Below, in pieces: positions 1 through 64,000 of a stretch of 64,000 bases of DNA (positions are counted from its first letter, which is position 1; the number at the start of each line of letters is the position of its first letter). Both the position numbers and the translations under genes were made by a program. Location: assembly GCA_947630575.1 (NCBI GenBank), contig CANRIB010000004.1, forward strand, positions 3,027-67,026, in the 5' to 3' direction. This DNA comes from an uncultured Bacilli bacterium. GTDB taxonomy: Bacteria > Bacillota_I > Bacilli_A > RF39 > UBA660. Under the pieces are notes generated by a model. The model did no database searches and was not told the DNA's origin. It worked only from the letters and a program-made list of their open reading frames with translations.

Positions 1-44
1 TTTAAACGATTTTTTACGGAAATATTATCAAAAATTTGAATCAT
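1..44 (-). CDS. 5' end of an unidentified gene running off the left edge (MIQIFDNISVKNRL...)
   Basis: Minus-strand ATG at 42-44 preceded by an AAGAGGTG-type RBS. Only 14 codons are visible. Confidence 0.3.
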   Translation of the reverse strand, partial: MIQIFDNISVKNRL

Positions 45-84
45 TTTACACCTCTTAAAAAAATTATAGCAAAAAATGCAAAAT

Positions 85-98
85 GTTGCAATTGCAAC
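85..98. promoter_or_regulatory. Perfect 14-bp palindrome GTTGCAATTGCAAC upstream of nrdD (candidate operator)
   Basis: Read directly from the sequence. Lies about 70 nt upstream of the nrdD start in the promoter region. Confidence 0.3.
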
Positions 99-165
99 AA
101 GATAGTTTTTTTAAAATGTGTTATACTTGGTTCGTGATAAAAAATAAAAGTGGAGGAGTTAAACA

Positions 166-2328
166 ATGAAAATTATTAAAAGAGATGGACATATGGTAGA
201 TTATAGCCCAGAGAAAATTGAACAAGCTATAATAAAGGCTAATGCAGAGGTTGAAGAAGAGGATCAAGCAAGTCCTACCCAAATTAAAAATATAATTAAA
301 TATATAGAAAAGCTTGGTAAAAAAAGAATGCTTGTTGAAGATATTCAAGATATTATTGAAATGAAGTTAATGAGTATTGGAAAGTATGAACTTGCTAAAA
401 AATATATTACTTATAGATATACTAGAGAATTAGTTCGTAAGAGTAATACGACAGATGTATCTATTAAAGAATTAATTGATGGAGAAAGTGATTATTGGAA
501 TACTGAAAATTCTAATAAAGATGCTAAAGTTGTTACAACTCAAAGAGATTATTTAGCAGGTATTACAAGTACAGATATTACAAGAAGATTTTTACTTCCA
601 GAAGATATAGTTAAAGCCCATGATGAGGGAATTATTCATTTTCATGATGCTGATTATTTTGCCCAAAATGCTTTACATAATTGTGATTTAATTGATTTAG
701 AAGATATGCTTCAAAATGGAACAAATATTAATGGGGTAATGATTGAGAAACCACATAGATTTTTGACAGCAATGACGATTGCAACTCAGTTAATCACGGC
801 GGTTAATTCAAGTCAATATGGAGGATGTACGATTACACTTACCCATTTAGCACCTTTTGTTAGAGAAAGTTATAAACGTTATTTAGAAAAATATAAAGAA
901 AGAAAATTTAATAAAGAATTATGCGAAAAATATGCGAAAGAAGATTTAGCAAAAGAAATTACGGATGGAGTACAAACTTTTCAATATCAAATTAATTCAA
1001 TGACGACGACTAATGGACAAGCACCTTTCTTATCTGTTTGTATGTATCTTGGAGAAACTACAGAATATAAAGAAGAACTAGCAATGATTATTGAAGAAGT
1101 ATTGAAACAAAGAATTCAAGGGATGAAAAATGAAAAAGGTGTTTATATTACTCCAGCTTTTCCAAAACTTTTATATGTTCTTGAAGAAGATAATATTCAT
1201 GAGAATAGTAAATATTGGTATTTAACAGAACTTGCTGCGGAGTGTACTGCGAAGAGAATGGTGCCAGATTATATATCTGAAAAAATAATGAAACAACTTA
1301 AAATTGATAAAAATGGCAATGGACAATGCTATCCATGTATGGGATGTCGTTCTTTCTTAACTCCTTATGTAGATCAAAATGGTAAACCTAAATATTATGG
1401 AAGATTTAATCAAGGAGTTGTAACAATTAATTTGGTTGATGTTGCATTATCAAGTGATAAAGATATGGATTTATTTTGGAAGATACTTGATGAGAGATTA
1501 GAGTTATGTCATAGAGCCTTACAAATTAGACATAAAAGACTTTCTAAAGCAACAAGTGATGTAGCACCAATATTATGGCAACATGGAGCTTTAGCAAGAC
1601 TTAAGAAGGGTGAATCTATTCATGATTTACTTCATAATGGATATTCGACTATTTCTTTAGGCTATGCAGGTCTTTACGAGTGTGTTAAGTTTATGACAGG
1701 ACATTCTCATACCGATAATGGAGAAGGAAAAGAATTTGGTTTAGATGTAATGCGGAAACTTAATGAAGCTTGCAAAAAGTGGAAAGAAGCAGAAGCAATT
1801 GATTATAGTGTTTATGGTACTCCAATTGAGTCTACAACTTATAAATTTGCTAAATGTTTAAAAGAACGTTTTGGAGTTATTAAAGGAATTACAGATAGAG
1901 ATTATATTACTAATAGTTATCATGTACCTGTATTTGAAGAAATTGATGCTTTTACTAAGTTAAAACTTGAAAGTGAATTTCAAGCACTTAGTCCAGGAGG
2001 GGCAATTAGTTATATCGAAACTCCTAATTTATCAAATAATTTAGAGGCTGTTGTTGAAGTAATTAAATTTATTTATGATAATATTATGTATGCGGAACTT
2101 AATACTAAACTTGATTATTGTCATGAATGTGGATATACAGGAGAAATTTTAATTGATGATGATATGGAATGGTATTGTCCTAACTGTGGAAATAGAGATC
2201 ATGATAAAATGAATGTGGCTAGAAGAACTTGTGGATATATTGGATCTAACTTCTGGAATAAAGGAAGAACTCAAGAAATTAAAGAAAGAGTAATGCATAT
2301 AGATAATAAAGATGCAGAAACAGTTTAA
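166..2328 (+). CDS. nrdD: Anaerobic ribonucleoside-triphosphate reductase (class III RNR)
   Basis: 720 aa. N-terminal ATP-cone (KIIKRDGHMVDYSPEKI), C-terminal Zn ribbon (CHECGY...CPNCG) and glycyl-radical motif RRTCGYIG. Followed by nrdG. Confidence 0.95.
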   Translation: MKIIKRDGHMVDYSPEKIEQAIIKANAEVEEEDQASPTQIKNIIKYIEKLGKKRMLVEDIQDIIEMKLMSIGKYELAKKYITYRYTRELVRKSNTTDVSIKELIDGESDYWNTENSNKDAKVVTTQRDYLAGITSTDITRRFLLPEDIVKAHDEGIIHFHDADYFAQNALHNCDLIDLEDMLQNGTNINGVMIEKPHRFLTAMTIATQLITAVNSSQYGGCTITLTHLAPFVRESYKRYLEKYKERKFNKELCEKYAKEDLAKEITDGVQTFQYQINSMTTTNGQAPFLSVCMYLGETTEYKEELAMIIEEVLKQRIQGMKNEKGVYITPAFPKLLYVLEEDNIHENSKYWYLTELAAECTAKRMVPDYISEKIMKQLKIDKNGNGQCYPCMGCRSFLTPYVDQNGKPKYYGRFNQGVVTINLVDVALSSDKDMDLFWKILDERLELCHRALQIRHKRLSKATSDVAPILWQHGALARLKKGESIHDLLHNGYSTISLGYAGLYECVKFMTGHSHTDNGEGKEFGLDVMRKLNEACKKWKEAEAIDYSVYGTPIESTTYKFAKCLKERFGVIKGITDRDYITNSYHVPVFEEIDAFTKLKLESEFQALSPGGAISYIETPNLSNNLEAVVEVIKFIYDNIMYAELNTKLDYCHECGYTGEILIDDDMEWYCPNCGNRDHDKMNVARRTCGYIGSNFWNKGRTQEIKERVMHIDNKDAETV

Positions 2329-2330
2329 TT

Positions 2331-2840
2331 ATGAGATATAATAAAATTAGAAAAATGGATATATCTAATGGCCCAGGAGTAAGGGTTTCGATATTCATGC
2401 AGGGGTGTGTATTTAATTGTTATAATTGTTTTAATCCTGAAACTCATGACTTTAATGGGGGAAAAGAATTTACAGATGAAGTAATTGAGAGTATTATGGA
2501 TTTAGCAAGCAAAGATTATATTGTAGGTTTATCAATATTGGGAGGGGAGCCTATGCATCCTAAAAATATTGAAGGAACAACGAAGCTTGCTAAAATGTTT
2601 AAAGCAAGATATCCAGAGAAAACTGTGTGGGCTTGGACAGGTTTCTTGATGGATAGGGACTTAATGGATAAAGAAATATTAAAGTATATTGATGTCTTAG
2701 TTGATGGTCAATATAAAGATGAATTACATAGTTTTTTACTTAAATATTGTGGTTCTTCAAATCAAAGAGTAATTGATGTCCAAAAGAGTCTGAAGAAAAA
2801 TAAAATAATTTTATATGAAACAGAAAAAGCGCCAGTTTAA
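2331..2840 (+). CDS. nrdG: Anaerobic RNR activating protein (radical SAM)
   Basis: 169 aa with a Cys cluster GCVFNCYNCFNP. Immediately downstream of nrdD. Confidence 0.92.
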   Translation: MRYNKIRKMDISNGPGVRVSIFMQGCVFNCYNCFNPETHDFNGGKEFTDEVIESIMDLASKDYIVGLSILGGEPMHPKNIEGTTKLAKMFKARYPEKTVWAWTGFLMDRDLMDKEILKYIDVLVDGQYKDELHSFLLKYCGSSNQRVIDVQKSLKKNKIILYETEKAPV

Positions 2841-2851
2841 TGGGGCTTTTT
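2826..2851 (+). terminator. Candidate intrinsic terminator overlapping the nrdG stop
   Basis: AAAGCGCC...GGGGCTTT stem followed by a T run. Confidence 0.4.
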
Positions 2852-3005
2852 AAGTGCGAAATTTGTCGAAACAATTATGTTGAAATAAAAGTATTTTTGG
2901 TGTTAAAATATTTATAGAGTGTTAGGAAAGACGTCTACTAATTTATTAATACTACCTCCCTAAGCGAAAGCTAAAAACCCTGGGGTTTTGGAGAAAGGAG
3001 TACTG

Positions 3006-3143
3006 ATGATATTAGCCAAACTAAAAGAGATTTTAGTTATGATAAAAGGTTTATCTAAGGATAAACAAAAAAAGGCGTCTACCACCATCATCATTGTTAA
3101 AGACAACAAAGAGGCGGTGAACGTCTACCTAAACCATAAGTAG
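3006..3143 (+). CDS. Possible 45-aa small ORF (MILAKLKEILVMIKGLSKDKQKKASTTIIIVKDNKEAVNVYLNHK)
   Basis: AAAGGAG RBS about 7 nt upstream of the ATG. Enclosed by a long-range inverted repeat (2919-2938 / 3140-3160). No recognisable family. Confidence 0.25.
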   Translation: MILAKLKEILVMIKGLSKDKQKKASTTIIIVKDNKEAVNVYLNHK

Positions 3144-3230
3144 ATGTTTATTCCTAACATTCTACAATTTGATTTTAACATATTATAATATGATTTGTAA
3201 ATAGATAAGTTAAAGAAAAATAAATAACTA

Positions 3231-3326
3231 AGTGTTGTAGTTTTCTTGTATATGATATGCGGTAATTATAAAATTTCAGTGGATTATTTGTTAGGTAGAG
3301 TTAATAGTCCAAAGAGTTTTAAATAG
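3231..3326 (+). pseudogene. 3' remnant of an XRE-family HTH gene
   Basis: Translates to ...FLYMICGNYKISVDYLLGRVNSPKSFK*. This closely matches the C-terminus (FLYTICKKYNISADYLLGRTDNPKY) of the XRE gene at 12309-12776. There is an upstream in-frame stop and no N-terminal part. Confidence 0.5.
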
Positions 3327-3385
3327 GTTATACAAATTAAAGTATAACTTTTTTTAATTTTTTCATAATAAGAATGGAGGTAAAC

Positions 3386-3823
3386 ATGAATAGAGAAGAA
3401 TATCAAAAATTAGTAAAAAAGCATGAACCTAAAGAAAATAAATTAGAAAATACGATTTATTCCTTTTTAATTGGAGGTTCCATTGGCTTTTTGGTAGAAG
3501 GTATTATACAAGTAATAATGAATATTTTTACAATTGGTAGAATAGAAGCTGGTACTTGGGCTTGTTTAATTGTTATTTTTGTTTCATCTTTATTTACCGC
3601 GCTTGGTTTTTTTGATGATTGGATGAGTAAAGCAAAAGCGGGATTATTACTACCAACAACAGGATTTGCCCACTCAGTTTCAAGTAGTGCTCTTGATTAT
3701 AAAAGAGAGGGTTTAATTACAGGTTTAGGTTCTAATTTTTTTAAACTAGCAGGAAGTGTTATTCTTTATGGAATATTAAGTGCTTTTGTTTTAGTGATAG
3801 TGAAGGTGATTATAGGTGGCTAG
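3386..3823 (+). CDS. spoVAC: Stage V sporulation protein AC
   Basis: Small 4-TM protein in the conserved spoVAC-AD-AE order. GGAGGT RBS before the ATG at 3386 (ORF track starts at 3374). Confidence 0.88.
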   Translation: MNREEYQKLVKKHEPKENKLENTIYSFLIGGSIGFLVEGIIQVIMNIFTIGRIEAGTWACLIVIFVSSLFTALGFFDDWMSKAKAGLLLPTTGFAHSVSSSALDYKREGLITGLGSNFFKLAGSVILYGILSAFVLVIVKVIIGG

Positions 3824-4790
3824 TAAAAAGTTTAATAATGTTTATATTAAAGATAATGTTTCAATTGTAGGACCTTTAGAGAAAGAAGGTTTACTTAAAA
3901 ATTATGATTTTTCTATAGATGATTATTATTATGGAGAAAAAACTTTTGAACAAGCGGAAATTAAAATGCAAAATGTGGTTTTAGATAATTTGCTTAATTA
4001 TAATAAATTAACAGATAGTAAGATAGATTTGTTAATTGGGGGAGATTTAGTTAATCAGATTAGTATTTCAGGATATAATGCTTCTAAGTATAGGATTCCT
4101 TTTTTAGGAGTTTATAGTGCTTGTGCTTCATATGTGGAAGAACTTATTATTGGATCTTCTTTTATAAGTAGTAAATTAGCTAAAAGAGTTGTTGCTATAA
4201 CTAGTAGTCATAATTTAAATGCGGAAAGACAATTTAGATATCCAGTAGAATATGGGGCAATAAAAAAACATACAACAACTTTTACAACAACAGGAGCAGT
4301 TGCTACTTTGTTAACTAATGAAGAAACGGGAATTAAAATAGAAAGTGCAACAATTGGAAAAGCTATTGATATGGGGATTAAAGATACTAATAATATGGGA
4401 GCAGTTATGGCACCAGCGGCGGCAGATGTTTTAAATACTCATTTAGTGGAAATGAAAAGAAATGTTAATTATTATGATCTTATTTTGACGGGAGATTTAG
4501 GTTTAGTAGGAAAAGAGATATTTACAGAGATGCTAGATAAAGTATATGATATTAGAATAAAAAAATATATGGATGCAGGTTCTGAAATATATACAAGTTC
4601 CCAAGAAACATATGCGGGAGCTAGTGGACCAGTTGCATTACCATTAGTATTATTTGATAAAGTATTAAATTGTAAAAAATATAAAAAGATATTGGTTATT
4701 GCAACGGGTTCTTTACAATCTGTACAGTTAGCTAATCAAAAGTTAGGGATTCCTGGAATTGCTCATGCGATTAGTTTGGAGGTTTCATAA
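3816..4790 (+). CDS. spoVAD: Stage V sporulation protein AD (thiolase-like fold)
   Basis: 324 aa with a GTG start overlapping the spoVAC stop. Typical SpoVAD length and position. Confidence 0.88.
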   Translation: MASKKFNNVYIKDNVSIVGPLEKEGLLKNYDFSIDDYYYGEKTFEQAEIKMQNVVLDNLLNYNKLTDSKIDLLIGGDLVNQISISGYNASKYRIPFLGVYSACASYVEELIIGSSFISSKLAKRVVAITSSHNLNAERQFRYPVEYGAIKKHTTTFTTTGAVATLLTNEETGIKIESATIGKAIDMGIKDTNNMGAVMAPAAADVLNTHLVEMKRNVNYYDLILTGDLGLVGKEIFTEMLDKVYDIRIKKYMDAGSEIYTSSQETYAGASGPVALPLVLFDKVLNCKKYKKILVIATGSLQSVQLANQKLGIPGIAHAISLEVS

Positions 4791-5140
4791 TGATATTTAT
4801 TTGGGCTTTTTTAGTCGCGGGTTTAATGTGTGCTGTAGCACAAATTATTCTTGATAATACAAAGTTTACACCGGGACATATAACAACTTTATTTACAGTT
4901 TTAGGAGCAATATTAGCTTTCTTTGGAATATATGATAAATTAATAGAATTTGCAGGAGGAGGAGCAACAACAATAATTTCCAATTTTGGTTATCTTCTTT
5001 ATACAGGAGCTTTAGAGGGGTATAAAGAGATGGGAATATTAGGAATTTTTACAGGATTACTTACTAAAGGAAGTGCGGCTATTGTGGGAGCAGTAGTATT
5101 CGCGGCTATTATGGCATTAATTTTTAAACCAAAGGACTAA
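4790..5140 (+). CDS. spoVAE: Stage V sporulation protein AE (AEB-type)
   Basis: 116-aa polytopic membrane protein, translationally coupled to spoVAD (TAATG overlap). Confidence 0.82.
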   Translation: MIFIWAFLVAGLMCAVAQIILDNTKFTPGHITTLFTVLGAILAFFGIYDKLIEFAGGGATTIISNFGYLLYTGALEGYKEMGILGIFTGLLTKGSAAIVGAVVFAAIMALIFKPKD

Positions 5141-5199
5141 TTAGTTCTTTTTATTTGTTTTATTTTTTGATATAATAAGATTAATAAGAAGGGATAATT

Positions 5200-6150
5200 A
5201 TGGCCAAACAGAAAATAAAAAACTTTAAATTGGAACAGGAAGAGTTAAAACCTGTTACGATAGGGGTTTTTGAAAGTAGAAAAAAAAGTTCAGTTAGTAT
5301 ATTTATTATTTTGACAACTTTTATTGTATTAGTTTTATTTTTACCTCAGATATCAGATTTATATAATAAGTATTTTAATTCTGATGAAGTTGAAATTCCT
5401 GAAGGAGGAAAATTAGAACCAATTAAACCACCAAGCGATGATGAAGAAGATGAGGATTATCATGATACTTTCTATGATTATGCGATAGATTTAAAAATAG
5501 AAAGAGAAGATATTACAGTTGGAGATTTTGTGGTTGATACTGTAAATAATACTTTAGGTTTTAAAGTAACAAATAATTTGAGTACAAGTATAATTTTGAG
5601 TGATTTAGATTATTATTTGGAATTATATACGGAAGATCATACTTTATTAGAAAGACTTAAAATAACTGGTGATGCGATAGATGTAGGTGGCAGTAATAAT
5701 TATAAAAAACAATTGAGTACAGGAGTGGCTTTAGATTTTAAATCCTTTGTGTTAGTAAAGATAGATCAAAATGATTATCCTGCAGTTAATTTAACTTTGG
5801 ATGAAAATGGAAATAGTGCTTTAGTTTGTAGTAGACCTCATGAAACAGTAACATATAAATTTACAGATAATTTATTAAAAGAAGTTTCTAGTGAAATTGT
5901 TTATGCAGTTACAGATAATGATTATACAACTTATGCTTCACAGTATCGTAATCAAGCGACAACTTATAATGGTAGACCGGGTATTACTTCAACATTTTTA
6001 GATATTAATGGAGCTTTTACAGTTTCAACAGCAGTGGATTTAAGTAAAGCCGAAAGAATGACAATTTTTAATGCTGATACGTTTAGAACTGATACAGAAG
6101 CAAAAATAGTTAATTTTGAGATGGAGGCTCAAGGGTTTGATTGTGAGTAA
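5200..6150 (+). CDS. Membrane-anchored hypothetical protein with acidic linker
   Basis: 316 aa. One N-terminal TM helix, a DDEEDED linker and a beta-rich ectodomain. No recognisable family. Confidence 0.55.
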   Translation: MAKQKIKNFKLEQEELKPVTIGVFESRKKSSVSIFIILTTFIVLVLFLPQISDLYNKYFNSDEVEIPEGGKLEPIKPPSDDEEDEDYHDTFYDYAIDLKIEREDITVGDFVVDTVNNTLGFKVTNNLSTSIILSDLDYYLELYTEDHTLLERLKITGDAIDVGGSNNYKKQLSTGVALDFKSFVLVKIDQNDYPAVNLTLDENGNSALVCSRPHETVTYKFTDNLLKEVSSEIVYAVTDNDYTTYASQYRNQATTYNGRPGITSTFLDINGAFTVSTAVDLSKAERMTIFNADTFRTDTEAKIVNFEMEAQGFDCE

Positions 6151-6168
6151 CAACTTAAGATAAAGGAA

Positions 6169-6915
6169 GTGACTAAAATGGAATATAAATTTTGTATTAA
6201 TGATTTTGAGGGTCCATTAGACCTTCTTTTGCATTTAGTTAAAACTTCAAAAATGGATATTTATGATATAGATATAAAAGTTATTATTGATGAATATTTG
6301 GTTTTTATTGAAAATGAAAAGAATAAAAATATTGATATAGCAAGTTCATATTTGGTTATGGCTGCAGAATTAATACATTTGAAGAGTAAAATGTTAGTTA
6401 ATGATGATACAGTAGATGCCGGAGATGAAAGTGACGATTTTCATATTACTAGTGAAGAAGATTTAAAAAGAAAAATTATTGAATATGAAAAATATAAGAA
6501 AATATCAGAAACTTTAGAAGAACAAATGAATAAGAGAAATAATTTTTATACGAAAAGTCCTTCTAAATTAGAAGAAATTGTCGATAATTCGAAAGTTAAT
6601 TTGGGGGATGTTGATGCTCAGGATTTAGTGCAGGCATTAAAAAATATTATGGCAAGAGAGAAATATCAAAAGCCGCTTAATACCAAAATTACTAAAAAAG
6701 AATATAGTGTAGAAAAAAGAATTGGAGATATAAGAAAAATACTTACGGTTAGAGATAAAATTGAGTTTGGAGAGTTGTTTCCAGAACATGATAAAGATTT
6801 TTTGATTGTGACATTTTTATCGGTTTTAACTATGAGTAAAAATGAAGAAATTATTTTAACGCAGGAAGATAATTTTCGACCTATTATGGTAGAAAGGAGA
6901 ACTTTAAGTGAATAA
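6169..6915 (+). CDS. scpA: Segregation and condensation protein A
   Basis: N-terminal FEGPLDLLLHL motif and pairing with scpB. An alternative ATG lies at 6178. Confidence 0.9.
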   Translation: MTKMEYKFCINDFEGPLDLLLHLVKTSKMDIYDIDIKVIIDEYLVFIENEKNKNIDIASSYLVMAAELIHLKSKMLVNDDTVDAGDESDDFHITSEEDLKRKIIEYEKYKKISETLEEQMNKRNNFYTKSPSKLEEIVDNSKVNLGDVDAQDLVQALKNIMAREKYQKPLNTKITKKEYSVEKRIGDIRKILTVRDKIEFGELFPEHDKDFLIVTFLSVLTMSKNEEIILTQEDNFRPIMVERRTLSE

Positions 6916-7486
6916 ATTAGGAATATTAGAAGGAATACTTTTTGTGGTAGGAGATGAAGGTATTACTTTAAATAATTTATGTGAAGTTATGGCTATTACA
7001 ACTGAAGAAGCAAAAGACTTGTTATTAAAACTTAAAAGTAGTTATGAAGATAGTAATCGAGGGATAAGAATAAGTTATTTAGGGGATGCTTTTAAATTAA
7101 CTACTAAAGAAGAACATAAAGAATATTATCAAAAATTAATAGAGAATCCTGATGCTAATACTCTTAGTCCATCAACTTTAGAAGTGCTTGCGATAATCGC
7201 ATATAATCAACCAATTACAAGAGTAGAAATAGATGAGATGCGAGGGGTTCAAAGTGCATATATTGTTAGAAGATTAGTTGCTAAAGGACTTGTAAAAGAA
7301 GCAGGTAAATCAAAATTACCTGGAAGACCAAATATGTACCGAACTACAAGAGAATTTTTGGACTGTTTTGGCCTTGCAAGTTTAAATGAACTGCCAGAGT
7401 TTACTCCTGAAGTCGAAGAAAAAGAAGAAGAAACAGAATTATTTACATCTATTTATAAAGAGGAAGATAATGAATTGGGAGTTTAA
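6908..7486 (+). CDS. scpB: Segregation and condensation protein B
   Basis: ILEGILFVVGDEGITL..., LEVLAIIAYNQPITRVEI and PGRPNMYRTT motifs. Confidence 0.9.
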   Translation: MNKLGILEGILFVVGDEGITLNNLCEVMAITTEEAKDLLLKLKSSYEDSNRGIRISYLGDAFKLTTKEEHKEYYQKLIENPDANTLSPSTLEVLAIIAYNQPITRVEIDEMRGVQSAYIVRRLVAKGLVKEAGKSKLPGRPNMYRTTREFLDCFGLASLNELPEFTPEVEEKEEETELFTSIYKEEDNELGV

Positions 7487-8087
7487 GCATGTTTTAAGGG
7501 AAGAAAAGTTTGAAAACTTTAGAGAAATGAATATTACCGGAATATTGTTTAATAAAGAAATTCTTACTAATGAAGAATTGAAGTTTCAGACTTTAAGAGA
7601 GGTTTGTTTTCAAAATGTAAAGTTTGTTAGTTGTACGTGGGATAATGTTTTTTTGGCTAAAGTTAAGTTTGTTAATTGTGAATTTTTAAATGTTAATGTG
7701 GGAGAGTCTAATTTTAATAAAGTAGAATTTATTAATTGTAAGTTTACCAATGTAAGTTTTTTTGAAGATAATTTAGGTGATTTAGAGCTTAAAGAAAGTA
7801 TTATGCAGTATTCTAAATGGGAGAATACTAAAATAGATAATAGTAAGTGGGATGGAATTAATTTAAAAGAAAATATTTTTAGACATAATAAATTTAAAAA
7901 AATGGAGTTTTATAAATGTGAGTTTAGTTTGGATAATTTTATTGATACTAAATTTATAGATTGTGATTTAAAGACTAGTCATTTTAAAGGGGTTAATATT
8001 AATATAGATGAATTAGTTAGTTCAAAATTATCAATACTTAATATGATAGAAATTGTGGGAGATAAAGGAATTATTTTGGAAGACTAA
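7470..8087 (+). CDS. Pentapeptide-repeat protein
   Basis: Repeats of the A(D/N)LxX type (NVKFVSCTWDNVFLAKVKFVNCEFLNVNVGESNFNKVEFINCKF...). Likely start is MNWEF at 7470 with an AGAGGAAG RBS. The upstream part of ORF 7386 is an scpB overlap artefact. Confidence 0.8.
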   Translation: MNWEFKHVLREEKFENFREMNITGILFNKEILTNEELKFQTLREVCFQNVKFVSCTWDNVFLAKVKFVNCEFLNVNVGESNFNKVEFINCKFTNVSFFEDNLGDLELKESIMQYSKWENTKIDNSKWDGINLKENIFRHNKFKKMEFYKCEFSLDNFIDTKFIDCDLKTSHFKGVNINIDELVSSKLSILNMIEIVGDKGIILED

Positions 8088-8134
8088 AGGAAATGTCTTC
8101 TTTTTTTTGAAAGATTATGTTATAATTAATTTGC

Positions 8135-8221
8135 GCTTGTGTGGCGGAATTGGTAGACGCACCAGACTCAAAATCTGGCGAGGTTAAACTCATGTGGGTT
8201 CAAGTCCCACCATAAGCACCA
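8135..8221 (+). tRNA. tRNA-Leu (anticodon CAA), CCA encoded
   Basis: 7-bp acceptor stem GCTTGTG/CATAAGC with one G-U pair. Anticodon loop CT-CAA-AA, long variable arm, GGTTCAAGTCC T-arm and terminal ACCA. Confidence 0.9.
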
Positions 8222-8426
8222 AATAAATTTTTATCCCTGTGTTAATATGGGGTTTTTATTTGAAATATTTTTTAAATATAATATTAAATTTTTGATTAGT
8301 AAATTATCTTTTTAAGATTACATTAATTGTGATAAGATAAATTTAATGTTAGACAAGCAGTTAAGTTTTGGTTTTTCTTTTAAATTTTGTTGGTATATTT
8401 ATAATTATAAGGTATAATTATTATTA

Positions 8427-9026
8427 GTGATAGATATGATAGGATTAATTATTAGTGTTTTTGTATTATTTTTAATATGGGCATATTTAATGGATGAAGG
8501 AAAACTGGATTGGATAGATAAAAAAGTTTATCAGAAAATGAATATTAAAGAGCCTTGGATTAGTTTTTTTAAGATATTTACTAATTTAGCTAGTACAATA
8601 TTTTTTGTAATTGTTTGTGTTCTTTTGGTGTTATTTTTAAAAAATAAAAAATTGGCTTTATTTATAAGTGTATTAATGATTTTTGATAGTATTTTAGTAT
8701 ATACATTTAAACATCTTTTTAAAAGAGAAAGACCAAATATTAAAAGATTAGTAAAGGAAAAGGGTTTTAGTTATCCATCAGGGCATTCAACTAGTTCAGT
8801 TTGTTTTTATGGATTTATGATTTTTTTATTAGGAATTAGTTCTCTTTCTTGGCCTATTAAAATAATACTTGATATTAGTTTAATTTTACTTATTTTATTA
8901 ATTGGTTATAGTAGAGTTTTTTTAGGAGTACATTATTTTAGTGATGTAGTAGGGGGATTATTATTGGGCAGTAGTTATATACTTTTATTTGTCTACTTAA
9001 TGAAGAGTTTTATAAATATTCTTTGA
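8427..9026 (+). CDS. PAP2-family lipid phosphatase (undecaprenyl-PP / PG-phosphate phosphatase-like)
   Basis: Motifs KHLFKRERP, PSGHS and SRVFLGVHYFSD. Polytopic membrane protein. Confidence 0.85.
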   Translation: MIDMIGLIISVFVLFLIWAYLMDEGKLDWIDKKVYQKMNIKEPWISFFKIFTNLASTIFFVIVCVLLVLFLKNKKLALFISVLMIFDSILVYTFKHLFKRERPNIKRLVKEKGFSYPSGHSTSSVCFYGFMIFLLGISSLSWPIKIILDISLILLILLIGYSRVFLGVHYFSDVVGGLLLGSSYILLFVYLMKSFINIL

Positions 9027-9073
9027 GTTTCCATACTTTGCGTGTTATAATTAATTAGGGTAAGGAGATTTGC

Positions 9074-10504
9074 ATGGCAAAGAGGGAAGTTAAAAATAAG
9101 AAACCAGTTATTCCATTTTTTAAGTATTTAGCAGTAGTAATGGTTATTGTTACACTTATAACATTGGGATTATTTAAATTTATAAATATTTTACCAGGCG
9201 AATATTATTTAGTATTTGTGTTATTACTTAGTTTAATAACAATTACTTTAGTTACACTGGTACTTACTAAAAAGGGAGTTAAAAAGAGGATATTTGGAAC
9301 ATTATTATCTTTAATATATATAGTAATTTTAATATTAGGAATAGTTTATGAATTAAATACATTAGGATTTTTAAAAAAGTTGGGGTTTGTTAATTATAAA
9401 ACAGAAAATTATAATGTTTTAGTTTTAAAAGATAAGGGTTATGAATTTAAAGATTTAGATAGTAAATTAATGGGGAGTATAGATTTTAAGACAGAAGGGC
9501 TTAAAAATGCTAAAAAGAAATTAGATAATAGATTAAATATTAAATATAAGACTTATGATGATATTGCTAAATTGAAAGAAGAATTTATAGAGGGAAAAAT
9601 AGATAGTATGTTAGTAGAAGAATCAATTATGGCAATATTAAGTGAAAATGATGATGAATTTGCTAAAAGTTTTGAAGTTGTATATGATTTTGCAGTAGAT
9701 GTGGAAACTGAAGATGTTGTAAAAGAAGTAGATATTACAAAAGATTCTTTTAATGTTTATATATCGGGTATTGATACTTATGGTTCCGTTAGTAGTGTTT
9801 CTCGAAGTGATGTTAATATGGTTGTAACAGTAAATCCTAAAAAACATAAAGTAGAGATTACTTCGATACCAAGAGATTATTATGTGAATTTAGGGGGAAT
9901 AAATGAAAAAGATAAATTAACTCATGCAGGAATTTATGGAGTAGATGTAAGTGTTAAAACAATTGAAGAATTGTTAGATATTAATATTAATTATTATGTT
10001 AAAGTTAATTTTACATCATTAACTAAAATTGTGGATGCTTTAGATGGGGTACAAGTATATTCAGAATATGATTTTGTATCGAGAGATGGATATAGTTATA
10101 AAAAAGGGATGAATTATGTTGATGGAGAAAGAGCTTTATCTTTTGTGAGAGAAAGAAAGGCTTTTGATGGAGGAGATAGAGTAAGAGTAGAAAATCAAGC
10201 GCGGATGATTGAAGCTTTAATTGATAAAGCAATAAGTCCTAAAATTATTGTTAAATATAATAGTTTAATAGATGCTTTAGAGTCTTCATTTGTTACTAAT
10301 ATGAATATGAATAATATTACAGATTTTATTAAAATGCAGATAAAAGATAATGCTAAATGGGATATTAATGATTATAGCTTAGATGGGGTTGATGGTTATG
10401 ATTATACTTATTCTTATAAGTCTGCTAAATCATATGTAATGCTTCCTAATGAAGAAACAATTATAAACGCTAAAAATAAAATTAAAGAAGTTTTAGCTAA
10501 ATAA
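9074..10504 (+). CDS. LCP (LytR-CpsA-Psr) family cell-wall polymer ligase
   Basis: N-terminal TM helices and an LCP core (ISGIDTYG...RSDVNMVVTVNP...ITSIPRDYYV...DKLTHA). Confidence 0.85.
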   Translation: MAKREVKNKKPVIPFFKYLAVVMVIVTLITLGLFKFINILPGEYYLVFVLLLSLITITLVTLVLTKKGVKKRIFGTLLSLIYIVILILGIVYELNTLGFLKKLGFVNYKTENYNVLVLKDKGYEFKDLDSKLMGSIDFKTEGLKNAKKKLDNRLNIKYKTYDDIAKLKEEFIEGKIDSMLVEESIMAILSENDDEFAKSFEVVYDFAVDVETEDVVKEVDITKDSFNVYISGIDTYGSVSSVSRSDVNMVVTVNPKKHKVEITSIPRDYYVNLGGINEKDKLTHAGIYGVDVSVKTIEELLDININYYVKVNFTSLTKIVDALDGVQVYSEYDFVSRDGYSYKKGMNYVDGERALSFVRERKAFDGGDRVRVENQARMIEALIDKAISPKIIVKYNSLIDALESSFVTNMNMNNITDFIKMQIKDNAKWDINDYSLDGVDGYDYTYSYKSAKSYVMLPNEETIINAKNKIKEVLAK

Positions 10505-10636
10505 AAAGATTTATGAGTAATATCATAGATTTTTTTATTGTAAAATTTTACATTATATAGTGTAAATATATTTGTTAATCAATTGACAATATAGTAAAGA
10601 CATAGTAAAATTATAATCAAGAAAGGAAGCTAGAGA

Positions 10637-12262
10637 ATGAAAAACTTAAAAAAATTAATGGGGTTAATGGTTGCAGGTGTGCTAGCTTTAGGTTTTAATA
10701 CGAATGTTAGAGCAGAAACAATAGATTTTGAAGCAGATAAGATTGAAGGTTTGAAAGGATTCGATTATTTAGGAGAAAATAGTCCAGCTAAGTTTAATGT
10801 TAGGTACGATGATCAAATGAATGTTTCAGTACTTGATATTACTACAAGTAATTTGAATGATGCGGCTATTCAAGCAATTTTGAATCATGCTCCTGGAAAT
10901 TCTGGTAGTCCAGCAGTATTAGGAACTTTATATTTTGGAATTGAAACAGGAATTACAGGAACACAGTTTAAAAAATATGGAGAGCCTTTCGTAGGAAATA
11001 ATTTTATGTCATTAGCAAAATCTGCAGCTGAAAGTGCTGTTGCTGAAGATAATCCTACAAATAATAATTTAGTTTGGGTTCCTCAAATAAAAGTTGATTA
11101 TTTTGATAAAGTGCAAAATAAGTTTGTTACTCTTAGTGGTTCTACAACAGGTGGTAAAACTGTAAAGGAAGCTATAGAAGAAAAATTTAAAGATGAAGAA
11201 AAAAGTTTTGATGAATTAGTTTATGGTAAAGATTACGTATTTTATGGCTATGAGGATAGATCTTATGTTTCTATAATTCAAAGTGATAGTGATGAATATA
11301 CTGATAAATATTATTTTTTAGTTAATATTAGTACTTCATTTCCAGTAGAAAGTGAAAATGTTGAAACTGGAGATGGTAAAGGTAATTTTAATAAAGAAGG
11401 ATATTTTCCAAGCTTAGAAACTGCTTTAGCTGCTTCTAATTATTCTAAGAATATTAAAATTAATGATAATATAGAAATTACAAAAGATTTGGAAATTCCT
11501 GCGGGAGTTACTGTTGATGCTACAAATGGTAAATTAACAATTAAGTCTGGAGCTAAACTTACAGTAAAAGGTACTGTTAAAGCTGATACAGAAAATATTG
11601 TTTTAGAAAATGGGGGAGAAGTTGAAGTTGAAGGCAGCGGTAGTTTACAAAATAATTCAGGAGCTAAACTTCATTTTGTTAATGTTAGTTCAACATTAGA
11701 AAATGGAATAATTACAGTAAGTCCTAAGTTAGCAAAATTAGGTGATACAGTAACAATTACTGTTACTCCTAATGAAGGTTATGAGCTTAAAGAAGGAAGC
11801 TTAAAAGTAACTAAAAAAGCCGTAGCTAGTGCAATATCTACAATAGCTCTTCCTATAGCAGAAGATAATGAGATTCCAATAACAGGATATACATTCCCAA
11901 TGCCAGATGGAGAAGTTGAAGTTACAGCAGAATTTGAAAAAATTGAAGAACAAATAAAAATTACTTTAGATATTGATGGCGATGTTAAAGAAAATTATGA
12001 AGTAACAAAAGGTTGGACTTTACAAGATTTATTAAATGATTTAAAAAATAAAGGTTATAGTATTACAGGATTTACTAATAAAGATGGGGAAGAATTAGAA
12101 TTAAGTTCTGAAATAACTGAAGGAATGTATTTAGTTGCAGTATTAGAAGATGAGGTAGTTACTGAAGCTCCTCAGACTTTAGATAATATATTGAAGTTTG
12201 TAGGAATTGGAGTTTTAGGATTAGGAACTCTTGGAGTAGCTGCTAAAAAATATTTATGCTAA
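10637..12262 (+). CDS. Secreted cell-surface protein with beta-helix / Ig-like segments and a C-terminal TM anchor
   Basis: Signal peptide (MGLMVAGVLALGFNTNVRA). C-terminal hydrophobic helix plus KKYLC tail preceded by APQTLD. No canonical LPXTG. Confidence 0.7.
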   Translation: MKNLKKLMGLMVAGVLALGFNTNVRAETIDFEADKIEGLKGFDYLGENSPAKFNVRYDDQMNVSVLDITTSNLNDAAIQAILNHAPGNSGSPAVLGTLYFGIETGITGTQFKKYGEPFVGNNFMSLAKSAAESAVAEDNPTNNNLVWVPQIKVDYFDKVQNKFVTLSGSTTGGKTVKEAIEEKFKDEEKSFDELVYGKDYVFYGYEDRSYVSIIQSDSDEYTDKYYFLVNISTSFPVESENVETGDGKGNFNKEGYFPSLETALAASNYSKNIKINDNIEITKDLEIPAGVTVDATNGKLTIKSGAKLTVKGTVKADTENIVLENGGEVEVEGSGSLQNNSGAKLHFVNVSSTLENGIITVSPKLAKLGDTVTITVTPNEGYELKEGSLKVTKKAVASAISTIALPIAEDNEIPITGYTFPMPDGEVEVTAEFEKIEEQIKITLDIDGDVKENYEVTKGWTLQDLLNDLKNKGYSITGFTNKDGEELELSSEITEGMYLVAVLEDEVVTEAPQTLDNILKFVGIGVLGLGTLGVAAKKYLC

Positions 12263-12283
12263 TTAAATAAATAAAAAATAAAA

Positions 12284-12320
12284 AAGTAATGGGAAAATAA
12301 AAATCTCATTACTTTTTTAA
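12284..12320. terminator. Bidirectional terminator between convergent genes
   Basis: AAAAAGTAATGGG...CTCATTACTTTTT hairpin flanked by A and T runs. Confidence 0.55.
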
Positions 12321-12776
12321 TTGTTTAATATATTTAGGATTGTCAGTTCTTCCTAAGAGATAGTCGGCAGAAATATTATATTTTTTACATATAGTGTATA
12401 GAAAAGGGGTTGCAATAATGTTTTTTCCTTTTTCATATGCACATATTACAGTTTTATCTGAGTTAATAACACTTGCTAATTTACCTTGTGTTAGTTTTTG
12501 TTCTTTTCGAAATTCTTTTAATCTACTACCTGATGTAATTTTATTTAATTTTTGATTATTGAAATTATTACTTTTTTTATTTGTTAAATTCAAAATATAA
12601 TCTAATGAAACATTAAAATAGTTGCAAAAATTGTATAAATGTTTAATGGGTATAGTTGTGTCTTCCGTTTCATAATGACTATATGTTATTGAAGATATTC
12701 CTAAATAATTTGCTATATCTTTTTGCATTATTTTGTTTTCTATTCTAATTTCTTTCATTTTGTTACCATAGTTCAT
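12309..12776 (-). CDS. XRE-family regulator with two tandem HTH domains
   Basis: Two HTH_3-like units (IMQKDIANYLGISSITYSHYE... and LTQGKLASVINSDKTVICAYE...), each ending in a DY(I/L)L motif. Divergent from paralog A. Confidence 0.85.
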   Translation of the reverse strand: MNYGNKMKEIRIENKIMQKDIANYLGISSITYSHYETEDTTIPIKHLYNFCNYFNVSLDYILNLTNKKSNNFNNQKLNKITSGSRLKEFRKEQKLTQGKLASVINSDKTVICAYEKGKNIIATPFLYTICKKYNISADYLLGRTDNPKYIKQLKK

Positions 12777-12850
12777 TTATCTCACCTGAAATAATTTTCT
12801 CATTAAATGTATTTTCTTAAAATCCTAGTGCCGAAATAGACAACTTTTTC

Positions 12851-12879
12851 TTGACTTTTAGTATAGGAGAGTATATAAT
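12851..12879 (+). promoter_or_regulatory. Sigma-A-type promoter for paralog A (TTGACT-17-TATAAT)
   Basis: Read directly. The homologous arrangement precedes paralog C on the minus strand (48885-48913). Confidence 0.55.
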
Positions 12880-12890
12880 TTTAGTATAAG

Positions 12891-12904
12891 TTAGAAATTT
12901 CTAA
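12891..12904. promoter_or_regulatory. Perfect palindrome TTAGAAATTTCTAA in the paralog A leader
   Basis: Conserved with one mismatch in the paralog C leader (48860-48873), at the same distance from the -10 box. Confidence 0.4.
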
Positions 12905-12944
12905 TATGATTGATAATAAATCAATTATAAAGAAGGGAAGATTA

Positions 12945-14324
12945 ATGAAGGTAGAGAAGTTAAGTAAAGGAAAGAGTAAGAAAATTATATTAGCTATAAC
13001 AATAATAGTATTAGCAATAGGAATAATATATATAACAAATAGCAAAGCAAAATATCAAGTAACCAAAAGTGTGCAAATAGTTAATGGAGTAATAAATTAT
13101 TCTAGAGCAGATTTTAGTTTGTTAGGAGTGTATCAGCAACATGAAAAGAGTAGTAGTACTTATGATAGTGTAAATAATGTTCCTACGTCTGGTTATGTAT
13201 TAAATGAAAATAAAACATATTGTACAATAGGCTCAACAAAATATGAGGGAAAAACAAATTATAATAAACAAGGAATAACAATAAATTATGCTGGAGGTAG
13301 TGTAACATTTGGAGGAGTAAAAACTGCCAATACAAAATGTTATTTGTATTTTGATATTACTGATAATATTCCACCAGCAGAACGTGTTACTCAATTAGGT
13401 TTAACAGTAAGCCAATCGGGATGTCCAACTTATCCAACTCCGACAATAAGTTCAGCAGAAAGTTCTGCTACATTATTTTGTAAAGGTCAAGACGACGATG
13501 GAGATACATATTATTTTAGAGGGAAAGCAGATAAGAATTGGGTAAAGATAGGAAATACATATTGGCGAATCATCCGAATAAATGGAGATGGAACAATAAG
13601 ATTAATATATAATGGAACAAGTGCAGTCACGACAGGAGTATCAACTCAATATAAAACTGGAGCTTTTAATTCTATTTTTGGTGATAATGCCTACGTAGGA
13701 TTAAAATATACGATAGGTGTAAGAAATGGATTTAATACTCCATCAGATATGTTTAATACATTAAATACATTTTACAATGAGTATTTTGGAAGTGGTAAGT
13801 CTTTAGTATCATATGCAAATAAATTAGACTCAAGTGCGGGATTTTGTGGAGACAGAACTAGTAATACAGATTATTTAGCTCAAACAACAAATAATACAGG
13901 CGGAACTGGAGCAAACGAAACATACTATGGAGGTAGACTAAGATTACTTAATTCAAAGAAACCAACATTTAAATGTCCAGATAAAACTAATGATTTGTAT
14001 ACAAAAACAGGAGCAACACAAGGAAATAAGTCATTAACCAATTCAATAGGTTTAATGACAGTGGATGAAGCAATGTATGCCGGAGGTTTTGGAGGACAAA
14101 ATAACGATGGTTATTGGTTATATACAAATCAAAGCTATTGGCTTATGTCTCCGTCTGGCTTTGGTGGTGGTGCTGCTAACATGTGCGTTTTGTATTCGGA
14201 TGGTACTCTCGGCAACTATAGTGTTAGCCTTGCGCATGGTGTGCGACCTGTAATAAATTTAAAATCAAATACTATATTTACAGGAAATGGAACTACGAGT
14301 AGTCCATTTGTAGTGCAATTATAA
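12945..14324 (+). CDS. Membrane-anchored surface protein, paralog A of a 3-member family (C-terminal lectin-like YW..SP...GVRPV domain)
   Basis: Start chosen by homology to the paralog C N-terminus (MKVEKLSKG.. vs MEFKKLERN..; shared AKYQVTKS(V/A)QIVNGVINY). Shared motifs: YYFRG, YWRIIRINGDGTIRLIY, AGFCGDR, FKC, GLMTVDEAMYAGG, YWLMSP, GVRPVINLK. Confidence 0.8.
   Translation: MKVEKLSKGKSKKIILAITIIVLAIGIIYITNSKAKYQVTKSVQIVNGVINYSRADFSLLGVYQQHEKSSSTYDSVNNVPTSGYVLNENKTYCTIGSTKYEGKTNYNKQGITINYAGGSVTFGGVKTANTKCYLYFDITDNIPPAERVTQLGLTVSQSGCPTYPTPTISSAESSATLFCKGQDDDGDTYYFRGKADKNWVKIGNTYWRIIRINGDGTIRLIYNGTSAVTTGVSTQYKTGAFNSIFGDNAYVGLKYTIGVRNGFNTPSDMFNTLNTFYNEYFGSGKSLVSYANKLDSSAGFCGDRTSNTDYLAQTTNNTGGTGANETYYGGRLRLLNSKKPTFKCPDKTNDLYTKTGATQGNKSLTNSIGLMTVDEAMYAGGFGGQNNDGYWLYTNQSYWLMSPSGFGGGAANMCVLYSDGTLGNYSVSLAHGVRPVINLKSNTIFTGNGTTSSPFVVQL
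14136..14252 (+). other. G+C-rich variable-region-like block in paralog A
   Basis: Local G+C is far above the flanks. Occupies the same position (YW.MSP to GVRPV) as the blocks in paralogs B and C. Confidence 0.45.
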
Positions 14325-14383
14325 AAATAAAATCCTTGCCTAAGTCGCTCTAAACTTTATTCTTAGGCAAGATTAAATTCCAT

Positions 14384-14407
14384 GAGGGGATATTCTCCTC
14401 TTTTTTT
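14384..14407 (+). terminator. Intrinsic terminator after paralog A
   Basis: GAGGGGA-TAT-TCTCCTC hairpin followed by TTTTTTT. An additional 10-bp inverted repeat lies at 14334-14370. Confidence 0.6.
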
Positions 14408-14413
14408 GTTCAT

Positions 14414-14436
14414 TAAAAAACATCTATGATAGATGT
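14414..14436 (-). terminator. Intrinsic terminator of the phosphoesterase gene
   Basis: Minus strand reads ACATCT-ATCAT-AGATGT followed by TTTTTT, directly after the stop. Confidence 0.5.
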
Positions 14437-15245
14437 TAATTGTTGTATAGTCTATATAAAGTTATTGATGGAGTGTTAAATAATCTCATGCTTATATCTT
14501 GAGTTCCTATGCCATTTGATATAAATAATTGAGTATCTTTTATTTTGTAGTAATTATCTATGTAAGTTGATGCTCCTTCTATTTTTCTTATTCCACCAAC
14601 AAAAGGGATTTTAAATTGTCCTCCTAATGAGTGTCCGGCAAATACAATTTGAGTATTTTTTATATTTTTGATTAAATCAGGTTCGTGTATTAAAGTTATG
14701 TTGTAATAATCATTTTCATATAATTCGTTTATATTTTCATTATTTGTTAGTCCTATAAAATTTAGGGGAATAGAACTGTTATAATAAACTAGTTTGGAAG
14801 TATTATTTAGTAAAGTAAAATTAGCTTTGGTTAATATTTCAGAATAATCACTTAAGTATAAATTATCATAATCTCCAATAATAGCAAATTTATAGAGTTT
14901 AGCATTTATTTTTTTTAAATATTTTGTAGTAAGTTCTTTTTCTTCGTTAGTAATTTTTTTATAGTCAAATAAGTCACCAGTGAAAATGACAATATCTGCA
15001 TTTAGATTATTTAATTCTTTAACTATTTTTTTTAAAGTTTCTTCATTTGTTGTTCTTCCATAGTGAATATCAGAGAATTGAGCTATTTTAAAACCATTGT
15101 AATCGGGATTTAGTTTTTGGTCATATATAGGTATTTCATTTACTTTGAAACTTATGGGATTGATATATCTACCATATAAGTAGATAATGAAAATAATAAT
15201 TATTAAAATGGCCAAAATTTTTATGCCAATATGTTTTTTTTCCAT
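14436..15245 (-). CDS. Membrane-anchored metallophosphoesterase (YkuE-like)
   Basis: Motifs QFSDIHYG, GDLFD and GHSLGGQ, plus an N-terminal TM helix. Confidence 0.85.
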   Translation of the reverse strand: MEKKHIGIKILAILIIIIFIIYLYGRYINPISFKVNEIPIYDQKLNPDYNGFKIAQFSDIHYGRTTNEETLKKIVKELNNLNADIVIFTGDLFDYKKITNEEKELTTKYLKKINAKLYKFAIIGDYDNLYLSDYSEILTKANFTLLNNTSKLVYYNSSIPLNFIGLTNNENINELYENDYYNITLIHEPDLIKNIKNTQIVFAGHSLGGQFKIPFVGGIRKIEGASTYIDNYYKIKDTQLFISNGIGTQDISMRLFNTPSITLYRLYNN

Positions 15246-15254
15246 TGTTCCTCC

Positions 15255-15941
15255 TTACATAGCAAATATAATTATAATACACATTGTATTGTGTAACATG
15301 TGAATTAAAAAAGATGAATAGATATTGTCTGTTTCATAAAATGTTTTAGCAAAAAAGAATCCTAATGCTCCATAAGGAATAATAAATAAAAATTCTAATA
15401 AATCAAATCTGGCGATATGAGCTAAGCCAAAAATTATGGCAGTGAATAAAGAAAAAGTGTACCATTTGTCAAAAGCATTTTTGAAGCTCGCTCTAAAAGT
15501 AATTTCTTCAATTAATGGTCCCATAAAAATCATACTAATGATATTACTAAAGGGATATTTTATAAGTAAATTACGATTTAGGGTTTCATTAGTTGGGATA
15601 TTTCCAACGATGGTATTAATAATAATGTTACTTACCATCATAATACCAAGACCACAGAGCCAATTTTTTAAGGCAAGGGAAGTGTTTTCTTTTTTATAGT
15701 TTTTAAAATCATTTATTAGACATTTATGATATATAAGGCCTAATATTACAAAAAGAAGAGTATATGTTCCTAATTGAGCTAATGTAGCAACTACTTTATT
15801 AGAGCTTTCATAATAATCTCCAAAAAGAAAAGCTCCAAGACTGGCGATAATAATATATAAGAAGATAGTGCCAAATCCTTGTAAAAAAGCTAGAAATTTA
15901 TCTTTCATGTTATCAACTCTATTCTTTAATAAATATATCAT
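15255..15941 (-). CDS. CPBP-family intramembrane metalloprotease (CAAX protease/Abi-like)
   Basis: Motifs EEITFR, FGLAH and HMLHN in a polytopic membrane protein. Confidence 0.8.
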   Translation of the reverse strand: MIYLLKNRVDNMKDKFLAFLQGFGTIFLYIIIASLGAFLFGDYYESSNKVVATLAQLGTYTLLFVILGLIYHKCLINDFKNYKKENTSLALKNWLCGLGIMMVSNIIINTIVGNIPTNETLNRNLLIKYPFSNIISMIFMGPLIEEITFRASFKNAFDKWYTFSLFTAIIFGLAHIARFDLLEFLFIIPYGALGFFFAKTFYETDNIYSSFLIHMLHNTMCIIIIFAM

Positions 15942-16020
15942 AAATAGAGATATTTTTCAATTTATTTTCAGTATAGAATAGTAAAGTTAAGATAAAGTGA
16001 TGGTTATTTTAATTAAAGTG

Positions 16021-16049
16021 TTGATATTTTTAAAAAAATTAGGTATAAT
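16021..16049 (+). promoter_or_regulatory. Promoter TTGATA-17-TATAAT ahead of the pilin-like cluster
   Basis: Read directly. An AGGAGG RBS precedes the first ORF. Confidence 0.55.
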
Positions 16050-16087
16050 AATGTACAGATAAAATAAAAAAGGAGGAATAAATTTAG

Positions 16088-16357
16088 ATGAAAGAGGCTA
16101 CTGGTGAGTTAAATATGACAGTTGTTACCGTAGTGGCAATTGCTGCGGTTGCTGCATTCTTTTATGCATTTGTATGGCCTGGAATTAGAAAGAGTATAGA
16201 ACAAAGTACTTATTGTAATATGGCAAATTGTTCTTCTGATTGGAAGACTTGTACAGCTGAGAAAGATGATGGTACAACATGGACAGGAAGCTGTGAATCT
16301 TACTTTAAGAAACAACAAGAAACTACAAATGGTAATGGTGGAACTACTCCATCATAA
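16088..16357 (+). CDS. Small Cys-containing pilin-like protein (MKEATG leader + hydrophobic helix)
   Basis: 89 aa with an AGGAGG RBS. N-terminus MKEATGELN followed by a roughly 22-aa hydrophobic segment. Paralog of the next ORF. 4 Cys. Confidence 0.6.
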   Translation: MKEATGELNMTVVTVVAIAAVAAFFYAFVWPGIRKSIEQSTYCNMANCSSDWKTCTAEKDDGTTWTGSCESYFKKQQETTNGNGGTTPS

Positions 16358-16371
16358 TAGGAGGTTAGAAT

Positions 16372-16629
16372 ATGAAAGAGGCTACAGGTGAGTTAAATGT
16401 AATGGTTATAGTGGCTATTATAGTGGCAATGTTAGCCTTTTTTTTCTTTGGTTTTATATGGCCAAGAATTAATGAGAATTTTAGGCATAGTTCTAGTTGT
16501 GATGATGCGATTTGTATTTGTGAAGATAAAGATGACACGGGTAAATGTCGAACTAAAGTAGGCGAAGTAATGGAGTGTCATATTAAGGGAAATGAAAGCA
16601 AAACAATTATGTGCCCTTGGGAAGGCTAA
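16372..16629 (+). CDS. Small Cys-rich pilin-like protein, paralog of 16088
   Basis: 85 aa with the identical MKEATGELN start, a hydrophobic helix, and 6 Cys in the 45-aa tail. Confidence 0.6.
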   Translation: MKEATGELNVMVIVAIIVAMLAFFFFGFIWPRINENFRHSSSCDDAICICEDKDDTGKCRTKVGEVMECHIKGNESKTIMCPWEG

Positions 16630-16643
16630 TTGAAGGTGATTAG

Positions 16644-17165
16644 ATGAAAGAAGCTATAGGTGGTATATCTCTTTTTAATATAGTAATAGTTCTTATTTTA
16701 CTTTTTACAGGATATATTAGTTTATCAATTAATTATTCTAAGGCATATAATGTTAAAAATGAAGTTTTAAATGTTATTAGAAATCAGGGTGGTGTTTGTA
16801 CTGCAGATGGGGTAGCAACTGGTGATATTTGTTATAATTTTAAAGAACAAATTACAGATTATTTTAAAGAAGCTAGTTATAGAGCTACTGGAGATTGTGG
16901 CAGTGATTGGATTGGTTATACTAGAACGGGTGATTTATTATCACGAGGGGCTAAAAATGCTGCGTTTTGTGTTAAAGGAATAAAAGTTAATGCCAATTCA
17001 GAGCTTCCTAATGCACTATATTATCAAGTGAGAATATTTTATCAACTTGATTTGCCAATAATTAATAATATTTTTAATTTTTCAATTTTAGGTGAAACAA
17101 CGAGGGTTTATCAGCCTAATGAGTGTGATACTAGAAGTGCAAATTATTATTGGTGTGAAGGGTGA
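16644..17165 (+). CDS. TadE-like pseudopilin candidate
   Basis: 173 aa. MKEAIGG leader, hydrophobic helix, then YSKAYNVKNEV, homologous to the next ORF. 6 Cys. Confidence 0.5.
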   Translation: MKEAIGGISLFNIVIVLILLFTGYISLSINYSKAYNVKNEVLNVIRNQGGVCTADGVATGDICYNFKEQITDYFKEASYRATGDCGSDWIGYTRTGDLLSRGAKNAAFCVKGIKVNANSELPNALYYQVRIFYQLDLPIINNIFNFSILGETTRVYQPNECDTRSANYYWCEG

Positions 17166-17169
17166 TTAA

Positions 17170-17907
17170 ATGAGAACTACTATTGGTCAAACTTGGGTTA
17201 TGCAGTTAATGATTGTGTTTATTCTTTTGTTTGTGGCTTATATTGTTTTAATTCTTAATTATTCGCGAACAATTAAAGTTAAAAATGAAATGATAACATT
17301 AATAGAGAAGTATGAAGGATTAAATGATTATTCAATTGAGTCCATAAATGGTTATTTGAATAGTAATGGTTATGTTGCGACTGGTGTTTGTGTTACTAAA
17401 GAAGCTGAAGGTGTTTATGGTGGAACTGTAGATTCAGTTAAACTTGAAAAAGCTAAAGCTGGGAAAAAATATAGTTATTGTTTAAAGAAATATCAGGGAA
17501 CTAGTATAACTAATTATTATCAAGTTGCACTTTTTTATAAATTTAATTTACCAGTTTTAGGTAATGTTTCTGGTTTTACAGTTAAAGGAACAACTAATAA
17601 TTTTAAATCATTTGATGATGATTTATATTGTAATAATATTACCGGTACTTGTAATTCTTCATCATCAAGACCTAGTACAGATACAGGAGAGAGCATGTAC
17701 ACAGTAACCTTTAATCTTAATGGAGGCTATGGTTCTATTCCTAGTCAACAAGTAAGGACGGGTGGAACTGTTAGGATGCCGGCAAATCCAACTATGGCGG
17801 GGCATACGTTTAATTGTTGGGGATATTATAACAATGGACGTTTGACTACTTTTGATGTTAATACAAGAGTTGATAGAGATTTAGAATTAGTGGCAATATG
17901 GAAATAA
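17170..17907 (+). CDS. TadE/TadG-like pseudopilin candidate with C-terminal Listeria-Bacteroides (Flg_new) repeat
   Basis: 245 aa. The MRTTIGQTWVMQLMIVFILL N-terminus resembles RGQTLILFIILIPL of ORF 22184. C-terminus YTVTFNLNGGYG...GHTFNCWGYY...DLELVAIWK. Confidence 0.5.
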   Translation: MRTTIGQTWVMQLMIVFILLFVAYIVLILNYSRTIKVKNEMITLIEKYEGLNDYSIESINGYLNSNGYVATGVCVTKEAEGVYGGTVDSVKLEKAKAGKKYSYCLKKYQGTSITNYYQVALFYKFNLPVLGNVSGFTVKGTTNNFKSFDDDLYCNNITGTCNSSSSRPSTDTGESMYTVTFNLNGGYGSIPSQQVRTGGTVRMPANPTMAGHTFNCWGYYNNGRLTTFDVNTRVDRDLELVAIWK

Positions 17908-17934
17908 AGAAAGAAAAGTTTTTGGAGGGTTAAA

Positions 17935-18936
17935 ATGAATGTTATAGTGTCAAATAAATATCAAAATATGCTTGCAACATTAGATATTGATATAATTAAA
18001 AGTATTAATGGAGAGTTTGAAGTTGAAGATTTAGTTAGTCAATTTACAAATTTTTACTTTAATAAAATGATTATTGATGTAACGGCAATAAAGGGTTATC
18101 AAAATATAAAGAATATTCAAAAGTTATCAGTAAATTTTGATACGAGTAAGATAATTTTATTATTGGATGATTCCGCGATGGTTAACAGTGGGGCTTATTT
18201 ATCCCAATTAGTTTCGATGGGAATATATAATTTTACAAGAAATATAAATGCGGTTAAGTTTTTAATTGATAATCCTAATTCATATAAAGATGTTGCCCAA
18301 TATCATAATTTAAATGGAAATAGTACAGATAATGATAATCCAGTAAATTTTGATACTTTTGCTGGTTCGGGAAGTGGAGGTATGAGGATAGTTGGCTTTA
18401 AAAATGTAACTCTTCATGCAGGGGCTACTTCTTTGGTTTATATGCTAAAAAAACATTTGGAAGTTGCATATAATGTTATTGCAATTGAGGTAGATGGAGA
18501 AGACTTTAAATATTTTAATGATAAAAGCTTAAAGACCACAACTGCTTTAGATTTATCTTTTAATATTGCTAATAATCCGGATGCAGAAGTTATATTAATT
18601 GATTTAAATGAATCTAATCAAGAAAGTTTATGTAATGAAGTGGTTTATTTAATTGAACCAGGCTTAATTAAACTTAATAAATTGATTAGAAATGATAGAG
18701 AAGCTTTTGAAAAGTTAAAAGATAAAATGATAGTGTTAAATAAAAGTATTTTAACTAATAAAGATATTAGTGATTTTGAAAAAGAAACTAATAGTAAAGT
18801 CTTTTATAATATACCTTATGTTGATGATAAGAAAGAGCATGAACAAGTGTTGGAAGACTTTTTGGTAGCTTTAGGTTTTTCAAGATTAAATAATGGTGGG
18901 GGAAATAAAACTAAACTTTTTAATATATTTAAATAA
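17935..18936 (+). CDS. TadZ/CpaE-like protein: receiver-like N-domain plus ParA/MinD-like domain with degenerate Walker A
   Basis: 333 aa. The C-terminal half has a MinD-like layout, but HAGATS replaces KGGVGKT. Context is the pilin-like genes. Confidence 0.45.
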   Translation: MNVIVSNKYQNMLATLDIDIIKSINGEFEVEDLVSQFTNFYFNKMIIDVTAIKGYQNIKNIQKLSVNFDTSKIILLLDDSAMVNSGAYLSQLVSMGIYNFTRNINAVKFLIDNPNSYKDVAQYHNLNGNSTDNDNPVNFDTFAGSGSGGMRIVGFKNVTLHAGATSLVYMLKKHLEVAYNVIAIEVDGEDFKYFNDKSLKTTTALDLSFNIANNPDAEVILIDLNESNQESLCNEVVYLIEPGLIKLNKLIRNDREAFEKLKDKMIVLNKSILTNKDISDFEKETNSKVFYNIPYVDDKKEHEQVLEDFLVALGFSRLNNGGGNKTKLFNIFK

Positions 18937-18961
18937 AATCACTTTGAAGAGTGATTTTTTA
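18937..18961 (+). terminator. Intrinsic terminator ending the pilin-like cluster
   Basis: AATCACT-TTGAAG-AGTGATT followed by TTTTT. Confidence 0.7.
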
Positions 18962-19012
18962 GTTTTAAATTTTATTAATTGCTGATATAATATAACAAAA
19001 GGAGAATACTGA

Positions 19013-19780
19013 ATGAAAAAAGTAGTAAGTTTTGTTGTTTTAGTATTAGTGATGAGTAGTATTATAATATTAACTATTTATACTTTGAATAATAAAGGGG
19101 TTAAAGAAGATGTTCAGGGAAAAGTTGGTAGAAAAATAGAAAATGTTACTACTAATATGACTGATAATAGTTTAAATGAGATATATAATGTGTATTTAAA
19201 TAATCAAAGACATAAATTAAAATTAGAATATAGTATAAATAAAAATAAAGAAAATAATATGATAAGTGGAACTTTACTAATTTATATTGATGGGGTTAGA
19301 ATAATTAGAGAAAATGTGATTAATGATATTCAGGCAGAGGATATAGAGAGTTTATTTTCGAATGTTGATGTTGATAATTATGTTAGAATAGATATGAATA
19401 ATATCCAAATATTAAAAGAAAATAATCAGGAATATTTGTTGATAAGAATGGGTGTTTTAGATAAAGATAAAGTTATAGAAAAATATTATTTATTTGATGA
19501 TAAAGGGGAATCTTTAATTGAAGATGGGTTATTAATTAGAAATGATCAAGAATATATTGTTAATAAAGATGGAAAGGATTTAAATGTTTTTTATGAAAGT
19601 TTTGAGGGACAACTTAGAGTAAAAAGAGAAGGAAATATATTTTATGCTTTAATATTAGAGGAAAAAGAAGAAAATTTGGTTTTAAATGAATATAAGTATT
19701 ATTTTAAAAATGATAAATTAAATAAGGAACTTATTACGACCCATGAAAATGTTAAAATTAAGGATAAAGAATCTAAATAA
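19013..19780 (+). CDS. Membrane-anchored hypothetical protein
   Basis: 255 aa with an N-terminal TM/signal anchor and a GGAGAA RBS. No family recognised. Confidence 0.55.
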   Translation: MKKVVSFVVLVLVMSSIIILTIYTLNNKGVKEDVQGKVGRKIENVTTNMTDNSLNEIYNVYLNNQRHKLKLEYSINKNKENNMISGTLLIYIDGVRIIRENVINDIQAEDIESLFSNVDVDNYVRIDMNNIQILKENNQEYLLIRMGVLDKDKVIEKYYLFDDKGESLIEDGLLIRNDQEYIVNKDGKDLNVFYESFEGQLRVKREGNIFYALILEEKEENLVLNEYKYYFKNDKLNKELITTHENVKIKDKESK

Positions 19781-19844
19781 GAGGTTCTTTTTAATTGTTG
19801 TTAAATAATTACTTTTATGTTAAAATGTTGGTAGGTGATTACTA

Positions 19845-21119
19845 ATGTTTGTAGATGAATTAACAATTAAAGTCGTAGCTGGTAAAGGGGGAGATGGGTG
19901 TACATCTTTTAGACGAGAAAAATATGTTGCAATGGGAGGACCTGATGGGGGTAATGGTGGTCATGGGGCCAGTATTATTTTTAAAGTAGATAAAGGTTTA
20001 AAGACTTTAATTGATTTAAGATATATGAAGATTATTAAAGCAGATAAAGGAGAAAATGGTAAAGGTTCAAATAGACAGGGAGCTAATGCTTCTGATGTTG
20101 TAATTAAAGTTCCAGAAGGGACGACAATTATAGATAAAGATACTAATTTAGTTATAGCAGATTTAGTAGGAGATAATAAAGAAGTTGTAGTAGCTAAAGG
20201 AGGACGAGGGGGACGAGGAAATGCTGCGTTTAAAACCCATAGTGATAATGCTCCGAGAATTAGTGAACTTGGGGAACCAGGCGAAGAAAGAATTCTTAAA
20301 GTAGAACTTAAAGTTATTGCTGATGTTGGTTTAATTGGATTTCCAAGTGTAGGCAAATCGACAATTTTAGCTACGATTAGTGCGGCAAGACCTAAAATTG
20401 CTAGTTATCATTTTACTACTTTAGCTCCTAATTTAGGGGTTGTTAAATTAAAGGATAGTCGCAGTTTTATTATGGCAGATTTACCGGGACTTATTGAAGG
20501 GGCGCATACGGGAGTAGGTTTAGGACATAAGTTTTTGAGGCATGCTTTAAGAACAAAACTTTTAGTGCATGTGATTGATATGGGAAGTGAAGAGGGAAGA
20601 GATCCAATACAAGATTATTTAAATATTAGAAAAGAATTAGAAGAATATAGTGAGAAACTTGCAAATAAAAAAGAGATAATTGTTGCAAATAAAATGGATT
20701 TACCTGAGGCTTTAGATAATTTAGAAAAGTTTAAAGAAAGATTTAGGGATAAGGAAATTATTCCAGTTAGTTCAGTTACTAATGAAGGATTTGATACTTT
20801 AATGGAAAGTTGTGCTGATAAATTGGAAGAAATAAATAATACTCCTTTATATGAAGAAGATGAGTTAGAAAGTCACATTATTTATAAATTTAAAAATGAA
20901 AAACCATTTACAATTACTAAAGATGGTGATGTTTGGGTATTAGAAGGTAAGGAACTTGAAAAACTCTTTAAGATGACAAGATTTAATGAAGATGAAGCAG
21001 TAGTTAGATTTGCCAGAAAATTAAAGGGGATGGGAGTTGAAGAAGAACTAGAAAGAGCAGGAGCTAAAAGAGGAGATTTAGTCCAGATTTGTGATTATAT
21101 GTTTGAATTTAAAGAATAA
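19845..21119 (+). CDS. obg: GTPase Obg/CgtA
   Basis: Gly-rich Obg fold (GGDGCTSFRREKY..GGPDGGNGGHG), G-domain GFPSVGKST/DLPGLIEGA/NKMD, and a C-terminal OCT domain. Confidence 0.95.
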   Translation: MFVDELTIKVVAGKGGDGCTSFRREKYVAMGGPDGGNGGHGASIIFKVDKGLKTLIDLRYMKIIKADKGENGKGSNRQGANASDVVIKVPEGTTIIDKDTNLVIADLVGDNKEVVVAKGGRGGRGNAAFKTHSDNAPRISELGEPGEERILKVELKVIADVGLIGFPSVGKSTILATISAARPKIASYHFTTLAPNLGVVKLKDSRSFIMADLPGLIEGAHTGVGLGHKFLRHALRTKLLVHVIDMGSEEGRDPIQDYLNIRKELEEYSEKLANKKEIIVANKMDLPEALDNLEKFKERFRDKEIIPVSSVTNEGFDTLMESCADKLEEINNTPLYEEDELESHIIYKFKNEKPFTITKDGDVWVLEGKELEKLFKMTRFNEDEAVVRFARKLKGMGVEEELERAGAKRGDLVQICDYMFEFKE

Positions 21120-21120
21120 A

Positions 21121-21447
21121 CTATTCTTCGAATAAAAGAATAGTTCCAATTTTAATTTTTTTAGTACTATTAGCAGGCATTTCTAAAATGCTTGTTTTTT
21201 TAGAGTCATATTTTATTTTAATGATGCGGTTTTTGTCTAAGTTCTCATATTTATATATTACTTCATTGTTTTCGTCTAAGCCAACAATATCAATATTTAC
21301 TTTCATAAAGTAGGTATGAATAGAATTGCATTTAGGAAAAAGCATACCATAATTAATGTTTTTCTTGCCCATTAGGCCTTTTAATCTTTTGGAAAAGGAG
21401 TTTGCAATAATTATATTATATTTTTGTTTGTTAGTTTTAAGATACAT
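21121..21447 (-). CDS. DUF192 family protein
   Basis: 108 aa. RLKGLMG...GMLFP.CNSIHTYFM pattern typical of DUF192/COG1430. Confidence 0.65.
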   Translation of the reverse strand: MYLKTNKQKYNIIIANSFSKRLKGLMGKKNINYGMLFPKCNSIHTYFMKVNIDIVGLDENNEVIYKYENLDKNRIIKIKYDSKKTSILEMPANSTKKIKIGTILLFEE

Positions 21448-21571
21448 ATTATCACCTATAATAATTGTATCATATAAATTGAAATTTATGACTTCTAATT
21501 TTTAATTTTTAGTATTTTATAGTTAAATTAAATAAATACTTGAAATGGCTTAATAAATTAATGCTTAAAAA

Positions 21572-21600
21572 TTGACTTTTTAACTATTTTATTATATCAT
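21572..21600 (+). promoter_or_regulatory. Candidate promoter TTGACT-17-TATCAT for the tad operon
   Basis: Read directly upstream of flp. Confidence 0.4.
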
Positions 21601-21622
21601 TATTATGATAAGGGTGAAAGTT

Positions 21623-21829
21623 ATGAAGAGAGATGGCCAAGCATTAGTAGAGTATATTTTAATAATTGCACTTATTAGTGTTATTGCTATTGCGCTCGTT
21701 AATTACTTTGGGGGTTATCTAAAGGATGCGATTACCAAGACATCATGTAGTTTAGTTGATGAGGTATATACTAAAGGAGATAAGCCCGGAGAGGGTAAAT
21801 GTGAGGAAAAAGAGGAAACTCAGGAATAA
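21623..21829 (+). CDS. flp: Flp-family type IVc pilin
   Basis: MKRDGQALVEYILIIALISVIAI carries the G/xxxxEY Flp motif. Start at 21623 with a GGGTGA RBS (ORF track starts at 21605). Confidence 0.75.
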   Translation: MKRDGQALVEYILIIALISVIAIALVNYFGGYLKDAITKTSCSLVDEVYTKGDKPGEGKCEEKEETQE

Positions 21830-21852
21830 CTTTTACTTAAAGGGGTAATAAA

Positions 21853-22191
21853 ATGAGAAAAAAAGGGCAGGCACTAGTAGAATTTATAATAATATTACCA
21901 ATATTTTTAATGCTGTTTTTGGGTGTTATAGATTTAGGAAAAATATTTTATAATAAAATTATTTTGGAAAGTGCCATAAATGATGTAGTTTCTTTATATC
22001 AGGATGGTAAAAGTGAAGAAGAAATAAAAAATAAATTAGATTTAGATGATTCTAAGTTGGAAATAAATGATGATGGAAGTTATAAAGAAATTAAGATAGA
22101 AAAAGAAGTAGAGATTATTACACCGGGACTTAATTTAGTTTTAAATAGTCCTTATAAATTAGAGATTAAGAGGAGTATTATAAATGATTAG
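21853..22191 (+). CDS. TadE-like pseudopilin
   Basis: KKGQALVEFIIILPIFLMLFLGVIDLG N-terminus typical of TadE. Confidence 0.7.
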   Translation: MRKKGQALVEFIIILPIFLMLFLGVIDLGKIFYNKIILESAINDVVSLYQDGKSEEEIKNKLDLDDSKLEINDDGSYKEIKIEKEVEIITPGLNLVLNSPYKLEIKRSIIND

Positions 22192-22555
22192 TAATAAAAG
22201 AGGACAGACTTTAATACTATTTATTATTTTAATACCATTAATCTTGGGAGTTATGGCTGTGGTTGTTGATGTGGGGTTAATAGTTAGTAAAAGTAGTAGT
22301 TTAAAAGAAACAACAAGATTAGTTATTAAAGATAGTTTAAATAATGATTTAGGAGAAGAGGAAATTAAAGAATTATTTGTTAAGAATAAAATAGATGTTG
22401 ATAATTTAGAATTAGAATTAGAAAATGAGGAAATTCATGTTAAGAATAAAATAGAGATAGATAGTATTTTTGGGGCAATTATTGGGCTTAAAAAATACAC
22501 GATTAAAATAGATATTAAGGGGTATAAAGATAATAATAAAATAGTTATAGATTAG
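22184..22555 (+). CDS. TadE/TadG-like pilus assembly protein
   Basis: KRGQTLILFIILIPLILGVMAVVVDVG N-terminus (TadG-like N-terminal motif). Confidence 0.6.
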   Translation: MISNKRGQTLILFIILIPLILGVMAVVVDVGLIVSKSSSLKETTRLVIKDSLNNDLGEEEIKELFVKNKIDVDNLELELENEEIHVKNKIEIDSIFGAIIGLKKYTIKIDIKGYKDNNKIVID

Positions 22556-22564
22556 GGTGAAGCT

Positions 22565-23329
22565 ATGAATAATAAAGGAATGTCAATATGTATATCATCG
22601 GCTAAAGGTGGAGTTGGTAAGACTATTACAACGCTTAATCTTGCTGGTTTATATGAAGTATTAGATAAAAAAGTTTTAGTGATTGATTTTGATTTAGCTA
22701 GTGGAGGAATTGCAACTGCTTTAAATATTGAACCACAAAAAAGTGTTTATAATTTTGTTGATGATTATAATAATAACCGTTATAAAGATTTTAAAGATTA
22801 TGTTATTAGGTATGATGATAAAATAGATATTTTAGCTAGTCCTAAAGATCCAAGACAAGCAGGTAAAATAAATCCTAAATATGTAGAATTAATACTTGAT
22901 AAAGCAGTATTTAATTATGATATTGTGTTAGTGGATACTAGTCATGTACTTAATGATTTTAATATATTTACGATGGATTTAGTAGATAAAATTATTTTTA
23001 TGGTTACTAATGACCCAATGGATTTAAAGAATATGAGAAGTTTAATTGGGATATTAAAAGATGTTAATTATAATAATTATAAAGTGGTTTTAAATGAAAG
23101 TGTCCATCCATTTAAGAAATATTTTAGTTTGTATGATATTAAAAATATTATTAGAAATAATATAGATTATGTTATATCTAAAGATTTTTATATTAAAAAT
23201 ATTGATAGTATTATTATGAGTGGAAAGATTATTACTTTAGATAGTAAAGTGCCTTCGGTTTTTAATAAAGATTACACAACCTTAATGCAATTAATAACAG
23301 ATATGTATAAAGAGGAGGTGCAAGAATGA
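22565..23329 (+). CDS. TadZ/CpaE-type ParA-like ATPase (no receiver domain)
   Basis: Walker A SAKGGVGKT. Position between the pseudopilins and cpaF. Confidence 0.8.
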   Translation: MNNKGMSICISSAKGGVGKTITTLNLAGLYEVLDKKVLVIDFDLASGGIATALNIEPQKSVYNFVDDYNNNRYKDFKDYVIRYDDKIDILASPKDPRQAGKINPKYVELILDKAVFNYDIVLVDTSHVLNDFNIFTMDLVDKIIFMVTNDPMDLKNMRSLIGILKDVNYNNYKVVLNESVHPFKKYFSLYDIKNIIRNNIDYVISKDFYIKNIDSIIMSGKIITLDSKVPSVFNKDYTTLMQLITDMYKEEVQE

Positions 23330-24771
23330 AACAGAGTTTAAGAGATGCATTTGATATAGAAATTAAAGAGAAAGAAACTAAGATTTTAAATGATTATGAA
23401 ATATTTAAAGATAAAAAATTACTGGATAAGTTAAGAACAGAGATAGTAGAAAATTTAATTGATAATGAAATGCCTAAGGATATTAGTTTAAATGAATGGA
23501 TTAATAATGAGATAGATAAAACAGTTGAAGGTTATGATTTATCTAATTTAGAAAGAAGTCATTTATTTAATTTAATTGATAATGAAATAAATGGATATGG
23601 GCCGATATCTGAGCTTTTAAATAGTAAAAATGTAACGGAAATAATGGTTAATTCTCCTAATGAAATATATATTGAAATAGATGGAGTATTAACGAAAGAT
23701 GAAAGTGTATCATTTATTAATGATGAACATATTATTAGAACAGTTCAAAGATTAATACAACCTTTGGGAAGGACTATTGATGCTTCTAATCCGATGGTTG
23801 ATTCAAGACTTATGGATGGGTCAAGAATTAATGCGGTAATACCTCCTTTATCAACTAAAGGGCCGGTGGTGACAATTAGAAAATTTAAAGAGTCTATGAG
23901 TAATATTGATGAATTAATTAGAATTGGAACTTTAACTCCTTATATGGCAAGATTTTTGGATGCGGCAGTAAGAGGAAAATGTAATATATTAATATGTGGT
24001 GGTACTGGTTCTGGTAAGACTACTTTACTTAATATTTTAAGTGGTTTTATTGGGGATAATGAAAGAATTATTACAATTGAAGATGCAGCAGAATTAAAAT
24101 TAAAGCAAAACCATGTTATATCTTTGGAAACAAAAATGCTTAATTATGAGCAAAAAAATGAAATTACAATTCGGGATTTAGTTATTAATTCTCTTAGGAT
24201 GCGGCCAGATCGAATAATTGTGGGAGAAGTAAGAGGTAAAGAAGCTTTTGATATGTTGCAAGCAATGAATACAGGACATGATGGATCTCTTACGACTATG
24301 CATGCGAATGGTCCTCAAGATGCTTTAAATAGACTGGAAACAATGGTTTTAATGGGAGGGTTAGAAATTCCTATTAAGGCTATTAGAGAATATATTATTA
24401 GTGCGATAGATTTAGTTGTTAATATTGAACGGATGAGTGATGGAAGAAGAAAAGTTACAAATATTGCAGAGTTAGAAGATTTTACAGATGGTGAAATTAA
24501 ATTAAAAGAAATATTTGCTTTTAAACAAAAGGGACTTACAGAAACAGGGGAAGTTGATGGAGAATTTATTTTGTATGATGGAGTTCCAAAAGTATATAAA
24601 AAGATAAAAGCGCGGGGAATTTTAGATATTGAAGATATTTTTTATCCAGATAAAGTAGTTAAAGAACAACATAATTTTATTAAAAATGGAATTAAAGAAG
24701 AAGAACAAAATGATAAACCAAAAATAATGTATTATCGGGGAAAATATGAGGGAATTGGACCTAGAGAATAG
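23326..24771 (+). CDS. tadA: CpaF/TadA secretion ATPase
   Basis: Walker A GGTGSGKTT, TIEDAAEL, RMRPDRIIVGEVRG and GHDGSLTTMHAN motifs. Confidence 0.92.
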   Translation: MKQSLRDAFDIEIKEKETKILNDYEIFKDKKLLDKLRTEIVENLIDNEMPKDISLNEWINNEIDKTVEGYDLSNLERSHLFNLIDNEINGYGPISELLNSKNVTEIMVNSPNEIYIEIDGVLTKDESVSFINDEHIIRTVQRLIQPLGRTIDASNPMVDSRLMDGSRINAVIPPLSTKGPVVTIRKFKESMSNIDELIRIGTLTPYMARFLDAAVRGKCNILICGGTGSGKTTLLNILSGFIGDNERIITIEDAAELKLKQNHVISLETKMLNYEQKNEITIRDLVINSLRMRPDRIIVGEVRGKEAFDMLQAMNTGHDGSLTTMHANGPQDALNRLETMVLMGGLEIPIKAIREYIISAIDLVVNIERMSDGRRKVTNIAELEDFTDGEIKLKEIFAFKQKGLTETGEVDGEFILYDGVPKVYKKIKARGILDIEDIFYPDKVVKEQHNFIKNGIKEEEQNDKPKIMYYRGKYEGIGPRE

Positions 24772-24779
24772 GAGATATT

Positions 24780-25778
24780 ATGACAGGAGTAAGACTAGTA
24801 CAAATATTAATTATGGTTATTATTTTAGGAGTAGTTATATATTTACTTCGTCTTTCTCGTGCGGTAAAGTTAGAAAAAAGAATTGGTAAATTTGCTATAG
24901 CAAATGAAGAAATTGATAGTGAATTATCTTTAATTGATAAGGGTTTGGAATTTATTAAAAAGATAATAAAATTATTTTCAAAAATATTAAAAAAATCAGT
25001 AGTATTAACTAAATATGGAGAAAAGTATAATAAATATATTTCTTTTAAAAATAAAGATAAAATAGAGGGGATAGACTATGTATCTTTGAAGTTTTTGATA
25101 GCTATAATAGTATTAGGATTAAGTGCTATTACGGCTTTATTTCATAAAATTAATTTAAGTTTTCCTGTAGTGATATTAATATTTTTAATTAGTTTTTTTG
25201 GAATTGATATTTATTTCTATATAGAATTTAGGAAGAGAAGAAAAAAAATTGAAGATGATTTATTAAAAGCTATTATTATTATGAATAATGCTTTTCAAAG
25301 TGGTCGCAATATTATGCAGGCAATAGAAGTTGTTAAAAATGAGCTTGATGGTCCTATTCAAGATGAGTTTAAAAAAATATATTTAGATATTACTTATGGG
25401 TTAGATTTAGAGCTTGTTTTTGATAGATTTTATGAAAGAGTAAAATTAGAAGATGCTAAGTATATTAGTTCATCTCTTAGTTTACTTAATAAAACTGGGG
25501 GAGATATAATAAAAGTGTTTTCTTTAATTGAAAAGTCAATTTTTGATAAAAAGAATTTAAAAAATGAGCTTAATAGTTTAACGGCTTCTAGTCAATTTGT
25601 GTTTAAAATGTTGATTTGTTTACCAGTTTTATTAATAGGGGTAATATTTATTTTAAATCCTACATATTTTACACCTTTATTTACGACACCTTTAGGTATT
25701 TTAGCTTTAGTATTTACAATTTTATTATATATTCTTTATATTTTAGTTATTAAAAGAGTTTTGGAGGTCGAGTTATGA
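24780..25778 (+). CDS. tadB: TadB-like platform protein (T2SSF domain)
   Basis: Polytopic membrane protein following cpaF, with overlapping stop/start. Confidence 0.8.
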   Translation: MTGVRLVQILIMVIILGVVIYLLRLSRAVKLEKRIGKFAIANEEIDSELSLIDKGLEFIKKIIKLFSKILKKSVVLTKYGEKYNKYISFKNKDKIEGIDYVSLKFLIAIIVLGLSAITALFHKINLSFPVVILIFLISFFGIDIYFYIEFRKRRKKIEDDLLKAIIIMNNAFQSGRNIMQAIEVVKNELDGPIQDEFKKIYLDITYGLDLELVFDRFYERVKLEDAKYISSSLSLLNKTGGDIIKVFSLIEKSIFDKKNLKNELNSLTASSQFVFKMLICLPVLLIGVIFILNPTYFTPLFTTPLGILALVFTILLYILYILVIKRVLEVEL

Positions 25779-26473
25779 AAAGTAGTTTAAGTTACAAGAT
25801 TTATCCTAAAACAACGATTAAAAGAATAGAAAAGAAAGTAAAATTATTGGGGGTAAGTACAGATTTTTCAGTGGTATTTTTCTTAAATGGAAGATTATTA
25901 TTATGTATATTAGTATTTATATTAAGTTTAGTTTTCTTTAAATATGGTTTTATTATTGCACCAATTTTAACTTTATTAGTTTATTTGGGAATGGAAAAAA
26001 TATGTTTAGATTATGAAATAAAAAAGAGAGGAAAAAGATTAGAAAAACAAGCTTTATTCTTTATGGAAGTTTTAGTTTTAACTTTAGAGGGAGGAAGAAA
26101 TTTAGAAAATGCTTTAAATTTAACTATTGCGAATATTGATTCAGAATTAGCTTTAGAATTTAAGCAAGTTATAGAAGAAGTGCATTTGGGTAAGAGTTTA
26201 AATGAGAGTTTAGAAGCTATGAAAAAAAGAATTCCAAGTGAAGTTATAAATAATACAATTCTTAATATGATACAGGCTAATACTTATGGAACAAATATAA
26301 CTGTTTCTATGTATAATCAAATTGAATTTTTGAGAAATAAACAATTATTGGATGTTAAAGCCGAAATTGCTAAATTACCAACAAAAGTAAGTGTGATAAG
26401 TGTTTTATTTTTTGTACCAATCATGTTACTTATTATTTTAGCGCCGGTTTTAATTAAACTTATTAGTAATTAG
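25775..26473 (+). CDS. tadC: TadC-like platform protein (T2SSF domain)
   Basis: Polytopic membrane protein, coupled to tadB. Confidence 0.8.
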   Translation: MKSSLSYKIYPKTTIKRIEKKVKLLGVSTDFSVVFFLNGRLLLCILVFILSLVFFKYGFIIAPILTLLVYLGMEKICLDYEIKKRGKRLEKQALFFMEVLVLTLEGGRNLENALNLTIANIDSELALEFKQVIEEVHLGKSLNESLEAMKKRIPSEVINNTILNMIQANTYGTNITVSMYNQIEFLRNKQLLDVKAEIAKLPTKVSVISVLFFVPIMLLIILAPVLIKLISN

Positions 26474-26851
26474 TTTTTTGATATTTTTTAAAGTTATGGG
26501 GTCAATGAAATGTTCTATTTTTTCAACTTGCTCTAAAGTAAAATGTTTTTTGTTTAGTTTTTTTAAAAATATTGTTAATATTTCATGTCTAGTGTATAAA
26601 TATTTACCTATTTTAAGACCTTTATTTGTTAATGTTAAATTATCTGGGTTAATAATATTTAAGTTTTTAAGTTTAGTAATCATCTTGCTGCAAGATGATT
26701 TTTTGATATGAAGTAAGTTACTTAATTTAGTGATAGTTAAAGTTTCGTTTTGAAGAGTTTTGCGATAAAGCATTTCAATATAGTCTTCCATCGCGTAGGT
26801 AATAAAGTTTTGATTTTTTAAATAACTTGTTAAAGTATAATAATCATTCAT
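26450..26851 (-). CDS. DtxR/MntR-family metal-dependent repressor (short form)
   Basis: MEDYIEMLYRK..., an N-terminal winged-HTH typical of Fe_dep_repress. Divergent from feoAB. Confidence 0.7.
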   Translation of the reverse strand: MNDYYTLTSYLKNQNFITYAMEDYIEMLYRKTLQNETLTITKLSNLLHIKKSSCSKMITKLKNLNIINPDNLTLTNKGLKIGKYLYTRHEILTIFLKKLNKKHFTLEQVEKIEHFIDPITLKNIKKLITNKFN

Positions 26852-26891
26852 AATAACATATCCTTTTATTTTACATATATTAAAGTAGTTG

Positions 26892-26909
26892 TTAGTTTAG
26901 GGAAACTAA
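26892..26909. promoter_or_regulatory. DtxR/IdeR-box-like palindrome TTAGTTTAGGGAAACTAA in the feoA promoter region
   Basis: 7-bp perfect inverted arms with a 4-nt spacer. Resembles the TTAGGTTAGCCTAACCTAA consensus. Lies between the repressor gene and feoA. Confidence 0.5.
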
Positions 26910-26937
26910 TAATTATATATTAAAGGAGTTAAAAAAA

Positions 26938-27174
26938 ATGACAATTACTTTAGATAAAATAAAAAAAGATGAGGAAGTTTTAATAAAAAGAGTACAGGGG
27001 GAAGAAGATATTAAAAGAAGATTCTTGGATTTGGGGTTTGTTCCGGGTGAAAAGACTAAATGTGTTTTAGTAAGTCCTTTTAAAGATCCTAAAGCTTATT
27101 TTATTAATAATAATATTATTGCAATTAGAGATAAAGATGCTAAAAATATAGAGGTATTTTATGAAAGAGATTAA
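26938..27174 (+). CDS. feoA: Ferrous iron transport protein A
   Basis: 78-aa SH3-like protein (LGFVPGEK...), overlapping feoB. Confidence 0.85.
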   Translation: MTITLDKIKKDEEVLIKRVQGEEDIKRRFLDLGFVPGEKTKCVLVSPFKDPKAYFINNNIIAIRDKDAKNIEVFYERD

Positions 27175-29161
27175 AGTGGCTTTAATTGGTACTCCCAATG
27201 TGGGGAAATCATCTTTATATAATATTTTAACTAATAATCATGTGCATACAGGAAATTGGGCAGGAAAGACGGTGGATTTTACAAGAGGAGAATGTATAAA
27301 GAAGAAAACAAAGTTTATTTTTTATGATTTACCAGGAACGTATTCTATAATATCTAAATCAAAAGAAGAAGTCGTGGCAACAGATTTTATAGTTCAGGAA
27401 GATTTTGATGTAGCAGTAGTAGTAACTGATGCGACTAGTTTAGAAAAAGGAATAACTTTAGTTTTACAAGTTCAAGAAATGGTTAAGAAAGTTGTCTTGT
27501 GTGTAAATTTAATTGATGAAGCAAAGAAAAAAGGAATAGATATTGATAAAGAATTATTGAGTAATAATTTAGGGTGTCCAGTAGTATTTACTAGTGCAAA
27601 AAATAATATGGGATTAGATAGTTTGTTAGAAAATATTGAAAATGTTTTAGAACAAAATTATTTAGATATTAATTATGGTATTTTAAATAAATATATTAAT
27701 ATTATTAATGATGATATTGTTGGTTATTCGGGTAATAAGAAATGGCTTAGTTTGAGGGTTTTAGAGAATAATAAACATTATAGAGAGATGTTTCGGGATA
27801 AAATTAAATTAGATAAAAATAAAGAAAAACAAATTAGAGAGGAACTTCTTAATGTAGATATACCTTTAGAAATAGTAATAAAAATGAAGAGAGAAGTAAA
27901 AAATAAATTAAAGGGTGTTGTAAAGAAAAATAGTAATAATAATCTTAATAAAGAACGGAAAATAGATAAAATACTTACAAGTAAAATATGGGGAATTCCC
28001 ATTATGTTACTCATGCTTTTTGGGCTTTTTTATATTACTATAATTGGGGCTAATTATCCATCAGATATATTATTTAGTTTTTTTCAGAGTTTGGAAGATA
28101 ATTTAATTGATGGTTTAAATTTTTTACATATTCCTACGGTTATAGGGGATTTATTAGTTAATGGAGTTTATAAAACATTATATTGGGTTATTTCAGTCAT
28201 GATGCCTCCAATGTTGATTTTCTTTCCTTTATTTAGTTTTTTGGAAGATTTAGGAGTTTTGCCTAGAATTGCTTTTAATATGGATAAAGCATTTAGTAAG
28301 TGCAATGCATGTGGAAAACAAGCGCTTACAATGTGTATGGGTATTGGGTGCAATGCTGTTGGAGTTACAGGAGCGAGAATAATTGATTCAAAAAGAGAAA
28401 GAATAATTGCAATACTTACTAATGTTTTTATGCCTTGTAATGGGAAATTTCCAACAATAATTGCGATAATAACAATGTTTATGGTCGGTTTAAATAATAT
28501 TTATGGAAGTTTGATATGTGCTTTAATACTCACAGGTTTTATATTTTTAGGAATAGTTGTAACTTTTGGAATTAGTTATTTACTATCTAAAACAATACTT
28601 AAGGGAGAAGCATCAAGTTTTACTTTGGAGCTACCACCTTATCGGGTGCCTAAAATATTAGAAACTATTGTTAGTAGTATTAAGAATAGAGCTATTTTTG
28701 TTTTGGTTAGAGCTGTTAAGGTGGCAATCCCGGCAGGAGTTATTATTTGGTTGGTAGCAAATGTTAATATTAAAGGTTTATCAATCATGGAATATTTAGT
28801 AGATTTTTTAAATCCAGTAGGGTTAATGTTGGGATTAGATGGAGTTATTATTTTAGCTTTACTTTTAGGTTTTCCGGCCAATGAAATAGTAGTTCCGGTG
28901 ATGCTTATGTGTTATCTTAAAACTAGTACTTTAATAGATTTTACAAATATAGAAGCTTTAAAAAATATATTGATTGTTAATGGATGGACAATAAAAACGG
29001 CGATTTGTTTTATATTATTAATGTTATTTCATTATCCTTGTTCAACAACTATGCTTACAATAAAAAAAGAAACTGGTAGTTTATATTATACTTTAATCGC
29101 ATTTATTTTGCCTTTATTAGTTGGTGTTATTTTATGTATGGTGGTTAATATTATTTTTTAA
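27161..29161 (+). CDS. feoB: Ferrous iron transporter B
   Basis: G-domain GTPNVGKSSL / DLPGTYS, followed by a polytopic permease domain. Confidence 0.93.
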   Translation: MKEIKVALIGTPNVGKSSLYNILTNNHVHTGNWAGKTVDFTRGECIKKKTKFIFYDLPGTYSIISKSKEEVVATDFIVQEDFDVAVVVTDATSLEKGITLVLQVQEMVKKVVLCVNLIDEAKKKGIDIDKELLSNNLGCPVVFTSAKNNMGLDSLLENIENVLEQNYLDINYGILNKYINIINDDIVGYSGNKKWLSLRVLENNKHYREMFRDKIKLDKNKEKQIREELLNVDIPLEIVIKMKREVKNKLKGVVKKNSNNNLNKERKIDKILTSKIWGIPIMLLMLFGLFYITIIGANYPSDILFSFFQSLEDNLIDGLNFLHIPTVIGDLLVNGVYKTLYWVISVMMPPMLIFFPLFSFLEDLGVLPRIAFNMDKAFSKCNACGKQALTMCMGIGCNAVGVTGARIIDSKRERIIAILTNVFMPCNGKFPTIIAIITMFMVGLNNIYGSLICALILTGFIFLGIVVTFGISYLLSKTILKGEASSFTLELPPYRVPKILETIVSSIKNRAIFVLVRAVKVAIPAGVIIWLVANVNIKGLSIMEYLVDFLNPVGLMLGLDGVIILALLLGFPANEIVVPVMLMCYLKTSTLIDFTNIEALKNILIVNGWTIKTAICFILLMLFHYPCSTTMLTIKKETGSLYYTLIAFILPLLVGVILCMVVNIIF

Positions 29162-29254
29162 GATAAGAAAAAAAGAGGAGAAATTTATATTTATATTTTC
29201 ACTCTTTTTAATATTTAAAAATATTGCTTATATCATGTTTAATTTATGATAATT

Positions 29255-29515
29255 TTAATTATTATTCTTAACTGGTTTATTATAAGAAATAATATCTGTT
29301 AAATCGCAATTTAAAACATAACATAATTTAGCAAGAACATCTCCATCATATCTAGCAATATTACCAGTTATATATCTTTCTAGGACTATATGATGCAAAC
29401 CAGTTCTTTTAGCAAGTTGGGTTTTAGTTAAGTTTCTTTCTTGCATTATTTTTTTAATACTACACGTGACTGTTCCATAATTTACATAAGTTATTATACT
29501 TTCTTGATTATTCAT
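29255..29515 (-). CDS. XRE-family HTH regulator
   Basis: 86 aa (LTKTQLAKRTGLHHIVLERY...LCYVLNCDLTDII). Divergent from paralog B. Confidence 0.8.
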   Translation of the reverse strand: MNNQESIITYVNYGTVTCSIKKIMQERNLTKTQLAKRTGLHHIVLERYITGNIARYDGDVLAKLCYVLNCDLTDIISYNKPVKNNN

Positions 29516-29650
29516 GATATCCTCCTAAATATATCTTAACAAAAATTACGTATATAGAAGAGACGTTTATATATTCGGTACAGAAATGCAAAAAAAGTAT
29601 ATACAATTAAAAAAAATTAAGTTATAATGTATAAAAATAGGAGTGATTAT

Positions 29651-31849
29651 ATGACTAAAGAAACTAAAAGATTATTTATTGTTGAAGGAATTATTTTGCT
29701 GATTGTTTTAACTATTGGTATTGGTTATGCTTTTTTATCAACAAGTGGTAAACAAGAATTAGCCAATACTTTTACAGCAGGTTGTTTAAGTATAACAATA
29801 GAAGAAGAGGGAAGAGCAATAGATTTAGAAAATGCTTATCCCATAACAGATATAGAAGGATTAGAACAAGATGGATATACTTTTAAAATAAAGAATAATT
29901 GTAGTAATGATACAAATTATCAAATTAATTTAGAATCATTAAGTAATCCAACAGCAGATACAACATTAAAAGCCGATTATGTAAGAGTATCCCTTTCAAG
30001 TGATACAATGGATAATTTAATAACAACATTAAAAGAAAATGATGTAGCAACATATCATTCAGAAAATGCTTATGTATCTTATAATCTTTATAGTGGAATA
30101 TTAAAAGGAAGTGCAAGTAAATCATTTACTTTAAAAGAATGGGTAGAATATAATACAACCAAAGAAGAAGGAGCAAGTAAAGAATATAAATCACAGATAA
30201 ATGTAGTAAGTGATACAAGAGTAGAAGTAACACCAAAACCAGAGATAACATTTGCTTATAGTGGAAATACGATAAAAGGAACAATAGCAGGTAGTGCAAC
30301 AGATATAACATATTGTGAAACAAAAGATAATAGATGTGAACCAAAACAAAATGGAGAAATACAAGAACAAACAACCTCAATAACATTAAATGAAGAATCA
30401 AAAACAAAAGAAGTAACAACCAAATTAGGAGTATTAAATGTATATCAAGATTATAAAAGAATGATATGTGCAAAATTGGATAATGGAAAGACAATATGCA
30501 GTAATCCAGATACAGGAAGTGGGACACCAGATTTTAGCATTAATAGTGATTACGCTGATAATGATTTCAAAGTATGTACATATAAGGGAATTAGTGTTAA
30601 CACAGGATATGCTCCAGAAGAAATGTGCCAGTTAGTTTTTGAAATAACTAGAAATGGTAGTTATTATTATCAAGATGGTTTAATGGAATATGAACTTAGA
30701 ATAAGTTCTGATTCTAAGCGTGTAGGTTTAGCTATTTGGGATGAAGAAAAACAAATATGTACTTACAATGGAAATGAAATCAAAACTTGGGGTGAACAAA
30801 GGATTAACCAAGAAAATTGCTTGTTTGCTTATGAACAAAATGGTAAATATATTACTTTTAATCTAATAGATGAAATGAAAGAGACTTATAATGCAGATAA
30901 TATAAATTTTTTAGGAGCGGGTACTTTAAGTACTGCTGTTGGAAAAACCGGAATATATGAAACAAAAGATGAAGAAGGAACAAGTTATTATTATAGAGGA
31001 GCAGTAGAAAATAATTATGTAGAGTTTGCAGGATTTTATTGGCGAATAATTAGGATAAATGGAAATGGTTCCATACGTTTAATTTATAGTGGAAAAAAAG
31101 ATGAAGTAAATGAAATAGGTAAAGAAACAATATTAAAAAATGGATATAAGGATACAAATGGTTATAAAATGATAACATTAAAAGATGAAAGAAAATATGG
31201 TACCTATAATGGAGATGTTAACGATAATGCCTATGTAGGATATATGTATGGAACACCTGGTTCAAATAATTATACTGATGCTCATGAAAATATAAATGAA
31301 AGTAATGTTAAGAAAGAATTAGATAATTGGTATATAGCAAATTTAAAACAAGTAGAAGATAAATTAGATACACAAGCCGGCTTTTGTAATGATAGAAGTT
31401 TAGCAGAAGGATATGAAAATGTTGGATATGGAACGAAAGAAACATATTATGGAGCATCGGATAGAATAAAAAATAAATATCAGCCAACCTTAAAATGCGT
31501 TAATAAAGATAATGATTATTTCACATGGAAGGGACATGCCAATACTGGTAATAAAGTATTAACCAATCCGATAGGATTAATCACAGCCGATGAAGCAATG
31601 TATGCTGGAGCGAATACTGTTCCGAATGATACTTATTATTTATATACAGGTCAGAATTATTGGACAATGTCTCCGTATGACTTTAACGGCAGCTATGCTG
31701 GCGTGTTCTGTGTGAGTTCGTTTGGCTACCTCGGCTACTACTACGTGGACAGCACGAACATCGGTGTGCGCCCAGTAGTAAATGTGGACCCTAATAAAGT
31801 AAGTATTTCTGGAACTGGTACTATAGATAATCCTTATCTTTTCTCTTAA
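29651..31849 (+). CDS. Surface protein paralog B: SipW-type signal peptide/TasA-like N-region plus the family core and C-terminal lectin-like domain
   Basis: Start MTKETKRL with a TAGGAG RBS (ORF track starts at 29627). GYAFLSTSGKQELANTFTAGCLSI resembles the SipW-cognate signal class. Core motifs: YYYRG, FYWRIIRINGNGSIRLIY, AGFCNDR, LKC, GLITADEAMYAG, YWTMSP, GVRPVVNV. Confidence 0.8.
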   Translation: MTKETKRLFIVEGIILLIVLTIGIGYAFLSTSGKQELANTFTAGCLSITIEEEGRAIDLENAYPITDIEGLEQDGYTFKIKNNCSNDTNYQINLESLSNPTADTTLKADYVRVSLSSDTMDNLITTLKENDVATYHSENAYVSYNLYSGILKGSASKSFTLKEWVEYNTTKEEGASKEYKSQINVVSDTRVEVTPKPEITFAYSGNTIKGTIAGSATDITYCETKDNRCEPKQNGEIQEQTTSITLNEESKTKEVTTKLGVLNVYQDYKRMICAKLDNGKTICSNPDTGSGTPDFSINSDYADNDFKVCTYKGISVNTGYAPEEMCQLVFEITRNGSYYYQDGLMEYELRISSDSKRVGLAIWDEEKQICTYNGNEIKTWGEQRINQENCLFAYEQNGKYITFNLIDEMKETYNADNINFLGAGTLSTAVGKTGIYETKDEEGTSYYYRGAVENNYVEFAGFYWRIIRINGNGSIRLIYSGKKDEVNEIGKETILKNGYKDTNGYKMITLKDERKYGTYNGDVNDNAYVGYMYGTPGSNNYTDAHENINESNVKKELDNWYIANLKQVEDKLDTQAGFCNDRSLAEGYENVGYGTKETYYGASDRIKNKYQPTLKCVNKDNDYFTWKGHANTGNKVLTNPIGLITADEAMYAGANTVPNDTYYLYTGQNYWTMSPYDFNGSYAGVFCVSSFGYLGYYYVDSTNIGVRPVVNVDPNKVSISGTGTIDNPYLFS
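31658..31777 (+). other. G+C-rich variable-region-like block in paralog B
   Basis: About 52% G+C by hand count in an otherwise AT-rich gene. Scaffold nucleotides are identical to the block in paralog C. Differences are concentrated in NNC/NNT codons. Confidence 0.55.
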
Positions 31850-31939
31850 AAATATTTTTTAAAAGTTGATTTGAAATAAATTATTGTTTTGGCTAGTATT
31901 TTGTGATATGATAATAATAGTTAAAGGGAGAGAATAGGT

Positions 31940-34345
31940 GTGGCACAGTTAGAAGCACATTTTAAAGTTGATTATAAGAATGCCATGAGTCAGAGTAAAG
32001 CGGTGTTTCGAGGAAGTAAATATCGAATTACAATTTTAACTGAAAGACTTATTCGTTTAGAGTATGACCAAAATGGTAATTTCTTTGACCATCCAACAGA
32101 ATTTGCAAGATTCCGAAATTTTCCTGTGCCTGAATTTCAAGTAGAAGAAAATGATAAAACTCTCGTTATTCAAACTAAATATTTTGTTTTACAATATATA
32201 AAAGAAAAACCTTTTGTAGGACCTAAATATGCACCTGATAGTTATTTAAAAGTAGGGCTTATGAATAGTGATAAAATATGGTATTTTGATCATCCAGAGG
32301 CAAGAAATTTTGGCGGAACAAAAGTATCTTTAGATAAAGGTATTAAAGGGGCTTTAAATAAAGGATTATATTCTACGGATGGTTTTGCATCAATTGATGA
32401 TTCAAAGAGTTTAGTATTTATGGAAGATGGTTTTTTAGTTAAACCAACGGCTAAAAGAATAGATACATATTTATTTATTTATCGAAGAGATTTTGGACTT
32501 TGTTTAAAAGATTATTTTACTTTAACAGGATATCCTCCTTTAATTCCAAGATATGCTTTAGGTATTTGGTGGAATAGAGATGTAATATATTCATTTAAAG
32601 ATAGTCAAAAATTATTGCAGGCTTTTAATAGTCATGAGATACCTATTGCAGTTTTTCTTCTTAATGAATTTTGGCATTTAAAAGATAAAAGAGATTTAAA
32701 TAAACATAAAACAGGTTTTACTTTTGCCAAAGAATTATTTCCTGATCCTTATGAATTTACAACTTATATGCATGAGAGAGGGGTTAGAGTAGGACTTAAT
32801 ATTGATCCTTTTGAAGGAATTGGGGAACATGAAGAGAAGTTTAGAACAATATCAACTGAACTTGGTCTTATTAATACAAGAAATATTCCTTTTAATGCTT
32901 TTGATAAAACTTTTTTGGCAGTTTATTTTACTCATTTAATTAAACCACTTGATAGTTTGGGGGTAGATTTTTACTGGCTTGATTATAATAAAGATTTAGC
33001 AAGTTTAAGAGCCCTTAATCATTATCATTTTTGGAATTATAAAAAAGATAATCGAAAAAGAGCTAATTTAATGAGTAGAGCATCAAATATTGCTCCCCAT
33101 TTAAATGGAATACATTATTCTGGTCAAACGAGTGTTAGTTGGGATACTTTAAATTATTTACCTTCTTTTAATTCTAGTGCCTCAAATATAGGGGTTTCTT
33201 GGTGGAGTCATGATATTGGGGGATTTAAGGGAGGTATGGAAGACAGTGAGCTATATGTTAGATATGTAGAACTTGGCTGTTTTAGTCCAATATTTAGATT
33301 TGCATCTGAACGTGGACATTATTACAAAAGAGAACCTTGGGCTTGGGATGTTAAAACATACACTATTGCAAAATTTTATTGTAATTTAAGACATAGATTA
33401 ATTCCATATTTATATACTGAAAATTATAAATATCATAAGACGGGTCTTCCTTTAGTGCAACCTTTATATTATAGTTATCCAGAAATATATGATGAACCAG
33501 CATATAAAAATGAATATTATTTTGGAAGTGAGTTTTTGGTTAAACCAATTACAAAAAAGCAAGATAATGTTATGAATAGGTGTGTTGAACATATATTTTT
33601 ACCTAAAGGAACTTGGTATGATTTTAAAACAGGAAAGAAGTTTCCAGGAAATAGAAGATATGTAGCTTTTTATAAAGATGATGATTATCCAGTTTTTGCA
33701 AAAAGTGGGGCAATTATTCCGCTTGCAATATTACCTAAAAATATTAATGATACTAATCCACCTGTTTCAATGGAGATTCATGTTTTTCCGGGACGTAGTA
33801 ACATTTATAAATTATATGAAGATGATGGATATTCTAATTTACAAGAAGAAGGTTATTATATAGTAACCGCGATAGATTATAATTATCTGGCAAATAACTA
33901 TACTTTAATTATTAGACCAATTGAAGGTAAAGCGGGTATTATTCCTAAGATGCGTAATTATAAGATAAGATTTAGAAATACAAGAGAAGCAGAAGATGTT
34001 AAAGCTTATATTAATGGAGAAGAAATACCTTTGGAATCTTATGCCGATGATGTAGATTTTATTGTAGAAGTTAAGAAAATTCCGACTACTTGTCAATTAA
34101 CTATTAATTGTAAAGGTAAAGATATTGAAATAGATGCGGTAAGACTTATTAATGAAGATATTAATTCAATTATTAGTGATGCTAAAATTAATACTAATTT
34201 AAAAGAAAAGATTGCTTCTATTATGTTTAGTAATATGGAAGTTAATAAAAAGAGAATTGAAATAAGGAAGTTAAAGAGAAAAGGTTTAAGTGATACTTTT
34301 ATTAAAATGTTTATAAAATTACTTGAATATATTTCAGAAATTTAG
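31940..34345 (+). CDS. Glycoside hydrolase family 31 (alpha-glucosidase/alpha-xylosidase-like)
   Basis: 801 aa with GVDFYWLDYN and WSHDIGGF catalytic-region motifs. GTG start. Confidence 0.85.
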   Translation: MAQLEAHFKVDYKNAMSQSKAVFRGSKYRITILTERLIRLEYDQNGNFFDHPTEFARFRNFPVPEFQVEENDKTLVIQTKYFVLQYIKEKPFVGPKYAPDSYLKVGLMNSDKIWYFDHPEARNFGGTKVSLDKGIKGALNKGLYSTDGFASIDDSKSLVFMEDGFLVKPTAKRIDTYLFIYRRDFGLCLKDYFTLTGYPPLIPRYALGIWWNRDVIYSFKDSQKLLQAFNSHEIPIAVFLLNEFWHLKDKRDLNKHKTGFTFAKELFPDPYEFTTYMHERGVRVGLNIDPFEGIGEHEEKFRTISTELGLINTRNIPFNAFDKTFLAVYFTHLIKPLDSLGVDFYWLDYNKDLASLRALNHYHFWNYKKDNRKRANLMSRASNIAPHLNGIHYSGQTSVSWDTLNYLPSFNSSASNIGVSWWSHDIGGFKGGMEDSELYVRYVELGCFSPIFRFASERGHYYKREPWAWDVKTYTIAKFYCNLRHRLIPYLYTENYKYHKTGLPLVQPLYYSYPEIYDEPAYKNEYYFGSEFLVKPITKKQDNVMNRCVEHIFLPKGTWYDFKTGKKFPGNRRYVAFYKDDDYPVFAKSGAIIPLAILPKNINDTNPPVSMEIHVFPGRSNIYKLYEDDGYSNLQEEGYYIVTAIDYNYLANNYTLIIRPIEGKAGIIPKMRNYKIRFRNTREAEDVKAYINGEEIPLESYADDVDFIVEVKKIPTTCQLTINCKGKDIEIDAVRLINEDINSIISDAKINTNLKEKIASIMFSNMEVNKKRIEIRKLKRKGLSDTFIKMFIKLLEYISEI

Positions 34346-34354
34346 TAGAATATA

Positions 34355-34547
34355 GGAAATACGTGGAAGAAAAGAGTAGTAATAAAATAATTTATTTAAA
34401 GCGAGCTTGAGATGGTGGAAGTCAAGTAATAAAAATTTATGAACTTGCTTTTTAGAGTATTAGGGGTAATCTCCCATAAAGGATTATTAAAGAGATAAAT
34501 AAAGGTGGTACCGCGGAATTTTCGCCCTTAGGTATGACCTTTTTTTA
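34355..34547 (+). promoter_or_regulatory. T-box riboswitch leader, probable Leu (CUU) specifier, with terminator
   Basis: AGTA box; GGTGGAA distal motif; GAA-CTT-G specifier-loop candidate. Conserved T-box AAAGGTGGTACCGCG at 34500-34514. Terminator AGGTGGTACC/GGTATGACCT plus a T run at 34502-34547. Confidence 0.8.
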
Positions 34548-34563
34548 GTTTAAAGGAGGATAT

Positions 34564-34959
34564 ATGGATTATTTAAAAACTTTATATTTGTTTGTAGGAT
34601 TAATGCTGGTGGTTTTTTTAGTAGATTATTATTTAATTAATAAAAGAAAATTAAAATTAATTAATAATAAAGGTAAAAATAAAAAGGGAAAGAATAAGAA
34701 AGTTAAACCGATTGGGGAATTAGATTATTTAATTATTAAGTTTAAATTAAAAGAAAAGAAATTAAATAAAGAGAGAGTAATATTTTGGATTGCCATTATA
34801 AATAGTTTTATTATCGCGTTTGTTTCAAGTATAATTATGTTACTGGATATTCCGATGGTATTTCAATTGTTAGTGGCATTCGTGTTGTTATTTAGTTTAA
34901 TTTATTCTTTATATGAAATTTATGGAAGATATTTAAGAAAATTGGAGGAGAAAAAATAA
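34564..34959 (+). CDS. Small membrane protein between the T-box and leuS
   Basis: 131 aa with an AGGAGG RBS, 3 predicted TM helices and a Lys-rich loop. Its stop overlaps the leuS ATG (TAATG). Confidence 0.6.
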   Translation: MDYLKTLYLFVGLMLVVFLVDYYLINKRKLKLINNKGKNKKGKNKKVKPIGELDYLIIKFKLKEKKLNKERVIFWIAIINSFIIAFVSSIIMLLDIPMVFQLLVAFVLLFSLIYSLYEIYGRYLRKLEEKK

Positions 34960-37778
34960 TGAATACAAAAGAGATAGAAAAGAAATGGCAAAAAATATGG
35001 GCTGATAACCATTATTTTGAAGCTAAAAATGGGGGAGATAAAGAAAAATATTATATATTAGTAGAATTTCCTTATCCGAGTGGTTCGGGTTTACATGTAG
35101 GTCATGTTAGAAGTTATTCCGCTTTAGATGCAATGGCAAGGATGAAGAGGCTACAAGGGTATAATGTATTATTTCCAATGGGATGGGATGCTTTTGGGGC
35201 ACCAGCAGAACAATATGCGATTAAAAATCATATATATCCCGCAGATGCTGTAAAAGAAAATATTAAGACTTTTAAGGGACAAATTGAGGCTTTAGGGATG
35301 TCTTTTGATTGGTCAAGAGAGTTTGCGACGACTGACCCAGAGTATTATAAATGGACTCAATGGCAATTTTTACAATTTGTAAAAAAAGGGATGGCTTATA
35401 AAGCTGAAAAAGAAATAAATTGGTGTCCTAATTGTAAAACTGGGCTTTCTAATGAAGATGCCGCCGGAGGAGTTTGTGAGAGATGTGGGGCTGTTGTAAC
35501 TAAAAAATTAAAATCACAATGGATACTTCGGATGAGTGATTATGCGGATAGATTGCTTGATGGACTTAAAGATACTGAATTTGAAGAGAAAATTAAAACC
35601 GCTCAAATAAATTGGATAGGTAAAAGTATTGGTGCAGAAGTTGACTTTAAACTTAAAGATACAGAAGATGTTTTAAAAGTATTTACAACTAGATGTGATA
35701 CTTTGTTTGGAGTAACATTTATGGTTATGTCACCAGAACATCCTATTTTGGCTAAATATCAGGATAGAATTAAAAATATAGAAGAAGTTAGAAAATATCA
35801 AGAGGAAGCAAAACAAAAAAGTGAAATTGAAAGAACAGATGCAACAAAAGATAAAACAGGAGTTAAATTAGATGGTTTAACTGCGATTAATCCTGTAAAT
35901 GATGAAGAAATACCGATATATATAAGTGATTATGTTTTGGCTTCTTATGGAACAGGGGCAATTATGGCTGTTCCGGCTCATGATGAGAGAGATTATGCTT
36001 TTGCTAAAAAATTTAATATTCCTATTATTCAAGTTTTGGAAGAAACAACTGGAACTCCTCATGAAAATGAAAGTAAGAAAAATTCGATTGTGGCTATTCT
36101 TTATGATGAAGAAAGTGATAAATATTTAACAATAAATTGGCATGAATTAGGGGGACGTTTATTTATTGGGGGAACAATTAAAGAAAATGAAACTCCTTAC
36201 GAGTGTGCTTTAAGAGAAATAAAAGAAGAAACTGGTTATCAAAATGTAGAATTAGTGGAAGTTCTTCCAAGGATAAACCATCATTACTATGCTTTTAATA
36301 AAGATAAATATTTTAATATTGATTCAACAGGATTTTTGTTTAAATTAAAAAATAAAGAACAAACTAAACAAGAACTTGATACAGATGAAGTATTTGATTT
36401 AGAGTGGGTAGATAAAGAGGTAATTAGTGCTGAGGTAAAAGACGAATTACATAGTAAAACCTTTTTATACGCATGTAATGCAGGAGCAATGATTGGTGAT
36501 GGCATACATATTAATTCGGAATTCTTAAATGGCTTAAATAAAGAAGATGCAATAAAGAGGATGCTAGAGTTTTTAGAAGAGAAAAAAGTTGGTAAAAAAA
36601 CGACTAATTATCGCTTACAAGATTGGATATTTTCAAGACAAAGATTCTGGGGTGAACCTATTCCAATGATTTATTGTGAAGATTGTGGATGGGTGCCTGT
36701 ACCAGAAGAAGAACTTCCAGTTTTATTACCTAAAGTTGCGCATTATGAACCTACTGATACAGGAGAATCACCTCTTGCTAATATTCCAGATTGGGTTAAT
36801 ACTCCTTGTCCAAAGTGTGGAAAAATGGCTAAAAGAGAAACTGATACAATGCCTAACTGGGCAGGGTCTAGTTGGTACTGGCTCCGCTATATGGATCCTC
36901 ATAATGATAAAGAATTTGTGGGACAAGATGCGCTTAAATATTGGGGAATGGTAGATTATTATAATGGTGGTATGGAACATGCGACAAGACATTTACTTTA
37001 TGCAAGATTTTGGCATCAATTCCTATATGATCAAGGATTAGTACCAACACCAGAACCATTTAAGAAGAGAGTAGCGCATGGGATGATTTTAGCTGAGGAT
37101 GGAACTAAAATAAGTAAATCTAAAGGTAATGGAATTAATCCTGTTGATGTTGTTAATAAATATGGGGCAGATACTTTAAGATTATTTGAAATGTTTATGG
37201 GAGATTATGAGAAAGATATTCCATGGAGTAATGAAGGTCTTAAAGGATGCAAGAGATTCTTAGATAGAGTAATTAAACTTAAAGAAAAGATTAATGATAA
37301 AGAAGAATATTCAAAAGATTTAGAAAATATTATTCATAAAACTATAAAAAAAGTAACTAATGATTTAGCAACGATGAAATATAATACGGCTGTATCTAGT
37401 TTAATGATTTTAGCAAATAAATATGAAGATAAAGATGTTATTACAAAGAAAGATTATCAAATATTGCTTATTTTATTAAATCCAATTGCGCCACATATTA
37501 CAGAAGAATTAAATGAAGAAATTGGATATACTACCCATATCGCGGCAATGGATTGGCCAAAGTATGATGAGGAGAAAACTATTGATAATGAAGTTACTAT
37601 TGGAGTACAAGTTAATGGTAAGCTTAGAGGAGAAATTACAATTGCAACAGATGAAGAGGAAGAAGATATTAAGGCTAAAGCTTTAGCTAATGAAAATGTT
37701 AAAAAGCATATAGATGGTAAAGAAATAGTTAAAGTAATTATTATTAAAGGAAAGATTGTTAATATTGTAGTAAAGTAA
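34959..37778 (+). CDS. leuS: Leucine--tRNA ligase with an inserted Nudix domain
   Basis: HIGH (HVGH), editing-domain TTRCDT, AVPAHDERD, KMSKS (KISKS). 939 aa, against about 800-860 typical for bacteria. Confidence 0.95.
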   Translation: MNTKEIEKKWQKIWADNHYFEAKNGGDKEKYYILVEFPYPSGSGLHVGHVRSYSALDAMARMKRLQGYNVLFPMGWDAFGAPAEQYAIKNHIYPADAVKENIKTFKGQIEALGMSFDWSREFATTDPEYYKWTQWQFLQFVKKGMAYKAEKEINWCPNCKTGLSNEDAAGGVCERCGAVVTKKLKSQWILRMSDYADRLLDGLKDTEFEEKIKTAQINWIGKSIGAEVDFKLKDTEDVLKVFTTRCDTLFGVTFMVMSPEHPILAKYQDRIKNIEEVRKYQEEAKQKSEIERTDATKDKTGVKLDGLTAINPVNDEEIPIYISDYVLASYGTGAIMAVPAHDERDYAFAKKFNIPIIQVLEETTGTPHENESKKNSIVAILYDEESDKYLTINWHELGGRLFIGGTIKENETPYECALREIKEETGYQNVELVEVLPRINHHYYAFNKDKYFNIDSTGFLFKLKNKEQTKQELDTDEVFDLEWVDKEVISAEVKDELHSKTFLYACNAGAMIGDGIHINSEFLNGLNKEDAIKRMLEFLEEKKVGKKTTNYRLQDWIFSRQRFWGEPIPMIYCEDCGWVPVPEEELPVLLPKVAHYEPTDTGESPLANIPDWVNTPCPKCGKMAKRETDTMPNWAGSSWYWLRYMDPHNDKEFVGQDALKYWGMVDYYNGGMEHATRHLLYARFWHQFLYDQGLVPTPEPFKKRVAHGMILAEDGTKISKSKGNGINPVDVVNKYGADTLRLFEMFMGDYEKDIPWSNEGLKGCKRFLDRVIKLKEKINDKEEYSKDLENIIHKTIKKVTNDLATMKYNTAVSSLMILANKYEDKDVITKKDYQILLILLNPIAPHITEELNEEIGYTTHIAAMDWPKYDEEKTIDNEVTIGVQVNGKLRGEITIATDEEEEDIKAKALANENVKKHIDGKEIVKVIIIKGKIVNIVVK
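36040..36492 (+). other. Nudix hydrolase domain inserted within LeuRS
   Basis: Exact Nudix box Gx5Ex7REUxEExGU, read as G-TIKEN-E-TPYECAL-REIKEETGY. Flanked by the LeuRS segments FNIPIIQV and GDGIHINSEFLNGL, which are nearly contiguous in B. subtilis LeuS. Confidence 0.8.
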
Positions 37779-37793
37779 TTTCTTGACGCTAAT

Positions 37794-37822
37794 TTGACAG
37801 AAAAAGAAAAATATGTTATAAT
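37794..37822 (+). promoter_or_regulatory. Consensus promoter TTGACA-17-TATAAT with TGn extension (P1)
   Basis: Read directly. Confidence 0.6.
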
Positions 37823-37866
37823 ATGTATATATCAGGGGTAAAATGACTAGAAAACTTGAGATTAAT

Positions 37867-37895
37867 TTGACAACGGCATATCACTTTGTTATAAT
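37867..37895 (+). promoter_or_regulatory. Second consensus promoter TTGACA-17-TATAAT with TGn extension (P2)
   Basis: Read directly, 73 bp downstream of P1. Confidence 0.6.
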
Positions 37896-37922
37896 AGAGC
37901 TCAAGTTAAGGGGGAAAATATT

Positions 37923-38384
37923 TTGGTTGATAAGTTAGTTGGAAAGCTAATAAGGGGTAAAATAGTTGAAATAACGATAGTACTAGTTATGGTTATTGTG
38001 TCAATTCCTGTTTGGAATACTTTTGGTAAAAAGATAAGTAATGCCAATGTGATAGATATTGACCAGTTTAATTTAGCATTTGCCATTTTAGATAATGGTA
38101 ATAGTGATACTCTTACTGTTACTAATGATTATAGGTTAAATAAGAGTTTTAGAATAGTTTTAAGAGTTAATAGAGAAGTTAATATTGATAATTCTAGTAT
38201 TATTGTTAATGATAAAAGTTATAAGTTAGCTGATTTTGAACAATATAAAAAAGGAGCATATTATTATTTTAATATTGTTACAGATTATGTTGTTGCGGAA
38301 ACATTGAAGTATGATGTAACACCTAATTTAGATGGCAATATTATTAACTATGCATATATTTTTGAAGAAAATATTAATTTTTAA
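37923..38384 (+). CDS. Membrane-anchored/secreted hypothetical protein
   Basis: TTG start 8 nt after an AAGGGGG RBS. N-terminal hydrophobic helix. Confidence 0.5.
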   Translation: MVDKLVGKLIRGKIVEITIVLVMVIVSIPVWNTFGKKISNANVIDIDQFNLAFAILDNGNSDTLTVTNDYRLNKSFRIVLRVNREVNIDNSSIIVNDKSYKLADFEQYKKGAYYYFNIVTDYVVAETLKYDVTPNLDGNIINYAYIFEENINF

Positions 38385-38452
38385 ATAAAGTGATAAAATA
38401 CTATTGTAATTTATCACTTTTTTATGGTATTATTATAATATGGTGATAGTAT

Positions 38453-39067
38453 ATGAGAGTAAAGGATATTATCAAGAAACAAACCACGATTATTGCTATT
38501 GCAGTAGTCTTAGTTGCTATGACGGCAATGGGTGCTAGTTATGCCATATTTTTTGACATTAAGAAAAATCAAGATGATCAAGTTATAACAGCTGGAACAC
38601 TTAAGGTTACTATTTCTGGGGTTAGTAAATTGACTGAACCAAAAGTGTTAGATAATGATTCTGGTCTTAAGGAAACTGGAATTAGTTATACTATAGAAAA
38701 TAAAGATTCTGATGGTAATAGTAATTTACCTAATAATTATACTTTGTATATTTATGCTGATGATGCTAATACTATGGATTTATCTAAAGTTAAAGTTGCG
38801 ACGAATGGTGAGGCTAAAGTTTTTAATGCATTGGATGTGAGTCCTATAACTATTTCAAGTACTGATGATAGTGGATGTACATCTACTAGTGATGGGAAAT
38901 GTAAAGGATATAAAATTGATTCTGGAACTTTACAGACTGGTGATACAGGTAAGGTTACTAAATCAGTCAAAGTTTGGATTGATGAGTCATTAGTTACTGA
39001 TGAAATTGAAAGTAAAACTTTGAGTTTAAAGCTTTATATTGTAAGTGAAGTTGCAGAGCAAAGTTAA
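38453..39067 (+). CDS. Secreted protein with SipW-cognate-type signal peptide (TasA/camelysin-like)
   Basis: AMGASYAIFFDIKKNQDDQVITAGTLKV matches the AxF...(N)xxTAGTL pattern of that signal class. Confidence 0.55.
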   Translation: MRVKDIIKKQTTIIAIAVVLVAMTAMGASYAIFFDIKKNQDDQVITAGTLKVTISGVSKLTEPKVLDNDSGLKETGISYTIENKDSDGNSNLPNNYTLYIYADDANTMDLSKVKVATNGEAKVFNALDVSPITISSTDDSGCTSTSDGKCKGYKIDSGTLQTGDTGKVTKSVKVWIDESLVTDEIESKTLSLKLYIVSEVAEQS

Positions 39068-39073
39068 TTTTGG

Positions 39074-39105
39074 AATGATAAATTTAAATTATCATTTTTT
39101 TTTTT
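39074..39105 (+). terminator. Intrinsic terminator
   Basis: AATGATAA...TTATCATT hairpin followed by an 11-T run. Confidence 0.75.
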
Positions 39106-39109
39106 GAAA

Positions 39110-40344
39110 GGTTGTGTTAAACTTTATGACTGATAAACAAAAAAGTGGTATAATAGAGATGCCAAATAAAAATTGTAGAAAGGAAGTATCCTTAATCAGC
39201 TAGTTCATCTACAGTTTTTATTTGGCGATATTATACTGATTGGAGCTAGCTGATTAAGGATATTTTTATGTAGTATGAAAATAGAGGAATTATTAAAAGA
39301 ATTAGATCCAGTAACAATCATTGAATTTAAAAATTATTTATTAGAAAATTTATCTGATTTATGTTCTAAAAAAAATTCAAATTCAAAAATCATATCTAAC
39401 TTTAAACAAGAAGAAATGTTCTGTGAAAAATGTGGTTGTAAATTATATAAAAATGGAACAACTAAAAGTGGCATTCAAAAATATATTTGTAGTGGATATG
39501 GAGTAACTTCTTCACAAACAACTGATACAATAATTTGTCATAGTAAATTATCATTTGAAATATGGAGGAATGTTATAGATAATTTACTAAATAGTTTTAG
39601 TTTAAGAAGAATAGCTGAAGAAAATAATATTTCTCTTTTAACATCTTTTAGATTAAGGCATAAAGTTTTATATGCTTTAAAACATTTTATAGAAAGTATT
39701 AATTTATCTGGAGAAATACAGTCAGATGAAAAGTATTTTTCAATTAATTTAAAAGGGACAAAAACAAAAAACATGCCAAGATATTCTAAAAAAAGAACAT
39801 CAACGAGTTCACCTTACAGAGGCATAAGTCATCATAAAATATGTGTAGTTTCAAGTATAGACGAAGAAGATAATCTATTATTAAAGATAGTCGGTTTAGG
39901 AAGATGTACAACTGATATGCTAAACCAATCGCTTGGTCAGAAAATAAACAAAGCCAAATCAATAACGGCCGATAGTGCGAGTGCTTATCAAGAATTTTGT
40001 AAAAGCAACAATTTAGTATTAAATGCTATTCCATCTGGTTTTCATAAAAATGATATTTATAATATATCAGAAATAAATGGAGTTCACTCTCAACTGGAAA
40101 CTTGGTTCAGGAAATTTAGAGGTGTATCAACTAGACACTTACAAGAATATTTAGATTGGTTTGTTTATATTTTTACTATGAAAAAAAGATTCATGTTAAA
40201 TAAAATAAAAACTGAATCTTATTCAAGAATTATAATAGACAATAATTATATAAAAACTAAAGATATTTTTTCAATTAAAATGCCTATTGATTTAAATGTT
40301 GCTTATGCTGAATACATTAATCAGTCATAAAGTTTAACACAACT
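39110..40344 (+). mobile_element. IS1595-family insertion sequence (ISXO2-like transposase), apparently intact
   Basis: Terminal inverted repeats of about 23 bp (GGTTGTGTTAAACTTTATGACTGA / TCAGTCATAAAGTTTAACACAAC). Flanking 8-bp direct repeat TTTTGAAA at 39102-39109 and 40345-40352. Inserted right after a terminator. Confidence 0.8.
39275..40330 (+). CDS. IS1595-family DDE transposase
   Basis: 351 aa with an N-terminal Zn-finger CEKCGC...YICSG and a DDE_Tnp_IS1595-like core. The stop lies inside the right IR. Confidence 0.85.
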   Translation: MKIEELLKELDPVTIIEFKNYLLENLSDLCSKKNSNSKIISNFKQEEMFCEKCGCKLYKNGTTKSGIQKYICSGYGVTSSQTTDTIICHSKLSFEIWRNVIDNLLNSFSLRRIAEENNISLLTSFRLRHKVLYALKHFIESINLSGEIQSDEKYFSINLKGTKTKNMPRYSKKRTSTSSPYRGISHHKICVVSSIDEEDNLLLKIVGLGRCTTDMLNQSLGQKINKAKSITADSASAYQEFCKSNNLVLNAIPSGFHKNDIYNISEINGVHSQLETWFRKFRGVSTRHLQEYLDWFVYIFTMKKRFMLNKIKTESYSRIIIDNNYIKTKDIFSIKMPIDLNVAYAEYINQS

Positions 40345-40510
40345 TTTTGAAAAAAAGTGAAAATTTACTAATTTTATGTTTTCTGTAGACAGATTTTGTA
40401 ATATCTGCTTAGACAAAAATATAAAATCTGCTAGAAGATTTTAGTAAATTTGCCTCTTGACCAAAAAATATTTTATGTTATATGATTGTAGCATAGAAAG
40501 AGGCGAACAT

Positions 40511-40858
40511 ATGTATAAATTTGATTCAGAAAATGTGGAAGTATATTTTATATGCTATAAGAAAGAAGAAATGGAGCTCGTGGATACTTATTATGATCCA
40601 GTTTTAAATGTTCATTCCTGGTATTTTAATGCTTATTTAGCTTATAAACATTGGAAGAATAACTTTAAAGGTTTACAATTAGGAGAAATAGCTAAAATGC
40701 TTTTAATTGTTGCGGCTAGTAGATATATTATTTATTTACTAGAAGGTAAGGATTACAAAAACGAAAAAGAACATAAAAGATTATTAAAAGAGTTGCATAA
40801 AATCGAACCAAAATTACAAAAAGTGGTTAATAGTGCAACTAATGGAATTAAGTTTTAG
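40511..40858 (+). CDS. Hypothetical protein
   Basis: Likely start MYKFDSEN with an AGAGG RBS (ORF track starts at 40457). No family recognised. Confidence 0.45.
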   Translation: MYKFDSENVEVYFICYKKEEMELVDTYYDPVLNVHSWYFNAYLAYKHWKNNFKGLQLGEIAKMLLIVAASRYIIYLLEGKDYKNEKEHKRLLKELHKIEPKLQKVVNSATNGIKF

Positions 40859-40859
40859 T

Positions 40860-41396
40860 TTATGATAGGAAAAATGTTGAAGCTACTTTTTGGATATATT
40901 TGTTTATATCTTGTAAGCTTTCATTTATTTCTCCTTTAAAGTATTTAATAATTAGGTTAATTGTTCCTTCAATGAAGAAAATAACATCTAAGTTATGATT
41001 GGGTGGTAAATTCCTAGATATGGCAGTAGTCATTTTGTGATTTATTCTTTTGACAAATATCATTGTATCATCACTAGTTAGAAGTTTAGAATAGATGTTT
41101 TCATTTTTTTCTAGATAACTAAATATATCATCAAAGTATTTGTTAATATCATTTTCAGAGATGGGTAGTTCCTTATCAAATATATTTTCTATTATTTCTT
41201 CTTGGAATTCATTAGCAAGTTCATAAATGTTATCGTAATGAGAATAGAAAGCACCACGAGTAATGCCGGCTCTTTTAACTAATTCTGTTACGGTAATGTT
41301 TTTTATTTCTCTTTTTTCTTCAACTAATTCGGCAAATGTTTTTTTTATAAGATTGATGGTTCTTTTAGAAGAAGTGTTAATACATTTTAATTTCAT
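40860..41396 (-). CDS. TetR/AcrR-family regulator
   Basis: HTH ITVTELVKRAGITRGAFYSHYDNIYEL. Divergent from the MMPL transporter. Confidence 0.88.
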   Translation of the reverse strand: MKLKCINTSSKRTINLIKKTFAELVEEKREIKNITVTELVKRAGITRGAFYSHYDNIYELANEFQEEIIENIFDKELPISENDINKYFDDIFSYLEKNENIYSKLLTSDDTMIFVKRINHKMTTAISRNLPPNHNLDVIFFIEGTINLIIKYFKGEINESLQDINKYIQKVASTFFLS

Positions 41397-41544
41397 TTTA
41401 ATTCACCTATTAATATTATAACATAATTTTAACAAAAATATAGTATTTGTTAAAGTTTTGACATATTTGTTTAATTTGTTATTAAACTTTTGATTAGAAA
41501 AGAGTAAAATGATATAGATTTCGTTTGAAAGGGGATTTTTTATT

Positions 41545-44500
41545 TTGAAAAAAATAACAGATTTTTTAATTGATTATAGAAAAATTATTTTGGTAATTAT
41601 GATTTTAATTACGGGTATGTGTTTGTTTTTGTCTAGTAAAGTTGATGTAAATAGGGATATTACTAAATATTTAGATAAGAATAGTGAAACAAGAATAGGT
41701 ATGGATATTATGGATAAAGAATTTGGTGATAATGTTACAAGTTCTTTAAATGTGATGTTTCTTGATTTGAATAAAGAAGAAAAAGAGAAAATATATCAAG
41801 AATTAGAAGATATTAGTGAAGATATAGAAGTTAGTTATGAAAATAATGAATATTATAATATTGATAATTATACTTTGTATAAAATTAAAGTTAATGATGA
41901 TAAAGATTCTAAATTAGCTAAGAGTATATATGACAAAATAAATGATAGTTATAAAAATTATAAAATATATATGTCGGGAGATATTTATGAAGAGTTTAAA
42001 ACTATATTGCCAGTATGGATAGTTTTTTTGGCTATATTTTTGGCTTTAATTATTTTAATTATTATGTGTGATTCATATATAGAGCCTATATTATTTTTGA
42101 TAGCTATAGGTATGGCGGTTGTGATAAATAAAGGAACAAATATAATGTTTGATTCTATTTCTAGTATTACTAATGCTATATGTGCAATATTACAACTTGC
42201 TCTTTCAATGGATTATTCTATTATGCTTATTAATCGTTATAGACAAGAAAAAGAAAATGAAAAAGATGATGTTAAAGCTATGAAGAAAGCTTTATATTCG
42301 TCATTTAAATCAATTTCTAGTAGTTCTGTTACAACAATTGTGGGTTTAATTGCTTTGGTGTTTATGTCTTTTACAATTGGTAGAGATTTAGGGTTAGTGC
42401 TTGCTAAAGGAGTGTTATTTAGTTTAGTTACAATTTTTACTTGTTTACCAGCGTTAATTTTGATGTTTGATAAATTAATAAATAAAACTAAAAAGAAAAG
42501 TCCAACTTTTAAATTAGATTTTTTAGGGAAGTTTGCTTATAAGTTTAGATATGCTGGAATTATTTTATTTGTTATTGTTTTAGTGGGTTGTTATCTTTTT
42601 AAAGGTAATTTAGGTATTTTATATACAGATAAGGGAGAAGATAAGATTGCAGATGTTTTTGGTGAGAATAATGAGATAGCACTTATTTATAATAATAAAA
42701 ATGAAGATAAAGTGGCTAGTTTTTGTAAAGATTTGAATAATAAAAAAATTGATGAAGTATTGTGTTATGGAAATACTATTAATGAAAAGTTAAATTATAA
42801 AGATTTAAAAAGTAAATTAAAAGATTTAGGTTCGGATGTCCAGATTGATGATTATCTTTTAAAGATTGTGTATTATAAATATTATGAGGGAGAAAATAAT
42901 ACACTTACTTTAAATGAATTACTTAATTTTATACCAGAGTATGTGTATACTAATGATAAAATGGATGAACAAATATCTAATAGTATGAAAAGTAATATTA
43001 AGAAGTTAGAGAATTTTGCAAGTGTTAATGCCATAAATAAAAAGCATAATAAAAAAGAGATAGCAAATATTTTAAGTATTAAAGAAAATGATGTAAATGA
43101 TTTGCTTATATTTTACGATTCTTTACATAATTCTAATAAATTGACTTTAAGAGAATTTTTGGATTTTATGCTTAGTTATGTGGTTGATAGTGAATATGGG
43201 AAAGAGCTTGATAGTAAAGCAATTGAAAATATTAATTTGATAAATAAATTTGCTAATAAAGATGTAATAGAAAAGGAATTATTAGATAAAGAGATGGCTA
43301 GTTTTTTAGGTATAAATGAAAGTGATGTTAGTAATTTATATTTATATTATCTTAGTTTAAATATTAATAAATATAAGATGACTTTAAGTAATTATGTGGA
43401 TTTTATGGTTTTACTTAGTAAAGATACTAATTATGCTAGTTTAATTGATGAGAATTTATTAAATCAAATTAAAATATTACAGACATTTAGTAATTTAGAG
43501 TTTATAAATAAAGGTATTACTTATCAAGAGATGGCTAATATTTTAGGTATGAGTGAAGAATTAGTTAAAAATGTTTATCAGATAAATAAAGGGGATTTAG
43601 AGATTCAAGAGTATTTATTAACACCTTATGAATTTATTAGTAGTATCATTAATAATGAAGATATTAACAAAAGTTTAGATGCAGAAACAAGTAAAAAATT
43701 AAGTACATTAAAGATGACTATGGATAGTGCTCTTAATAATAAATTTTATGATTATTTAGAGATGGCAAGTATTATGGGTATTAGTAAAGAAACTGTAAAT
43801 AATATTTATATATTATATTTTAAAGATAGTTTAAGTCTTAGTCCCAAAGTATTTGTAGATTTTATATTAGAGCATCAAAATGATGATAGTTTAAAAGATA
43901 TACAAAGAGATAGTTTAAATAATTTAGTTTTTGCTGATAGTATTATGGATAGTGTTATAAATAATACTAAGTATGATACACTGGAATTAAGTAAATTACT
44001 TAATATGGAAGAAAATAAAATAAAACTATTATATGGGGTATATGATGTTAATTATTTAAAGAAAGATATATTAATTTCTTATAAAGATTTTGTTTATTTT
44101 TTAATAAATGATGTAATACCAAATAAAGATTATGGAAGTAGTTTTGATAAAGAGAAAATTAATAAAATAAATACTCTTAAGAAAATTATAGATAATACAA
44201 GTAAGAATATAAAATATGATAAAGATAGTTTATATAATATACTTTCTAAATTATCAGGAGATTTAGATAAAAATTTAATTGATTTGTTATATATCTATTA
44301 TGGTAGTGTGCATAATTATAATCAAGAATATGTTTTAACTATTGATGAATTTGTGGGTTATCTTAATAAAGATATAATTAAAGATAAAAGATTTGATGAT
44401 TTTATTGATGATGATATGAGAGAAGAGATAATTTCGGCAAAAGATATGGTTAGTGATGCTTATAAAAATTTAGTGGGAGAAGAATATTCAAGATTAGTGT

Positions 44501-45132
44501 TAGATACTAAATTTAATTTAGAAGATAAAGAAGTATTTCAGTTTATGGAGTCTTTGCAAAAGAATTTAAATATTGATGATTCTTATTTAATTGGAAATTC
44601 ACCGATGGCTTTAGAAATGAGTAAAACTTTTCAAAATGAGTTAAATTTAATAACAATACTTACAATTATATTTATATTTGTGGTTGTTTTAGTAACATTT
44701 AAATCAGTATTAATACCAACTATATTAGTTTTATTAATTCAAACAGCAGTTTATCTTACAATGGGAATATTATTTGTTCAGGGAGGAACAGTTTATTTCA
44801 TTTCTCTTTTAATCGTGCAAAGTATTTTAATGGGGGCTACAATTGATTATGCGATACTTTATACTTCGTATTATTTAGAAGCTAGAAATAGAGAAGATGT
44901 TAAAAATGCCTTAATTAAGGCTTATAATAATTCTATTCATACGATTCTTACTAGTTCTTCTATTTTGGTGTTAGTTACTTTGGTGGTAGGTTATTTTGCC
45001 TCAGCAGTAACAGCCCAGATATGTATAACTATTTCTGAGGGAACTTTATGTTCTAGTTTACTTATTCTTCTTTTGTTACCAGAAATGCTTGCAAGTTTAG
45101 ATAAATTTTTAGTGAGAAGAAAGAAAGTATAG
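41545..45132 (+). CDS. MMPL/RND-superfamily membrane transporter with a long repeat-containing extracytoplasmic linker
   Basis: 1195 aa. Two multi-TM MMPL-type bundles (about aa 150-300 and 1010-1180) flank a roughly 500-aa soluble region. Confidence 0.78.
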   Translation: MKKITDFLIDYRKIILVIMILITGMCLFLSSKVDVNRDITKYLDKNSETRIGMDIMDKEFGDNVTSSLNVMFLDLNKEEKEKIYQELEDISEDIEVSYENNEYYNIDNYTLYKIKVNDDKDSKLAKSIYDKINDSYKNYKIYMSGDIYEEFKTILPVWIVFLAIFLALIILIIMCDSYIEPILFLIAIGMAVVINKGTNIMFDSISSITNAICAILQLALSMDYSIMLINRYRQEKENEKDDVKAMKKALYSSFKSISSSSVTTIVGLIALVFMSFTIGRDLGLVLAKGVLFSLVTIFTCLPALILMFDKLINKTKKKSPTFKLDFLGKFAYKFRYAGIILFVIVLVGCYLFKGNLGILYTDKGEDKIADVFGENNEIALIYNNKNEDKVASFCKDLNNKKIDEVLCYGNTINEKLNYKDLKSKLKDLGSDVQIDDYLLKIVYYKYYEGENNTLTLNELLNFIPEYVYTNDKMDEQISNSMKSNIKKLENFASVNAINKKHNKKEIANILSIKENDVNDLLIFYDSLHNSNKLTLREFLDFMLSYVVDSEYGKELDSKAIENINLINKFANKDVIEKELLDKEMASFLGINESDVSNLYLYYLSLNINKYKMTLSNYVDFMVLLSKDTNYASLIDENLLNQIKILQTFSNLEFINKGITYQEMANILGMSEELVKNVYQINKGDLEIQEYLLTPYEFISSIINNEDINKSLDAETSKKLSTLKMTMDSALNNKFYDYLEMASIMGISKETVNNIYILYFKDSLSLSPKVFVDFILEHQNDDSLKDIQRDSLNNLVFADSIMDSVINNTKYDTLELSKLLNMEENKIKLLYGVYDVNYLKKDILISYKDFVYFLINDVIPNKDYGSSFDKEKINKINTLKKIIDNTSKNIKYDKDSLYNILSKLSGDLDKNLIDLLYIYYGSVHNYNQEYVLTIDEFVGYLNKDIIKDKRFDDFIDDDMREEIISAKDMVSDAYKNLVGEEYSRLVLDTKFNLEDKEVFQFMESLQKNLNIDDSYLIGNSPMALEMSKTFQNELNLITILTIIFIFVVVLVTFKSVLIPTILVLLIQTAVYLTMGILFVQGGTVYFISLLIVQSILMGATIDYAILYTSYYLEARNREDVKNALIKAYNNSIHTILTSSSILVLVTLVVGYFASAVTAQICITISEGTLCSSLLILLLLPEMLASLDKFLVRRKKV
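42900..44400 (+). repeat. Six tandem, diverged repeats of about 75 aa inside the MMPL protein
   Basis: Recurring pattern LT(L/P)xEF(L/V)xF...(E)(M/I)A..LG(I/M)(S/N)E..V..LY..Y, seen six times in the translation. Confidence 0.6.
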
Positions 45133-45158
45133 ATTTTTAGTTAATCTATATTTTTTTA
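45129..45158 (+). terminator. Intrinsic terminator after the MMPL gene
   Basis: TATAGAT...ATCTATA hairpin plus TTTTTTT. Confidence 0.6.
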
Positions 45159-45248
45159 GTTAAATAAAAATGTGTGTTTTGAGCTTTAATTCTTTAAAAT
45201 TAATTGTTATAATATTTTTTAGTAAGATATATATGGAAGTGAATTATA

Positions 45249-45944
45249 GTGAATCAGGAGAAATTTGGAAAACTTATTAAAGATATTAGAATTAAAAATA
45301 ATTTAACTCAAAAAGATTTAGCTCAAAAATATAATGTAACATATCAGGCAGTAAGTAAATGGGAAAATGGTAAAAATATGCCAGATATTTCATTAATTAA
45401 AAAGATAAGTGAAGACTTTAATATTAGTTTAGATGAACTTATTGAAGGGCAGTATAAAACTAAAAATAAAAGATTAAAATATTTAGTTGGTTTATTTTTA
45501 ATTTTAGTTCTATGTGTTGGGCTATGGCTTTTTATTAGAAGTAAAAGTGATTTTGCTTTTAAGACTTTATCAACTAGTTGCGATAATTTTAATATTTCAG
45601 GGAATATTGCTTATAATGATAAGAAATCGTCAATTTATATTACTAATATTCAGTATTGTGGAGGAAATGATACAACAGAATATAAAAATATTGAGTGTGT
45701 ATTATATGAAAATGATGGTAATAATCAGAAAGTTATAAGTTCTTATAAATATAATAAAAATAAATTAGTTAAATTAGAAGATTTTTTACAGAAAATAACT
45801 TTAAGTGTTGATGATTATCAAAAGTCTTGTAAAGATTATAAAGATAATACTCTTTATTTAATGATTAATGCAATAGATAAAGAGGAAAGATTAACAACTT
45901 ATAAAATACCTTTAGAATTAAATGATAGTTGTCAAGTTAATTAA
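45249..45944 (+). CDS. Membrane-bound XRE-family HTH protein (HTH - TM - extracellular domain)
   Basis: GTG start. LTQKDLAQKYNVTYQAVSKWENGKNMPD HTH followed by one TM helix. Confidence 0.75.
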   Translation: MNQEKFGKLIKDIRIKNNLTQKDLAQKYNVTYQAVSKWENGKNMPDISLIKKISEDFNISLDELIEGQYKTKNKRLKYLVGLFLILVLCVGLWLFIRSKSDFAFKTLSTSCDNFNISGNIAYNDKKSSIYITNIQYCGGNDTTEYKNIECVLYENDGNNQKVISSYKYNKNKLVKLEDFLQKITLSVDDYQKSCKDYKDNTLYLMINAIDKEERLTTYKIPLELNDSCQVN

Positions 45945-46035
45945 ACTCAACTATAAGTTTAGTGTATTCAACTTTAAAGTTATTGTTTTATAAATTTATA
46001 AATGATAAAATTATCATGGAAAAGGAGAAGGAAAA

Positions 46036-46725
46036 ATGAAAAAAAGTTTAAAATTTATTTTAATGATAGTACTTTGTATTACTCTTTGTGCATGTGCTAG
46101 TGATAGAGAGGAGAAAAAAGAAGAACTCGTAGATTTACCAAAACCAGAATTAGCGGGAGGTATTAGGGGAGAACAGTTTGGTATAGATAAAAATATTGAC
46201 GAATCAACAATTGATAATTATTTAAATCGGGAAGACAGTGTGTATATTGATATGAGAATGCTTAAAGATCCAGGAAATTATGAGGCAATTGGAGGAGATT
46301 CTTATCTTTCAGGTTTTGTTAAAGGATTTGAGGTAGTGCCATATCCATATTTAGTTAATGTATCTGGGCTTCCGGAAGAAGTTGGAAAAACTTATACAGG
46401 AAAGACTTTATTTACAGTAGATGAAGATGGTGAATATAAAGCTAATTATGAAGAATCGATGGAGATATTGGAGTATTATTTTCCAAAAGATAAAAATATA
46501 TTTTTAATGTGTGGCGGTGGGGGATACGCCGGGATGACTAAGAATATGTTGATTGCTTTAGGTTGGGATAAAGATAAAATATATAATGTTGGGGGATATT
46601 GGTACTATGAAGGTAAAAATAAAGTAGAAGTAAAAAGAGTTAAAGAAGATAAAAAGACTGTTTATGATTTTTGGAAAGTTACTTATCATGATATAGATTT
46701 TAGTGTACTTACTGAGGTTAAGTAA
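46036..46725 (+). CDS. Lipoprotein with rhodanese-like domain
   Basis: Lipobox LTLCAC|A. C-terminal IFLMCGGGGYAG...LGWDKDKIYNVGGYWYYEG resembles a rhodanese active-site loop and fold. Confidence 0.55.
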   Translation: MKKSLKFILMIVLCITLCACASDREEKKEELVDLPKPELAGGIRGEQFGIDKNIDESTIDNYLNREDSVYIDMRMLKDPGNYEAIGGDSYLSGFVKGFEVVPYPYLVNVSGLPEEVGKTYTGKTLFTVDEDGEYKANYEESMEILEYYFPKDKNIFLMCGGGGYAGMTKNMLIALGWDKDKIYNVGGYWYYEGKNKVEVKRVKEDKKTVYDFWKVTYHDIDFSVLTEVK

Positions 46726-47216
46726 TGAAAAATAAGAAAGTTTGGATAATTGGGGGAATAGTTTTATTATTAATTGGAATTTTAGTTGTATTTTATTTAA
46801 TTAATAAAGAAGATAAATTAGAAATTAATGAGAATCAGTTTGTTTTAGATAGTGAATATTATAATAAGGGTGAGTATATTCAAATTGATAGTGATAAAGT
46901 TAAAGAATTAGTAGATAATAAAAAAACATTTTTATTATTTACTTATAATAATTATTGTAATTTTCCAGTGCCATGTGATAGTATTTTTCAAGAAGTAATG
47001 GATAAATATAAAATTGATGTTTTAAAAATACCATTTGATAAATTTAAAGATACAGATTTTTATGAAACTGTTAAATTTGCACCAAGTTTAATGATTATAA
47101 AAGAGGGGAAAATAATAGATTATTTAAAAGCAGACGAAGATGGTGATATGGATAAATATCAAGATGTGAAAGCTTTTAGAAATTGGTTAAATAGTTATAT
47201 AGTATTAAAAAAATAA
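46725..47216 (+). CDS. Membrane-anchored thioredoxin-fold-like protein (C-x5-C)
   Basis: N-terminal TM helix. FLLFTYNNYCNFPVPCDSIF at the position of a Trx CxxC motif. Start overlaps the upstream stop. Confidence 0.45.
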   Translation: MKNKKVWIIGGIVLLLIGILVVFYLINKEDKLEINENQFVLDSEYYNKGEYIQIDSDKVKELVDNKKTFLLFTYNNYCNFPVPCDSIFQEVMDKYKIDVLKIPFDKFKDTDFYETVKFAPSLMIIKEGKIIDYLKADEDGDMDKYQDVKAFRNWLNSYIVLKK

Positions 47217-47245
47217 ATTGTTAGGTTAAGGCTTAACAATTTTTG
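47217..47245 (+). terminator. Candidate terminator
   Basis: ATTGTTAG...TTAACAAT hairpin plus TTTT. Confidence 0.5.
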
Positions 47246-47424
47246 TGTGCAATTAAAAATGCAAGGAGAGAGCCCTGCATATATATTTTCTTGCCCATAG
47301 ATAAAGTTTAGAGCAATATGAGCAAGTAGTTTGTATTTTAAATTTAATTGTTATATGTCTAGACTTGAGAGTTAAATTAAACTCGCTACACTCCTTGAAA
47401 AGTGTATTTTTACCATTTGTCCCA

Positions 47425-48831
47425 TTAGCTTGGTACAAATGGACTTCCTGATTTTCCATTTCCTGTAAATGTTGTATCAGCCTTCAGATTTATTACTGGG
47501 CGCACACCATACGCGCTGTTCTCGCTGCCGAAAGTGAGGTTGCCATTCAAATTCACATAGAACACGTAAGCATAAGTGCCGCTAAACTTATACGGAGACA
47601 TTGTCCAATAGGCAGAATTTGTATATAAGTAATATGATTGATTATTGCTTCCTCCAAAGCCTCCTGCATATACTACTTCATCAGCTGTTATTAATCCTAC
47701 TGGATATGTTAAACTTTGTGTTCCTTTTTCTGCTTTTCCATATGTAAATAAATCCTCTTTATTTGTACATGTGAATATTGGGGCTTGTGGATTTTGCCAA
47801 CTTCCACCTTTATAGAATCTTATATAAGGAGCATAATATGTTGTTGTCGTTCCTGTTCCTCCCCCTGTAGTAGTTCCTGTATTATTTGTATATGATGTTC
47901 TATCTGCACAAAATCCTGCATTATTATCTATTTTACCATTTCCATTTGACCATTCGTCTAGTAGATTCGTTTTAAACCACTCATTTGCTCTATCTGCTGC
48001 ATAACTGTTTGTACCTTTTCCATGTACATTACTATCTGCATATTGATATCCTACATATTTATTATCATTAAATTTACCATCTGAAGTCGCATAATAAAAT
48101 GTATTTGCAGATCCAACTGTTATTTGAGTGCCTGTTCCTGTTGTTCCTGGTGGAGTAGTAGAATTCAATGTAGTTGTTCCTGCATATATTAATCTTATCG
48201 TTCCATCACCATTTATTCGGATGATTCTCCACCATATACTTTTATTATCACTTGTTGTTCCATATCTTACCCAATTATCATCTACTTTTCCTCTAAAATA
48301 ATATGTTGTTCCATTATCATCTGTTCCACTATACATGATTGAATTACCATTGCTATCTTTATGTTCTGAAGTATCTGTACTTGAAAAACTTGTTTGGCCT
48401 TGCTGTGGATTTCTGCTATTTACTAATTCAGTAATTGTTATTGGTTTTATTTTAAAATATAAAGTACATTTATCTCTTTTCTTTAGCTTACTAAATGTAT
48501 GATTACCACCTATTGTTTTTAATACTGCTCCTGTATCTTCGTGTGTATCGTCTATCATACATTTACTTTGGCTTTCGTCTATTTCATAACCAGTAGTTGG
48601 TACTTTATCTGTTATTTCATATCCTCCAGTATCATTTTCTTTTTGAATTTCAACTATCATAAAATCATATGGTTTATAGTTTATTACACCATTGACTATT
48701 TGAGCACTTTTGGTTACTTGATATTTGGCTCTTGACCTTAATGATACTACTGTTGTTATTATTGCTATTAATACAACTAAAACTAATAATACTTTTTTAG
48801 TATTATTTCGCTCTAACTTCTTAAATTCCAT
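47425..48831 (-). CDS. Membrane-anchored surface protein, paralog C (C-terminal lectin-like domain)
   Basis: 468 aa. N-terminus and leader are homologous to paralog A. Motifs: YYFRG, WWRIIRINGDGTIRLIY, AGFCADR, FTC, GLITADEVVYAGG, YWTMSP, GVRPVINLK. Confidence 0.8.
   Translation of the reverse strand: MEFKKLERNNTKKVLLVLVVLIAIITTVVSLRSRAKYQVTKSAQIVNGVINYKPYDFMIVEIQKENDTGGYEITDKVPTTGYEIDESQSKCMIDDTHEDTGAVLKTIGGNHTFSKLKKRDKCTLYFKIKPITITELVNSRNPQQGQTSFSSTDTSEHKDSNGNSIMYSGTDDNGTTYYFRGKVDDNWVRYGTTSDNKSIWWRIIRINGDGTIRLIYAGTTTLNSTTPPGTTGTGTQITVGSANTFYYATSDGKFNDNKYVGYQYADSNVHGKGTNSYAADRANEWFKTNLLDEWSNGNGKIDNNAGFCADRTSYTNNTGTTTGGGTGTTTTYYAPYIRFYKGGSWQNPQAPIFTCTNKEDLFTYGKAEKGTQSLTYPVGLITADEVVYAGGFGGSNNQSYYLYTNSAYWTMSPYKFSGTYAYVFYVNLNGNLTFGSENSAYGVRPVINLKADTTFTGNGKSGSPFVPS
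47494..47610 (-). other. G+C-rich variable-region-like block in paralog C
   Basis: About 47% G+C by hand count. The first 21 nt and last 15 nt are identical to block B. Internal differences are mostly at codon positions 1-2. Confidence 0.55.
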
Positions 48832-48884
48832 GACTTTGATTCCTTCCTTATCAATTATATTAGAAATTCCTAACTTATGCTAAA

Positions 48885-48913
48885 AGTATATCACATAAGC
48901 TAGCTAAGTGCAA
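48885..48913 (-). promoter_or_regulatory. Promoter TTGCAC-17-TATACT for paralog C
   Basis: Read on the minus strand. Same spacing to the conserved leader palindrome as in paralog A. Confidence 0.5.
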
Positions 48914-48965
48914 GCACATTTTGCAAATGAATTGTAATATCATATAAGTAATGAGGTGGAGAAAT

Positions 48966-49115
48966 ATGAATAAAGATGTTATTTATGTTAGAATAGACGA
49001 GGAAATAAAAAAAGAGCTTGATATGATAGCTCTTGAAGAGAATAGAAGTTTAAATAATTTGATTGTTACTATTTTAATGCGTTATTTAGAAGATAGAAAG
49101 AAAAATAATAAATAA
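48966..49115 (+). CDS. Ribbon-helix-helix (CopG/Arc-like) DNA-binding protein, 49 aa
   Basis: GAGGTGGAG RBS. MNKDVIYVRIDEEIKKELDMIALEENRSLNNLIVTILMRYLE has the beta-alpha-alpha RHH pattern. Below the ORF-track length cutoff. Divergent from paralog C. Confidence 0.6.
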   Translation: MNKDVIYVRIDEEIKKELDMIALEENRSLNNLIVTILMRYLEDRKKNNK

Positions 49116-49278
49116 TTTATGTAAATTAATGTAAAAAACATTTGACCAAAATATCCTTGAGATTTTATAATCTAATTAAGAGGCATAGTTTGGTGTTTTA
49201 TTCCTCGGTTCATATTAAGATATAATAATATAGAAAGCGAGGTGAGGTCCATGATTAAACTTAATGATAAGGAGAATT

Positions 49279-49338
49279 ATGGAGTACTTGATTGTACTTA
49301 TTTTGATTCTGGTACTAATTGCCAGAATTTTAAGATAA
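49279..49338 (+). CDS. 19-aa hydrophobic peptide MEYLIVLILILVLIARILR (type I toxin-like)
   Basis: AAGGAGA RBS. Followed by an 11-bp perfect hairpin (49350-49375) and a T-tract hairpin. A convergent antisense promoter lies downstream. Confidence 0.4.
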   Translation: MEYLIVLILILVLIARILR

Positions 49339-49339
49339 C

Positions 49340-49426
49340 TAACATAAATATAGAACACCTGAATAGGTGTTCTATCCAAATAAACTTGGACTGAGGACAT
49401 CATAAGTGCCTCTTTTTGTTTGTCCT
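49340..49426 (-). ncRNA. Candidate antisense sRNA 1 (about 85 nt)
   Basis: Minus-strand promoter TTGCAT-18-TATAAT (49433-49462). Three predicted hairpins; the last is ATAGAACACC...GGTGTTCTAT followed by a U-rich tail. Confidence 0.35.
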
Positions 49427-49456
49427 GTATATATTATATACTAAAATATAGATAAA

Positions 49457-49513
49457 ATGCAAGTGTTTATTTTAATTTTGGTATTAGTTGTTAGTTTTAG
49501 ATTGATAAAATAA
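49457..49513 (+). CDS. 18-aa hydrophobic peptide MQVFILILVLVVSFRLIK (second copy)
   Basis: Aligns without gaps over 12 residues to the first peptide with conservative changes (I/V, L/V, R/K). No clear RBS, so possibly leaderless. Confidence 0.3.
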   Translation: MQVFILILVLVVSFRLIK

Positions 49514-49589
49514 TAGAACACCTGAATGGGTGTTCTATCCAAACACATTTGGACTTAAGACACCATAAGTGCTTCTTTTTTTATGTCCT
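49503..49589 (-). ncRNA. Candidate antisense sRNA 2
   Basis: Second copy of the repeat, about 85% identical, with minus-strand promoter TTGCAT-17-TATAAT (49596-49624). Confidence 0.3.
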
Positions 49590-49690
49590 ATATATATTAT
49601 ATACATAAAATATTAAAAATGCAAATAATTTTGGTTATTAAAAGTTTATTATGTGTTATAATAGAAATGGATATTAGAGGAGGTATATAA

Positions 49691-50446
49691 ATGTTATTAA
49701 AAGATAAAGTAGCATTAGTTACAGGTGCTGGTCAAGGAATTGGAGAAGCTGTTGCAAAATGTTATGCTAAAGAAGGAGCTAAAGTAGTAGTTGTAGATAT
49801 TAATGAAGATACAGCTTTAAAAGTTGCAAATGATATTAAAAAAGTTGGAGGAGAAGCAGTTTCATTTGTGGCAGATGTAACTAAAGCAGAAGAAGTAGAA
49901 GCAATGGTTAAGTTTGCGGTTGATACTTATGGCAAGTTAGATGTTGCTTGTAATAATGCTGGTAAATCTAGTGCGACTATTAATTTAGTTGATACACCGG
50001 TTGAGAATTTTAATGAAGTTATAGATTTGGATGTTAGAGGAGTTTTCTTTTGTTGTAAAGAAGAAATTAAGGCTATGCATGAAAATGGGGGAGGAGCTAT
50101 AGTTAATGTTTCTTCGACTTCTGGTTTACTTGGAAATCCGGGAATTGTACCATATAATACAAGTAAACATGCAGTTTTAGGTTTAACTAAGTCTGTTGCT
50201 TTAGAAGAGTGCAAAAATAATATACGTATTAATGCTGTATGTCCGGGAGTAACTGAGACACCTTTAATTAAAAATGTTAGAGATAATGATCCAGATACAT
50301 ATCAGTTATTTTGTACTCAGATACCTTTAGGTAGATTAGCCCAACCAGAAGAAATTGGAAATGTTGTATTATTTTTATCAAGTGATATGGCATCATTTAT
50401 GGTAGGTGCAACAGTGGTAGTTGATGGTGGAGTTACAATAGAATAG
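49691..50446 (+). CDS. Short-chain dehydrogenase/reductase (FabG/glucose-1-dehydrogenase-like)
   Basis: TGAGQGIG cofactor motif, NNAG, and the catalytic Y-x3-K (YNTSKHA). Confidence 0.9.
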   Translation: MLLKDKVALVTGAGQGIGEAVAKCYAKEGAKVVVVDINEDTALKVANDIKKVGGEAVSFVADVTKAEEVEAMVKFAVDTYGKLDVACNNAGKSSATINLVDTPVENFNEVIDLDVRGVFFCCKEEIKAMHENGGGAIVNVSSTSGLLGNPGIVPYNTSKHAVLGLTKSVALEECKNNIRINAVCPGVTETPLIKNVRDNDPDTYQLFCTQIPLGRLAQPEEIGNVVLFLSSDMASFMVGATVVVDGGVTIE

Positions 50447-50469
50447 TCATGGTTAGCCATGATTTTTTT
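50447..50469 (+). terminator. Intrinsic terminator
   Basis: TCATGG-TTAG-CCATGA plus TTTTTTT. Confidence 0.7.
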
Positions 50470-50531
50470 CTTAGGAAATACAATTGATTTATTAGTGTAG
50501 TTTAGGTATAATTATTAAGAGATGGATATTT

Positions 50532-53033
50532 ATGGATAAAAATAGAAAAAAAGATTTGATAAATAAAATAATTTTAGTACTGTTTTTTTTAGGGGTAGTA
50601 TTATTTTTAACACGTTTTAAATTTTTATATGGTTCAGAGTTAGATTGGGAAACTCAACATTGGACTTTTGCAGAATATTTTAGAAGATTATTTTATAAAA
50701 CTTATGATTTATTTCCATCTTTTGCTTTTAATATAGGGGCAGGAGAAAATATTTATAATTTTTCTTATTATGGTTTTTTAAATCCAATTATATTAATAGC
50801 GTATTTTTTACCTTTTGTGAAGATGCTAGATTATGTAATGTTATCTAGTATAATTGGGGTTATTGTGAGTGTTTTACTTTTTTATAAATGGCTTGATAAT
50901 AAAGGTTATTCTAGTTTTATTACTTTTTTATGTTCTTTTATATTTCTTTTAAGTGGTCCTTTAATATTGCATAGTCATAGGCATATTATGTTTGTTAATT
51001 ATATGCCATTTTTAATTATGGGACTTATGAGTATTGATAATTATTTTAAAAAAGGGGTTAGATGGCCTTTAATATTAAGTGTATTTTTAATTATTATGAC
51101 TAGTTATTATTTTAGTATTCCTAGTTTAATGGTTTTGGTTATATATGGGATTTATGAATGGTTAAAACAAGATAGAGTAACAGTTAAAGATTTTTTTAAA
51201 GATGGTTTTAAGTTTTTAGTTCCTATAATAATTGGAATTATACTTGCGAGTATTATTTTATTGCCAACATTTTATACTTTATTTGTGGGAAGAAGTAGTA
51301 ATACTGTAAGTATTAATTATAAAGAATTATTAATACCTAATATTCATTTAGATTATTTGTTATATGGGTCTTATTCAATGGGACTTACGGCTATAGCAGT
51401 AGTGGCAGTTATTTATGGATTTTTATCTAAAAAAAGAGAAAACATATTTTTAGCTTTAATTATAAGTCTTATATGTTTGTTTCCTATATTGGGGTATGTT
51501 TTAAATGGATTTTTATATATTAATGCAAAGGTGTTTATTCCATTTGTGCCTTTAGTAGTTTATTTAATTGGGGTATTTTTAAAAGATTTATTAGAAGATA
51601 AAGTAGAGATTAAAAAATTAGTTTTGGTAATAGGAATTTTTTCATTATTAGTTTATATAAGTAGTTATAATAATTTTTTAAGTTATTTAATTGATGTTTT
51701 AGTAGTAGTTTTAATGGTTTTGTTATATTATTTTAAAAAGTTTAAATGGGGGTTATTTGGAACAACATTATTGACATCAGTGATAGTTATGCTTAATTTA
51801 AATTTAAGTGATGGACTCATGAGTATAGAAAATTATAATTATATATTTAATGATAAGATAGATAAGTTATATCAAAATATTAATGATGATAATATATATA
51901 GATCAAGTAATTTAGTAGATACGCTTGTGACATCTAATAAAACATATGATAATTATTATGGGACTTCTACTTATAGTTCAGGGTATAATTCTTATTATAA
52001 AGAGTTTTTTACGGATACTTTTGGGAATCCTATAAGCCACAGAAATCATTTGATATTAAGTCAAATAAATAATCCTTTATGGGATAGTTATATGGGAGTT
52101 AAGTATATTGTTAATGATAAAGAAATGAATTATAAAAAAGTTTTAACTTTAGGTGATTATTCTTTATATCAAAATGAGGTTGTTTATCCTTTGGGATACG
52201 TGCGAAATCAAGTAATGAGTAAAAAAGAATTTGATAGTTTAGAATATCCTTATAATATTGAAGCATTAATGAAATATACAATTGTAGACGAAGAGATACC
52301 TAAAACTAATTTTGTTAGGACGACTAAAGAAATTAAGCTTGATTTAGATAATATCCCTAATATTTCTTATGAATTAGAAGATGGACATTATAAATTTAAA
52401 TTAAAAGAAGATCAGAATTTTAATATTCCAATAGAGGATGATTTAACTGATAAAGTGTTATTAATTAGATTTAAAATGAATTATGAAGAAAGTTGTAAAA
52501 ATGGAGATACAGTAGTAACAATTAATGATGTTAAAAATACACTTACTTGTCGAAGTTGGAAATATAAAAACGAAAATGATACTTTTGATTATGCTATATT
52601 AAATCCAAGGAGTTTAGATATTAAAATTAAAAAGGGTAGATATGATATTAGTTATATTACTACTTATATTTTAGATTATAAAGAATTAAAAGATATTGTT
52701 GGAGATTTAGATACTTTTATATTTAATAAGAGTAAAACTAAAGGAGATAAAATAGCAGGTAATATTAATGTTAGACATGATGGTTATTTTAGTTTATCTA
52801 TTCCTTATGATACTGGATTTAAAATATATGTAGATGGCAAAAAAGTTTCATATGAACTTGTTAATGAAGCATTTATAGGATTTAAGATAAATAAGGGTAA
52901 GCATGATATTAAAATTGTTTATTCTTCTCCTCTTAGAAATATATCATTAGGGTTATCAAGTATAGGATTATTATTATTTATTGTTGTTATAGTATTAGAT
53001 AAGAGAGGTAAAAATGAAAAAAGAAAAAATTAG
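50532..53033 (+). CDS. YfhO-family polytopic membrane glycosyltransferase-like protein
   Basis: 833 aa with many N-terminal TM helices, a large C-terminal ectodomain and a final TM helix. Adjacent to a GtrB/CsbB-like GT2, as in YfhO-CsbB pairs. Confidence 0.65.
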   Translation: MDKNRKKDLINKIILVLFFLGVVLFLTRFKFLYGSELDWETQHWTFAEYFRRLFYKTYDLFPSFAFNIGAGENIYNFSYYGFLNPIILIAYFLPFVKMLDYVMLSSIIGVIVSVLLFYKWLDNKGYSSFITFLCSFIFLLSGPLILHSHRHIMFVNYMPFLIMGLMSIDNYFKKGVRWPLILSVFLIIMTSYYFSIPSLMVLVIYGIYEWLKQDRVTVKDFFKDGFKFLVPIIIGIILASIILLPTFYTLFVGRSSNTVSINYKELLIPNIHLDYLLYGSYSMGLTAIAVVAVIYGFLSKKRENIFLALIISLICLFPILGYVLNGFLYINAKVFIPFVPLVVYLIGVFLKDLLEDKVEIKKLVLVIGIFSLLVYISSYNNFLSYLIDVLVVVLMVLLYYFKKFKWGLFGTTLLTSVIVMLNLNLSDGLMSIENYNYIFNDKIDKLYQNINDDNIYRSSNLVDTLVTSNKTYDNYYGTSTYSSGYNSYYKEFFTDTFGNPISHRNHLILSQINNPLWDSYMGVKYIVNDKEMNYKKVLTLGDYSLYQNEVVYPLGYVRNQVMSKKEFDSLEYPYNIEALMKYTIVDEEIPKTNFVRTTKEIKLDLDNIPNISYELEDGHYKFKLKEDQNFNIPIEDDLTDKVLLIRFKMNYEESCKNGDTVVTINDVKNTLTCRSWKYKNENDTFDYAILNPRSLDIKIKKGRYDISYITTYILDYKELKDIVGDLDTFIFNKSKTKGDKIAGNINVRHDGYFSLSIPYDTGFKIYVDGKKVSYELVNEAFIGFKINKGKHDIKIVYSSPLRNISLGLSSIGLLLFIVVIVLDKRGKNEKRKN

Positions 53034-53958
53034 TATTATTGTTCCATGTTATAATGAAGAAGAAGCTATACCATATTTTTATGAAGAAATTAAAAAAGTA
53101 GCACAAGAAATGAATTATGTTACTTTTGAATATTTGTTTATAAATGATGGGTCTAAAGATAATACTTTAGAGAAATTAAGAGAATTAAGTCGGAAAGATA
53201 AAAAAGTAAGATATATATCATTTTCGCGTAATTTTGGGAAAGAAGCGGCTATGTATGCCGGACTTAAAAATGTAACTGGGGATTATGTTGCTATTATGGA
53301 TGCTGATTTACAGGATCCTCCTAGTTTACTTCCAAAGATGTATAATTATCTTAAAAATGAAGATTATGATACTGTTGGAACTAGAAGAGTTACAAGAAAA
53401 GGAGAACCACCAATTAGAAGTTTTTTTGCAAGGATGTTTTATAAAATAATAAATAAAATGTCTAAAGTAGAAATGGTTGATGGGGCTCGAGATTATAGAT
53501 TAATGAAAAGACAAGTCGTGGATGCGATAATTGAACTTAAAGAGTATAATCGTTATTCTAAAGGATTATTTAGTTTTGTTGGTTTTAATACTAAATGGAT
53601 TGAATATGAAAATGTTAAGAGAGTAGCAGGAGAAACTAAATGGAGTTTTTGGAAATTATTTTTGTATGCCTTAGATGGAATTACAGCTTTTTCGGTAGTA
53701 CCACTTGCAATGGCATCTATTATGGGACTTCTTTTTTGCTTTATTGCTTTTGTGATGATTATTGTAATTATTTGTAAAACTTTAATATGGGGAGATCCCG
53801 TGAGTGGTTGGCCTTCAATGGTTTGTATTATCTTTTTAGTAAGTGGGGTACAACTATTTTGTATAGGGATACTTAGTCAATATTTGTCTAAAACTTATTT
53901 GGAAACTAAAAATAGATCGATATATATTATTAAAGAAACAGAGAAAGATAATAAATAA
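53014..53958 (+). CDS. GT2 bactoprenol-phosphate glycosyltransferase (GtrB/CsbB-like)
   Basis: IIVPCYNEE, DADLQDPP, and two C-terminal TM helices. Confidence 0.88.
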   Translation: MKKEKISIIVPCYNEEEAIPYFYEEIKKVAQEMNYVTFEYLFINDGSKDNTLEKLRELSRKDKKVRYISFSRNFGKEAAMYAGLKNVTGDYVAIMDADLQDPPSLLPKMYNYLKNEDYDTVGTRRVTRKGEPPIRSFFARMFYKIINKMSKVEMVDGARDYRLMKRQVVDAIIELKEYNRYSKGLFSFVGFNTKWIEYENVKRVAGETKWSFWKLFLYALDGITAFSVVPLAMASIMGLLFCFIAFVMIIVIICKTLIWGDPVSGWPSMVCIIFLVSGVQLFCIGILSQYLSKTYLETKNRSIYIIKETEKDNK

Positions 53959-53972
53959 TATAGGGGGATTAA

Positions 53973-55784
53973 ATGAAATTAAAGAAAATGCTAACTTATA
54001 ATATAAAAACATTAGTTAAATTTGAAGTTATTTATAAGTTTTTATCAGCCTTAATATTTATGCCTTTATTTTTGGGTGGTTTTAGATTAATTACAAAGAT
54101 AAGCGGATATAGTTATCTTACTTTTGAAAACTTTTTTTCTTTTTTAACTAATCCTTTGGTAATAATATTTTTACTTATTTTACTGGTATTATTAACTTTT
54201 TATACTGTTATTGATATAGGGACAATTATAGTTATTTTAGATAGTTCTTATAATGAAAAAAGAATAGGTGTTCGAAATTCAGTAATAATAGCTTTAAGTA
54301 AAATAAAAAAGATATTTAAATTAAAAAATATTTTGCTTTCTTTTTTAGTAATATTTTTAATACCTTTTTTACATATTGGGGTGTCTTCTAGTTTTATTGG
54401 AACAATTAAAATACCAGAGTTTATATTAGATCATATATTTAAAGATAAGTTTTTGTTAAGTTTATATATTGGGGTTGTAGCCTTGCTTATTTATTTACTT
54501 TTTAGATGGTTATATGGGATACATTATTTTATATTGGAAGATTGTGATTTTAAAGAAGCCAGAAAAAGAAGTATAAATTTAAGTAAGAAAAATAAGATTA
54601 AAGATTTTTTAGTTATTTTGGGAGTTCAGTTTATTATTGCCTTAATTTATGTTGTATTTATTTTACTCGGTATAGCTTTAATAGTGTTGTTATATAAATT
54701 ATGGGGAAAGGTTAATATTTTAGGGAATCTTGCAATTACAATTATTTGGCTTTTAATCGCAGTATCTTTTGTAGTTATGACTCTTTTATCAACACCAATT
54801 AGTTATGCGATTATAAGTGGTTTATTTTATAAACATAAAGAAAAAATAGGAGAAAAAATTGTTCATGTTAATATTAAAGAACAAGAAAAAAATACAATAA
54901 ATAAGAAGTTTAAAACATTAAAATATATAGTGATTATTTTATTAATTGGAAGTGGAACAGTTTTAACTTATGAAGTTATTAATGGTAAAAATGATTTAAA
55001 AATAGAATATGTGCGATTGATGGATGTTACGGCACATCGTGGGGCTTCGGTTAAGTATCCAGAAAATACTATGAGGGCTTTTCGAGGGGCAAAAGAAATG
55101 GGAGCAGATTTTATTGAACTTGATGTCCAACAAACTAAAGATAAAAAATTAATTGTTTTACATGATACTAATTTAAAAAGAACAACCGGAGTTAATAAAA
55201 ATACTTGGGATGTGACATATGAAGAAATAGAAAAGTTAGATGCGGGTAGTTTTTTAGATAAAAAATTTAAGGGAGAAAAAATACCTTTATTAGAGGAAGT
55301 AATAAAGTATGCCAAAAATAATAATATTAAACTTAATATTGAGTTAAAACCAACAGGAAAAGAGACAGATTTTGAGTCATCAGTTGTTGAGTTAATTAAA
55401 AAATATGATTTTTTGGATAGTTCCGTTGTTACTTCGCAAGTTTATGAAGTATTAGAAAATGTAAAAAAGTGTGATAAAAATGTTAAAACAGTTTATGTTA
55501 TGAGTCTTGCTTATGGAGATATTTTGAAGTTAGATGCCGCCGATAATTTTAGTATTGAAGCTTCAAGTATTAATAAACTTTTGGTTAAAAAGCTTCATAA
55601 TGCAGGAAAGGAAATATATGCTTGGACGGTTAATACTAAAGAGAGTATTTCTAAAATGATAGAGTTAAATGTGGATAATATTATTACGGATGATATAATT
55701 TTAGCTAGAGATACTATTTATACAAGTAAGACTAGTGATGTTATTCAAGAGTATATTAAACTCGTTAATAATTTATTTAAATAG
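53973..55784 (+). CDS. Membrane-domain glycerophosphodiester phosphodiesterase
   Basis: N-terminal polytopic domain plus GDPD core (AHRGAS..PENT, ELDVQQTKDKKLIVLHD, IELK). Confidence 0.85.
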   Translation: MKLKKMLTYNIKTLVKFEVIYKFLSALIFMPLFLGGFRLITKISGYSYLTFENFFSFLTNPLVIIFLLILLVLLTFYTVIDIGTIIVILDSSYNEKRIGVRNSVIIALSKIKKIFKLKNILLSFLVIFLIPFLHIGVSSSFIGTIKIPEFILDHIFKDKFLLSLYIGVVALLIYLLFRWLYGIHYFILEDCDFKEARKRSINLSKKNKIKDFLVILGVQFIIALIYVVFILLGIALIVLLYKLWGKVNILGNLAITIIWLLIAVSFVVMTLLSTPISYAIISGLFYKHKEKIGEKIVHVNIKEQEKNTINKKFKTLKYIVIILLIGSGTVLTYEVINGKNDLKIEYVRLMDVTAHRGASVKYPENTMRAFRGAKEMGADFIELDVQQTKDKKLIVLHDTNLKRTTGVNKNTWDVTYEEIEKLDAGSFLDKKFKGEKIPLLEEVIKYAKNNNIKLNIELKPTGKETDFESSVVELIKKYDFLDSSVVTSQVYEVLENVKKCDKNVKTVYVMSLAYGDILKLDAADNFSIEASSINKLLVKKLHNAGKEIYAWTVNTKESISKMIELNVDNIITDDIILARDTIYTSKTSDVIQEYIKLVNNLFK

Positions 55785-55793
55785 GAGATAAAT

Positions 55794-56663
55794 ATGGAAT
55801 TAATTAAAGTAGGAGAAAAAACTTATTATATTAAAAATCCAACTAATATAGGAGTATATAAAATTAGTGATAATGAAGTTTATTTAATTGATACGGGTAA
55901 TGATAAAGATGCTGGGAAAAAGATAATTAAAATAATAGAAGAACAAGGGTGGATTATAAAAGGAATTATTAATACACATTCTAATGCTGATCATGTAGGG
56001 GGTAATAAAGTAATTCAAGATAGAACTGGGGCTATAATACTTGCTAATAAAATAGAGAAGTGTATTACAGAAAATCCTATTTTAGAACCATCTTTCTTGT
56101 ATGGTGGATATCCTTTTAAGGCTTTAAGAAATAAATTTTTGATGGCTAAAGAAAGTAAAGCGTTAGAAATAGATAATAATTTACCTCAAGGTTTAGAATA
56201 TTTTAGTTTAAAAGGGCATTTCTTTGATATGATTGGAATTAAGACTAGTGATGATGTCTATTTTATTGGTGACGCTTTATTTAGTGAAGATACTATTAAT
56301 AAATATCATTTATTCTTTATATATGATGTAGAAGAATATTTAAATACTTTAGAGTATTTAAGAGGTTTAAAAGGAAAATTGTTTGTTCCTTCGCATGGAG
56401 AAGCATTAAAAGATATTTCTTTACTCACCAATTTAAATAAAAAGAAAATAGAAGAAATAATAAATTTTATTTATGAAGAGTGTGAAAATAAAACTTTTGA
56501 AGAAATACTACAATCGGTTTTTAATCATTATAATTTAGTTATGGATGTTAATCAGTATGTATTGATTGGAAGCACTGTTAAGTCTTATCTTTCTTATTTA
56601 TGTGATAAAGGTAAGATAAATTATGAGTTTAATGATAATAAAATGATATGGAAAAAATTATAA
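55794..56663 (+). CDS. MBL-fold metallo-hydrolase
   Basis: THSNADHVGG (variant of HxHxDH) and a later SHGE motif. Confidence 0.72.
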   Translation: MELIKVGEKTYYIKNPTNIGVYKISDNEVYLIDTGNDKDAGKKIIKIIEEQGWIIKGIINTHSNADHVGGNKVIQDRTGAIILANKIEKCITENPILEPSFLYGGYPFKALRNKFLMAKESKALEIDNNLPQGLEYFSLKGHFFDMIGIKTSDDVYFIGDALFSEDTINKYHLFFIYDVEEYLNTLEYLRGLKGKLFVPSHGEALKDISLLTNLNKKKIEEIINFIYEECENKTFEEILQSVFNHYNLVMDVNQYVLIGSTVKSYLSYLCDKGKINYEFNDNKMIWKKL

Positions 56664-56717
56664 GTAATTTAAAGGGATGGTTAAAATGTTTTTAATTTAG
56701 TTATTATTATTTTAATA

Positions 56718-56977
56718 ATGATAATAATGACAATATTCTCATATGATGATTTGATTAGCATTTTACCTAGTATTGCAGTAATACTTTATAGTTTAGCTTT
56801 ATGGCAAGATAATTTAAAGATTACAAGAATAGCGGAAGTAATTTCTTGTATATTATTTATAATTTATAATATAAAGTTTTATGCAATCTCGGATTAGTAG
56901 CTACTGTATTAGAATTAATATTTGCTTTAGTTGCCATATATAGATTTGATATAAAGAAAGAGAAACAAATAAAGTAG
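56718..56977 (+). pseudogene. Frameshifted fragment of a YgjV-like inner-membrane protein
   Basis: The reading ...ILPSIAVILYSLALWQDNLKITRIAEVISCILFIIYNIKFYAIS stops at 56895. Shifting one base continues GLVATVLELIFALVAIYRFDIKKEKQIK*. The N-terminal half is missing. Confidence 0.4.
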
Positions 56978-57367
56978 TGGATTAGCTAGATAATTATGTA
57001 TTAAATTAAAAAGTTTATAGCTTTTAATTTATCAAATTATATTTTTGGTTCTTGTATTTATTAAAATATTAAAAAATGTTATTATTATATTAAGGATGAT
57101 AAATATGAATATTAATTATGAAAAGATAACAAGATTCATATTTATCCTTATACAAAGTCTTTTAGAGATTGCAAAAGTTCAAATAAATTAGTCATTAGAG
57201 CGATAACTTCATTTATATTTGAAAAATTATACTCTCAAGATTGGTTAAATCAAATAAATTAATTACATTAAATATAAAGGATATTACAATAGTTTTGAGA
57301 AAATTAATTAGACTGTATATCAAAATAAGCAAAAATTTGTTATAATTATACCCATGAGGTGATTGAT

Positions 57368-57916
57368 ATGTGGCTATACATAATTATAGCAATAGTGGTT
57401 ATTATTTTGATTGCATTATTTGTTACATATAACAGTTTGGTTCAATTAAATAATAAAGTCAAAGAAGCATTTGCAACAATGGATGTTTATTTGAAAAAAA
57501 GATGGGATTTAATTCCAAACATTGTTGAAACAGTGAAAGGATATACAAATCACGAAAAAAATACTTTAAAAGAAGTTATAGAATTGAGAAATAGTGCATA
57601 TGACAAAATGTCAGATGATGAAAAAATTAAAACAAATGAACAATTATCGAAAGGCATTAACAAGATTATGGCTTTAGCAGAGGCTTATCCTGATTTAAAA
57701 GCAAGTGAAAATTTTAAAGATTTAAGTAATCAACTTACAAAGGTTGAGGATGATATTGCAAATTCAAGAAAATATTATAATGGTACAGTAAGAATTTATA
57801 ATAATAAAGTAGAAATGTTTCCAAGCAATATAATAGCGAAGATATTTGGCTATAAGTCAAAAAATATGTTTGAAGCAAGTGAAATAGAAAGGGAAAATGT
57901 AAAAGTTGAATTATAA
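57368..57916 (+). CDS. lemA: LemA family protein
   Basis: N-terminal TM helix and YNSLVQLNNKVKEAFATMDVYLKKRWDLIPNIVETVKGY typical of LemA. TGAGGTGA RBS. Confidence 0.88.
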   Translation: MWLYIIIAIVVIILIALFVTYNSLVQLNNKVKEAFATMDVYLKKRWDLIPNIVETVKGYTNHEKNTLKEVIELRNSAYDKMSDDEKIKTNEQLSKGINKIMALAEAYPDLKASENFKDLSNQLTKVEDDIANSRKYYNGTVRIYNNKVEMFPSNIIAKIFGYKSKNMFEASEIERENVKVEL

Positions 57917-57928
57917 TGGAGGTAAACA

Positions 57929-60277
57929 ATGAAAAGAATTATTAAGGGGTTATCCTTATTTATATTAGTTGTATTATCTTTTACAATAACATTTTCAACA
58001 AATGCAAATGCTTTATCGCAACAAACGTCTTATATAAATATTAATGATACGGCTGAAAGTTTAACTATTGGTAATTTATCGTTTTCTAATATTACATTTA
58101 AAGATTATTCTTCCATTTCTACACAAGCTTTTGGTTTAACAGGAATTGTTGCTAATAATTCTGATAAAACTATTGATTATACGTCAACGGCATATTATTA
58201 CGATTCAAATTATAACTTAATTGCACAAGAATATAATTCGGGTACTGCAATAACAGGAACAAATAATTTTAATCAGATGTCCAATTTGAGTATTTTAAAT
58301 GGACATAGTGTAAGTGAGATATATTATTATCGTTTAGTAATTAATACTATAAGCAGTTTGGCAACTGGATCGGATATTTTATCTACTACTCCTAGTAAAA
58401 ATGATCAATATAGATCTTATGATTATGTAATAGATAAGTATGATATTAATATTATTGTTAATGAGAATAATACATTAGATATTACAGAAACAATTACTGC
58501 ATATTTTAATGTTGCAAAGCATGGAATATTTAGAACTATTCCACTAAAAAACACAATTACAAGATTAGACGGTACAACATCAAAAAATAGAACTCAAGTA
58601 ACTAATTTAAGTGTTGATAATGAATATACTACATCCAGAGAAAATGGAAATTATAAAATTCAAATAGGTTCAGCAAGTCGTACTTTAACAGGTGAACAAA
58701 CTTATGTAATAAAATACACTTATAATTTAGGAAAAGATCCTATCAAAGATTATGATGAGTTATATTACAATATTATTGGGGATGAATGGGATACAGTTAT
58801 TGGTAATGTTACTTTTACAATAACGATGCCAAAAAATTTTGATTCTAGTAAACTTGGCTTTTCATCAGGAAAAACAGGCTCTACTAATAATAGTGAAGTT
58901 AAATATAATGTAAGTGGATATAAAATAACTGGAAGCTATAATGGTATTCTTGAAGCTCAGGAAGCATTAACTGTAAGATGTGAACTTGATGAAGGCTATT
59001 TTGTTGGAGCTGGATTATCTATTAATGTAATAAACTATCTTGTTTTATTATTACCTGTAATTTTTCTAGGAGTTGCTGCATTAATATGGTATAGGTTTGG
59101 TCGTGATGAACAAGTTGTAGAAACAGTAGAATTTTATCCACCGGAAGGTTTTAATAGTTTAGAGGTTGGATTTTTATATAAAGGAAAAGCTGGTAATCAG
59201 GATGTTACATCTCTTCTTATATATTTAGCAAATAAAGGTTATATAAAAATAGCAGAAACTGAAGAAAAATCTTTATTTTCAAAATCAACAGGTTTTAAAA
59301 TAATGAAATTAAAAGAATATGATGGTAATAATTTAAATGAACAAATATTTTTAGATGGCTTATTTACAAAGCAACCAAAATTTAAATCATTATTTTCAAA
59401 AGAAAATGAAAATGTAGAAAATAATATAACTGAGGTAACATCATCAGATTTATACGATAACTTTTATATTACAATGAATAAAATATTATCTAATATAAAT
59501 AATAAAGAAAATAAAAACAAAATATTTGAAAAATCAGCATCTAGTAAATCTATATTTATTATTTTAATGATAATTGTTACTTATTGTTTAATTACTATTC
59601 CTCCAATACTTACTTATGGACAAGCAGATACACTTATTTTTGCTTTATTATTTCCTGGAATTGGTTTTACATTAATGTTTAATATGTTATTTGGTGGCAA
59701 ACAAACTATTTATGTTAATGGTAGAACTACTAATTCAGCAATAGTAACAAAGATATTTGGTTTAGTATGGGGTGGTATGTTTGGAGGAGTGCCTTGGGCT
59801 TTTATTGTTCTTCCTACATTATTGCAAGATCCAATATATTTAATTGGATATATAGTTGGGGTAGTATGTGTTTTAGGAATGGTAATATGTTTAAAATATT
59901 TGCCAAAGAGAACTCAATATGGTAATGAAATGTTAGGAAAATTAAGAGGTTTTAAAAATTTCCTAGAAACAGCAGAAAAAGAAAAATTAGAAGCAATGGT
60001 TATGCAAGATCCAACATATTTTTATAATATTTTACCTTATACTTATGTTTTAGGTGTATCTGATACATGGATTAAAAAGTTTGAAACAATATCATTACAA
60101 GCTCCTAGTTGGTATGATAGTCCAAATACATTTGATATGATTGCATTTGGAACATTTATGAATACTACTATGGTCTCTGCTCAAAGCGTTATGTCATCTA
60201 GTCCATCCAGTGGTTCGTCAAGTGGTGGTGGTTCTTCTGGAGGAGGCTCTGGAGGAGGCGGAGGTGGTTCTTGGTAG
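57929..60277 (+). CDS. DUF2207-family membrane protein with Gly/Ser-rich tail
   Basis: Signal peptide, ectodomain, TM helices and a C-terminal SSGGGSSGGGSGGGGGGSW tail. The classical genomic partner of LemA. Confidence 0.8.
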   Translation: MKRIIKGLSLFILVVLSFTITFSTNANALSQQTSYININDTAESLTIGNLSFSNITFKDYSSISTQAFGLTGIVANNSDKTIDYTSTAYYYDSNYNLIAQEYNSGTAITGTNNFNQMSNLSILNGHSVSEIYYYRLVINTISSLATGSDILSTTPSKNDQYRSYDYVIDKYDINIIVNENNTLDITETITAYFNVAKHGIFRTIPLKNTITRLDGTTSKNRTQVTNLSVDNEYTTSRENGNYKIQIGSASRTLTGEQTYVIKYTYNLGKDPIKDYDELYYNIIGDEWDTVIGNVTFTITMPKNFDSSKLGFSSGKTGSTNNSEVKYNVSGYKITGSYNGILEAQEALTVRCELDEGYFVGAGLSINVINYLVLLLPVIFLGVAALIWYRFGRDEQVVETVEFYPPEGFNSLEVGFLYKGKAGNQDVTSLLIYLANKGYIKIAETEEKSLFSKSTGFKIMKLKEYDGNNLNEQIFLDGLFTKQPKFKSLFSKENENVENNITEVTSSDLYDNFYITMNKILSNINNKENKNKIFEKSASSKSIFIILMIIVTYCLITIPPILTYGQADTLIFALLFPGIGFTLMFNMLFGGKQTIYVNGRTTNSAIVTKIFGLVWGGMFGGVPWAFIVLPTLLQDPIYLIGYIVGVVCVLGMVICLKYLPKRTQYGNEMLGKLRGFKNFLETAEKEKLEAMVMQDPTYFYNILPYTYVLGVSDTWIKKFETISLQAPSWYDSPNTFDMIAFGTFMNTTMVSAQSVMSSSPSSGSSSGGGSSGGGSGGGGGGSW

Positions 60278-60330
60278 CCACAAGCCACTATAGAAAAAGG
60301 CAATGCTAATAATTTGAAGTTGTAAGATAA

Positions 60331-60362
60331 AAGTAGACACAAAAAAATGTGTTTACTTTTTC
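60331..60362 (+). terminator. Intrinsic terminator
   Basis: AGTAGACACA...TGTGTTTACT hairpin plus TTTT. Confidence 0.6.
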
Positions 60363-60458
60363 TTTGGTATATTTATTAAAATGTTAATTTTAGTTGACAA
60401 ATTTCCAATAGAAATTGGTAGATTTCAACTAAAATAAAATGTATAATTTTGGTGTGAG

Positions 60459-61115
60459 GTGAGAAAAGTGAATACTTTAGGTGAAAGATTGTTTAAGCTA
60501 AGAAGAGATAAAAAATTATCTCAAGAAGAAGTAGCAGAAAAATTAAATGTTACAAGACAAACAATTTCAAAATGGGAAACAAATCAAAGTATGCCTGATT
60601 TTGATAAAGTTGTTCCATTATGTGAATTATATAATATAACTCCTGATGAACTCTTTATTGAATTAAAAGGAAAGGAAACTTCAAAAAATAATGAATTTGT
60701 TATTGATTTAGAAGAAGAAAAACTAAAGACAAGTAAGAAAGCAAAAGGAATAGCCATTGGTGTTGTATTATATTTTTTGGGAGTTGTTTGGACAATGATT
60801 TCGATTCCTGTTATGAATATGAACCCAATAGTTGCATCTGCTATATTTTTACTTATTTGTGGGTTTGCAACAGGTACAATAATCTATGTCTGTATTAGAT
60901 ATAAAAAAATAAAAACTCTTAAAGAAACAAAAATGGATAGATTAAGAAATCAAATTTCAAATGTAGTAGCCATAATAGTTACTATTATATACTTAATTAT
61001 TAGTTTCAAAACTATGGCTTGGCATTTAACATGGATAATATGGTTAATATTTGGCTTATTTGAAGAAATATTAAAATTAATATTTATGCTTAGGAGTTAT
61101 AAAGATGAAAAATAA
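60459..61115 (+). CDS. Membrane-bound XRE-family HTH protein
   Basis: LSQEEVAEKLNVTRQTISKWETNQSMPD HTH followed by 4 TM helices. Confidence 0.8.
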   Translation: MRKVNTLGERLFKLRRDKKLSQEEVAEKLNVTRQTISKWETNQSMPDFDKVVPLCELYNITPDELFIELKGKETSKNNEFVIDLEEEKLKTSKKAKGIAIGVVLYFLGVVWTMISIPVMNMNPIVASAIFLLICGFATGTIIYVCIRYKKIKTLKETKMDRLRNQISNVVAIIVTIIYLIISFKTMAWHLTWIIWLIFGLFEEILKLIFMLRSYKDEK

Positions 61116-61992
61116 AAAATGGATTATAACATTAATTATTTTGTTATCTATTGTTATGGTAGCACTTTCAATATTTTTTGTTGGTCTTTTACAAAGTGAT
61201 TTTAAATTTAAGGGTTTTAGAATTGGACTTCAAATTAGTAATGAAATGATATTAGATAAAACTTATGAAGATAAATTTAATAATATTGTGATAGATGCTA
61301 CTACAAGTGAAATTTTTATAAAAAGATCCGATACGGAAAATATTAAAGCTGTAATTTATGGTGAAAAAGATTATACTGCTGTTGAAACTAATCTTAATTC
61401 TTTAAATGTTAAAATAAACGAAAAAGATTGTGTTGTTTTTTGTTTTAATCAAAAGTCTGCAAAAGTAGAAATATATTTGCCAAAAGAATATGATGGAAAA
61501 ATTGATCTAAAAAATGATTATGGTGATATTTTTATTGATGAATTTTTAAATGCTAATATTGATATTGAAGAAGACTGTGGAAATGTTAAAATACTTGGTG
61601 GAAATATAATTAAAGTAGATAATAATTATGGCGATATAAGAATAGAGAAGGCTAATGAATTAACTATAAATGAAGATTGTGGAGATGTCATAGTTTCTGA
61701 TACCAATGATGCAACAGTAAAAAATAATTATGGAGATATAAAAATTGAAGCTATTAATAATTTTTTTCGTCTGGAAAATGATTGTGGAGATACAGAACTT
61801 AATAATATTAATTTAAACAAAGATTCTTATATTAAAAATGATTTTGGTGATATAGAAATAGGTAATACAAATGAATTATTTATCGATGCCAAAACAGATT
61901 TAGGAAAAGTGAAAATTAATAATAATTATAATAAATCTGATATTACCTTAAAAATAGAAAATGATTGTGGAGATATAAAAGTAAATAATTAA
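61105..61992 (+). CDS. DUF4097-like beta-helical putative adhesin (LiaG/YvlB-like)
   Basis: Signal anchor and about 9 repeats centred on (N/E)(D/N)(C/Y)GD(I/V)x(I/V). Overlaps the upstream HTH gene. Confidence 0.7.
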   Translation: MKNKKWIITLIILLSIVMVALSIFFVGLLQSDFKFKGFRIGLQISNEMILDKTYEDKFNNIVIDATTSEIFIKRSDTENIKAVIYGEKDYTAVETNLNSLNVKINEKDCVVFCFNQKSAKVEIYLPKEYDGKIDLKNDYGDIFIDEFLNANIDIEEDCGNVKILGGNIIKVDNNYGDIRIEKANELTINEDCGDVIVSDTNDATVKNNYGDIKIEAINNFFRLENDCGDTELNNINLNKDSYIKNDFGDIEIGNTNELFIDAKTDLGKVKINNNYNKSDITLKIENDCGDIKVNN

Positions 61993-62081
61993 AAGAAATA
62001 GCAAATATATATAAAGTTCGTTTTTTCGTGGTATAATATTTAGTGATAAAAATAGTAATTTGAAAGTGAGTTGATATAATA

Positions 62082-62381
62082 ATGGCTACAACAAAAGAGT
62101 ATAAAGATTTTGTATTGGAACAATTAAATTTATTAGATACCATTACTTGCAAATCAATGATGGGAGAATATTTACTTTATTATAATGGAATATTATTTGG
62201 TGGTATCTATGATGATAGATTACTTGTTAAGATAGTAGATAGTAATAAAAAATACAATATGCAAGAATCTATACCTTATGATGGTGCTAAACCTATGTAT
62301 TTAGCTCGTGATGTAGATAACAAAGAATTATTAAGAGAAATTGTTATTGAAACTTGTAAAGGCTTACCAATAAAAAAGTAA
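62082..62381 (+). CDS. TfoX N-terminal domain protein
   Basis: 99 aa. KSMMGEYLLYYNGILFGGIYDDRLLVK is typical of TfoX_N. Confidence 0.78.
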   Translation: MATTKEYKDFVLEQLNLLDTITCKSMMGEYLLYYNGILFGGIYDDRLLVKIVDSNKKYNMQESIPYDGAKPMYLARDVDNKELLREIVIETCKGLPIKK

Positions 62382-62396
62382 AGAGGTTTAAATTAT

Positions 62397-62642
62397 ATGA
62401 ATAAAGAAATATTATTATCAAATATTGATAAAATTCATACTACTGAAATGGGTATTGATAGAATTAAAAAAAATCTAAAATTAGATACAAATGATGTAGT
62501 AGAATATTGTAAAAATAAAGTTTTAGAAAAAAATTGTAATATATTTAAACAAGGAAAGAATTGGTATTGTGAGATTGAAAATATAATAATAACTATTAAC
62601 TCATATAGTTATACAATTATAACAGCACATACTATTCGCTAA
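62397..62642 (+). CDS. DUF3781 family protein
   Basis: 81 aa with the pattern IHTTEMGIDRIKKNL...GKNWYC. Confidence 0.6.
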   Translation: MNKEILLSNIDKIHTTEMGIDRIKKNLKLDTNDVVEYCKNKVLEKNCNIFKQGKNWYCEIENIIITINSYSYTIITAHTIR

Positions 62643-62785
62643 ACTACAATTTCTATTAGCAAAATCTATATGTGATTTGCTTTTTCTATGTATAAAAAAA
62701 TAAATTTTTGAAACTTTTTTTTAAAAAATTGGGATTATTATATTGTAGGTGATGAATATGGCTAGCGAGTCTTACCTATATAAAT

Positions 62786-63319
62786 TTAATTATATATATG
62801 ATAAAACTTTTTATCAAAAGAAATATTATCACATTTGCATTTATTTGGAACATGTTTAACATCTATTTGCCATTTAATACCTAAATTTTTAGGTGTATCA
62901 TACTTTTTAGGAGTATATTTAGAAGTATTTTTAATATTAATTTGTTTATAAAAACCAATTTTTTTAAGAAATCTATATAAACTAACTGGATGTCTAGAAT
63001 AGCCTTTATTTATTTTAAGCTTATACCATAATTCACAGAGAGTAATATGGGGATTTCTTCTAATATAATTTTTAATCCATTTAATTTTTAAATCAGAATG
63101 CGAATTAGGATGTTTAGATAAAGGTTTATGAGACTTATCAATTAAAGATTCTTTAGTACCATCAAATTTTTTATTTCATCGTTATAAAGAAGATTTAGAT
63201 ATATGATATTTGCGACAAACATAGTTTGAACTATTGCCATTTCTATAAGAAGATACAGCATAAAATTTTGTATTCAAATCATGTGGTAAATATCTAACGT
63301 TTTGTGATATAATATTCAT
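62786..63319 (-). pseudogene. Decayed, 3'-truncated IS481-like (rve-type) transposase gene
   Basis: HTH region ...CRKYHISKSSL*R*NKKF has TAA and TGA where Y and W are expected. Continues to WQIDVKHVP (start of the DDE core) and then ends. Confidence 0.6.
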
Positions 63320-63584
63320 AGTGATTCAAGTCCTTTCGTATATTGTTTGTACAACTCAATTATACAACTTGAATCACTTTTTTATATATAAACGTTTTAT
63401 ATCAATTGTAATACAACAAGATAATGAAAGGGTTTAATTGAAATTGTTTGACTTATAAGTAAAATAATGTTAATATATATAACAATACATTTTATATTTG
63501 AATTAGATTTTTTGGAGGAGGCGGACCTTATTTTGTGTCCACTTTTTTAATTGTTTTGTAATTGAAAAGAGATGAGAAAATATT

Positions 63585-64000
63585 ATGGATTTGAATTTGT
63601 ATAAAACATTTTATATTGTAGCTAAGTGTAGTAGTTTTACAAAGGCAGCAGAACAATTATACATATCGCAACCTGCTGTAACACAAGCTGTAAAAAAATT
63701 AGAAGATCAGTTAAATGCAGAATTATTTAAACGTACATCTAATGGTATATCATTAACAACGGCAGGTAAGATGGTTTACTATTATGCTGAAGAATTGTAT
63801 AATCTTATTGAAGCTAGTTTCAATCTCATAAACAAAGTAAAAGAAACTCAATTTAGTACAATCAAAATAGGAGTTCCAACACATATTGGTACATTTTATT
63901 TTGTAAAATATTTAAAAGAATTTAATCAAAAACATCCCAATGTTAGAGTCTGCATAATAAATAAAAAATCAGACGAAATGTTAAAAATGTTACAAAAAAG
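63585..64000 (+). CDS. LysR-family transcriptional regulator (5' partial, runs off the window)
   Basis: MDLNLYKTFYIVAKCSSFTKAAEQLYISQPAVTQAVKKLEDQL is a classic LysR HTH. A TTGACT-17-TAATAT promoter lies at 63448-63476. Confidence 0.85.
   Translation, partial: MDLNLYKTFYIVAKCSSFTKAAEQLYISQPAVTQAVKKLEDQLNAELFKRTSNGISLTTAGKMVYYYAEELYNLIEASFNLINKVKETQFSTIKIGVPTHIGTFYFVKYLKEFNQKHPNVRVCIINKKSDEMLKMLQK

Follow-up and report, generated by a model that had tools for sequence, protein, structure and literature searches.

Within the window, a 64,000-nucleotide stretch of DNA from an uncultured RF39-like gut bacterium, block C is a variable region (VR) of the diversity-generating retroelement (DGR) type, carried C-terminally by a membrane-anchored DUF6273 (C-type-lectin-like) protein. 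This protein and two others in the window, A and B, are members of a surface-protein paralog family with at least seven representatives in this bacterium. We consider it probable that block C is the VR of a DGR target, forming the C-terminal ligand-binding tip of the surface protein, and that its templates are many template-repeat (TR) RNA genes that fall into length classes. Block C and its associated features are as follows.

47425..48831, minus strand: gene C, 468 aa, with an N-terminal helix at residues 11-36, a beta-rich body and a C-terminal DUF6273-like domain that contains the VR
47494..47610, minus strand: block C, the 3' end of gene C, encoding YWTMSP...GVRPV; the VR with its conserved edges
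47497..47598, minus strand: template-homologous part of C, 102 nt, TCTCCG ... GCGCCCA; the stretch expected to be overwritten by cDNA
47497..47508, minus strand: GGTGTGCGCCCA, the G+C-rich 3' boundary common to VRs and TRs, where template homology stops (IMH-like position)

The coordinates of block C are exact: it spans 117 nt in frame within its ORF and, read on the minus strand from 47610 to 47494, runs from TAT TGG ACA ATG TCT CCG to GGT GTG CGC CCA GTA (YWTMSPYKFSGTYAYVFYVNLNGNLTFGSENSAYGVRPV). Its G+C content of 47.0%, in line with the roughly 47% given by the first-pass annotation, compares with 31% in the remainder of gene C and 26.7% across the window. When a profile of template elements was run against the window with nhmmer, it matched 47611-47494 (E 1.2e-26). 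The limits of the template-homologous part were taken from the 5' and 3' ends of TR/VR homology in a TR/VR pair from a related genome (L013) and from alignments of C to a second related TR (L020) and to four of the own-strain templates described below (TR2-TR5).

The window contains two further VR blocks, in target genes that each have a divergent HTH gene.

31658..31777, plus strand: block B, a 120-nt sister VR of the 30-nt class, in gene B (29627-31849, 740 aa)
29255..29515, minus strand: short HTH gene, 86 aa, divergent from gene B; HTH_3/HTH_26
14140..14252, plus strand: block A, a decayed VR of C's length, in gene A (12906-14324, 472 aa)
12309..12776, minus strand: tandem-HTH regulator gene, divergent from gene A; identified by Pfam labels

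The short HTH gene is a called gene (L047:4692-4952) mapped onto the window. The arrangement at gene A, with an HTH gene on the minus strand and a target on the plus strand, is repeated at paralogs D, E, F and G and is accompanied there by neighbouring TR-RNA genes.

Blocks B and C align with a single 3-nt gap and are identical at 91/117 positions, while their flanks are far less similar (62% identity over 150 nt upstream and 52% over 72 nt downstream). The 26 differences fall mainly at codon positions 1 and 2 (22/26; 10, 12 and 4 at positions 1, 2 and 3, respectively). The gap amounts to one codon, ACG AAC ATC GGT in B versus GCG TAT GGT in C, exactly as previously annotated. The accompanying claim that B and C share all scaffold nucleotides is slightly too strong: four third-position differences, together with TCG/TTG and GTG/GAG, are not of the adenine-derived type.

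Adenine-specific differences are seen in the L013 pair, in which all 17 mismatches between the TR (2149-2421) and the VR (1664-1782) lie at TR adenines and none of the 74 non-adenine positions has changed. This pair thus perfectly meets the DGR criterion that TR/VR differences occur nearly only at TR adenines. For C, the criterion is met statistically against the TR family. Using the consensus of 76 template elements from related genomes as reference (28 adenine columns and 51 scaffold columns), C differs in 11/28 adenine columns versus 3/51 scaffold columns (p=4e-4), which supports its proposed VR-like nature. Block B shows the same relationship, with 15/28 adenine columns and 1/51 scaffold columns changed; against the L020 TR, it has 16 mismatches at TR adenines and none at other bases before the indel. 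Decay is also seen in the family: the VRs of paralogs A, D, E, F and G have clearly decayed, and block A has changed in 9/51 scaffold columns and has 14 positions that no own-strain TR explains.

At the 3' boundary of the VR, a G+C-rich 15-mer, GGTGTGCGCCCAGTA, has two exact copies in the window, one each in B and C, and a third copy with two mismatches in paralog A (14238-14252); allowing up to three mismatches, three copies were observed versus 0.05 expected from shuffles. TR/VR homology ends within this 15-mer, after GGTGTGCGCCCA, where the VR continues as GTAATAAAT and the TR as ATATCC (ATATCCTTTT...). Divergence directly after GGTGTGCGCCCA upholds the earlier placement of the 15-mer at an IMH-like position, and meets the DGR criterion of a G+C-rich IMH-type element at the VR 3' end followed immediately by TR/VR divergence. 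A hairpin or cruciform downstream of the VRs, suggested as a further check, was not found: folding the 73 nt of DNA downstream of seven VRs revealed no stem that is conserved, and the z-scores lay between -1.2 and +0.9.

DGRs are already known to target DUF6273 domains, whose C-terminus carries the VR (PMC11792537, PMC10743442), and the predicted structure of protein C is consistent with this assignment. Pfam PF19789 matched protein C with E 2.8e-4 and 21.2 bits, below the cut-off of 23.5; A scored 17.8 bits and B gave no match. The same family is precomputed on several homologs, and the L020 paralog reaches 23.8 bits. An AF2 model of protein C (pLDDT 87.3) retrieved several phage DUF6273 proteins from BFVD with Foldseek (E 2e-5 to 1e-3, probability 0.95-1.0), which satisfies the criterion of structural likeness between the VR-bearing domain and DUF6273 target proteins. 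The full-length model had no significant match in the PDB by Foldseek. No exact record of protein C was found in the protein database, where its best homolog is 66% identical.

Neither a TR nor an RT is present in the window, as judged by nhmmer --max for TR-RNA and by an RT motif search, and the 15-mer occurs there only in the three copies. Templates are instead found in related uncultured RF39-like 'Bacilli/Tenericutes' genomes as stand-alone TR-RNA genes of ~270 nt, with 76 in 37 genome loci and a further 13 in metagenome loci. They occur singly or in tandem, the largest arrays containing 15 (L031), 11 (L036) and 9 (L035) copies. Each consists of a promoter-like -10 box, a 5' leader (GGTTAATCT), an AAC-rich TR of 105-140 nt and a 3' scaffold. 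Within the scaffold, a segment AGATTAAYC ~60 nt past the TR pairs back to the leader (P1, 10 bp), the hairpin P2 adjoins the 3' end of the TR, the short stem-loop P3 precedes adenosines, and a terminal hairpin with a T-run forms P4. This pairing is firmly supported by covariation: 95.7% of cells are paired versus ~42% when partners are slid, compensatory changes occur in 30/35 pairs, and 0/500 shuffles reach the observed values. In a published DGR RNA feature, the 'cPRT Stop', sequence 5' of the TR pairs with sequence 3' of it, next to a short stem-loop and adenosines (bioRxiv 10.1101/2023.10.23.563531). P1 and P3 with its A-rich run match this feature, P2 corresponds to the stem-loop that DGR RNAs have just after the TR, and the criterion of DGR RNA architecture is therefore met.

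Rfam contains no family for the TR-RNA. TR pseudo-ORFs (MSPYNFN...GVRPISF) had only 10 matches in the protein database, none of them C-like; one match led to a chimeric element (L135). Searches of IMG/VR returned two chance matches to the scaffold pattern and none to the protein query, and GenBank phages gave no blastn or tblastn match, so the system is not phage-borne as far as is visible.

Five TR-RNA genes (TR1-TR5) lie on contigs that we infer to belong to the window's own strain (L138-L143). The assignment rests on samples and coverage shared with window-identical contigs, on G+C content and on paralogy, without physical linkage. These five come from three small contigs and the inventory is far from complete, given that relatives have at least 16. 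Even so, the templates clearly come in two lengths. TR1 ends ...ACG AAC ATC GGTGTGCGCCCA and thus has B's length and B's exact extra codons, while TR2-TR5 have C's length, TR2 ending ...ACG TAT GGT. Against TR1, B has 14 mismatches at adenines and three at other bases, with no gap and an identical AAC ATC. The proposal of two closely related template repeats is supported by the length matching that was suggested to check it, except that there are in fact many templates. Across the family, the indel segment measures 27 nt in 43 templates, 30 nt in 29 and 33 nt in one; the corresponding numbers of VRs are 25, 7 and 1. The TR-RNAs fall into length classes and the VRs therefore do so too, and the one-codon difference between B and C probably exists because the lineage keeps many separate template-RNA genes of two lengths.

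An exact template for C was not found among the sampled own-strain TRs, each of which has 5-10 non-adenine mismatches to it. The best are TR3, with five non-adenine mismatches in 72 positions, and TR2, with seven in 78. Pooling the five TRs leaves only 2/105 positions of C unexplained (AAG and GAG), and the unusual bases in C's scaffold (GGCACT, AATTTG, CTCACT), like its TAT codon, each occur in one own-strain TR. The GTG to GAG change hits a column that carries T in 74/75 TRs. No TR that would be compatible with either B or C turned up in a metagenome scan. Either block could formally be pieced together from the five own-strain TRs, but such a mosaic would need 6-7 template switches (six for C), and an unsampled cognate TR is therefore more likely. 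The identity of the TR that serves C thus remains an inference.

These mismatches also leave room for a different history, in which C is a relic, formerly written from a DGR template but since lost as a substrate, that resembles B through ancestry and past retrohoming and now drifts by point mutation. Such a history would accommodate the mismatches to every sampled TR, the unexplained AAG and GAG, and the decay seen in the other paralogs. It would also fit the invariance of C within the strain: every same-strain assembly (4-5 ENA samples and Logan runs) has identical VRs A, B, C and F, and there is no evidence that C is being rewritten now. This test has little power because the assemblies are near-clonal (99.8-100% identical) and ~5x deep. 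Toward the window's right end the contigs break off at ~62,390, and the protein at its left end has no database record. Against a relic, C keeps 48/51 scaffold columns, with two of the three deviations being variants present in TRs; well-preserved VRs elsewhere have exactly the same 3' boundary and downstream sequence, both of which are intact in C; and the template inventory is largely incomplete. A relic therefore appears unlikely, though it is the strongest of the alternatives, and the rewriting of C is itself inferred.

If C is instead a DGR substrate, as we favour, its TR would be carried by many self-contained TR-RNA genes and not by a single copy beside an RT. An unlinked DGR-type RT, whose existence is inferred, would copy the TR-RNA by cis-priming and would presumably misincorporate opposite template adenines, and the cDNA may then replace the homologous VR stretch TCTCCG...GCGCCCA. 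Block B, of the 30-nt class, would be templated by a TR1-like RNA with AAC ATC, and C, of the 27-nt class, by a TR2-TR5-like template.

The window and ~1.3 Mb of related loci yielded neither a DGR-type RT nor Avd (whole genomes were not scanned), and no RT adjoins any of the ~90 TR-RNAs. DGR RTs have been reported in 'Tenericutes' genome bins (Roux 2021 supplement). Beside TR-RNAs, neither an Avd nor an HRDC accessory protein was noticed, without a dedicated search. A recurrent TR-RNA neighbour is a gene for a YhcG/DUF1016 PD-(D/E)XK nuclease, which lies within 120 nt in 15/19 occurrences.

The only RTs in the ~1.3 Mb are a retron-type RT (L071, L075) and one group II intron RT (L087). It is conceivable that the conserved retron-type RT, in the arrangement parA-parB-mscS-abgT-RT-ychF, acts on the TR-RNAs, with leader/3' pairing resembling retron a1/a2 repeats. 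A 61%-identical ortholog occupies the syntenic position in MAG GCA_023663235.1, a genome with TR-RNAs of its own (L003, L024, L027), and no typical effector gene adjoins the L075 copy. However, a retron-like ncRNA with a1/a2 repeats lies upstream of this RT as its own partner, the RT's homologs are widespread in Firmicutes without a TR-RNA system, and the TR-RNA scaffold matches a DGR cis-priming architecture. To our knowledge, adenine mutagenesis is known only for DGR RTs. The L075 RT, which lies near TR-RNAs, was accordingly rejected as the likely DGR polymerase, and we regard a role for the retron-type RT as very unlikely. Dispensing with a retroelement altogether, so that gene conversion among paralogs and positive selection on contact residues give the codon-position 1-2 pattern, agrees with the many patchily similar paralogs and the lack of an RT, yet is hardly tenable, given that the variable positions are adenines of non-coding, separately transcribed-looking RNA genes with a covarying scaffold and DGR architecture, that selection would not put AAC in non-coding copies exactly at the variable codons, and that raised G+C and an adenine-poor scaffold are typical of DGR VRs.

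The system shares several features with the canonical DGR of Bordetella phage BPP-1 (mtd VR, TR, avd and brt), including adenine-specific TR-to-VR differences, an AAC-codon design, a VR at the C-terminus of a lectin-like ligand-binding domain and a G+C-rich element at the 3' end of homology. In both, too, the RNA forms a duplex across the TR, with a short stem-loop and adenosines coming next (cPRT Stop; bioRxiv 10.1101/2023.10.23.563531). Unlike in BPP-1, the TRs have no RT beside them and are independent ~270-nt genes of varied lengths, with at least five in the strain and tandem arrays of as many as 15 in relatives. Homologs of avd or brt were not seen close to any TR or target, and there is no cruciform 3' of the VR. 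Cellular DGRs, such as those of Treponema denticola and 'Lineage 4' (Wu et al. 2018, PMC5758913), are likewise chromosomal with several targets far from the retroelement core. However, they use one TR beside the RT for many VRs, whereas here the templates have multiplied and are dispersed or arrayed. In published surveys, the highest number given is 'two or more TRs', for 53 DGRs (PMC11661182).

The targets belong to the same C-type-lectin-like domain family as phage DUF6273 targets, known from Faecalibacterium prophages, where the VR maps to the C-terminus of DUF6273 (PMC11792537), and from tentaclins (PMC10743442). Those are tail or receptor-binding proteins in classical cassettes, whereas the present family is chromosomal and membrane-anchored, without nucleotide or tblastn similarity to GenBank phages or an IMG/VR match. 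Retron ncRNAs (msr-msd, a1/a2 repeats) offer a further parallel as self-contained small RNA genes whose paired ends enclose an RT template. Here, in contrast, an AAC-rich repeat that derives from protein-coding sequence and has homology to genomic targets serves as the template, and the layout is that of DGR cis-priming, not msr/msd.

We also raise, tentatively and with low confidence, a broader possibility: a 'distributed' DGR, in which a TR-RNA multigene family (arrays of up to 15, varied lengths) is served in trans by an unlinked RT and rewrites a large family of lectin-like surface paralogs in length as well as sequence. The YhcG/DUF1016 nuclease would be a dedicated partner, either as a cDNA integration factor or as a multiplier of TR-RNA modules.

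The usual description of DGRs, and the form that pipelines detect, is a single RT plus a single template next to it. Here the templates are structured RNA genes in their own right, of many copies and lengths and unlinked to any RT, so that RT-anchored searches would miss them. If functional, such a system would give one enzyme a library of templates, which accounts for length-polymorphic VRs such as B and C. The recurrent nuclease neighbour is a concrete candidate for an unexplained DGR step, the replacement of the VR by cDNA. For the window itself, proteins A, B and C are placed in a family of hypervariable surface proteins, at least seven in number, of an uncultured gut bacterium.

The first-pass annotation had flagged a second variable-region (VR)-like block, block C, and re-reading of sequence and frame confirmed it at exactly the proposed coordinates. 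Block C and its sister blocks lie in paralogous genes:

47494-47610, minus strand: block C, in frame near the 3' end of a 468-aa open reading frame (gene C, 47425-48831, minus strand)
31658-31777, plus strand: block B, sister block in gene B (29627-31849)
12906-14324: gene of paralog A, whose block has C's length and far more numerous scaffold changes

From 47610 to 47494, block C reads TAT TGG ACA ATG TCT CCG TAT AAG TTT AGC GGC ACT TAT GCT TAC GTG TTC TAT GTG AAT TTG AAT GGC AAC CTC ACT TTC GGC AGC GAG AAC AGC GCG TAT GGT GTG CGC CCA GTA. Its G+C content, put at about 47%, measured 47.0%, compared with 31% in the rest of gene C and 26.7% in the window. Blocks C and B are identical at 91 of 117 positions in an alignment with one 3-nt gap, and the 26 differences fall mostly at first (10) and second (12) codon positions, with four at the third. 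Flanking identity is only 62% upstream and 52% downstream. The element GGTGTGCGCCCAGTA is present in both blocks, with a third copy carrying two changes in paralog A (14238-14252), giving three matches where 0.05 were expected. No template repeat (TR), TR-like element (by profile search) or reverse transcriptase (RT) was found in the window, which is ordinary low-G+C chromosome with genes including LeuRS, FeoB, GH31, MMPL, SpoVA and Tad-pilus. The LeuRS gene (34959-37778) carries a NUDIX hydrolase domain inserted after the editing domain (residues ~378-491).

Related templates were identified in other genomes. Scanning species-representative genomes with GTGTTCTNTGTGANTTNGNNTGGCNNCCTC, the invariant core common to B and C, returned 37 loci, nearly all in gut MAGs of the uncultured 'Bacilli/Tenericutes/Mycoplasma sp. 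CAG:776' type, and the matches fall into two classes. VR-type matches are coding, with YWTMSP before them and GGTGTGCGCCCA-GTAATAAATCTGAAAGCTGAT after. TR-type matches are non-coding and AAC-rich; GGTTAATCTA stands before them, and GGTGTGCGCCCA-ATATCCTTTTAAACT...TTTGGTTAAGGCTAAAT...GCATTAGGATACAAGATTAATC comes after. In the 37 loci, profile searching recovered 76 TR-type elements, and 78 metagenome loci added 13 more. These TR-RNA genes (leader, TR and 3' scaffold) are 252-291 nt long, with a -10-like box just upstream in 73 of 86 and a T-run after the last hairpin in 72 of 86, both soft signals in A+T-rich DNA. They stand singly or in tandem arrays of 15 (L031:451-4971), 11 (L036:1172-4612) and 9 or more (L035:2-2615); an S10 ribosomal-protein operon adjoins the L031 and L035 arrays. 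Rfam has no family for these elements, and neither IMG/VR nor GenBank phages contain them.

A chimeric element at L135:3868-4069 (protein P0130) has the promoter and leader of a TR-RNA, then an AAC-rich TR that is unmutated, and last a 3' coding tail of VR type (GVRPVINL...) with a terminator; recombination or retro-integration between a TR-RNA and a target gene may have produced it. In the window, the TR-RNA leader motif GTTAATCTA occurs between genes at 45130-45165, upstream of HTH and thioredoxin-like genes adjoining gene C, with no TR-RNA after it, and may be chance or a remnant. In L020, a rabbit-gut MAG locus, DsbD/thioredoxin genes are preceded by a TR-RNA and followed, further along that strand, by a DUF6273 target gene.

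Alignment of 71 TR-type elements (alignment A1) revealed four paired elements: P1 is formed by the 5' leader and an AGATTAAYC segment ~60 nt beyond the TR, P2 (TATCCT/AGGATA) is directly 3' of the TR, P3 is a short stem-loop with an A-rich run after it, and P4 is a long terminal hairpin. Paired cells make up 95.7%, against ~42% with partners slid, and 30 of 35 pairs show compensatory changes, values reached by none of 500 shuffles. Published DGR (diversity-generating retroelement) RNA has a 'cPRT Stop' duplex of sequences flanking the TR up- and downstream, then a stem-loop and adenosines, with a further stem-loop just after the TR; this architecture was reported for Bordetella phage, and 207 other DGRs are predicted to share it (bioRxiv 10.1101/2023.10.23.563531). 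The TR-RNA layout matches it, from which it is inferred that a DGR-type RT would copy the TR-RNA by cis-primed reverse transcription.

Differences between templates and targets are concentrated at adenines. For example, a VR at L013:1664-1782, with its TR-RNA 370 nt downstream, shows 17 differences, all at TR adenines, and none at 74 non-A positions. Block B and the L020 TR show 16 adenine mismatches and no others up to an indel. Against a consensus of the 76 TRs (28 adenine and 51 scaffold columns), C is changed at 11 adenine and three scaffold columns (p=4e-4), B at 15 and one, and the decayed A at 18 and nine, which supports the proposal that block C is a VR. Two of C's scaffold deviations, TTG and ACT, occur in some TRs, and only GTG->GAG is unusual.

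Templates could also be assigned, by inference, to the strain that the window comes from. ENA assemblies ERZ27249329, ERZ27249603, ERZ27249337 and ERZ27249118, as well as Logan runs ERR10663750-53, contain contigs that match the window at 99.8-100% identity. Genes for the closest protein C homologs (P0001, P0012, P0005 and P0007) lie on other contigs of the same samples with equal coverage (4.6-5.1x) and G+C, and are inferred from samples, coverage and paralogy, without physical linkage, to be paralogs D-G of this genome; the DNA of genes C and D shares 77% identity. Same-strain short-read assemblies break repeatedly at window positions 14318 (gene A 3' end), 30150 (inside gene B) and 62390, consistent with repeated paralog sequence confusing assembly. 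Five TR-RNAs adjoin the targets on the D-G contigs, within modules arranged as [TR-RNA(s)][tandem-HTH gene][target]:

L138: TR1 and TR2
L139: TR3
L140: TR4 and TR5

Counting these templates and matching them to VR length, as the first-pass annotation had recommended, supports one of its suggestions, that distinct related templates explain the indel. TR1 ends GTG AAC AAC ACG AAC ATC GGTGTGCGCCCA and B ends GTG GAC AGC ACG AAC ATC GGTGTGCGCCCA, of equal length with the same extra codons and two A-to-G changes; over 74 nt they differ by 14 A and three non-A mismatches without a gap. TR2-TR5 have C's length and align to it without gaps over 72-108 nt, the TR2 end ACG TAT GGT corresponding to GCG TAT GGT in C. 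When the stretch between ..CCTC and GGTGTGCGCC was measured in all loci, three lengths emerged: 27 nt (43 TRs, 25 VRs), 30 nt (29 TRs, seven VRs) and 33 nt (one of each). The dimorphism of B and C is thus shared by templates and targets throughout the family.

C's odd bases are each found in one own-strain TR (GGCACT in TR4, AATTTG in TR3, CTCACT in TR5), and only two of its 105 positions (AAG, GAG) are unexplained by any of them, compared with none in B and 4-14 in A, D, E, F and G. Among sampled TRs no single one fits C, the best being TR3 (five non-A mismatches in 72) and TR2 (seven in 78), and a mosaic requires six switches, so the simplest reading is that C's cognate TR has not yet been sampled.

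Proteins C and A have sub-threshold Pfam matches to DUF6273, and protein C has >6000 homologs, some with PF19789. Its AlphaFold2 model (pLDDT 87.3) shows a beta-rich body and a helix at the N-terminus (residues 11-36); Foldseek matched it to DUF6273 proteins from phages (BFVD, E 2e-5 to 1e-3) and to nothing significant in the PDB. DUF6273 is C-type-lectin-like (PMC10743442) and a documented DGR target domain, with the VR at its C-terminus in Faecalibacterium prophage targets (PMC11792537). A divergent HTH regulator gene, often tandem HTH_3, lies immediately upstream of A, B, D, E, F and G, not C, which suggests paralog-specific regulation of most examined targets:

Window 12309-12776 and 29255-29515
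L138:5024-5485
L139:374-655
L140:3419-3871
L143:723-1163

Upstream of gene C are two intergenic 97-nt direct repeats (49350-49446 and 49513-49609; 87% identical, 163 nt apart), each starting with the hairpin ATAGAACACCTGAATAGGTGTTCTAT and without an Rfam match. Four ~234-nt tandem repeats (43052-43809) with weak sigma-70 region-4-like matches lie in the open reading frame of an MMPL-family membrane protein (41545-45132).

In ~1.3 Mb around TR-RNAs and targets, not whole genomes, the only RTs were one of a group II intron and a retron-type RT that has an a1/a2 ncRNA of its own upstream and resembles RT_Ec107 (PADLOC, E 5.7e-118) and Ec86 (PDB, E 5e-33):

L075:15849-16790 (same in L071)
L137:6173-7111 (JAMPHW010000025.1)

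Two species with TR-RNAs have this retron-type RT, at 61% identity, in the syntenic position parA-parB-mscS-abgT-RT-ychF; no effector gene adjoins it in L075, unusual for a defence retron. DGR RTs have been reported for 'Tenericutes' bins (Roux 2021 supplement). YhcG/DUF1016 PD-(D/E)XK nuclease genes lie 8-120 nt from a TR-RNA in 15 of 19 occurrences across several genomes, often as TR-RNA / nuclease / TR-RNA, which may reflect a functional partnership or duplication as one module; all of them lie outside the window:

L034:4713-5633 and 6033-6953
L075:7877-8689
L135:2925-3839
Also L012, L018, L023, L025, L026, L037, L062, L114 and L124

VRs A, B, C and F do not vary among same-strain assemblies, a weak test because these are near-clonal and shallow. 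The suggested look for a hairpin or cruciform downstream of the VRs showed no cruciform there. That C is a quiescent relic is the less likely reading. The parts of the DGR literature that were accessible do not describe stand-alone TR genes or TR arrays, and no paper in the literature was found to link DGRs with RF39. Judged by mechanism-defining sequence features, the system is a DGR, but its membership is incomplete in two respects: an RT was not found, and diversification was not shown. Within it, block C is probably a DGR-type VR that receives its template in trans, from a TR-RNA of the 27-nt class.
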